This document shows, in pieces, positions 1-64,000 of a stretch of 64,000 nucleotides of DNA; within the stretch, counting starts at the first letter, position 1, and the number at the start of each line of letters is the position of its first letter. Origin of the DNA: the human T2T-CHM13v2.0 reference genome, Homo sapiens. Where the stretch lies: the NCBI GenBank assembly GCA_009914755.4, contig CP086569.2, forward strand, positions 8,896,001-8,960,000, in the 5' to 3' direction. A program made the translations under genes and the position numbers. A model generated the notes under the pieces. That model was not told the DNA's origin, did not search any database, and worked only from the letters and a program-made list of their open reading frames with translations.

Positions 1-3000
1 CAGATACTTTTGGATCCTTAGGGATTTTGCAGTTTTTTCTTGGGGCTGTGCTTGAACTTTTTTTTTTTTTTTTTTTTTTGGTTGGCTCACCTCTGCCATC
101 TCCTAGATTCATCAGACTATCCCATGGATCCCACAGAAAAGACAAGCGACAGTCCACCACCAACGAACCTCCATGGAGTTCTCCTTCTCCACCCAGCCAC
201 AGGGACTTTTGTCTAAGCAATGGTGACATTCATTGTGACACCAGCCAGAGCTCACAATCAGGCATGATGCCCTGAGACATGCTCATTCCCATTCATGAGG
301 CAGGCACAAGTGCCTGACTATCAGAACTGTCAGCCTGCCTATACAGAGAAAAATGGTACAGGCAGAGACAGCCTGGTATTGGGAAAAAGGCTGTCTGCAA
401 AAACCCACTGTGGGACCCTAAGAGTCTCAACCTCAAAGCATGTTCAGGCTTTCTCCGTGGTCAGGTCCCCCTGGAGATGGATGTGCTTCAAAACCATGAG
501 GTGGTCCCTGGAAACTGCATTTCTCACTCTTTCTCTGAAAGAGGCTGTATTCCAGAATCAGGTCCCGTGAAGTTTGGAATATATTCTGGTGTATTTTTGA
601 GGGTTCTTTCGGTGATAGAATCATACCTGAAACCCCAGAGGCAGGTGTCTATAAAAGACGGACAGGCTCTTGACTTCACTGCCTCCCTTCATCCTCGGCC
701 TTGCAGGAGCTCTCTGGGGAAGGCAGGAACCACAACAAAGGCAAGTCCAAGATGGAGCAGTGTTCTCACATCTTGCACTGACCTCTCATGGGTGTAGATG
801 AGGTTGAGACAGTATCTCAGAGGCCATCTGTGGTGATGGCAAGCCTGAAAACTATGTCCAGTAGTTCTGTTGAGAGGCACTGTGGATTCCTGATGAAAGC
901 AGGGAAAAATCCAAGACTCATCTGAGAGAATGAGCTGCCTTGTGCTGGAGTTGAAGCAATGTTCAATGATTCCTGTCAGAGGACCCAATAGCCTCCTGCA
1001 AAGTGCAAACAACCTCAGACCCCACAATGAGACAAGGACCACCTGAAACATGGAGTGCAGCCAGCCTACCCAAAGTCCCTTTTGCTCTTTGAAATCCCTG
1101 GCAGCAAAATAATATGTGGCAAGAGGCAGTCCCATCCAGCAACAGCCCAATGAAAGAGCTCGTCCACAATGAGAAGGCCTTGCAGAAGACCCATCCCGTC
1201 CAACATCAAGCTATACCATTTCCATTTGTCTCTGGGTATGAAACCCCTGAAATCAAGAGTTTGCCAGGATAGCCCAAACCTACACTCCAAATGTTCCTTG
1301 AACGTTGGAGTACTCCCACGTGAACATCGAGCCATGGTGTGGGCTGCTTGTGCAATTAAGTGAATGTGGGTATGGAGTTGGAAGCACCTTCTGTGTCATC
1401 TGCATTCATTTTTTGTGTGTGTGTGGGTAAAGTTCCGCGACCCCATCCATCCCTAGCCAGATTTTGTCCTCACTCCTATCTGATCTTATTGCTGCTCACA
1501 CTCTATGTCCCAGGATGAAATCCCGAGATGATGGAGGAGTGCCCCCTCCCAACTTGAAGCACCTGCTCAGCTGGGAACAGAATTCTAGGTAAATTCAAGG
1601 GGCCCTGCAGACAGGACTGCTAGTGTCTCTCTCGGGCTTGGCCACAGGTAAATGAAACATGGCGGGAGATGTCTACTTCTGTGTGAAGAGGAGTGGCTTT
1701 TATTGCAGGGGTAGGTGATTTGGACCCTGTCAGGTCACAGCCAGCCTCCCAATTCACTGAGGATTCTTTATCCACAAAAAAATAAAGACCACAGAGCCAC
1801 AGAGTCCAGGTAGAGCCACATAGATAGGCCACCAAAAGATGGGAAGACTCAAACAAAAGATGCACTACAGAGTGTTAGCCACATTCATTTAAGCGGACTC
1901 CACTAACACACACACTCACACACAAAGGCAAAGCCACACACATAAGCAGACATCCAACACTCACAACAATCCCACAGAAACACACACCCAGACAGCTTCT
2001 GAGGCTTCATGGTTCTGCAGAAAGCCCCACCAAGGAGAGAGCAACCACAGGGTACACAGGTGGTCTGTTCCTCGAAATCACATTGGGGCAAGTTTCTAAA
2101 GGACTCACTCCTACAACGTCTAGGCAGGCCTGAGGCATCCTACAGATATACTTGGATCCTTAGGAATTTCACTGTTTATCCCTGGGGCTTTGCTTGACTT
2201 TTCGTCAGGCTGGCTCACGTCTGCCCTCTCCTAGGATCATGGGACTATCCCGTGATCCCACAGAGAAAACAGCCAGAGTCCACCGCCTACGCACCTCCAC
2301 GGAGGTCTCCTTCTCCACCAAGCCACAGGGACTTGCTGCTATGCAACGATGGCATTCACTGTGATGCTAGACAAAGCTCACAGCTTAGGCCTCGTAGCTT
2401 GAGAAGAGCGCATGCGCATTCGCGAGGCAGGAGCGGGCGCCCAACTTTCAGATCTGTGAGCCTTCCTAAGCAGAGGAAAATGGTACAGGCAGAGCCAGCC
2501 TAGTATCGGGAGAAAGGCTTTCTGCGATAACCCACTGCGGGACCCTGTAAGTCTCGACCTTAGGGCCCCATCGGGCCATTTTTGTGGCCTGGTCTGGCTG
2601 GAGAAGGAGGAATTTTGAGACTGTGTGGTGATCGCCGGATGCTGCTCTTCTGACTCTATTCCCAAAAGAGACTCTGTGCAAGAATTGGTTCCCATGGGGT
2701 TTGGAATATAATCTGGTGAGTTGTTCAGGGTTCTTTTTGATTGACAGAATCATACCTGAGACCACAGAGGCATTGTCAGCGAAAGTTAGCCACGCCCTTT
2801 ACCTCACATCCTCCCTTCACTCTGAACCTTGCAAGGGCTCTCTGGGAAAGGCAGGGACCATGGCAAAGGAAAGTCCAAGGTGGAGCAGTGTTCTCACACC
2901 TCAAAGTGGGTGCTCACAGGTGCAGAGGAGGTTGAGACAGTGTCTCAGAGACCATTTGTTGCCATTGCAAGCCTGAAAAGGGTGTCCAGTAGTGTTGTTG

Positions 3001-6000
3001 AAAGTCAGTGTGGACCCACCATGACAGCAAAGAAAAATCAAAACTCACCTGAGAGAAGGAGCTGACTTGTGCTGGAGTCCAAGCAGTGATCAAAGATTCC
3101 TGTCAGAGGACCCAAATCCTCTTGCAAAGTGCAAACAAAGTCAGTCCCCACAAAGAGACCAGGATCCACACTCTAGAGTGCAGCCAGCCTATCCGACTTC
3201 CCTTTTGCTCCCTGAAATCCCTGGAAGCCAAGAGATCTGTGGAGAGAGGCAGTTGCATCCAGCCACAGTCCAATGAAATACTTCCTCCACAATGAGAAAG
3301 GACATGCAGACACAATGAAACACAGCTTAGATTACCAAACAAAAGCCAGACATGCCTGCCTGCTTCTCATCCTACAGGAATCATGCAGCCCTCCAACAGA
3401 AGTGGGAGAAAAAGAGTTTCTTTTATGGCATATGTAATGCTGACTTATGGTTTTAAATGTATCAAAGGAGCCCAGTCATTAAAATGTGACAGTGTTTAGA
3501 AGGAAACATGCAATGAATTCCAGTGAGGGTCATCCTCCATGAATGGGGAAATGTTTAGTGTGTAAGACCTTAGCCAGACCCAGGAAAACCTAGGCCGACA
3601 GGGAACATGGAAGACAGGAAAGGAAGAGGCAAGTATGGAGGCTATATCCCACCCAGCGTCAATGCATCTCACTCCCATTTGGCTATGGGAATGAAAGCCC
3701 TCAAATCAGGAGTTTGACAGGATGGCCTCAGTTTGCACACCAAATGTTCCCTGCACGTTGGAGTACTCCCAGGTGAACACAGGGTCATGGTGCACACTGC
3801 TGGTGCAATTAAGGGAATGCAGAGATGCATTTGGAAGCACTGTCCATGTCCTCTGTCTTCACCTTTTTTGCAGGTGAAGTTGCAGGACCCCGTCCACCCC
3901 TCACCAGATTGTATGCTCACCCCTATGTGAACTTACGGCTGCTCACACTCTCTGTTTCAGAATGAAATCCCAAGACAATGGAGGAGTTTCCCCTAATGAC
4001 GTTAAGCACCTGCTTGGCTGGGAAATGAATTGGAGGTAAATTCAAGGGGTCCTGTGGACAAGACTGCTAGTGTCCCTCCCTGGGTTGGCCACAGGACAAT
4101 GAAACACTGGGAGGCGTCAATTCCTGGGTATGACGTGCCCCTCTTCTTTCCAGAAGAGTACCTTTTTCTTTTTTGGCAGGGGGAGGTAGTTTGGCCTCCG
4201 GCGGGTCTCAACCAGACTCCCAATTCGCTGCAGATTCACGATCCACAGAAGAATAAAGAACACAGAGACCCACAGTCCAAGCAGAGCCACAGACACACAG
4301 GCGACCAGAATGTTGAGTTACTGAAAAAAAAGAAGCACTGCAATGTGTTAGCCACACTACTATAAGCAGACTCCACTTACAGGCATGCACACCCACACAT
4401 ACACCCACAAATACACAAAGCCACACAGGCAAGCAGACATCCAACACTTGCAACACTCCAACAGAAACACAGCCCAGCAGCTCCTGAGGCTAAGTGGTTC
4501 TTCAGGAAGCCCCACCTGGGAGAGAGCAACCCCGGGGAACACAGGTGGGCTGTACCTAGTAATCACTGTGGGACGAGTTTCAAAAATACTCACCCCTACA
4601 ACGTCTAATTAGGCCTGAGGCATCCTGCAGATCCTTATGGATCTGTAGGGATTTCACAGTTCCTTCCTGGGGTTCTGCTTGATGTTTCTTCAGGCTGACT
4701 CACATCTACTCACTCCTAGAATCATGGGACTGTCCTGTGGATCTCTGAGACAAGACAGGCAAGATTCCACCGCCAACACACCTCCAGGGAGTTCTCCTTC
4801 TCTGCCAAGCCACAGGGACTTGTCACTAGGCAATGGTGGCATTCACTGTGAAGCTAGCAATAGCTCCCTTCTCAGGTCTGGTACTTTGAGGCTATCATAT
4901 GCGCATTCGTGAGGCAGGCTTGGATGCCTGGCTGTCAGAGCTGTCAGGCTGCCTAAGCAGATGAAAATGGTACAGGCAGAGCTAGACTGGTACTGAGAAA
5001 AAGGCTGTCTGTGATAACCTACTGCAGGAACCTAAGAGTCTTGACCTTATTGCCCCTTTGGGTCATCTCGCTGGTCAGGTCCCGGTGGAGGAGGAGGTAT
5101 TTCGAGACTGTGAGGTGGTCGCTGGAGATGGCTCTTCTGTCTCCATTCCTGAAAGAGTCTGTGTGCAAGAATCAGGTCCGATGGGGATTGGAAGAGTCTG
5201 ATGAGTTGTTGAGGGTTCTTTATGTGATGGAATCATACCTAAGACCTCAGAGTTGAAAGGTGCTGGGCACTTCACCTCACTGCCTCCCTTCATCCTCGGC
5301 CTCACAGGGCCTATCTGGGAAAGGCAGGAACCACGACATAGGCAAATCCAAGGTTGAGCAGTGTTCTCTCACCTTGATCTGGCCTCGCTTGTGGGCAGAT
5401 GAGCTTGTGACAGTGTCTAAGAGGCCATCTGTGGCGATGGCAAGCCTGAAAAAGGTGTCCAGTAATGTTATTGATGGGCAATGTGGACACCCCAGGAAAG
5501 CAAAGAAAAATCAATGCTCACCTATGAGAATGAGCTGCCTTGTGCTGGAGTCCAAGCAACGTTCAACGATTCTTGTCAGAGGACCCAAAATCCTCCTTCA
5601 AAGTGCAAATATCCTCAGCCCCCAAGACGCAACCAGGACCCACAACCTGGAGTTCAGCCAGTCTATCTGAAGTCCCATTTCCTCTCTGAAATCCCTGGAA
5701 GCCAAAAGATCTGTGGTGAGAGTAGTTCCATCCAGCAACAGCCCAGTGAAGGAGCCCTGTGACAATGAGAAAGGATGTGCACATGAAATGAAACAGAGCC
5801 TAGATAACGAGGCAAATGTTAGACACTGTTACCTGCTTCTCATCCTACAGGAATTGTGCCACCCTCCGATAGAAGTGGGAGATGAGTTGTTTCCCTGTTG
5901 GTGGCTGTGTGGGAATTTACATTTTAAAACTATCAAAGCTGTCCAGCCATCTAAAACATGAGTGTTAAGAAGGAAACACTTATGCAATGAATTCCCATGA

Positions 6001-6490
6001 GGGTCATCCTTCATGAACTGGGAAATGTTTTGTGTGGAAGATGGTGAACCAGACCAAGGAAACCCTAATTCGATGAGGAACACAAAGTCAGAAAATGAAG
6101 AGGCAAGTGTGGAGGCCACATCCCACCCACATCAATCCATCCCACTCCCATTTGGCCCTGGGTATGAAAATCATCAAAGTGCAAAACCCCAGTTTGCACT
6201 CCATATGTTAATGGCAGGTTGGAGAATACCCACTTGAACACAGGGCCATGGTGTGGGCTGCTTGTGCAATCAACGGAATGTGGGGATGCAGGTGGAAGCA
6301 ACTTCTGTGTCATCTGTCCTCACCTTTTTTTCAGGTGCAGGTGTGGGACACAATCCACACCACACCAGATTGTATCCCTTTCCCTATCAGACCTTATTGC
6401 TGCTCACACTCTCTGTCCCAGAATGAAATCCCAAGATGGTGAAGTAGTGTCCCCTCATGACGTTAAGCACCTGCCTGGCTGGTCTGACAT
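1..6490. repeat. Tandem array of a roughly 2.1-2.5 kb repeat unit, about 2.7 copies, entering the window from upstream
   Basis: Anchor motif aaatggtacaggcagag recurs at about 351, 2478 and 4965. A second anchor (gaagttgcaggaccccgtccacccc-like) recurs at about 1425, 3870 and 6335. Collinear blocks between them are similar by eye at roughly 75-85 percent, for example ggatccttagg...ttcttggggctgtgcttga at 14, 2150 and 4640. The array ends near 6490. Confidence 0.8.
60..80. repeat. poly(T) homopolymer of about 20 nt
   Basis: Direct reading of the sequence. Confidence 0.9.
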
Positions 6491-8694
6491 ATTGATTAAT
6501 CATACTTATAATTGTTTACATTCATTGTAAAACACAATGTTTCATTTTTCTTCCTTATTCCCCACCATTTATTTTCTTCTCATATTAGTTACAGTTTGTA
6601 ACTTATTTTGTTAAATATATACAATGAAGTAACACTGCAGTATTGCAGAAAGCACACTGCATTGGAAACAGACTCATATTGAAACAGGAAAATATTTCTT
6701 ATCCCCCACTGCTGGGCAAGAAATTAGGACAGGTTGTGGGGCTCTGACCCCAGGCAGCATCCAGGGGTGAATTTTTACAGCTCCTGAATCCCCACTGGGC
6801 ATATGTTACACGGCGTTAATTTAGTTTATTCATCTGTAGGCAGGTTGTGTTAGCTCAATTAGACACCCTGCCTTACTGCAAGGACAGAGGGCTTTCTGGA
6901 TCCCTGGATTTCCTGCCTTGATGTAATTGAAGAACTGGCTCACACGTGGGCTTCTACAGTAAGTGCAAGGTTTCATTGAGTGGAAGTTCTCAGCAGATGA
7001 ATGGGGAGCTAGAAAGGAGATGGAGTGAGAAGGTGCTTTTCCCCTGGAATGGGGCAGCTCAGCGATCTCCTCTCACAGCCCCGAGGAACTCCGTGTTCTT
7101 CTGTGGTGAATAGCCTACCACCTCCATCCTTGTCCTCTCCTTTCTCTGGCGTCTTCTTGGGGTCCAGTTGCTGTGTCTTTGTCTGCTGATGGTTCCTGTC
7201 GATGTCCAGCTGCTCTGTCTGTGCCTGCTAGGGTCTCAGGGATTCTTATAGAAGATGATGGGGGTATGGCAGGCCAGGGTGGTCTTGGAAAGTGCAACAC
7301 TTGGGCAAAACAAAAACAAAACAAAACAAAAAACAAAAAAACAGAAGGGCATGTCCTCACCAATTTGGGCAAGAAAACAGAAGTGTGTGTCCTCATCTAG
7401 GTCAGTGAGCACAGGCCTGAGGGTGGATCCCTAGCCAAGAATCACACCCTCCTCTACCAGACACTTCCCTGCCCCCCTTCCATATCAATATTTTTTAAAT
7501 TTAAAACTCCAAAAATAGTACCCAGATCCTTTAGAGAAGACAATTGGAGAAGATGGCATTAGAAGAACCAGACTAGGATTAGGGTCACTACATAGAAAAT
7601 GGAAACACAGATGGCATGTCCTGCAGGCCATGGAATTACTGTGGAAAGATATCCCCTACTGAGAAGGAAAGGGAAACAAACAGGCTTCTCTCATCTTTTT
7701 CTCTAATCTCTGCAGTATCACCCCTTGACTGACCTAAAATAGGGAGTAAATTTTATGGGAGCCTAGGAAATGTGCCTCCCAGGGGTCAGGCATCTCTATA
7801 ACAGAATAGTGCCAGGGAGAGGTGAGTGATGTATCTGTGGGCATACAAACCCAGGACCTCACACAAAGGAGTATCAGAGAGAAATATAGTATGAAGAGAT
7901 TAAGAGAGAAGTAGTATCAGGAATGATTCATGCATGATATTTGTGAAGAGGACAAAAAGTAAAACAGAGCTTATGAGGTAGTAAACATAATAAGAACATA
8001 AACAAAAGCAGGCAAAATTGTAAAGTCCAGGGTATTAACTTTCCTTTATAGGATTTTGAAAATCCCTTGCAGAATCCCTTTCCCAATAGCTTCCTTTCAT
8101 AGATTCATTCAAGAAATATTTAGTGAGCTAGTATGGTCTAAGAATTGGTCAGATGGCATCATGTGCATTGTTAGTACTTCTTTTGATAGAAAGAATGTTT
8201 CTTTTTTTCTACAATGTTTTCCTCCCAAACATTCTTCATGGAAATTTGAATCCTTACTGATCCAGTCAATTGTTCCTGCCCTAAGAATGGTCCCCAAACC
8301 CCTGCAAACCCCGTTAAGAACTTCATTCCTCTCCAACTAAGTTACTAAATTGTGTCTATTGTAACACTTGTCAGAGTACATTGCAATTATCGCTGTTCTC
8401 TTTATTCTCCAATTAAACTATGAATATTTTGAAGGAAATGTCTATAAACACAATGGCCTGTCATTTGTCAATACTTATTGTACCAAAGGTTATTAGATAT
8501 TTACATATAATATTATAACATATTTATCCTAATTTTTGGAAAACAATATAAACAATGTTCACTGCCCATTCCCCATGAACTGCTCAACTTTAAACAATGT
8601 CTATGCTTTGGAGCAATTGTACAAACTTCCAAAGAACACCGGAAAGTGTTTTTATTTTGTTTGACTTTGTTCTGTTATATTGAATTATTTTGTA

Positions 8695-8945
8695 GAAACA
8701 AAGTCTTGCCCTGTGGCCCAGGCTGAAGTGCAGTGTGCAATCACAGCCCACTGCAACATTGAACTCCTGAGTGAATAGAAAAATAGGTGTGTGCCATCAT
8801 GCCCAATTTAATTAATTAATTAATTAGTTACTTTTGTAGAGACTGGTCTTGCTATGTTGCCTGTGCTAGTCTCAAACTCTGGGTTTGAAGCAATTCTCCC
8901 TTCTCAGCCTCCCAAAGAGCTGTGATTCCAGGCATGAACCACCAG
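8695..8945 (-). mobile_element. Alu element (antisense orientation), partial
   Basis: Reverse-complement Alu body: gcctcccaaagagctgtgattccaggcatgaaccacc. The T-rich end lies at the lower coordinate. Confidence 0.75.
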
Positions 8946-9214
8946 ATCTCAAAGAGGAAATTTTAGATTTTACAATATTGCAATATGTTAGACTTCATTT
9001 CTTCTTTCAATTTTGCATTTGCAGAAGCACTTGAGAATAATTATTTCTTATGGTGAGAGGGTGATTTCTCATATTTGGTCAACAAATTTTGAAATCGTTA
9101 TTTTGTTTACTGAAACCCTAATAACTGGTAGTCAAGTCAGCTGAAAGTCAAGTACATGAGTGTTTTTGTGTTGAGGTTTTGAAGACAAATGTAGAGAGAT
9201 ATTAAGAACCAAAG

Positions 9215-9224
<10 letters not shown>

Positions 9225-9245
<21 letters not shown>

Positions 9246-9246
9246 G
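9225..9246. repeat. (TA)n microsatellite
   Basis: tatatatatatatatatatata. Confidence 0.9.
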
Positions 9247-9330
9247 CTAAAGCTTCATCCTTGTAGGTGAGGCATCATACATGGCAAGGATAGTTTTATA
9301 AAATACCATGAAATACATAATTTAGTAACC

Positions 9331-9394
9331 AATTCAGCACTTGAAATTTCCCAACTTAGTAACCAATTCAGCACTTGAAATTTCCCAACTTTGT
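9331..9394. repeat. 32-bp direct tandem duplication
   Basis: taaccaattcagcacttgaaatttcccaactt occurs twice in tandem. Confidence 0.85.
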
Positions 9395-11185
9395 ATTCAC
9401 CAGGAGTTAATGATGTATGGCACTTATAGTAAGTAAATTAAGGTTTGAATTGCTGTTATTTAAGTCATTGCTCAGCTAATCATTTAAGGTATCAAAGATT
9501 TTTACTTGTGCAATATCATAAACGCTGGACATTAAATATTAATCACTAGGATTTATGTATCTAAGAGCTACCATCTAATGTGATATTCTTCAGTAAGTTG
9601 ACAGCAATAATTATGCTGAAAAATAGTCATTCCCATAGTGTGAGTCATTACAGCAATTTCCATCTGAGGATTTCATAGTCAGAGTCCAGATCTGGGCAAC
9701 AGTGATTAATATAAAGGTTTTTAATGAGAAGAGATTTTGATATATCTAGCTGTGTTTAGATGTCAGTGCCTTGAATGGATGGGTTTGGTATTAATAAGAA
9801 AGGGTGCATTGGACTGGATACTAAGAAACGTATTGAATTGTTTCTCTTGTTCTCCATAACATGAAAGGTAAATCAGAGATATAGAAACAATGGAAAATTT
9901 CACAGAATGGCCTGACATTTCACTGCACTTTTATTTTTTTTAGCCACTTACAAATTCTTTAAACATACAAAGGTAGGACTGTTACAGGAAAAAAGTGTTG
10001 GTGTGAGAAGTCACAATCCACAGCAAAGTAATAGTCTGTTGTGGATGGCACCTTGAGTGCTGAATTAGAGTGAGAATCAACTTTCAGGCTGCCAACCTGG
10101 GACAAGGAGAATGAAGCTATCAGCAGTTAACATTATTGGATCAATTAAAGTGAATGTCAACAGAGATTTTGTTGATTTTACATCAAATTGAGTATAGGAC
10201 TTCAAATTGATTATTTGATAAGGATAAACTCTTACCAAATTTCCCACATGAAAAATTGAGAACTAAAAGATTACACAACCCATACATTATGAGTATCTCA
10301 TATAAATTTAATATACACATGTGCTAACTTACAGTGTGCAAATATTTGTCTATATCTAAATATATCCAAATCCATTGATGAACAGTTAGAAATTTAGAAA
10401 TTATTCTCCCATTTTAACTTTCCCTTTCCTAGAATTTTGTCACAAATATAATTTTTCCCTCTGTTTGAAGCCTACTCTCTGGAGGCATGTAATATATGGA
10501 TACAGTAAAGCCATGAGATATTACAGGGTTTGTATCAGAGAAAATAATAAAACTGGTGTTATAAAAGATCCACTGTAAGGAGAATTTTATACTTCACATG
10601 ACTACGAATACAGAAGTGTTATTTCATTGAAAGCTGATATCAGTCAATACAATTTGTTTTTAATGTTTTGTTTAAAATACTTAATCTCAAAAGGATTATT
10701 TGAGTAATGTTATTGGTAATAAATAACGATTAAGAATTTCCTTTCATTTGTTGATTATTTAAAATGCAAGTAAAATACTAAAAAGTACTGTATAATGTAG
10801 TTTCATGATGCATTCTCTGTGGTTTTTGTAAAATTAATAGCCTCAATGGAATTTTTTGACACAGAGAAATTTCCTTATTTCATTATTGTACTTTCACTTT
10901 ATTACTTGCTTGCATATCATAACTGATGGAAATAAAATATTTTTATTTACACATATACAAAGCATGGAATTTTATGTTTTCTAGTGAGAAAAAGTCACCA
11001 ATAATTTTATCAGTATAGGAAAATTTTGATATGCCCAAAGTTCTTAACTTTCTTTTCTTTAGAAGTTTCATATTTCAGTCTAGGTATGAGATGGAATTGA
11101 CTGTGATCATTGTTTTTATTTCACTGTGACTACTGAGTTTCTGATACAGTGATACTAATGTATAGACTTAAAAGCTTGCCTCCTC

Positions 11186-11236
11186 CTCCTCCTCCTTCTT
11201 CTTCTTCTCCTCCTCCTCATCCTCCTCCTCCCCGCT
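11186..11236. repeat. (CCT/CTT)n polypyrimidine trinucleotide repeat
   Basis: cctcctcctcctccttcttcttcttctcctcctcctcatcctcctcctcc. Confidence 0.9.
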
Positions 11237-12339
11237 TTGGACCTGTCCATGTGATTTCTGCAGTAATATGCACCGTTATCTGAAATAAGGTTACTAAAAG
11301 GTACAAGCATAAGTGGAATTCTTTATTTTTATGAACCTTTAGGAACAGACAAGTAAAACTGAAACATAGTTGTGATATGAATTTAAGTCTGCAGTTTCTC
11401 ACAGAAGTCCAAAAGGGTGAAAATAAATTTAAAAATGCATGCCTCATCCAAAACATCATGTAGAATAATGAAAAATTTAATTTGACATAAATACCAATTT
11501 AAAAGTTATAATTATTTCAGGTGAGAGAAAGTAGCACTAAAAATCCTATTTTTCCTGTTTAAGTACATAACTATTACTGTATCTTCAGGCCTTAAAAAGT
11601 GTTAAGTTTAACTTAAGCAACAACTTTCTGGCAATTTCTAACAATGAGTGCATCATCTTAGAATTTCTCCAAGAATTTTTTGGGAGAAATATAATCAAAT
11701 TTTGCTCTGTAAACAATTGAATTAATCAATAGAATTATTGACTGTAGTCTTGAAATTTCATTGTCCTTCTCTTTTCAGTTTTTACATATTCTATTTAAAG
11801 TTCAAAATCCCCTAGGAAAAATATGATAAATAACAATGACTGAAAAAGTTGAGAAACAAAAACTGAGCAGCAGACACATTTCAGGCTTTCCTTTATGAGA
11901 ATGCTACACTAACCATGTAATATACACAATATAAATCACTGTGAGAAAAAAAAACATTTGTGTAGCTACTTGACAGTTTATACAGTAACAGCAAATATTC
12001 TCACTTGAACTTCAAAAGGGTTTTTAAGCTTGTGTTTCATAAATGAGGAAAATGTGGTTTGTATTTCCTGTATTTGCCTATTACAGCAGTTATCACACTT
12101 ATTATTCCTCATTTATCTCTGTGCCTGTAACAACTGCACTCTCAGAAGAGCAAGGACCATGTTTTTCTGAGCTTCTTGCAGACTGCCAGGCTTATTGTGG
12201 CATTTAGAAACTATCCGCTGAATGTTTGTGACATTTTCATGCGAGTTAGATTCTAGGCCACTTGATACTAATCTTCTATTTAATATTTGGGTTTGGAGAG
12301 CTATTTTTCCTTTTCAGTTTTTTTTTCTTTTATCTTTTT

Positions 12340-12548
12340 TTTCTTTTTTTATTATAAATTAAGTTTTAGGGTACATGTGCACATTGTGCAGGTTAGTTAC
12401 ATATGTACACATGTGCCATGCTGGTGCACTGCACCCACTAACTCATCATCTAGCATTAGGTGTATCTCCCAATGCCATCCCTCCCCCCTCCCCCCACCCC
12501 ACAACAGTCCCCGGAGTGTGATATTCCCCTTCCTGTGTCCATTTTTTC
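12340..12548 (-). mobile_element. L1 (LINE-1) 3'-end fragment, antisense
   Basis: Reverse complement of the L1 3'UTR/ORF2 end: ttattataaattaagttttagggtacatgtgcacattgtgcaggttagttacatatgtacacatgtgccatgctggtgcactgcaccc. Confidence 0.85.
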
Positions 12549-12552
12549 CTTT

Positions 12553-12960
12553 TTTTATTATACTTTAAGTTCTAGGGTATATGTTCACAACATACAGGTT
12601 TGTTACATAGGGATACATGTGCCATGTTGGTTTACTGCACACATCAACTCATTATTTACATTAGGTATTTCTCCTAACGCTATCCCTCCCCAGCCCCGCA
12701 ACCCACTGACTGCCCCGTGTGTGGTGTTCCCCGCCCTGTGTCCATGTGTTCTCATTGTTCAACTCCTACTTATGAGTGAGAACAGGCAGTGTTTGGTTTT
12801 CTGTCCTTGTGATAGTGTGCTTAGTATGATGGTTTTCAGCTTCATCCATGACCTTGGAACCACAAAGAGATACCATCTCATGTCAGTTAGAATGGCAATC
12901 ATTAAAATCAGGAAACAACAGATGTTGGAGAGGATGTGGAGAAATGGGAATGCTTTTAAG
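12553..12960 (-). mobile_element. L1 (LINE-1) 3'-end fragment, antisense, longer copy directly abutting the first
   Basis: It has the same L1 3'-end motifs. It extends into the ORF2 C-terminal region: ...gataccatctcatgtcagttagaatggcaatcattaaaatcaggaaacaacagatgttggagaggatgtggagaaatgggaa. Confidence 0.85.
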
Positions 12961-12986
12961 ATTTTTTTAAAGTATATTTTAAGGAT

Positions 12987-15500
12987 ATGCTTATCTGGAC
13001 ATGGAGTGGACAGTGCAGGTCATGGTCAGTGGGACCTCCAAAGGAGGCACCCCATTCAAATTGGAGGTTCTGCAGGAGAGGGCAGCCAGGGTACAGAGCT
13101 CGAAGGCGCCCTTGGGGGAGGAGAAGGTGCTGGTGGTGGACAACGTCATGGTGGTGGTTGAGAAGAAGGCCAACATGGAGCCTGGTGGAGGACCAGCAGA
13201 CACTGCCTGGTCCTGGCCCCAGCACACCCTGGCCAGCCACAGATTCGCTGGAGGTCCTTCACTTGAAGCAGAGTTCCATGAATAACCAGGCCACATGGCC
13301 TGCCCACAGCTGAGAGGGAACCTTTGGCAGAGGTGCCTCCCCCGCCTGGATGGCACAGGGGCCATCAGCCAGGGCATCTCCAGCTTCTGGGCCACAGCCA
13401 CATCTTTGCAGCTGCCCATTCGGAATGACTGGCAGCAGGGGGTGGGCATCTGGCTTCCTGGGGTGGGGAGCAGGGGAGCCAAGCAAGGGGCACACGGGGC
13501 CAACCAGGAGGAAGGGGATGGGGGATAGTGAGGGGATCTGAGGCCAGGGTCCTGCAGATAGGAGGGCAGCTTGCTTGGGGGTGCCCTGAGAGCACGTGGT
13601 AGGGACTGGGAGCCAAGCTCAGCACTCACAAGGGAGAATAGCGGCCCCATGGACCCTTCACGCACAGCAGAAACTTGAAGGGCATGTTTCCATGAGAAAG
13701 TCCTTGGAGGAAGGGGAGTCTGCATGCCCATGCCAGCCATAGAAACCACCCTGGCTGCCCATGTCTGTGGCCAGCAGCCTTACCCCAGAAACACAAGGTG
13801 CTTCAGACTCAGGTTCACGGTGCACGGGGCTGCTGTCATCTGCAAGGCAGGCACCAGCTCCCCAGATAGGCTTTCTTCCTTCTGCCTGCACTGCACCCAA
13901 AGAGCTGTAGGCCCTGGGCATATACAACCTCCGTTGCACATACACCTCCATTACACACATGGGAGCCCCATGGGGAGTGACAGGCACAGCCCTGCAGTCC
14001 CTTCTATCCACAGCAGCTCCATCAAGTGGACATGCCCACCTCTCAGGGAGACCAGAAGAGGGGACTGCACACCTGGACACCCTCAGCAGAGCCAGTCCAG
14101 TATCCAGCACACAATGACCATGTGCAGCTCAGCAACTCTGAAGATACAGCCGCCTCACACAACGGCACCCCACACCCAATCCCCTGCCTACTTGTGCCGC
14201 CCGCTCCTTGTTGGCAGGGGCTTTCTGGGCCTCCCTCCACCCTCCCACAAGACCACCACAACCACTACCATGCCCCCAACACTGGACAGAGACAGGACCA
14301 CGAATGCAGGGTACCAGGTCAAAGGTTTTGGGATAGCCCTGCCAAACACTCTCCCAGCTCTTGCAAAGTTGTGGGGTGTTTCCTGGCATGCCCACCCAAT
14401 CATCTGGAGGTTCCTTGACCAGAGGCAGATTGTGCAGCACACCTACATGTCGGCAGAGTTCAGAAACCATGAGGAAGTCCTGCTAAGTAAGCTACAGGAT
14501 GGATTTGAAGCTCAGGCTGAGGAGCCAGGGTCTGCAGGACGGGTCCAGGGTCCTGTTCAGGTTGAGGTCCTCCTGGGGCACAGGGGTGTCTGAGTGGTAG
14601 AGCTGGGAAGGGGCAACACATGCTTCACCCCAGCCAGCAGGCCCTCAGCCCAGATAGATGAAATGGATCCTTTGAGTCTGTCCTCTTCTTCTTGGCATGG
14701 CAGGTGGAGGAACTCAGTCATCCGGGGTACCGGCAGCAGGATGAAGTGTTCCTTTCATCACTACCTTTATTTCCACAATAAAGTGATCATTAAGGAATAT
14801 CGTGTTCGCATCCTTGGTAAGGAGTGCCTCCTGGTGTGGTAGAGAGGGTGGAGTGTGGGACGCTAGGCCTGGCATGAGCCTTTCTGACTCGTTCCAGGAT
14901 GCAGGGCTTCTGGCTCTAGTGTAGTCCAGTGGTTCTAGAGTCATCAGAAGAAGCCCCACCTTCAGTAAGGACACAGCCTACCTGAGCTTCCTCAGCTAGA
15001 TGGCTGACTGTGACCACTCAGGGTCAGCCAGGACTGCTGAGGCAGGGGCCGCTGTGGGGTGTCATGGGAAAGGACCTTGCTGGTCTTTCCTTGGCATCTT
15101 GGGAACTGGCTTTGAACTATGACCTGACCTTTCACAGACCACTTCCCCACTCCTCCAGATCATCAGTCAGGGCTTCTGACTCAATCCCCTGCAGCACTAC
15201 CTAAGGATTAGGTCCTCAGAGAGGGAACAGAGAGGAGGCCAGGTAAGCAGCCCACAGCTGGGGGCTCAGAGGCCTGTGGGTCCTGCAGCTGTGACACACA
15301 TGGAGAACTCAAGGCTCAGGGAGGAGCCTGCAGTGAGAAATCCCAGCCATCCCTGGACTGGGGCAGAAAAGCCCATCAGGGAACTGTAACACTCATATTT
15401 CAGAATTGGGGAACCTGAAGTGCCTAAGAGGCAGAAGTGGCAAAGGTCAATGGGTGAGAAGCAACGCTCAAGGGATAGCTGTCTCATCATCCTTCTCTGG
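12987..15500 (+). pseudogene. TSPY-like (NAP/SET family) unprocessed pseudogene, copy A, apparently 5'-truncated at the L1 insertion
   Basis: The exon-1-like segment at 12987-13270 translates to ...LGEEKVLVVDNVMVVVEKKANMEPGGGPADTAWSWPQ...DSLEVLHLKQ. Compare [34 protein letters not shown]...[16 protein letters not shown]. The exon-2-like segment near 14395-14480 gives HPIIWRFLDQRQIVQHTYMSAEFRNHEEVLLS. The exon-3-like segment near 14735-14815 gives MKCSFHHYLYFHNKVIIKEYRVRILG followed by a gtaagg donor. Compare [31 protein letters not shown]. The exon-4/5-like segment at 15010-15204 ends ...SIPCSTT. Compare NPLQYY. Intron positions are shared with TSPY. The intron-5-like sequence at 15250-15495 matches 38100-38370 and TSPY intron 5. 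Confidence 0.75.
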
Positions 15501-18500
15501 CTCCCTTCTATGCCTTGAGGCCTGCTACTACCTGGGGCTCAGTATGGGCTCAACTAGAGTGCACGCAGGGCATGCCTAGGTCTACGTACTTCTAGAATGG
15601 CTATACCAGCCGTGTCATGTTTTGTTTCAATGACCCCAGGCTCCCCTGACATGCTTTATCCCCTCTGCCATCCTCACTCATGCTTCCCCGGCTCTCAAGA
15701 TATTTCCTATGACATTAAAAAATAGACATAAAGTTTTTAAAATGCCTTAATAATATAGATGCAGATAAAAGATTTCATTATAAAAAGTGCTTTTCCTCTT
15801 TACTTGTATCAAAGTCTTTTTCATGATGGGGAAAAGAATGCAACATACTTTGGTAAGTTAAAAAAGCATAAAAGTAAAAATAAATCCTACTGCAGATGAT
15901 CAATTAAATGGCAGGGGATCTTCTGTGTGTGTCCAGGGAGGGTACGTGGCTGAGCAGTAAGCCTCACCTGAGTATTGGTGTAGACACCCAGTTTCCCTCG
16001 TACCAGTGTGGGTATGGGCACGTTCCAGTTTGCGTGTCCAGCCTGTGTGTCTACGCTGATGCACGCATGTGCACACCTGTGCCTGTGTCCCTTTGTGTAC
16101 CTTGGTTTTGGGAGGGCTGACACTCCTGCCCACAGGTGTGCCTCAAACTCAGCTCTTAAGCTGGCAAGCAGGGTGCCACTGGGTTTGGCAATCCAACTTC
16201 AGGACCCGTGAAGTCTGCATGCTAGGGAGAAGCAAAGAGTCCTCATGGTTCTCACAAATGGCAGAGGGAGGAGGAAAAGGGTGGCTGGCACGAGCTACCT
16301 AGACGAGATGTCATAAACCTGAAATGACACCCAGAGGGATATAAAACCTAGTAGCTGCCTGTGTTTACCTGTGTGTTCGGCCGGGGCATTCAGGTAAGAA
16401 TCAGTGAAACCTGCAGGGCTTTGGGATTCGCTATTCGGGAATCCCTGTGCACCAGAGTCTCTGGCCCATGAGAGAGGACAGCATGTGGGTCCGGCAGGGC
16501 CTGAGTCTCCAGGGAGGCTGGCATTCTCCCCAAGAGGGCATGGGTCGGTAGGTGGAAGAGAAACCTGGGCTGTGGGTTCAGGTAGATGGGACACCTACCA
16601 CTTAGCCAGGTGGGAGCTCAGGAGAGGGCCAGGAGAGCCTAACTGGCCGGTGACACCCCGTCCCAGTGCTGGGTGTGCGCACACGAGCTTTGCCCCATGC
16701 ACCCTCTCCAGGATGCCTCACCTGGGCAGACAGGAAGCAAGGCACACAAGATCCTAAGCTTATGGTCATGAGTGGACCCAGACTGGGGGGTCCCTAGGAT
16801 CACTGTTCCCAGGAGAACCAGGCATGCAGGGTCTCTTCAGGACAGGGGTAAAATGCATAAGCCCTGCTCTCCACCCAGTGAGTGTCATGCCCTGATGATG
16901 TCAGCCATGGCAGATACAGGTCTTCCACCTAGATTGCAGATCCACAGGCTTACAACCTCCCCCTGGCCTTCTCTGGGACAGACCCCTGGACTCTGAAACA
17001 GCCAGTGCCCCAGGACTGTTCCTTCCCCGCCTCCAAGCTCGTGGGAGGCTCAGTGGGGACTCTCCTCCTAGTACATGGCCACCCACAGGCACTGTCAACA
17101 ATCCAGGGCCCTTCTACATTCCAGGGTCCTGCCACCTTACCCAGCAGTGGGATAATGGGGAGGGAAAGAGTGGGAACAGACAGAGCGGGGGCCACAAGCC
17201 TCACCCTCCCACATGGCAAGGGAATGAGGAGATCCTTCTCAGCCCAGGCAGCTGCTTTCAGAACACACACCTGGAAGCCCAGCACCAGCTGAGGGATTCA
17301 CTCTGCCACAGCTGGGCATGGGGGATTTCATTGGGGATTTCATTGTGTGCTGGGGAACTTGATCCTGGTTGCCATACCAGGTGTACCTCTCTTCCAGATC
17401 ACAATATGCTCACACCCTCCTTTACCTGAATGGATTCCTTGTCCTCACCACATGGTGTTAGCTGGAAATGCTACTCCTGGTGCCCCAATTGCTGTTTCAA
17501 GGTGCAGAGACTGACCAGCAGACCCCTGAGTCCTTGTCCTCTTATCCAAGTAATATCCATAGAAATAGTAAAATAGTGGCACATTAGACCTAGTGATAAT
17601 TTTAAGGCTGATCTCTTTATAAGCATTTCATCAATATATTTATGACTTTATCTCGTGTATTTTATTTATAACTGTCATTTCAAATTCAATTTTTGCTCAA
17701 GAGTTATTTTAACATATAGCGAAATGTTCAGAGCTATGATACATAGGTTTCAAGTTTAAAAGTCTGTATCTGCTATGATTTTGGGAAAAACCCACAGAGC
17801 ACTTGTAAAAATAGGTAATTATTAGGCATGACCACTGTAGTGGTTTAAAACACACTTTGAAATTCTTCTCAAACCCATTTGAAAATATTCCTGATGGGAC
17901 TGAACACAGTACTTGCTTGTAATGAATAGAAAACAGTGCAAGCATTTTCGGGATACTGGACCACCTCTGGCCTAGTTTAGAAAAGGTGACACAGCTCTGC
18001 CCAAGTCTCCTGCTCTCATCCCCCTTAGGAGCCCCCGACCAGTACACCACGAAGTCTAACACCCTGATAACACTACACAGAAGGGACATCCAATGGAGAG
18101 ACTCAAAGAAATAGAAAAAGATGTCTGAGGATCTCAGCAGTCCAGCCCCTGCTATTTGAGTCACGCTAGCCATGGCACCAGGGAGATGGGAAGACACCCG
18201 CCAACGTCCCCATCCTTGGCCATCACTAGATTGCAACCTCCTGAGTGCCCCTGAACCATATTCATTTGGCTGAGAGACTGAGGGCGATTGCAGAGACTGA
18301 CAGTTAGTAAATTATAATTATTGTTTAAGCCACTAAGTTTTAGACAATTCTGAAAAGCACTTTAGACTCCTAGAAAAACTGAGTTGTCTACTCATTTAAT
18401 TGCAGAGAGCTGTAAAGGCTAACATCATGAATAATAATAACCTGGAAAAGTCAAATCATCAAGATTCTTCTAAGCACAACAGATCTTTAATGCCCCTTTG

Positions 18501-18859
18501 CTATGGCTGAAGAATAATCTAACATACACCTGATAGAGATGTTTGAAAGCCTCTGTTCACATCTCTCGGCAGGGTAAGGGTCAACTCTAGTCTGGTTTAA
18601 TTCTAGGTAACTGCAGCAGTTCACCTTTCATTTTAGGTCATGGCCTATGCTGATTTTTTGATCACTGACTGTGTCTTTGTCTGTGTGTGTGTTTTGTGTG
18701 TTACGATATTTTATCTGAGGATGCTAAATAATAGTACTATAGTTGTTTTGTAAACAAAAAACATTCCAGGAAGTCAGTATTGTTTATAAACTGAGCTTTA
18801 AAACAGATACGAAATTAGACATGGCAAGATGCCATGTCTAGTATCATACCAAAGCTAGC

Positions 18860-19020
18860 CAAGCTTGGTGGCTCATGGATGTTATCCCAGCTACTTGGAA
18901 GGCTGATGCAGGAGAATCCATTGAACCTGGTGATGGAGTTTCCAGTAAAGTGAGATCACACCACTGTGCTCTAGCCTGGGCAGCAGAGCGAGACTCTGTC
19001 TCAGAAAGAAAAAGAGAATA
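18860..19020 (+). mobile_element. Alu fragment (right arm)
   Basis: ggaggctgatgcaggagaatccattgaacctgg...cactgtgctctagcctgggcagcagagcgagactctgtctc. Confidence 0.8.
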
Positions 19021-19064
19021 AAATAATAAAATAGGAGAGATCACTGAAAAGAGAAATGCATAAA

Positions 19065-19380
19065 ACTGGGTGGGCATTGTGGCTCATGCCTGGATCCCAG
19101 CATTTTCAGAGGATGAGGTGGGTGGATCACTAGATGACAGGAGTTCAAGACCAGCCTGAGCAAACATTGTGAAACCTGGTCTCTACCGAAAATACAAAAA
19201 ACATATAGATATATATACACATACATACATACAGGATTGGTGTCATATGATTGCAGTTGCAGCTGCTTAGAAGGGTGTGACTGGACAACTGCTTGAACCC
19301 AGGACAGGGAGGGAGCAGTGAGCTGAGATCACGCCACTGCACTCCAGCCTAGGTGACAGAGCAGGATTCTGTCTTAAAAA
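19065..19380 (+). mobile_element. Alu element interrupted by about 50 bp of inserted AT-rich sequence
   Basis: The left arm is ggtgggcattgtggctcatgcctggatcccagcattttcagaggatgaggtgggtggatcact at 19065-19200. The right arm is aactgcttgaacccaggacagggagggagcagtgagctgagatcacgccactgcactccagcctaggtgacagagc at 19250-19380. Confidence 0.75.
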
Positions 19381-19744
19381 AATTAAATGAGATAAAAAGA
19401 TATAAAGAAAAAAAGAAAGAAACACAGGAATGAAGAAAGGAAGGGAGGGAGGGAGGGAATGAAAATTTGTATGTAACAGTTGTAGGTATTTTTGGCATAC
19501 ATGTGATATTTTGATACAAGTAATGTGAACTGGTAAGCGAGGGATCAAAGAGGGGATGGGGGTGGGTTAAATTATACTTGCTTAGAAGGAATAATATCTA
19601 GTGTTCAGTGGCACAGGATGACTACACTTAATAATGATTTATTGTACATCTCAAAATAATTAATAGAGCGAAGGTGGAATGTCGCTCGTACCAAGAAAAG
19701 ATATACCAGACTCAGTGAGGTGGAATGTTGCTCATACCAAGAAA

Positions 19745-20052
19745 AGATATGCCAGACTCAGTGGCTCACAGCTATAATCACAACACTTTGGGAAGCCAGG
19801 GAAGGAGGATCATTTCAGCCTGGGAGTTTGAGACCAGCCTGAACAATATATCCAAAGCATTGTCCCTACCACACACACACAAAAGCTGGGCATGGTGGTT
19901 GGTGTGTGTCTGTAATTCCAGCTACTTGGGAGGCTGAAATGGAAGTCTGGCACATTTGAACCCCGTGTCCAAGGCTGCAGTGAGCTACGATGGTGCCACT
20001 GCAGTCTAGGCTGGACAACAGAGTGAGACCTTGTCTCTAAAAAAGAAAAAAG
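19745..20052 (+). mobile_element. Alu element, full length
   Basis: gccagactcagtggctcacagctataatcacaacactttgggaagcc...ctgcagtgagctacgatggtgccactgcagtctaggctggacaacagagtgagaccttgtctc, with a poly-A tail. Confidence 0.85.
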
Positions 20053-20121
20053 AATTGATAAGTGCTTGAACTGAAGGATACCCTATTTATTATGTATATA
20101 TTTGTTGATTTATATAATTAT

Positions 20122-20412
20122 TTTTGGTTTGGAGTCACACTCTGTCACCCAGGCTAGGGTGCATGGTGCAATATCGGCTCACTGCAGCATCAGGCTCCCA
20201 AGTTCAAATGATTCTCCTGCCTGAGCCTCCCAATTAACTGTAACATACTACAGGCAGGCACCACCATGCCTGGCTAATTTTTGTATTTTTGGTAGAGATG
20301 GGGTTTCATGGTGTTGGCCAGCCTGGTCTTCAACTCCTGTCCTAAAGTGATCTGCAAGCCACGGCCTCCCCAAGTGTTAGAATTAAAGACCTGAGCCACC
20401 ACACCTGGACAG
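20122..20412 (-). mobile_element. Alu element, antisense
   Basis: ggagtcacactctgtcacccaggctagggtgcatggtgcaatatcggctcactgcagc...gcctccccaagtgttagaattaaagacctgagccaccacacctgg. Confidence 0.85.
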
Positions 20413-21437
20413 TAAGATACACAAGACTAGGGAGATTTATCTTTTCACTTCATCCTTACAATGCTACAGGTGAATGAAAACACAACTTCATAACATGAAT
20501 ACCTCACTTGAATATCAAAGTTGGCAACTTCTCCCTTTAAAATTATTCGTACCCTTACCCTATAAAAATTGATGATCTTGTCAAAATTTTTCAAGAAAAT
20601 ACTTCCTCCTTGCAGATTAGTCTGTCAATTGTTAATAACTAAGGACTGTAAAACTTCTGGAACTTGATGTATTTCATTTCTTTAGTTTGCAAAATCAGGA
20701 AAAATAATTGATTTAGTTATTTAGGTCCAAATATTTTTATCATTCCATGATTTCTTAAAACTTTCAGCAATCCCGTCTGAAACTTTATGCTGTTGTTTAT
20801 ATTTTACACACTTCACTTTCCCCAAAGTATGAGGTTTAAAGTGTTTCCATTCATATTAGAAAACTTGAACAGTTTGCAAGGGAGGCATAACGTATGCCTA
20901 ATTTTGTATCTATGTTCAAAGAAACAAAGGAAAATGTACAACAAACTACACAATTTTCTCTCCTATTGAATTTGCTTTAAGCATGTGCGGCTAACCAATA
21001 ACACCAGGCATTTTGAAATACATGTAAAATCTTATTGTGAAAATTTTAAGGTAGATATTACATCTAAACACTTTTCAAATAGCATCAACAAGTATGAAAT
21101 TACTTTGAAAACAATTCCTTTTCCTTTGAATACCTCAGAAAATTCATGGAGGAAGTTAGTATCTACCTCTCTCCACAAAACCAATATGTTTCTTTTAGTA
21201 ATATGCAGGTAATGCAGCAGAAATAACATTTCAATTTTTGATTTGCAAACAAGGTTTGGTATGCAATAACTATTATTTTGAACCCATGCTTTAATATCTG
21301 CTTCAGTCTCCTTTTTCAGATCAACTTTCACCACCATCTACTGTAGATGCCACATAACTTGAGCTACCATATGCTTCACGAGGAGCAGGGAGCACCCTAC
21401 CCAGAGAAGGCAGATTCCTTTGGTCTTTTCTGCAAAC

Positions 21438-21592
21438 CTACTCATGATCACAATAATGAAAATCACCACAGCTCCTGGAGTAACTCTCCCAACTTCTGCC
21501 ATATCTATCTCGAGTATTATTATAATCATGGCATGTGCTTCCGCCATAAGACATCTGAGGCCCTCGTGCAGGTGGTGCACCATGAGAGGTCC
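21438..21592 (-). pseudogene. RBMY: RBMY pseudogene terminal coding exon up to the premature TAG
   Basis: It translates to [51 protein letters not shown]. Downstream sequence is still homologous to the RBMY1 C-terminus (…SSSYVAS.VDGGES.SEKGD.SRY) but is frameshifted. Confidence 0.8.
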
Positions 21593-22002
21593 CTGCATGG
21601 TTGACAAAATAATATGTTGGACTACCTTTGAACATTTTTACTGCTATCATTAAAGCATGAATTAGTTAAAGTACTATTTGGAAATATCTGCTTTCTTCTG
21701 CCTTTGTTGACAGGACATTAATCAAGTCTTCAACAGTCAGAAGGTTTCATTTAAAAGAAGTATAAGAGTAGTATTCTGAAGCTTAACAAACTTAATTCTA
21801 AAGTAAATGTGGAGTCACATTTTCTTAACGTGAACTGAAGTTCTCGCCTTCATAACATTCCCTATCTTTATACTGTTAAGAATACTCAATATTTAAACAT
21901 GTTGCATATGTCCTTTATAATTTTCCTTAGAATTTCCTTAAAATAACAATCTGGTCTATTACATAAAATTCTGTAATTTACAAATCCATCCTGGACCCTT
22001 AC

Positions 22003-22091
22003 CGTATCTCTGAAATGCATCTCTATAAGAACTTCCACTTAGATGTTCAGAATGATCTCTACCACGGGCCTCACCGTAGCCATCATGGTAA
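22003..22091 (-). pseudogene. RBMY: RBMY pseudogene exon 10
   Basis: It translates to [30 protein letters not shown], with a gtaag donor. Confidence 0.8.
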
Positions 22092-22176
22092 CTAAATTGA
22101 AAAAAAAAAACATTTTTAATGTTAGAATGAACAATTTAAGAAATCTATTTGGTAAATCCAGATAACATGATAGTAC

Positions 22177-22287
22177 CTATATCCTCTAGAGGAATGTTCA
22201 TCCCAACTAGGATGACCATAATCACGGTATGCATAGTCTCTAGGTGGTGGAGCATAATCCCTGGTTTCTCGGGAACTTTGATGATTT
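22177..22287 (-). pseudogene. RBMY: RBMY pseudogene SRGY-box exon 4 of 4
   Basis: It translates to [37 protein letters not shown]. Compare RBMY1 box 4, [37 protein letters not shown]. Confidence 0.85.
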
Positions 22288-22785
22288 CTGTGTGCACAAG
22301 TTTAAGCAACAAATTTTAAATTTTCAACTTCCAGTATCCAAAACATAACTAAATTACAACTTAAACACAATTAAATTGCCAAACATCTAAAAAAATGCCC
22401 AAAGAGTCCAAATGCCCAAAATGCCCAAATGCCCAAAAAGCACATGAAACAGATACTCATAATGAATGATTCAGAAAATGCATTTCAAATCCAACAGGAG
22501 CTTCCATACTTCACACACACACATTGGAAGGGCAATAAATTTTTTTTATTATACTTGAAGTTCTAGGGTACATGTGCATGATGAGTTAATGGGTACATAA
22601 AATGCATTTCAAATCCAAAATGAGATATCATATTTCACACACACACTGGAAGGGCAATAAATTTTAAGAAGCAGGAAATAACAAGTGTTTGAGAGGATGC
22701 AGATAAATTGGAGCCCTGATACAATGTTAGTTGGCATGAACAACTTAAGCAATCTGTTTGACAAATCCAGAAAAAGTTACAGTAC

Positions 22786-22896
22786 CTATATCCTCTAGTG
22801 GAATGTTCATGCGGACTAGAATGACCATAATCACAGTATGCATAGTCTCCAGATAATGGAGCATAATCCCTAGTTTCTCGGGAACTTGGATGATTT
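22786..22896 (-). pseudogene. RBMY: RBMY pseudogene SRGY-box exon 3 of 4
   Basis: It translates to [37 protein letters not shown]. Confidence 0.8.
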
Positions 22897-23332
22897 CTGT
22901 GTACATAAGTTTAAGCAACAAATTTTAAATTTTCAACTTCTAGTAACCAATATACGACTAACTTACAACTTAAACAAAATGAAAAGTCCAAACATCTAAA
23001 TAGATATTTCTCCAAATAAAATAGGCAAATGGCCAAAAAGCACATGGGACAGATACTCAAATTCAGTGATTCAGAAAATGCATTTCTTTTTTCTATTATA
23101 CTTGAAGTTCTAGGGCACATGTGCATGATGAGTTAATGGGTGCAGAAAATGCATTTCAAATCCAAACTGAGATATCATATTTCACACACACACTGGAATG
23201 GCAATAAATTTTAAAAGGGAGGAAATAACAAGTGTTTGAGAGGATGTAGATAAACTGGAGCCCTGATACAATGTTAGTTGGAATGAACAATTTAAGAAAT
23301 CTATTTGACAAATCCAGAAAAAGTTACAGTAT

Positions 23333-23443
23333 CTATATACTCTAGAGGAATGTTCATCCTGACTAGAATGACCATAATCACGGTATGCATAGCCTCTAGA
23401 TGGTGGAGCATAATCCCTAGTTTCTCGGGAACTTGGATGATTT
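23333..23443 (-). pseudogene. RBMY: RBMY pseudogene SRGY-box exon 2 of 4, with both splice sites mutated
   Basis: It translates to [37 protein letters not shown]. The acceptor reads cacaaa instead of cacag. The donor reads ag|atactg instead of ag|gtacta. Confidence 0.75.
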
Positions 23444-23870
23444 TTGTGTGCATAAGTTTAGGCAACAAATTTTAAATTTTCACCTTCTACTATCCAATAT
23501 ATGACTAACTTACAACTTAAAATTAAAAGGCCAAACATCTAAATAGCTATTTCTCCAAATAAAATAGGCAAATGGCCAAAAAGCACATGGGACAGATACT
23601 CATATTCAATGATTCAGAAAATCCATTTCTTTTTTTTATTATACTTTAAGTTCTAGGGTACACATGCATGATGAGTTAATGGGTACAGAAAATGCATTTC
23701 AAATCCAAAATGAGATATCATATTTCACACACACTGGAAAGGCAATAAATTTTCAAAAGCAGGAAATAACAAGTGTTTGAGAGGATGTAGATAAATTGGA
23801 GCCCTGATACGTTAGTTGGAATGAACAATTTAAGAAATCTATTTGACAAATCCAGAAACAGTTACAGTAC

Positions 23871-23981
23871 CTATATCCTCTAGAATAATGTTCATGCCGA
23901 CGAGAATGACCATAATCACGGTATGCGTAGCCTCTAGATGGTGGAGCATAATCCCTAGTTTCTCGGGAACTTCGATCATTT
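23871..23981 (-). pseudogene. RBMY: RBMY pseudogene SRGY-box exon 1 of 4 (111 nt)
   Basis: It translates to [36 protein letters not shown]. Confidence 0.8.
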
Positions 23982-24936
23982 CTGTATGCATAAGTTTAAG
24001 CAACAAATTTTAAATTTTCAACTTCTAGTATCCAATATATGACTAACTTACAACTTAAACAAAATTAAAAGGCCAAACATCTAAACAGATATTTCTCCAA
24101 ATAAAATCGGCAAATACCCAAAAAGCACATGGGACAGATACTCATATTCAGTGATTCAAAAAATGCATTTCTTTTTGTTTTATTATACTTTAAGTTCCAG
24201 GATACATGTGCATGATGAGTTAATGGGTGCAGAAAATGCATTTCAAATCCAAAATGAGATATCATATTTCACACACACAGTTGAATGGCAATAAATTTCA
24301 AAAAGCAGGAAATAACAAGTGTTCTAGAGGATGTAGATAAACTGGAATGCTGATACAATGCTAGTTGGAACGGAAAATGATGCAGCTACTATGGAGAAAT
24401 GTGGTGGTTCCTCAAGAAAACAAACATAATTATCATAGGACCATGCAATTCCACTCATATACACCCAGAACCGAATAAGCATACTCAAACAAATATTGGT
24501 GCGTAGAAATACTCGGGTGGAAACAACCCAGATAAAATAATGGGTTAATAGCTTCTGGAGGGAGTGAAGTGCTATGATGTAAATGAACCTTCAGGACATC
24601 ATGCAAAAGGAGAGGAGACAAATACAAAAAGTCATGTAGTGTTTGAGCACATTAACATTAAATACCCACAACAGGTAAGTTCAGAGGCAGAACACTGACT
24701 GGTGTTTGCTAGCAGCTGAGGAAAGGGAGAAAATGGAAGGGACTGCTTAACTGGTAGTTGGAGTTTTAATTTGGAGTGGTGAAAACGTTTTGGAACTCGA
24801 TGGAGGTAGTTGTTGTATGGCACAGAATGTATTAAACACCACTTAACTGTTCACCTTATAATATTTAATTTTGTTATGTGAATTTCATCACCACAACAAA
24901 AAAAAAATCAACTGTGTTTTTTAATTTTTCCTTTAC

Positions 24937-25051
24937 CCATCCTTTGTTGCATAACCATCATCTCTTGGTGATATATGATCATTTCTCCAGGAAGAGATTG
25001 TCACTCTGCATGGAGGAACTCCATATCTCTCTCTTCTTTGTGACATAGGAC
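24937..25051 (-). pseudogene. RBMY: RBMY pseudogene exon 5
   Basis: It translates to [38 protein letters not shown], with a gtaaag donor. Confidence 0.8.
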
Positions 25052-39100: not shown

Positions 39101-42100
39101 CCCAAAAAAAGCATCAAATTTACATAAACATAATTATCTTAAAAGCCAGCATAATTTTAATTTTATTGTAGTCATTAGTTTCAGACATTGTTTATTTTGG
39201 AGAAGTGATTACAGAAACTACAAAAATCAAAGCCTGATGAGAACCTTTAAATTAACCACACTGCACAAGCCCAAAGCTGAAAAACTAAGGTGTTTCTGAT
39301 ATAATAGACCAAATTCTGCATTTCCTCTCTATTGGGCAGCGTAATATTGCACATATGAAAAAAAATGCAGTGTTAAATAAAAAGTAGTGGAATTAAGAGG
39401 AGTCATTGCTTAGTGAATTAAAACAACACACAAATTGAGAAGAAAAGACAGTGATAGAAAATATATTGTCTATTGATTTAATTCAGAATAATTTTCATTT
39501 TTGTCTATTAGCATTAAATAGTACCATTAACATAATATCATTTTGTATATTGTCTTCTAACATGTAAGTGGTTTTTATTTTGTATATTTGGAAACCTGAT
39601 CAAAGATTCTTTATACATTTTATTTTTTCCGAAATTTGCTACCTAATAGCTAGCTAAATGCTAGTTGCCTGAATGCCTCTCACTAAGTTGTTTGTCTTTT
39701 CCTAATACATTTAATATGAACTTGGTGTGTAGTTTGTTGGCATCTTTACTAAATCTACAGGTGTTGAAGTTGTTCAGATCTCAGTCATGGATCCTCTTGG
39801 GTTTTCTCAAGGCTAAAACACCCTTTCTATGCTGACCATTAAGAAATTCTCAACTTCAGGCCAGATCTTTGTTCTACCTTCAGACTTGGCATATCCAACT
39901 TCATGCCTTACATCTCCACATACCAAAACCAGACCTTCCTTTCATCCCCAAAACATGTTTCCTCCTACAGTATTCCACTATTTCAGAAATTCACAGCACC
40001 AAATACCCTGTATTTCAAGCTAGAAATGTAGAGGATGATTCTTCAGGCAGCCTTTTCTCAATGACTCTTCATCATTTACATCCAACTCTTCACAGGTTGT
40101 GTGTCCTCTCTGAGAATTACATAGTCTTAGTAAATGAAGAGTGGCCCGTAAGTAACCTTCAATCGTCCAGTTTTTTTTTCTTCAATTCACGCCAGTTTCT
40201 CTACAGAACAGCTGGAGCTCTGCAATGTCAATGTTGGAGTAAGTACCATTCTCTGCCAGTATTACCATTTTATTTATGATGAGATAAATTATCCTTAAAA
40301 ATGCCCACACAAATCTATACTAAGTAACACAATTAAATTATGTCTTTGTTTTACAGAAAAGTACAAGGCAAATAGAATCAATTGTTATTATATAATCTTT
40401 ATAACTACACACAAAGGTACTAGATATTTCAGACCCCACTTCATACATCTGAAATTTGACTCTCAAAGTCATTAACTCCTCTTAAAGTCTAATTTCAGAT
40501 TGCAAAACTACCTCTTTCCACAATATTGTGCTATCTGCCTTTAAGAACCAGCTGGGGAATCATTAAGAATAAAAAATATAATTTTCTTCAACATCTCCTA
40601 GCTGAGCCAAAATCTAAATTTTCTGTGGAGATGTTGGTGTGCACAATTTTGCCAAAACTTTTACAACTTTAACCACAGCCATGCTTCTGTGGCCTACCTG
40701 TTCATCCAATACCTGCACGCATGCTTTAACATAGAAAAATTTGAAAGTTAATACGAGTATTAACTCTTATCATTATAGACAATGACATCTGAAGACGCTT
40801 TCCAATCTTCCTTGAGTATATAATATCCAAAATGTCAGTACAGTCTCCAAAATGTCAATGTAATCTTAGTAGCAGTGGTTCATTACAGAAGATAATTTTG
40901 CCACAGTGGTCAAATATTTTTGTTAAATACTGCTATTTTATAGCCATACATAGCATTAACTGACCCATGTTGTATAGCTAGAAAAATGATCCTAAAGAAA
41001 ATGTTCAGACATAGGTTTCATATATTTTGCTAAATTGCAAACTAACAGGTTAATCGCTACCGTGAAGTGCTAGACAGTTGGAGTAGTATTTACCAAGAAT
41101 GAAAAAGAAGATAGGGCCATATGAATTGAGAAGGCTGCCGTTATGAAAAGATATCATATTTATTCCTGACTCCTGGCTTGATATTCTTTGTGTGGGGCTT
41201 ATTTTTTTTTATGGTTGTTGTTCTGTTTTTGGTTTTTTGTTGTTGTTTTACTTTCTCTTATGTGTCAGATCAGAGTTTCACAAACATCCTCAAATAATTA
41301 CATGGGTCATAAATAAAACATATACCCAGAAACTTATAGCTATTTTACTTCAAAATCCTGGTTCAATCACCTGGAATGAGACCTGGAGAACCAGTAATTC
41401 TCACAAGTATGCTAAGTGATTATTACCAAAATGACAATTGTGAAATATTTAGACAATCATCCAGGAGCTAGGTAATCAACATTTAATAATTGGTTCTTAC
41501 TGTAAGGGTAAAGGATTTTGTTGAAATGACTATTTAAATGCAAGTTTTATTAAAAAGATAGAAGTGAGCACTTCAGTGCTTTCTAATTAGTGTCTTTAAA
41601 GTATGTTTTGCTAAAATGGCAAAATAATTTTTTCATCTGAAGTTAGCATTATGGCCTCAAATGACTTCTGAGTTAGCTTTTGGAAAATCTTCAGATGATA
41701 AATTCTAAAAACTATCTTGGGTGTTTGTAAAACTTCAGAACATCACTAGGAAGAATATAAATAAAATTACCACTATGCAAAATAATCAAAATAACTCATA
41801 CAAATGTACAGGAAAAAATATATACAATCTAGCCCAGTAGAAGAAAGCAGTACAGGTAAATAATTAGATCCTTTTTAGAAAAGAGGAAAGTCAACTGACC
41901 AACGAAAAATGGCTAGATGCTTGAACTCATTAGTAATCTGGGGATATAAATCAAAACCACATTAGGTTCCAACTTTTGTTCATTAGCTTGTCAACTATTA
42001 AAATAATAATTACTGAGTGTAGTCAAGAATGTAAGGAATGATAATTTTTCCCATCAATCCACAGGACTATCTAATCATATTTAGTAAAATTAGGGTGACT

Positions 42101-43344
42101 AAAACCTTTATTGATCCAATGGAAACTTTTTTAGGATAAAAGAGTACGAACATATACAAAACCATTTATTATTTAATATATTATTTCCTTACAGGCAAAT
42201 TGTTTTTACTGTATGGTTGGATCTATAAAACAGTTACCTTCCAAATATTTTTGAAAATGAAATACCTTGAAAAATTTAAAACCACAATAGTATATCTTGA
42301 AGCAAAAGAGAAAAATAACTTCTTTAAATTTATTGTTTAAACATTAGAAATAGTAGGCAGAATAACGATTCTGAACATATTTATATGAATTAATGTGTTT
42401 CTTAACAATAATTATACATAGTTCTTTTCTAGAAAATGCATTTCTTTTAATGTTATATTGATTTTTAAATAAAGTTACTTGCAAGCTTTTCCAAAGTTGC
42501 TTCTTGTTGTCACCAATAAAAGTTATCACCAATGTTTAGCTTTTTAACTGAACATTAAAAATCATTTATCACACATTGTTCAATGTTTTATTTCTGGCAC
42601 AATAAATTTCAAAAGCTTTATTTTGTTTGCAATGATTGATTAAAAATTCAAACTGTTTTTTAATGTAATTTTCTATTTGAAACATCTAAATGGCATTATT
42701 CAATTCTTTTGGAATTTCTTCTGTAGCTAATGGAGCTAACATACTAACAATTACTGATGCATATTTCTTAAGTGCAGAAAAATTAGAATTAAAATGTACA
42801 CAATTGATTTTTTAAAATAGTAATATAATATAAATAAAAAGCCAGGCATCTCAGAATTATATGCTTAATTTTTCCAAATTCACACACTAAACCTGTGAAA
42901 ATGTCATCTTCAGGCATAGTTTTCTTAATGTAACTAATTATTATGTTATGAAATAGCAGCTGCTTTTTCCCCTCAGCCATCTGTATTCTGGATTTCAGGA
43001 TATCACTTTTAGCCTGTGATCCCAACATGGACTACATGGGATCACAGGCTACCCCATGGGTATCATGACTACCCCATGTGTTTACTGGCACTCTTTAACC
43101 CATAATTTGATTGAACGGGAAACTGAGTAGTTTTCAATTAAGTACCTACTTGCATTTTTAGGCCATTGCTGATGAAACAGATTTTTTTAAATAGTCATTA
43201 GCAAATAGCCCATAAATAGGTAGTTATAAGAATATAACAGATGACAAAACGACTGTGGCCAGACAAATCAACTACTGTCTGTCACCTAAGCTTCTATTTC
43301 CAACACATAATTTACATATATCTAGCCTATTATTTCCTTCCTTT

Positions 43345-43700
43345 TCCCCAGACCTACCATTTCCACAAGGGGCAAATAAGAAAAAGAATTTAACACCCCC
43401 CATATAAAGTACAAACAGTAATCTGAAAAGAACCACAAGGGAAAAAAATTCAAAATTTACAACTATCTACCCTAAAAGAAGCTGAAAGTCCCTCAAAAAC
43501 TTTCTAGAGGCCATGTCCTTCTATTACAAAAATGATCATAAGAACTGCAGGAGTAGAAGAATAAAAATGCATCTTAAAACTTGCTAAACACTTCAAGTCT
43601 CCCATAAGAATTGTAATGGAAAATGGATCAGTCAGCAGTTTTTTCCATACAATTATGAACGAATTATATTTCCTCATACACAGATTTGTTTTTTCAATAT
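43345..43700. repeat. Left edge of an approximately 20.3 kb duplicated unit, matching 63635-64000
   Basis: ttccacaagg...aatttaacacccccc...aatttacaactatctaccctaaaagaagctgaaagtccctcaaaaactttctagaggccatgtccttctattacaaaaatgatcataagaactg...cttcaagtctcccataagaattgtaatggaaaatggatcagtcagcagttttttccatacaattatgaac recurs near-identically at 63655 onward. The offset is about 20,290 bp. Confidence 0.85.
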
Positions 43701-44269
43701 TCTAAGGAATTAACTTTTATACTAATAGTAGGTGATGTAAGAAAGCAGGCCTTTATCAAGATAACTGACACTGGATGTCCATACCATTACTCAGGTGGGC
43801 CTTAATTCCCAGCCGGGTTCCCTCCCTGGACACACACTGAAGGTCCCCAGCCATTTGGCAATCTCTTCACATTCCCAGCCCTGGAGGTAGCCCTAAAATA
43901 CATGTACCTGAAGAAAATAAAACATTGCCTCACACTGGAGCCCAGTGTGGTCCTCCAGATTCCGTGTGAGGTGGACTAACTTATATGGGAAGGCAGGGCA
44001 GCGGGAGTGAGGATGGCAGAGAGGATTACACATGTCAAGGCAGCCGGGGTCATGGAAACAAAACATGACTGGCCTGGGAGAAACACTGTGAAAGGACACA
44101 GACCTAGGTGGGCCTCAGGTGGACATCCTCGTGGAGAAAAAGGGGGCCCTGGTTGATCTCAAAATGAGCCCCAGGTGGTAGCAGGTCTTACCGCAGGGCA
44201 GGGAGCTGGCGAATGATAATGAGACAGCTATCCCTTTAGCCCTGCTTGTCACCCACTGACTTTAGCCAC

Positions 44270-47050
44270 ATATGCATCATAGTGGCTTAAGGGGCCCCGA
44301 TCGTGAAATGTGGGTGTTACATGTCCCTGATGGGTCTCTCTCCCCCAACCCATGGATTGTCTGGGATTGCTCACTGCAGTCTCCTCCAGGATCCTTGGGT
44401 TCTCCATGTGTGGCCCAGATCCAGGTCAAAAGGCCTCTCAGTTCCCAGCGCTTCCCAGCCCTGGGCTGCTCGACTGGCCTCCTCTCTGTTACGCCTCTAA
44501 GGCTGACCCTGTCCCCATGGGATAGAAATGCAATGGATTGAGCCATAGGCCCTGGCTCATGATCTAGGGGACTGCAGAAGTGGGTCCAGGACAGTTCAGG
44601 TGACAGTTTAAAGCCAATTCCCCAGAGACCAAGGAATGACCAGCTAGGTCCTTTCCCATGATGCCCCACGGCAAACACCACCTCCGAACTCGTGCCAAAA
44701 CCCAGGCAGTCATGTTCAGCCAAACAGCTGAATAAGCTCAGGTAGGAGGTGTACTGCCTGCAGCTGGAGGCTTAACCTTCGTGAACCCAGAACCGCTGGA
44801 CTGCAGTGGAATGAGACACCCTGTAGCCTGCAGGGAGAGGAGTCAGGAAGGTTCATGCCAGTTCCACCCTCCCACACACCAGCTCTCCTACCATGCTGGG
44901 AGGCATTCCTTACCGAGGATGCCAACACAGTGCTCCTTCATGATGATTTCACTGTGGAAATAAAGGTTGGGATGAAAGGAAATCATCCTGCCACCGGTAA
45001 CCGGGATGGCTGTGTTCCTCCACCTGCCGGATCAAGGAGAAAGAGGATGGATTCAATGGGACCATCTCAACTAGCTGGGCTGAGGTGGCCTACTTGCTGT
45101 AGTGAGCCATGAGTTTCCCTTTCCCAGCTCTGCCACTGAGACGACCCTGGTCCCAGGGGGACCTCAAACTGACTCAGACACTGGACTCCTCCCACAGACC
45201 CAGGCTCCCCAGCCTGACCTGCAAATCCATCACGTAGCAAAGCAGGACTTCCGCATGCTTTCTGACCCACGCCGACATCTCGTGTGCCAAACAATCTACC
45301 TCTGCGCAAGAACTCTCCAGAGGATTGGGTGGGCAAGCCTCGTGACGCCTTGCAATTTCGCAAGAACACAGACAATGTGGAACAGGGCCATCTCCCAGAC
45401 ATTTGGCCAGTCACCCTTCATTGTTGGCCCTCTATCTCTGTCTGGGGAGGAGGCAACGCCACAACTGTGGTGGTTTTTGGAGTGGGTGGACCCCGGCCAA
45501 GACGGCCTGGGCTGACCAGAGACCGGAGGCAGAAAAAGTGGGCAGGTGGTTGCAGCTGAGGGACGGGAGGGGCGGGGGGTGGTGTGAGGCGGCTGCTTCT
45601 CTGGGTTTCTGAGATGCAGGAGGCCTTTGTGTGCTGGGTGCTGGACATGCTCCGCTGATGTCCGGGTGTGTGGTGTCCTCTTATCCTAGTCTCCCTGAGG
45701 GGTGGGCCTGTCCACCTGAGGGAAGCCTTGTAGTTAGAAGCCACAGCAGGGTCGTGCCTGGCGCTCTCCAAGGGAATTGCGTGGGTCCAGAGGAAGTTAT
45801 ACAGGCTCAGGGCCTACACCCCTTTGAGTGCAGCGCCTGCAGTTGGAAGAATGCGCATCTGCGGAGCTGGTGCCCGCCGTCAGGTGGTCGGCAGCCCCAT
45901 GCGCCGCGAACCCGTCTTAAGCACCTTGTGTTTCTGGGGTGAGCCTGCTGGAAACAGGCACCGAGAGCAGGGGTGGTTCAATGGCTGGTAATGGCATACA
46001 GATTCCCCGTCCTCCAGGGACGTTCCCAGGGAAACGTGTCCTTCGAATTTGGGCTGTGCGCAAAGGGACCTTGGCGCCGCGATTCTCCCTTGTCAGTGCT
46101 GGCCCTGGCTCCCCTTCCCTACCACGTGCTCCCAGGGCTGCTACAAGCGAGCTGCCCTCACAGCTGCGGGAACGTGGCCTCGGCTCCCACGCTGTCCCCC
46201 ATCCCCTGCCTCCTGGCTGACCCCACGCGCCTCCCACCTGGCTCCTCCCCCCAAACAGCCCCCATACCCCGCGAGGCCCGATGACTATCCCCTGCTGCCC
46301 GCCATCCCAAATCGGCAGCCGCAAGGATATGGCTCTGGCTCACAAGGCGGAGATGCTCTGTGGCCTGGGGCATTCACGGAGCCCAGCTCCAAGTGAAGGA
46401 CCTCCAGCGAGTCCATTGACGGCCCCGGTGTGCTCGGTCCAGGGCCAGGCTGTGCCCGCTGGCCCTCCTTCTGCCACCCCACGTCGGGCTCCACCTCAAC
46501 CACCACCTCCACCTCAGCCATGATGTCTTCCACCTTCAGCACCGCCTCCTCTTCCAAGGCCGCCTCCTTGCTCTGTACCCCGGCCGTCCTCTCCAGCATT
46601 GCCTCCAGCCTGAACACGGTTTTCTCCTGGGTGCTCCCACAGACCCTGGGCCTGCGCAGCCCAGCCCAGCCCAGCCCATGCCCCGCACCCGTAGGCTCTG
46701 GGGGCCCGCTCCCCAGCAGACCCGCTCCCTGCAAGACCCACGGGCGTCGCCCTGCTGAGAAACTGGTCCCACACCTACGTGGACCCAGGTTTCCTGAGGA
46801 GCTCCGCTGGACCCGCAGATCCCGCACTGGCCAAAGGGCTCCGGTCCCCAGCAGGCTCAACTGCGCACAGGAGCTCGGGAGCCAGAGGCCCCGGCCCTGG
46901 GCTTGCAGAGCCCCACCAACAGGCACCGCAACCGCTGCTGCGGGTGCGGGAGCCTCTGGGTCGTCAAGGCAGCGCACAACAGCGTGCGCGCAGGCCGACA
47001 ATGGCCAACCCTGGCGGCTGGCCTCTGGTGTGCCCAGGGCATAGGACAAG
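44270..47050 (-). pseudogene. TSPY-like unprocessed pseudogene, copy C, inverted and head-to-head with the TSPY gene; its exon-1-like region keeps a long open frame
   Basis: The minus-strand exon-1-like segment at 46285-47049 gives ...[96 protein letters not shown]. Compare [102 protein letters not shown]. There is no ATG at the homologous start; the frame opens at TTG. The exon-3-like segment near 44930-45005 gives MISFHPNLYFHSEIIMKEHCVGILG. Exon-2-, 4- and 5-like segments lie at 44580-45330. Confidence 0.75.
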
Positions 47051-47672
47051 AGGCCCTTTGGAATGCTCCTTGGAGTACAGCATCCTCAGGGAGGAAGCAT
47101 GGTACTCGGAGCCTCTATTTGCCTCGACCTGTGAGAGTGTGTGCCGGGGCTCTGGCCTCTACAGCAGATCAATTCCACCTCAGCACCGGCAGGCGACTTT
47201 CCTCCCACGTGCCCGCCCCGATCACTTCCCCCAGGACACCCCTGCCGCCCTAGCCCCAGCAACCAGAGAGAGTTCTCTGCATCTGCTGTATTACCTCCGT
47301 ACCATCTACCTGGCCTGCCTAACGAAGAGAGATGTTTCCTGTGTTCATGACACATAGAGATGTTCATGGCTTGCCACACTGAGGATGTCAGGGCACAGGG
47401 CTGCCATGCCCACAATTCCAAAGGCCACGCAGCCCGCGTGTGCCCGGATGCCTAGCTACCCGGCACAAGCTCCAAGGGCTTCTCGGAGGAGGCTTGGGCA
47501 GGGAAGGCGGGGGGTGGGGGGGCTGGAGATGCAGGCCCGCCAGTGGCTGTGCCGCCCAGGGAGACGCCCACCGCCCTCCCATTGACTGGCCACGACGGGA
47601 GGAAGTCGGCCTGGGTGCGGCCCCCCGGCCCTTCGCGCGCAGTCCCTTAGGGGGCGCCTGGAAGCCCGGCGC
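47050..47672. promoter_or_regulatory. CpG-rich intergenic spacer between divergent TSPY-like copy C and TSPY, with a candidate bidirectional promoter (TSPY 5' flank)
   Basis: It is CpG dense (gcccgcgtgtgcccgg, ccttcgcgcgcagtcc, cccggcgcatgcgcc) and lies immediately upstream of the TSPY ATG at 47673. 47050-47450 is homologous in inverted orientation to the 5' flank of copy B. Confidence 0.55.
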
Positions 47673-48158
47673 ATGCGCCCTGAGGGCTCGCTGACCTACT
47701 GGGTGCCAGAGAGGCTGCGGCAGGGTTTCTGTGGCGTGGGTCGGGCAGCACAGGCCTTGGTGTGTGCGAGTGCCAAGGAGGGCACCGCCTTCAGGATGGA
47801 GGCTGTACAGGAGGGGGCGGCCGGGGTGGAGAGTGAGCAGGCGGCTTTGGGGGAGGAGGCGGTGCTGCTGTTGGATGACATAATGGCGGAGGTGGAGGTG
47901 GTGGCGGAGGAGGAGGGCCTCGTGGAGCGGCGGGAGGAGGCCCAGCGGGCACAGCAGGCTGTGCCTGGCCCTGGGCCCATGACCCCAGAGTCTGCACTGG
48001 AGGAGCTGCTGGCCGTTCAGGTGGAGCTGGAGCCGGTTAATGCCCAAGCCAGGAAGGCCTTTTCTCGGCAGCGGGAAAAGATGGAGCGGAGGCGCAAGCC
48101 CCACCTAGACCGCAGAGGCGCCGTCATCCAGAGCGTCCCTGGCTTCTGGGCCAATGTT
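47673..48158 (+). CDS. TSPY: TSPY (testis-specific protein Y-encoded) exon 1 coding part
   Basis: ATG at 47673. It translates to [162 protein letters not shown] (162 aa), with a gtatcc donor. Confidence 0.9.
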
Positions 48159-48765
48159 GTATCCTTCTCAGTGTTTCTTCGGCCTTTCTAGTGGAGAGGT
48201 GCTCTCGGGGAAGTGTAAGTGACCGATGGGCAGCTCGGCGTCGATGTGACTCTTTGGGGAACAAAGGGGAGTTGCCACGGACCAATGTGGCTGTGGAAAG
48301 CCGGAGCAGGCGTGGGTACTATTGTCCTGCATGCGGCAGAGAAACCCTTGGTGATGCCGAGCAGCAGACGTTTGGGGCATCTTTTTGAAGAGCAGAAGCG
48401 AGTTCAGAGCGGAAGAGGTTTTTCAGTGAATGAAGCTATTTTTAAGGGAGTGTGATTGCTGCCCCTTGCTAGTCCGATCTGGGACTGGGCGTCTTCGGCT
48501 ATAAGCAGATTCTGCCACTCCTCAGACACCAGCAAGTCTCTGCAAATCGCGCCTCCCCATGTCAGTGCAGTCAGCCTCAGAATCATACACCCTCTGTGAA
48601 CACAGGAGGCCTTAGTTTACGGGGACGGGGAGGCGAAAGGAGATCATACATGGAAGCAGATCTGAGAAATCCCCTACCCCAGCCTCTGGGTGCTCTTAGG
48701 CCTTCTTCCCTGTTGCTCCTCGCTTTCCCTTCCATCGTGTGTAAAGTCTCTTTGACCTAAATCAG

Positions 48766-48843
48766 ATTGCAAACCACCCCCAGATGTCAGCCCTGATCAC
48801 TGACGAAGATGAAGACATGCTGAGCTACATGGTCAGCCTGGAG
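48766..48843 (+). CDS. TSPY: TSPY exon 2
   Basis: tcag acceptor. It translates to [26 protein letters not shown], with a gtgagg donor. Confidence 0.9.
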
Positions 48844-48971
48844 GTGAGGCCAGGAAGACTGGGGCTGGAGGGTTTAGCGGGGGAGGGTAAGGGAAATAAT
48901 TCATTCCTGTAAGCAAGAGTGAGCACCTCACCCGAAAACCTATCTAAGCTTTCTCCACCTTGTCCTGACAG

Positions 48972-49083
48972 GTGGAAGAAGAGAAGCATCCTGTTCATCT
49001 CTGCAAGATCATGTTGTTCTTTCGGAGTAACCCCTACTTCCAGAATAAAGTGATTACCAAGGAATATCTGGTGAACATCACAG
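48972..49083 (+). CDS. TSPY: TSPY exon 3
   Basis: acag acceptor. It translates to [37 protein letters not shown] plus 1 nt, with a gtgaca donor. Confidence 0.9.
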
Positions 49084-49184
49084 GTGACAGGTGGCTCCCA
49101 GGATGGGTAGTGGAAGGAAGATGGTGGGTGGATCATTGCCAACGGGATCCAGCCCCCTTCCCACAAAAACTCCTGTCTCTGTAG

Positions 49185-49330
49185 AATACAGGGCTTCTCA
49201 TTCCACTCCAATTGAGTGGTATCCGGATTATGAAGTGGAGGCCTATCGCCGCAGACACCACAACAGCAGCCTTAACTTCTTCAACTGGTTCTCTGACCAC
49301 AACTTCGCAGGATCTAACAAGATTGCTGAG
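49185..49330 (+). CDS. TSPY: TSPY exon 4
   Basis: gtag acceptor. It translates to [49 protein letters not shown], with a gtgagt donor. Confidence 0.9.
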
Positions 49331-49436
49331 GTGAGTCCTCACTGGGAAACATGAGGAATGACCCCGTGTGTTCCCAGCTGCTTGGGTCACCTTTCTGAGC
49401 CCTGATGAGGCCTTTCCCGATTGAGTCCCCTGACAG

Positions 49437-49518
49437 ATCCTATGTAAGGACCTGTGGCGCAATCCCCTGCAATACTACAAGAGGATGAAGCCACCTGAAG
49501 AGGGAACAGAGACGTCAG
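49437..49518 (+). CDS. TSPY: TSPY exon 5
   Basis: acag acceptor. It translates to [27 protein letters not shown] plus 1 nt, with a gtgagc donor. Confidence 0.9.
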
Positions 49519-50212
49519 GTGAGCCGTTAGTTGGCACTGGAGCTGTTTGATGCCCAGTATAAGGGGGTTGACACACCTGCCTATTCAGGGAGCCTGGGTG
49601 CTCATTTCAGAAATGTAGAAATTGAGGCTCCTTTCGTACATGTAGAAATTCCTTGAGAGGAAGACAGAGAGTGACAGAATCCAGGACGTTCATGGCATTG
49701 GGCTGAAAAGGCACGTTAGAGACTGCACTGCAAAGCGGGTGATAGCTGTGGAGTCTTAAGCCCAGTGAAGAATCGTCCATTTCCAGAATCAATGAGAAGT
49801 AAAGCTGAAAATCATTCAGTTCAGTCTGTGGCACTTGATTCCACGGCTGTCAACCCCACCGGCAGTCATCCCACCAACCCCATGAGATTGGGCTCCCTGA
49901 ATGTGCGTCCTGGTCATCCTTGCCCCAAACCACAAAGGACTGTTTAGATTGATGGATTTCCTTAAGCTGTTGCCCCATCAGACTTGTGTGTGCTTTTAGG
50001 GCCCAGTGCATCTTGTTAGCTGACTCCCCTCACAGACAATACTGGGAATGGGGCAGGGATTGCGCAGAACAGTTTGTAACACGTGGTAGGAGGAAGTTTA
50101 AGGGATCACAAATGGGGAAGGGATATCCTTTTCTCAGCGGGCCCCACAATTGAAACATTTCAAAGTATGGCTCAGAGAAAATGCGTTTTAACATGAGTTT
50201 GTGTTTCTCTAG

Positions 50213-50235
50213 GGGACTCCCAGTTGTTGAGTTGA
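50213..50235 (+). CDS. TSPY: TSPY exon 6 coding part (GDSQLLS, stop TGA at 50233-50235)
   Basis: tctctag acceptor. It translates to GDSQLLS*. The total CDS is 927 nt, giving 308 aa. Confidence 0.9.
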
Positions 50236-50405
50236 ATATGATGGAGCATCAGATTTTACCTAATACAGCAGAACTCCTAAAAAGTTACAGCCATATGCAG
50301 GACGGCAGTACTCAGCATGGTCTTATGCACAGGAACTAAAGGAAAAAGAGATCGAGTCACAAAAATTCAGGAAGAGGGGGTAAATGTGGATTGTATGGAA
50401 TGAAA

Positions 50406-50411
50406 AATAAA
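50406..50411 (+). promoter_or_regulatory. TSPY: Candidate polyadenylation signal AATAAA for TSPY, about 170 nt after the stop
   Basis: gaaaaataaacattctc. Confidence 0.5.
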
Positions 50412-50432
50412 CATTCTCAAGGATGTGTGACT

Positions 50433-50488
50433 CTGTGTCTGTGTGTGTGTGTGTGTCTTTGTGTTTGTGTGTGTGTGTGTGTGTATGT
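50433..50488. repeat. (GT)n microsatellite
   Basis: gtgtctgtgtgtgtgtgtgtgtctttgtgtttgtgtgtgtgtgtgtgtgt. Confidence 0.9.
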
Positions 50489-53149
50489 TTATCCACTTTA
50501 TTCGGGTGTCATAATGAATTGATCAATCCACGTGCTTTATTCTCTTCATGGAAATAACCAGTCTGCGTTGGAGCTGGGCCTCTAAAGTTGTAGAGTGAAT
50601 GGGTGTGGGATGTGTTGGGATTCTTCCTACAGGACAGAGTGGGAGAGGTAAAAGCAAAAGACAGCTTAGTTGGAGGCTGACTTCGTCCTGTGGAAGCAGA
50701 GATAGTTCAAGGAAAGGGGTTACTGGGTTTCCAGGGCCCAGTTTGCTGGGACCTCCAAAATCCTTCATTTTGGGTATCATCATACACAGTAGCTAAGCAC
50801 AGGATGATGGAAATCTTAAAGTTCGCTTTCGTGTTGAATCCACATGTTCTTTTAAAGGTGAATGCATGATCCTTTTCTGGGACAATCAGCCTCTCAGGAC
50901 TTCTGAAACATCAACGTGAGAAGAAATGGGCATGCAAGGTGTATGGAGGGACTGTGGGAAAGGTGACAGAGGCATGTGGGAAGGCATTCAGCATACGCTT
51001 TTGGTAGAGATGACTAAGGGAAAACAGAAACTTACAGAAGTGAGGGGAAAGGGGGTGGATTAGTGGAATATAAGATTGTTGGAGAATCCATCCATGGACT
51101 CTCTTGTCACTTGATGACCCAGGATATGGACACTCTTGTTGATGTTTACATCTTTAGTTGTTTTAAGCTTTTCTCCAAGATTCTGTGTTAGGTGAGGAGC
51201 CAATAACGTATGTAGCTAACAACAGTACGAGTGCATTTTGTGCTCTTGCAAAGTCTAGTGAGGCTCTATTCTCCCTCGTGATTGGCACTGCAGATTGTAT
51301 CTGGAGCCCAGGGCCCCTAAATTTTCTGTGGCCTCTTCAGCATAGTTTGCCTAAGGTTTAGAACGTAAAGCGAATATAGTTGCGGAATATGTTTTGCAAG
51401 CCTCACACAGGAGGACAAAACATACAGCTTTCATTCGCGAGTGGGAGGCTGCTTCCCAGGAACACGTGTGTCTGCACAAGACAAGGGGTTGCCTCTGTCA
51501 AGGATGGGGCAGGAGGATTTCAGTGTCGGAGGCAGAACTTTCTTTCCTGTTCCCAGATGAAACAGTTCCAACACGAGCATCCATGTTGACCACACGCTAC
51601 TAGAGTGCTAACATTGCTGTCCCGTATAGACTCTGGTCAGCACAGCTTCTGTGAGAAGAGCTATGTTGTTTCAGGGAAGAGGGTTTGACAGTCAAAGTTC
51701 CTGAATCTGTTGTGGTGCCTGCAATATGCATTCTACCCCTCCTGCTCGGTGTCAAAGCAGTTGAGCTTTGAAAATCTATCGCCCGGTTTTGTCCCTGCTC
51801 CTATGCAGACCTCTGAAGCTCTGGAGCGGGAGTCTTGTCCTCCTCTGACTACCGTCCCCCTGACCCACAAACACAGGAGAAACAGGTGTTCTAAGCAAAT
51901 TATTCTGAAAACAGTCGGAACCCTTTGGCCCCCTCAAGCTGCCCTCTATCCTACTGTGTGCATGTCAAAGACACTGTGGTCCAGTACGGTATCCCTATAG
52001 CGGCAATGGGGCAACAGATTGGTGTGTGCACTCTGGGCAACTCAGATTAGGAAACGTCTGGGGACTTGCCTATAACGAGGTCGTCTTAAAACGTGTTTCC
52101 CCAAATTTAAGGCATAGGAAAATGTTGAGGAAAGGGTCTTGCAATGATTTTTCTAGGAGGTAAATAGATAAGAAAATGACCGTAAATAGATGCCAGGGCT
52201 AGTTTTGGAGCTAGCCTGTTTTAAAGTGGTGGTAGGGGAGGAGGTTTTTCCAAGGCAGGTAGCAAACCAGGAACTGTCTACGATGGATGGGCGTGCCATG
52301 GGTTGGTGGCTCAGCCATATTGCCACCCCACGGAGTGGATGCAGCAGACTGGGCTTCTTCCTTGAATCCTACGTGCAATTCAGTCTAGTGATTTCACATG
52401 AGATCCCTTCTTCTGGTATTATCACAGATCGTGCTGAATTATACAGGCTGTGTAATGCTTCTTCCACTGAATATCCGTACACGTGGGCCACAGATGCTAA
52501 GGGCACTGACAAATTTGCACCGTGCCTCAGTAACTCGGAAGCACATCTGTGATTTGTACCGACAGGGACTTGGTGTCTTTTCGTGTTTAAAGTAGCACGT
52601 GTGTGTTTGTGGTTGCGTATGTTTATTTCTCTGTGCGGGTTTGTATATTTTCTCTGACTCCACCTATGTCTCCGTGGTTCCGATATTTTTCCACACTCCC
52701 TGCGGCAATTTGCACATGCCTATCTCTACAACCATTGTAGACTTTGTATCTGTGTCTTTGAACATCTGTCACTCTCTCTCCCTTCCTTTTTTCTTTTCCT
52801 TCCTTTACACCCCTCCTTTCATCCTTCCCTTGCTTCCCCACCACACTCTCTCCATCTGTATCGTCTATGTTTCTATTCTCTATCTGGGTTTACTTTCTAA
52901 TTCTGAATTCAAGGGCATTGAATTGAAAAGAAGCACTCTTCGTACTTTTATGTGTTTTAACTCATTTGGGGAATTTGGCGTGGTATTATTTACAGGGTTC
53001 TCTCTGCCCTTTCTCATTGTTCTCCCCAGCCGGGGCTGTTATTATGTGAAAGCTGGTTTCCTTCATCACATCGCGTAGGCTCTAATGATGTTTCGTTTAT
53101 TTTGATTCTCCTCACACTACATAGTTTTAATTTACCTAATGTGACTGTT

Positions 53150-53455
53150 TTTTTGTTTGTTTTCCGAGAATGGGTCTTACTCTGTCTTCTAGGTTGGACA
53201 GCAGCCCCACGATCTCAGCCCACTGCAGCCCAGGCACCACACACCCATGTGATCCTGTCAACTCAGACTCTCACACACCTGGCAGTACAGGTGCATGCCA
53301 CCCCTCCAAGCTATGTATTAATTAACTAAATACTTACTTTTTGAATGTGGGTCCATGTTGCCCCAGGCTCATCTGGAACTCCTGAGTGCAGGCAATCCTC
53401 CCACCTCAGCTTATCAAAGTGCTGGGATGACAGGTGTGACCCATGGCCCTGCCAT
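53150..53455 (-). mobile_element. Alu element, antisense, diverged
   Basis: gagaatgggtcttactctgtcttctaggttggacagcagccccacgatctcagcccactgcagcc...caaagtgctgggatgacaggtgtgacccatggccctgcc. Confidence 0.8.
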
Positions 53456-53589
53456 GGCTTTGTGTTTTTTGCTTTTTTCTTCCTCCTCCTCACGTCTTGT
53501 TTTGAAACATGCACTGAAGGTTTCAATTCATGGACTATAGCCTCTGTGCCTGGAATTTCTATCTTTCAACTCATCATCAGCATTCATTG

Positions 53590-53745
53590 GGATTTTCATA
53601 TATATATATACCTATATAAGAATACCTATGTACACACATATATACGTATATACATGTATATACGTATATATGCACATTTATATACGTATATACATGTATA
53701 TACGTATATATATACATGTACACATATGTATTTATTTCTCAAGTT
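53590..53745. repeat. Complex TA/TACA-rich tandem minisatellite with a period of about 40 bp
   Basis: atatacgtatatacatgtatatacgtatatatgcacattt followed by atatacgtatatacatgtatatacgtatatatatacatgt. Confidence 0.8.
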
Positions 53746-54229
53746 ACGAAATGGCTTGCATTCTTTCCTGTGTCATGAAAAAGACTTTGCTAGAAAAGAA
53801 AAGCACTGCTTTATAATAAAATATTTTATTTGCATTTATTTTGTTAAGGCATTTTAAAAATTGTATGTTTGTTTAAAAAATGTCATATGAAATGATACAT
53901 ATTTACAACTTAAGGCGTGATGTTCAACAGGTCATATACATTATGCATTGGATACATCCAGCCAATCAACATATGTGTGACCTCACATAGTTGTCATTTT
54001 TGTTGTGAAAAAACTTGACCTGCACTGTATTCGAATATTTTTAGAGAAAGAATATGTTACCACTAGTTATAGTGAGCATGCTGAAGAAAATATTTTAACC
54101 TATTCCTCCTTTATAACTAGAAGTATGAGTTCTTCATCCAGCATCTCGTCAGTGCACCCTCTTCACCGCAGTCATTGGAGTCACTACTTCTGTGAAGTCC
54201 GCTTTTTTGATTTCATATAAGAATGAGAT

Positions 54230-55560
54230 CATGTGCTATTTTCCTTTCTGATACCTGGCTTATGTCACTTAACAGAATGGCATGCACACATTCAGCAGAT
54301 TCCCACACATTCTCACAACTGGCAGGATTTCCTGATTTCTTATTGCAGCGCATATTTCCGTTGCGCATATGCGTTTTTGCCCCATTTTTTAATCCACTTA
54401 TCAATGGAGGGACACTCAGGTTGCTTCCGCATTTTGGCTACAGCAAAAATGTAATGAGTGCAGCAATAATTGCATGGGTGCGCGCACCGCTTCAACATAC
54501 TGATCTGTGTACTGGCGGGCGTGCCCGGGTATTCTGATTTGCTGGATCATATAGTGGGTGGTTCTACTTGTAGATTTCTGAAGGCTGTTTATACTTAAAT
54601 AAGAGCCATAAAGCTTCTTTAATGCCAGCACTAATTTACATTCTCCCCAAAAGTGAGCAGGGAATTCGTTTTCTCTGCCTCCTCACCAGAGATTAGGGTT
54701 TTCTTTTCTTTCTTTTTTTTTTTTGTTTGTTTGTCTTTCGGATAATATGCATTCTGACTGAAGTGAGAAGAAATCTCATTGTGTTTTTGATTTGCATTTT
54801 CGTGATGGATTGGGGATAATGAGGAATTTTTAGTGTGTCTTCTGGGCAACTGTATGTCTCAGTTTCACAAATGAGTCTTCGCAGCCTTCGCCCATTTGTT
54901 TTCATGCTATTGAGTTGTTGGGAGTTCCTTATGTACTGTGACTATTCCCCCATGAACAGATGTATGGTGATCCAATCATTGCTCCCATCCTGTAGGATGC
55001 CCCTTCTGTATGTTGAGTTTTCTATGGTGTGGTGAAGCACTTTAGTTTGATATGATTCCATTCTCTATTTTTGATGGTGTTTACTGTGTTCTTGCAGTCA
55101 CTTTGAGACCATCATTGCACACACGGACGCCATGGAGCTTCTTCCTTGTGATCTCTTCTGCTATTTTTATCGTTTCACATCTGACACTGGAGTTTGGTGA
55201 TAAATAATCCACTTGTAAAATCCTTTGTGTGGCTATTCAGATTTCCCCAACCTAGTTTATAGAAGATACTTGATTTTGCATTGGGCGTTCTTGCTTCTTT
55301 GGGAAAAGGCTGTGAGCTGCAAATGCAGTGACTTAGTTCTGGGCTCCTGTTGTTTTTCCTAAGCTCTAGTCTCTGCTTTTCTGCCAGTGCTATTGTATTT
55401 TGGTACAAAAAGTTTTGTAGTAGTATATCATGAAGTTAGGTAGTGTGGTGGCTCCAGCTTTGTGCTTTTTACTGGATTGCTCTGGGTTTTCAGGATCTTC
55501 TGCCATTTCATAGCAAATTTGGGATTCCCAGATTGTTTTTCTAAGAAGAATGTGTCATTG
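54230..55560 (+). mobile_element. Old L1 (LINE-1) ORF2 3'-region fragment, diverged
   Basis: It is collinear with the L1 consensus. ggacactcaggttgcttccgcattttggctacagcaaaaatgtaatgagtgcagcaataa matches L1 ggacatttaggttgtttccaagtctttgctattgtgaatagtgccgcaataa. tgggcaactgtatgtctcagtttcac...cttcgcccatttgttttcatgctattgag matches ctgttggctgcataaatgtcttcttttgagaagtgtctgttcatatccttcgcccacttttt. Confidence 0.65.
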
Positions 55561-55649
55561 ATATTTTTACAGGGGTTGTATAGAATCTGAGGATGACTCA
55601 GGTAGTAGTGATGTCAATGCCGTTTAGACAATGTGCGTGTTTGTGTGCA

Positions 55650-57100
55650 CAAGCTCAGGGCCAAGAGACACTGGGTGTCCTCACCAATACTGAGGTGGGC
55701 CTTAATATCCAGCCAGATTGCCTTCTGGAAACACACGGAATGTCCTGTTCTGTTTTGCCATCTCTTCACATTTCCTCCCCTGTGAGCCCTGTGTGGTCCT
55801 CCAGATTCCCTGTGCGGTGGCCTGCCTTTTTTGGGGTGGGGAGTTGCTGGGTGAATGAGGATGGCGGAGGGAACCAAGCATGTCAGTGGAGCGTGGTGTC
55901 ATCCAAACGGTACTTAGCAGGCCTGGGAGAGTCATTCTGGGAGGACGCAGACCTAGAGAGGCCTCAGGTGGGCATCTGTGTGGAGGGTGAGAGATCCCTG
56001 GTTGAGCCCAAACTGAACCCCAGGTAGAAGCAAGCCTCAGGACAGGGAAGTAGCTAGCAAGGGATGATGAGGCAGCTATCTCTTGACCCTGGCTTCCCAC
56101 CCATTGACCTTAGCTACTTATGCCTATTAAGCAGATTACGGTTCCCCCATCGTGAAATGTGGGTACCACCGTTCCCTAATGGGCATTTCTCCACCAGCCC
56201 ATGATGGCCTGAGTTTCCTTACTGCAGTCTCCTCCCTGAGCCTTGGCTTCTCTATGTGTGTCCTAACTCCAGGACCCACAGGCCTGTCAACCCCCAGCCC
56301 TGGGCTGCTTCCCTGGCCTCTTCTCTGTTCCCTCTCTGAGGGCCTAACTCCCTTGGGTAGTGCTGCAGAATATAGAGCCACAGGCCCTGGCTGATGATCT
56401 GGTGGACTGGGCAAATTGGTCGTGACAGGTCAGGTTCTGGTTCAAAGCCAATTCCTCCGATGCCAAGGAATGTCGAAGAAGGTCCTTTGCCATGATGCCC
56501 CATAGCTGCCCCACCTCAGCAATCGTGCCGTAACCTGGGCCCTCACAGTCAGACAACCAGCTGAAGAAGCTCAGGCAGTGACCTGCGGGAAACTCGGGCT
56601 TTCACCTGCATGACCCTAGAACCACTGGACTGCAGTGGAGCCAGTCACCCTGTATCCTGGAGGGAGACGAGTCAGGAAGGCGCACGCCAGGCCCAGCTCC
56701 CGAGGTACTACCCCCTCTACTCCTCAGGGAGGATGCCAATGCAATACTCCTTAGTCATCACTTTGTTTCCGAAGTAAATGTTGTGATGAAAGGCAAACTT
56801 CTTCCTACCCCTTGTATTCAGGGTGGCCGAGTTCCTCCACCTGCCTGTCCAAGAAGGAGAAACAGGGCTGTGAAGGGGCAATTTCATCTAGGTGGGCTGA
56901 GGTGGCATTCTAGCCGGGGTGAAGCATGCGTTTCCCCTTCCCAGCTTTCCCGCTGAGACACACCTGAGCCCCAGAAGGACCTCAACCTGACCAGGACCTT
57001 AGCGCCCTCCCCCAGACCCAGGCTTTCCATCCTGACCTGCAAATCCAACATGCAGCTTTGAAGGACTTTCTCATGGTTTCTGAGCTCCTTGCTCTCACCA
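55650..57100 (-). pseudogene. Partial TSPY-like pseudogene, copy D (3' portion only, exon-3- to 5-like plus 3' flank), an intra-unit duplicate of 43780-45250
   Basis: The stretch 55650-55840 matches 43780-43990 (ggtgggccttaat.tcccagcc...tgtggtcctccagattcc.tgtg.ggtgg). The stretch 56630-56850 matches 44800-45030 (ctgcagtgga..cagtcaccctgta.cctg.agggaga.gagtcaggaagg...). The exon-3-like remnant near 56740-56800 is decayed. Confidence 0.65.
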
Positions 57101-59129
57101 GAAAGAATCAGAACTTTTAAAGTGTTCTTTATGCCAACTTAAATTTTTTCATTTTTACTACCTCATGTTTTGGATGAGGCATGTATTTTTAAATTTATTT
57201 TCACCCTTATTGTACCTCTATGATAAACTGCTTGCTTACATTCATACCGTAATTATCTCTCAGGTTACTTGTCTGTTCCTAAAGATTCACTGAAACGAAG
57301 AATTCTATATATGCTTGTATCTTTCAGCAACCGTATGTCAGATAGCACTGCACATTACTGCAGACATCGCATATACAGGTCCAAAGGTAGAGGAAGAAGA
57401 AGAAAGCAAGCGTTAAACTCTATTCATTCCTAAAAGCATATCAGAAACTCACAAATAACAGTGAAATCAAAGAATGATCACAGCCAATTCCATTACATAC
57501 CTAGACTGAAATACGAAACTTCAAAGAAAAGAAACATTAGAACTTTGGGTTTGTAAAAATTTTCCTATATAGATAAAATTATTGGTAACTGTGTCTCACT
57601 AGAAAACGTAAACAAAAATCCATGTTTTTCATATTTGTAAATATACATAGTTTTATTTCCATCAGTTATGACATGCAAGCAAGTAATAAAGTGAAAGTAC
57701 AATCAAATGATATATGGAACTTCCTCAGTCTTAAAATATTCCATGGAGACTATCAATTTTATGAAAACTATAAAGAATGCTTCATGAAACTACATTGTAC
57801 AGTGCCATTTACTATTTTACTGACATTTTAAATAATCAACAATTAAAGGGAATACGTCAACATTATTTAATACCAATAACGTTATTTTTCTTGAGTAATC
57901 CTGTTGAAATTAAGGATTTTAAATAAAACATTAAAAACAAATTATATTGACTGATTTCAGCTTTGGATGAAATCATACTTGTGTATTTGTAGTAATGCGA
58001 AGCATAACTTTCTCCTCACAATTAATCTTTTATAACATCGGTGTTATAGTTTTCTCTGACACCAACATTGTGATATCGCACAGGTTTACTGCATGCATGC
58101 ATTACATGCCTCCAGAGAGTAGGCTTCAAATATATGGAAAAATTATATTTATGAAAAAATTCTAGGAAAGGGAATGGTGAAATGGAAGAGAATTTCTCAC
58201 TTGCTAACTGTTGGACATGGATTTGTATATATTTGGATATAGACACATACTGGCACACTGTGAGTTTGCCCATGTATATATACACTTATATGAGAAACCC
58301 ATAATATATGGGTTGTGTAATCTTTTAATTAATCCATAATTGTATGTGTGTGAAATTAGATAAGCGGTTACCTTTTCTTTACTCAATTTGATGGAAAGCC
58401 AAAAAACTCTGTCCACCTTCATTTCAATTAATCCAATACTGTTAACTGCTGGTAGCTTCATTCTCCTTGTTCTCTTACGGCAACCGGAAAGTTAATTCTC
58501 GCTCTAATTTGGCTTTCAAGGTGCGATCAACAAGAGTGTCACCTTGCTGTGGATTGTGACCTCTGACTCCACCTCTGTCTTCCTTTTGCAGTCCTACCTT
58601 TGCATAGGTAACAAACTTTGTACATGGTTAAAAGGATAAACGTTCAGTGAAATGTCAAGCCATGCTGTGAAATGTTCCATAGTTTCTATATCTCTAATTG
58701 TCCTTTGATGTTATAGAGGCAAGAAAAATAATTCAATGTTTTTCTTAGTATCTAGTCCAATGCACGCTTTCTTCATAATACTGCAAACAAGGCACTGACA
58801 TGGAAACGTGGCTGGACGTCTCAAAATCTCTTCTCATTAATTACCATTATGTTAATCACTGTTGCCCACAACTGGAATTGGACTTTGAAATCCCCTGGTG
58901 GAAATTGCTATAATGGCTCAAACTACTGGAAAGACTATCTTTTTTTTACCTGAAAATATCTGATGAGCATAGACGTATGCTATATACAGGAACATATTGT
59001 ACATTAACAACATACCATCACTGCCACTCAATAATAGGTATCCCAAACCTTTGAGCCAAACTGAGCTCGGGTGCTCCCACAAACCAAGCTTTTCCCTCCA
59101 CAGATTTCTTATGTCAAAAAGCCACAACT

Positions 59130-59445
59130 CCAGGCCAGGCTTCGTGGCTCTTGTTGTAATTTCTACATTTTGGGAGGCCGAGGTTGGTGGGTCACTTGAG
59201 GTCAGGAGTTGGAGACCAGCATGGGCAACATGGCAAAAAGCTGTCTCTACCAAAAATACAAAAATTAGCCAGACCTAGTGGCACTTTCCTGTGGTCCCAG
59301 CTACTTGGGAGGCTGAGGCAGGAGAACCACCTGAACATGGGTGGCAGAGATTGTATAGTAAGCCAAGATCAGACTACTGCACTCCAGCCTGGATGACACA
59401 GCGAGACCATGACTGAAAAAAGAAAAAAAAAAAATAAAGGCAACT
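59130..59445 (+). mobile_element. Alu element
   Basis: ggccaggcttcgtggctc...ttgggaggccgaggttggtgggtcacttgaggtcaggagttggagaccagcatgggcaacatggcaaaaag...gcactccagcctggatgacacagcgagaccatgactg, with a poly-A tail. Confidence 0.9.
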
Positions 59446-59482
59446 CCACTCGTCCACTGGCTTAGGTAAAAAGTACTGGAGT

Positions 59483-59795
59483 TGGCTGGGCTCGGTGGCT
59501 CACACCTGTATTCCCAGCACTTTGGATTTTGGGAAGCTGAGTCGGGCGGGTCACCTGAGATCTGTAGTAGGAGAGCAGCCTGGCCAACATGGTGAAGCCT
59601 GGCTTCTGCTAAAAATACAAAACATTAGCTGAGCGTGGTGATGCATGCTTGTAATCCCAGCTACTGCAGAGGCTGAACCTGGGAGGCGGAGGTTGTGTTG
59701 AGCTGAGATCCTGCCACTGCGCTCCAGCCTGGTCTACAGAGCGAGAGTACCCTGTGAGAAACAAAGGTGAAGAGAACAAGAAAAAAAAAATGAGA
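59483..59795 (+). mobile_element. Alu element
   Basis: ggctgggctcggtggctcacacctgtattcccagcactttgga...gcctggccaacatggtgaagcctggcttctgctaaaaatacaaaacattagctgagcgtggtgatgcatgcttgtaatcccagctactg...gcgctccagcctggtctacagagcgagag. Confidence 0.9.
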
Positions 59796-59869
59796 AAAAT
59801 AAGACCCACTGCAAAAGGTTGCCACAGAAAAGATTAAACATTTCAGCAACTTCTATCTTCTGTCATGGA

Positions 59870-60240
59870 AGCCAAGGTTATTTGGACCAAACCTCCTGTC
59901 TTAGTTCATTTTCACGCTGCTGAAGAAGACATACCTGAAACTGGGAATAAAAGGAGGTTTAATTGGACTGACAGTTCCACATGGCTGTGGAGGCCTCAGA
60001 ATCATGGTATACGAATAAAGGCACTTCTTACATGGCAATGCCAAGAGAGAATGAGGAAGAACCTGAGGCAGAAACCCCTGAAAAACCCATCAGATCCCGT
60101 GAGACTTCTTCACTGTCACAAGAATAGCATGAGAAAGACCGACCCCCATGATTCAATTACCTCCCCCTGGGTCCCACCCGCAACACGAGGGAATTCTGGG
60201 AGATACAATTGAAGCTGAGATTTGAATGGAGACACACCAA
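59870..60240 (+). mobile_element. Fragment of a common human interspersed repeat family (the consensus reads ...gtttaattggact.acagttccacatggctg.ggaggcctcagaatcatgg...gagacttattcact.tcacgagaatagcatg.gaaagac.gcccccatgattcaattacctcccc.tgggtccctcccacaacacg.gggaattctgggagatacaattcaagatgagatttg.gtggggacacagccaaaccat); I cannot name the family with confidence
   Basis: It matches, by memory, a very abundant genomic repeat. The 115-aa ORF at 59865-60212 lies wholly within it. Confidence 0.55.
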
Positions 60241-61696
60241 ACCATGTCACTTCCCAAACAATTAAAAATTCCCAATAGAAGAAGCATTAATTATATCAAA
60301 AAGTGGTGGACCAAGAAGGAACTATTAGCCTCATATCTCAAGAAAGACTCCAGTCAAGGCCTAGGGACTACTCATGAAAAGAGTTTAATAGCCGACTCTC
60401 TCCCAGTGGATCTGGATTCCACCGGACTGTATCTTCACAGTAAGGGTGAAACAGAAGCAAACCCATTCCTATTTCCAAGCTCAAGGAACTTTGGTCAAAG
60501 TTCTCTTGGAGCTGAGCAGAACAAGGAGGCAAACAGAAAAGATTTGTGTCCCTGAGAAGTCATGGCCACAGGCTGGCTATCACACAGATTGTCAAGCCAG
60601 TTCCATATTGCATGGGTATTACAGAAAATCTCAAAACATAAATTTGTGTGTGGGTTGTCCCAGAGTAGCAGGATCTGGCAGAAGGAAATTTCCTTCTAAC
60701 CCTCAAAGAATCCACATAAATCTTGTTACATTTGGGATTTTACGATTTGCTTCAGGAATGAGAATGGCCTTAATTTTCATATCTTTTTCTACACTCAGTT
60801 TATGTCTTGTTGGCGTCAAAGTTCTGCTTGCTTCACACAATGAGTTTAGGATTTTCCCTTTTTTATTCTATAGAATTCTTCATATATATTGAAATGCTCT
60901 GCCTGGGGAAAAAAATCTGAGCCTAGCGTTTTATCTCTAGGAAGAATCCTTTATTTCCTTGGACATTTATGAGACTATACAGATTATATATGTCTTCTTG
61001 TATCAATTTTACTAAGCTATATACATAGCTTATGTTTATATATTATATATATAAATGTAAGATACAAATATAAAAATTATGTATAAATATGAAAATATAT
61101 ATAGAAAGCGATATATATGTCTATATATAGAGACAGATTATAAATATCTGTCTATTTGATCTAAGTTTTCAAATTTGTAGGTTAAGGTGTTAACGATATT
61201 TCCTTATTAGCTTCTTAATCTATGCTGTATCTATGGTTGTGTACCTTTTAAATTCTTAGTTTTATCTATGTTTTCTCCCTTTTTTTCTAAACTTGACTGA
61301 CGGTTGCATCATTTATTATATTTCTCCAACAAGCAAAGGTTAGCTTTGTATGTTTTACTAATTTTGTCTACATCATTATTCCCACACTTTAGTTTTTCAG
61401 AATTGATTCTGTTGTTTCTTTTCTAATTCTTTATTGAAATATCTAGTACATTAATTTTCAAGTTATTAGAGAAATATTTGTCTGTAAACTCCTATTGTAA
61501 TATCACTTTTCTTGCTACTCACAGATTTAATCTTTAATATTGGCGGTATCATTGAGTTCTAAGTACATTTCAATTCCTAGTATGATAATCTATGAATTGC
61601 TGAGAAATAGTGTTTACAATTTTGTTGTTCTATTTCCACTTAAGTTTATTTTTACTTCTGCTAACTCAATTGAAAATTCTTTACTAATTTTTAAAA

Positions 61697-61812
61697 TCCT
61701 TGAACCCAAGAGATGGAGGTTGCAGTGAGCTGAGATCAGGCCACTGCATTCCAGACTGAGTGACAGAGTGGAACGAGATTTCAAAACAAAACAAAACAAA
61801 ACAAAACAAAAC
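61697..61812 (+). mobile_element. Alu 3' fragment with an (AAAAC)n tail
   Basis: ccttgaacccaagagatggaggttgcagtgagctgagatcaggccactgcattccagactgagtgacagagtggaacgagatttcaaaacaaaacaaaacaaaacaaaac. Confidence 0.85.
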
Positions 61813-63369
61813 AGTCACTGGAAAGATAATAAAATACATAAATGTGGGATGTAATATGTAATCGTGATAAAATAAACTGGATTTTTTGTATAAGTTATAC
61901 ATATAAATGTAATGCCAAGACACTGATAAGACAACTCATGGTCTTATCTCAATACTTAGTGTCTTCATGTAACATATGTCCTTTAGGATAGTTATAGTCC
62001 GTTTTCTTTCCAGGAGAGACAGATGAGAATGCAGAAATGTTAAAGTGCAAGGGACGGAAGCTTCCAGCTGTGCCCACCTGTAACCTGACGTAGACAGTTC
62101 CACCGTTTGCTTCATTAATCATGCCAAAGGCTCTAATGCAAATGTGGTACAGAGTCACATGTTTTTGTATCTACATGATAGAAACTATAACTTCATCCCT
62201 ATATAGAAGGGTATATAGCATATGCCTCAGTGATAAATATAAGTGAATCATTGATCAGTAGGAAACCATTTTAAAAGTCTTTCATAACAGAACAAAATCC
62301 CTGAGAACATTTTCTTCTCAATCTCTGAGTTTTCTTACACGGCTTATGAATCTCTAGCCATACTAAAGAGATAGTATGCTGCTCTTCCCACAAATTATTC
62401 ATTGTATATAATTCCTGTAATCTAATAACAGTACCTTTACACCTCAGGGTTTAAAATGACTCCAACCTTTTTCTGTTTCTCCAATTAAAATAACTTTTTT
62501 AAGGTTTAATCTTCAGTAATTTTTTGTAGTAATATTTTTGAAGGTATTTGACCAGGATGATTTGCTTATATACCTACCTGACGTCTCCCTTTCTTCTGAA
62601 TACATATTTTATTACCCACCTATTAGATCTAAGTTTAAGAAGTTGGAATAGGGATTTAAATCTAAATTCTACATTTGAATTTACAGGAGTCAGCGAGTCC
62701 AGGAAGTGCCTTTATGCACAGACCAATATCTGGCAATGGCACTAGGGGACAAATAAGCTTTACCAGTCTCAAAGCCCTGGCTACTACAGTGAATCCACCC
62801 TTCTCCTGGATCTTATCTACTTCAGCAAAAGAAGGCCACCCACTAAACCAGGCCCTTGTACTTTGGGTGGAAACTCCTAAGTCCTCTAGTCTCCTCAAAC
62901 AGACAGCCAGGCTGCCAATTTCCACAATAATAATTTCTATAGCACTGAGTCTTTGGTAGCCTTGTAACTATAGCTACTGATGCTACAGTCTGGTCCCTGT
63001 ATGATAAAACACCAGAGCAACAGAAACAAAAATATTGACTGAAGCCTTCTAAAATCTCTCTAAATATACCTTCAATAAATATGGTTTTTTTTACAGAACG
63101 ACTGCTTTCAGCTTCCTGAACTAACGCTTGGCCTTCGCTAGTTGTCACTGTTGAAATTGATTCAAAAGTGTACATTTAACATGAAAGTCAACACAGAATT
63201 TCATGTGTCAGCAACTAAAATTTTCAAAATGTTGCAAAATACAAATGTGAAACTGTATTTGTGAAATTTACCATTCATTGAAATTATATTTTCATACCTA
63301 CCCAGGCACAGAATTTTTTATAACTGTCTGCATGTTCTCCTCATGTGGGGGAAAAACAGCATCAGCAGG

Positions 63370-63470
63370 CAGAGGAATCCTTTGAAGCTGGAGGGAGAGG
63401 TTGCAGTGATCTGAGAGTTTGCCACTTGACTGCAGCCTGGATGACACAGTGAGACTCCAACTGAAAAGAA
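63370..63470 (+). mobile_element. Alu 3' fragment
   Basis: ggagggagaggttgcagtgatctgagagtttgccacttgactgcagcctggatgacacagtgagactccaactgaaaag. Confidence 0.75.
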
Positions 63471-63471
63471 A

Positions 63472-63474
<3 letters not shown>

Positions 63475-63520
<46 letters not shown>
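63475..63520. repeat. (AC)n microsatellite
   Basis: acacacacac... Confidence 0.9.
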
Positions 63521-63522
<2 letters not shown>

Positions 63523-63589
63523 CCCCAAAATTGATAAGTAAAAAAAAAATCCGTATTCGAAAACATGCTCACAGGCTAACTCCCATATC

Positions 63590-63592
<3 letters not shown>

Positions 63593-63636
<44 letters not shown>
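63593..63636. repeat. (CA)n microsatellite
   Basis: cacacacaca... Confidence 0.9.
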
Positions 63637-63638
<2 letters not shown>

Positions 63639-64000
63639 TCCTTGAAAACGAAAGTTCCACAAGGGCGAAACAAGAAAACAAATTTAACACCCCCCAAAGA
63701 AAGTACAAAGAGTAACCTCAAAAGAACCGCAGGGGAAAACAATTCAAAATTTACAACTATCTACCTTAAAAGAAGCTGAAAGTCCCTCAAAAACTTTCCA
63801 GAGGCCATGTCCTTGTATTACAAAAATGATCATAAAAACTGGCAGCAGTAGACGAATAGAAATGCATCTTAAAACTTGCTAAACACTTCAAGTCTCCCAT
63901 AAGAATTGTAATGGAAAATGGATCAGTCGGCAGTTTTTTCCATACAATTATGAACAAATTATATTTCTTCATACATAGATTTGTTTTTTCAATATTATAA
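63635..64000. repeat. Second copy (start of the next unit) of the 43345-43700 segment; the window ends inside it
   Basis: See 43345-43700. Near-identical sequence runs for about 340 bp up to the window end. Confidence 0.85.

What the first reader, a model, noticed from the sequence alone, without database searches (positions are those of the whole stretch)
47673..50235. Intact six-exon TSPY gene (308 aa) with all splice sites canonical
The exons splice with conserved phases: 47673-48158, 48766-48843, 48972-49083, 49185-49330, 49437-49518 and 50213-50235. The product is [15 protein letters not shown]...EGTETSGDSQLLS, 308 aa. This matches the length and, by my memory, nearly the whole sequence of human TSPY1. 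All donors are GT and all acceptors are AG. An AATAAA lies about 170 nt after the stop. This is the only clearly functional protein-coding gene in the window. Which array member it is (TSPY1, 2, 3, 4, 8 or 10) cannot be resolved. One residue, W at position 10, differs from what I remember as R.
Basis: partly seen in the sequence, partly recalled or inferred. Interest (0 to 1): 0.5.

Follow-up and report, generated by a model that had tools for sequence, protein, structure and literature searches.

The report
Intact human TSPY gene, array-edge copy
This is an ordinary, intact copy of the well-known human Y-chromosome testis gene TSPY, sitting in the first repeat unit at one edge of the long-described 20.3-kb TSPY tandem array, and its protein is letter-for-letter one already on record as TSPY8.

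Summary
The six listed exons join into 927 nt in frame, giving 308 aa plus TGA. Every intron is GT..AG, and AATAAA lies 170 nt after the stop, followed by a GT-rich tract.

The same exon coordinates, transferred to GRCh38 TSPY3 and TSPY10, reproduce their curated protein exactly. The window's product, including W10, is identical to human TSPY8 (NP_001409007.1). It differs from TSPY3/TSPY10 at one residue (R10W, a CGG>TGG change at a CpG). It differs from TSPY1 at three residues (R10W, P109L, G190E) and from TSPY2 at three.

It can be partly resolved:
- Homology to the 20.3-kb array unit starts abruptly at 43361.
- The next unit starts at 63655, a period of 20,294 bp.
- No unit lies upstream, so this is the 5'-most gene of the array.
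- Divergence from reference units is 3-7% at the boundary and about 0.1-0.2% across the promoter and gene, as expected for an edge unit of a homogenised array.

The protein carries a NAP/SET domain (closest solved structure: SET) and lacks an acidic tail. Published work says TSPY binds cyclin B and stimulates cyclin B-CDK1 in male germ cells.

The gene, array and protein are all already described. Interest is low.

The parts
47673..48158 (+). TSPY exon 1, coding part (ATG at 47673; aa 1-162). It encodes the TSPY-specific N-terminal region and the start of the NAP/SET domain.
   Evidence: 486 nt, donor GT; the same coordinates in GRCh38 TSPY3/TSPY10 give the recorded protein; tblastn 98.8% over aa 1-164.
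47700..47700 (+). T in place of C (codon 10, CGG>TGG, a CpG transition). This gives W10 instead of R10 and is the only amino-acid difference from TSPY3/TSPY10.
   Evidence: nucleotide differences from L001 and L002; protein alignment.
47760..48020 (+). Optional 261-nt intron inside exon 1 (GT..AG). Removing it gives a 221-aa product like TSPY1 isoform 3.
   Evidence: splicing it out gives 221 aa that differ from NP_001307893.1 (P0004) only at W10 and at E103 in place of G, the same site as the G190E difference from TSPY1.
48766..48843 (+). TSPY exon 2 (78 nt)
48972..49083 (+). TSPY exon 3 (112 nt)
49185..49330 (+). TSPY exon 4 (146 nt). It carries one synonymous difference from TSPY3 at 49243.
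49437..49518 (+). TSPY exon 5 (82 nt)
50213..50235 (+). TSPY exon 6, coding part, ending in TGA (50233-50235)
50406..50411 (+). AATAAA poly(A) signal 170 nt after the stop, followed by a GT-rich tract (about 50425-50490)
46000..48500 (.). G+C- and CpG-rich promoter/exon 1 region (GC 0.57-0.71, CpG observed/expected 0.41-0.69). It includes a G-quadruplex-type motif at 47496-47522 (+). The region is almost identical to the TSPY10 unit.
   Evidence: 4 mismatches in 46000-46499, then 1 per 500 nt across 46500-48499.
43361..63654 (+). First (edge) unit of the TSPY tandem array, 20,294 bp. Homology to array units begins abruptly at 43361.
   Evidence: 98.4-98.8% to GRCh38 units L001/L002 from 43361 on; nothing comparable upstream. 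(63655 aligns with 43361). (divergence gradient).
63655..64000 (+). Start of the second array unit, counted in the phase set by the boundary. It runs off the window.
   Evidence: window 57969-64000 is 99.6% identical to the 6 kb upstream of the corresponding point in the TSPY3 unit.
44522..46671 (-). Degenerate TSPY-like relic inside the unit, head-to-head with the intact gene. Its exon-1-like piece (46354-46671) is 50% identical to aa 18-129. The exon 3-5-like pieces contain stops.

Best explanation
[quoted passage not shown] It lies in the 5'-most unit of the ~20.3-kb TSPY tandem array on Yp. Its 308-aa product equals the protein recorded as TSPY8.

Shown here:
- The exon/intron structure, the open frame and the poly(A) signal.
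- A promoter region nearly identical to reference copies.
- Exact protein identity to a recorded human TSPY.
- A NAP/SET domain over roughly aa 105-288.
- No C-terminal acidic tract.
- The position at the array boundary, with sequence divergence falling from the boundary inward.

Taken from published work on TSPY, not tested here: the gene is transcribed in male germ cells. The protein is modelled on the SET dimer through its NAP/SET fold. It binds B-type cyclins and, because it lacks the inhibitory acidic tail of TSPX and SET, it stimulates cyclin B-CDK1 kinase activity. This promotes spermatogonial proliferation and the meiotic divisions. [quoted passage not shown]

Inferred: the near-identity of the gene body to internal copies, against a diverged unit edge, reflects homogenisation by unequal exchange or gene conversion that fades at the array boundary. 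W10 is a copy-specific variant in the non-conserved N-terminal tail and is unlikely to affect the fold.
For: -: 927 nt, 308 aa, all introns GT..AG, AATAAA 170 nt after the stop.
- the product is identical to P0002 = 'testis-specific Y-encoded protein 8 [Homo sapiens]' (NP_001409007.1, KAI3998643.1).
- 1 difference from TSPY3/TSPY10, 3 from TSPY1, 3 from TSPY2.
- the same exon coordinates on GRCh38 TSPY3 (L001) and TSPY10 (L002) yield their recorded protein exactly. The gene span has 3 and 6 substitutions respectively in 2,563 nt, with no indels.
- Pfam NAP, 70.4 bits against a cut-off of 28.6.
- human SET (2e50, 7mto), E about 1e-37, over aa 105-288.
- array homology starts at 43361, the period is 20,294 bp, and there is no unit upstream.
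- mismatches per 500 nt fall from 14-18 (43.5-45 kb) to 0-3 across the promoter and gene.
- Literature: a 2.8-kb, 6-exon unit in 20.3-kb repeats, isoforms of 156-308 aa, cyclin B binding and CDK1 stimulation (PMC6498724). T2T-Y has 44 coding copies in units of ~20.2 kb (10.1101/2022.12.01.518724). The unit consensus is 20,284 bp, with gene conversion and purging of pseudogenes (10.1101/2022.12.01.518658).
Against: - Nothing in the sequence argues against an intact gene.
- Expression of this particular copy was not tested; no transcript data are available in these tools.
- The start codon context is weak (C at -3, C at +4) and the exon 1 donor is weak, but among the gene-span positions compared these are the same in TSPY3 and TSPY10.
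- In GRCh37/38 the gene labelled TSPY8 is the second annotated copy, with TSPY4 about 20 kb upstream. This copy is the first, so the name and the position do not match the older reference. The W10 protein is recorded only on a 62,460,029-bp contig, the length I recall for T2T-Y.
- The gene-position index holds no entry for the W10 protein, so I could not place the window in a named assembly.
Confidence: 0.96

Rival explanations
1. The copy is structurally intact but transcriptionally silent or weaker than internal copies. As the edge unit it keeps only 4.3 kb of array sequence upstream of the ATG and adjoins diverged flanking DNA.
For: Array homology starts at 43361, 4.3 kb upstream of the ATG, and the first 2 kb are 3-7% diverged. 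Copy-specific expression was not testable.
Against: Between 46500 and 48500, covering the promoter and exon 1, there is about 1 mismatch per 500 nt against the TSPY10 unit. The ORF, splice sites and poly(A) signal are intact. From memory, about 2.4 kb of TSPY upstream sequence is enough for germ-cell expression in transgenic mice; the study is cited as reference 25 of PMC6498724, seen, and I did not read it.
Confidence: 0.12
2. It is the isolated TSPY2 copy, or a dispersed TSPY copy, and not a member of the tandem array.
For: Only one intact TSPY gene lies in 64 kb. Taken alone, that could suggest a single copy.
Against: A second array unit begins downstream in register. Window 57969-64000 is 99.6% identical to the 6 kb preceding the corresponding point in the TSPY3 unit, and 63655 aligns with 43361, a period of 20,294 bp. 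The next gene would start near 67.97 kb, beyond the window. The protein differs from TSPY2 at three residues, W10R, F19S and P195R.
Confidence: 0.03
3. It is a TSPY orthologue from a non-human ape, or a different NAP-family gene (TSPYL or TSPX).
For: Ape TSPY proteins fall in the same 90% cluster.
Against: The protein is 100% identical to a human protein. The gene DNA is 99.8-99.9% identical to GRCh38 TSPY10 and TSPY3, with no indels. The listed ape entries are 264-290 aa. The product has no C-terminal acidic domain as TSPX has; it ends ...[17 protein letters not shown].
Confidence: 0.01

Closest known systems
Human TSPY8 (NP_001409007.1 / KAI3998643.1), seen on a 62,460,029-bp chrY contig
   Same: The 308-aa protein is identical, including W10.
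   Different: Nothing at the protein level. In GRCh37/38 the gene called TSPY8 is the second annotated copy, whereas this copy is the first unit. Member names are labels tied to a reference assembly in an array that varies in copy number between men.
Human TSPY3 and TSPY10 (GRCh38 chrY 9,398,467 and 9,527,926; P0001)
   Same: The exon coordinates are the same. The gene span has 3 and 6 substitutions in 2,563 nt with no indels. The 20.3-kb unit is the same.
   Different: R10 in place of W10. These are internal or opposite-end units. The unit edge here (43361-45500) is about 3% diverged from them.
Human TSPY1 (Q01534, NP_003299.2)
   Same: Both are 308 aa with the same exon structure, 99% identical.
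   Different: Three residues: R10W, P109L and G190E, written as TSPY1 to this copy.
SET/TAF-I beta (PDB 2E50) and TSPX/TSPYL2
   Same: They share the NAP/SET domain (aa 105-288; E about 1e-37 to SET) and, according to the literature, cyclin B binding (PMC6498724).
   Different: TSPY lacks the C-terminal acidic domain that makes SET and TSPX inhibit cyclin B-CDK1. TSPY also has its own N-terminal region, encoded by exon 1.

Membership tests
Human TSPY gene family (Yp tandem array) | Protein sequence identical or nearly identical to recorded human TSPY proteins | tested here: met
   100% identity to TSPY8 (P0002); 99.7% to TSPY3/TSPY10; 99% to TSPY1 and TSPY2.
Human TSPY gene family (Yp tandem array) | Six-exon transcription unit of about 2.8 kb with the reference splice junctions | tested here: met
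   The same coordinates on GRCh38 TSPY3/TSPY10 reproduce the recorded protein. The literature describes 6 exons in 2.8 kb (PMC6498724).
Human TSPY gene family (Yp tandem array) | Embedded in a tandem repeat unit of ~20.3 kb, one gene per unit | tested here: met
   Period 20,294 bp between 43361 and 63655. Identity to GRCh38 units is 98.4-99.6%. The published consensus is 20,284 bp.
Human TSPY gene family (Yp tandem array) | Germ-cell/testis-specific expression | not testable with these tools
   No transcript data were available. The promoter is nearly identical to reference copies.
NAP/SET family (Pfam PF00956) | NAP domain above the curated threshold | tested here: met
   70.4 bits against a gathering score of 28.6, E = 1.9e-19.
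NAP/SET family (Pfam PF00956) | Sequence relationship to solved NAP-fold structures across the whole domain | tested here: met
   SET (7mto, 2e50) E about 1e-37 to 1e-38 over aa 105-288. NRP1, NRP2, Vps75 and NAP1 also match. I ran no structure prediction.
NAP/SET family (Pfam PF00956) | Histone-chaperone or cyclin B-binding activity | not testable with these tools
   Literature only (PMC6498724).
TSPX/TSPYL2-type (considered and rejected) | Long C-terminal acidic domain encoded by extra 3' exons | tested here: not met
   The product ends ...[22 protein letters not shown] with a stop in exon 6. There is no acidic tract.

The most novel reading that the evidence does not exclude
W10 (T at 47700) may be a stable marker of the array's 5'-edge unit. 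That unit partly escapes homogenisation at its outer 2 kb, while its promoter and gene body are kept almost identical to internal copies by conversion or selection. If so, the variant would allow copy-specific tracking of expression and of conversion tracts at the boundary of the largest protein-coding tandem array on the Y. A further, weaker possibility is that the head-to-head TSPY relic about 1 kb upstream in every unit contributes divergent or antisense transcription from the shared CpG-rich promoter.
Probability: 0.2. Interest if true: 0.2.

Novelty: already known. Interest (0 to 1): 0.07.

Why it matters
It matters little as a discovery. TSPY, its 20.3-kb array, its copy-number variation and its exact protein sequences, including this W10 form, are already in the public record and in complete Y assemblies.

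The useful outcome is a clean annotation. The window spans the 5' boundary of the TSPY array. It holds one intact gene, the start of the next unit, and several old TSPY relics.

Tried and rejected
1. Placing the window in a named assembly. The gene-position index has no entry for the W10 protein (P0002), for the W10/Q144 294-aa form (P0003) or for P0012. Only GRCh38 TSPY3 and TSPY10 could be fetched. The assembly and exact coordinates therefore remain unassigned.

2. My first reading was wrong. The tool listed the two queried proteins in the opposite order to my query, and I briefly assigned W10 to TSPY3/TSPY10. The alignment and the sequences show that W10 = P0002 = TSPY8 and R10 = P0001 = TSPY3/TSPY10.

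3. Looking for other genes. Ten other long ORFs (159-289 aa, from the 31 ORFs of at least 120 aa) have no Pfam family. The other TSPY-like matches are degenerate.

4. A literature search for FAM197Y/CYorf16 gave nothing useful about its position in the unit, and I dropped it.

5. I deliberately did not run the large protein-database searches or a structure prediction. Exact identity to a recorded protein, together with the SET match, already settles the question.

6. One paper search failed on term syntax and was repeated.

Full report
**Observation**

I read window 47000-50800 and joined the six listed exons. Their lengths are 486, 78, 112, 146, 82 and 23 nt, 927 nt in total. Intron phases are 0, 0, 1, 0, 1. 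The translation is 308 aa ([10 protein letters not shown]...GDSQLLS) followed by TGA at 50233-50235. All five donors are GT. All five acceptors are AG and follow pyrimidine-rich tracts. AATAAA lies at 50406-50411, 170 nt after the stop, and a GT-rich tract follows it. Every factual statement in the finding holds.

**Identity of the product**

An exact-sequence look-up found the product in the public protein collection. The tool listed my two queries in swapped order. The alignment and the sequences themselves settle which is which.
- The W10 protein is P0002, 'testis-specific Y-encoded protein 8 [Homo sapiens]' (NP_001409007.1, KAI3998643.1). It is recorded on a contig of 62,460,029 bp, which from memory is the length of the T2T-Y chromosome.

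The window's product differs as follows:

| Compared with | Differences |
|---|---|
| TSPY3/TSPY10 | 1 residue (R10W) |
| TSPY1 (Q01534) | 3 residues (R10W, P109L, G190E) |
| TSPY2 | 3 residues (positions 10, 19 and 195) |

W10 also occurs in a second recorded product, P0003 (XP_054184379.1), which in addition has Q144.

**Independent check of the exon model**

The R10 protein is encoded at two GRCh38 chrY loci, fetched as L001 (TSPY3, gene from 9,398,467) and L002 (TSPY10, gene from 9,527,926). Applying the window's exon coordinates to these loci, shifted by a constant, gives their recorded protein exactly.

Across the 2,563-nt gene span there are no indels. There are 3 substitutions against TSPY3 and 6 against TSPY10. 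Against TSPY3 these are C>T at 47700 (CGG>TGG at a CpG, giving R10W), one intronic change, and one synonymous change in exon 4. There is no frameshift and no lost splice site, and the best match is TSPY itself.

**Protein family**

Pfam NAP (PF00956) scores 70.4 bits against a cut-off of 28.6. The closest solved structures are human SET (7mto, 2e50; E about 1e-37 to 1e-38) over aa 105-288, followed by plant NRP1/NRP2, Vps75 and NAP1. The product ends ...[17 protein letters not shown] and has no acidic tail.

**Genomic setting**

Only one intact TSPY lies in the window. That seems odd for a 20-kb tandem array until the flanks are compared.
- Window 43361-57562 matches the GRCh38 units at 98.4-98.8%.
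- Window 57969-64000 matches the 6 kb that precede the corresponding point in the TSPY3 unit at 99.6%.
- Upstream of 43361 there are only old, inverted, 75-79% identical pieces (35213-38645 and 9619-11027).

Within the window, 63655 aligns with 43361, which gives a period of 20,294 bp. Published figures are a 20,284-bp consensus (10.1101/2022.12.01.518658) and about 20.2 kb (10.1101/2022.12.01.518724). The window therefore spans the 5' boundary of the array, and this gene is its first member. The next gene would begin near 67.97 kb, outside the window.

Divergence is graded.
- The first 346 nt of the unit are only 92.5% identical to the next unit.
- Against the TSPY10 unit there are 14-18 mismatches per 500 nt at 43.5-45 kb.
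- From 46.5 kb through the promoter and gene there are 0-3 mismatches per 500 nt.

This is the expected picture for an edge unit of an array homogenised by unequal exchange and gene conversion. The 43-assembly Y-chromosome study reports conversion and purging of pseudogenes in this array.

**Naming caveat**

In GRCh37/38 coordinates TSPY4 lies about 20 kb upstream of TSPY8 (table in PMC4460274; the GRCh38 coordinates are from my memory). The copy here has no unit upstream. The W10 protein is recorded on the 62.46-Mb contig and not on the GRCh38 contig. The window therefore most likely comes from T2T-Y or a similar complete assembly, where the label TSPY8 was assigned by annotation transfer. 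I could not confirm this, because the position index has no entry for P0002, P0003 or P0012.

**How it works**

Shown here:
- An intact coding unit and a poly(A) signal.
- A CpG-rich promoter/exon 1 region (GC up to 0.71, CpG observed/expected 0.41-0.69) that is nearly identical to reference copies.
- A NAP/SET domain without an acidic tail.

From the literature (PMC6498724):
- TSPY is a 2.8-kb, six-exon unit in 20.3-kb repeats, with isoforms of 156-308 aa.
- It is expressed in male germ cells.
- It binds B-type cyclins and stimulates cyclin B-CDK1. TSPX and SET inhibit that kinase through their acidic C-termini.

Inferred: W10 lies in the N-terminal tail encoded by exon 1, outside the NAP/SET domain, and should not disturb the fold.

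The optional 261-nt intron inside exon 1 (47760-48020, GT..AG) is also intact. Splicing it out gives a 221-aa product like TSPY1 isoform 3.

**Rest of the window**

Degenerate TSPY-like relics with in-frame stops lie at four places:
- 13016-14812 (+)
- 35907-37916 (+)
- 46671 to 44522 (-), inside the unit and head-to-head with the gene
- 56791 to 56464 (-), inside the unit

Ten other long ORFs have no Pfam family. One reservation remains: I did not examine the FAM197Y/CYorf16 unit that, from memory, is reported in each repeat (one search gave nothing useful).

**Verdict**

The gene, the array and this exact protein are already known. The added value is the assignment of W10 to a recorded TSPY8 protein and the placement of this copy at the array's 5' edge. 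Interest is low.

Noticed in passing
window 44522-46671 (-): Each array unit appears to carry a degenerate TSPY-like relic head-to-head with the intact gene. Its exon-1-like piece (46354-46671) is 50% identical to TSPY aa 18-129 and starts about 1 kb upstream of the ATG, within the same G+C-rich region. The exon 3-5-like pieces carry stops. I did not establish whether this corresponds to an annotated pseudogene or to the FAM197Y/CYorf16 transcript.
   Followed up: partly
window 35213-38645, with TSPY-like pieces at 35907-37916 (+): Just outside the array lies an old partial copy of the unit's upstream part, in inverted orientation and 75% identical. It contains a TSPY pseudogene relic with stops. 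Together with the relic inside unit 1 it forms a diverged inverted pair flanking the array boundary at 43361.
   Followed up: partly
window 13016-14812 (+) and 9619-11194 (-): Further out there is a still more diverged TSPY-like relic (34% identical to aa 27-160, with a stop). Next to it is a 78-80% identical inverted copy of another part of the array unit.
   Followed up: no
window 56464-56791 (-): A second short TSPY-like relic (exon 3-5-like, 41-60% identical over short pieces) lies inside the array unit, downstream of the intact gene.
   Followed up: no
window 43361-45500 versus 46000-57000: There is a sharp divergence gradient within the edge unit. It is 7.5% diverged from the next unit in the first 346 nt, about 3% up to 45.5 kb, and about 0.2% after that. 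This fits homogenisation that fades at the array boundary.
   Followed up: yes
window 47496-47522 (+): A G-quadruplex-type motif (GGGCAGGGAAGGCGGGGGGTGGGGGGG) lies about 150 nt upstream of the ATG, and C-rich equivalents lie at 46247-47257. The T2T-Y preprint mentions a G4 peak about 500 bases upstream of every TSPY copy.
   Followed up: no
window 47673 and 47796: The annotated start codon has a weak context (C at -3, C at +4). The next in-frame ATG (M42, caggATGg) has a strong one. Leaky scanning to M42 is conceivable but was not tested.
   Followed up: no
window 50425-50490: An imperfect (TG)n microsatellite lies directly after the poly(A) signal. It may serve as the GU-rich downstream element, and it could vary in length between copies.
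   Followed up: no
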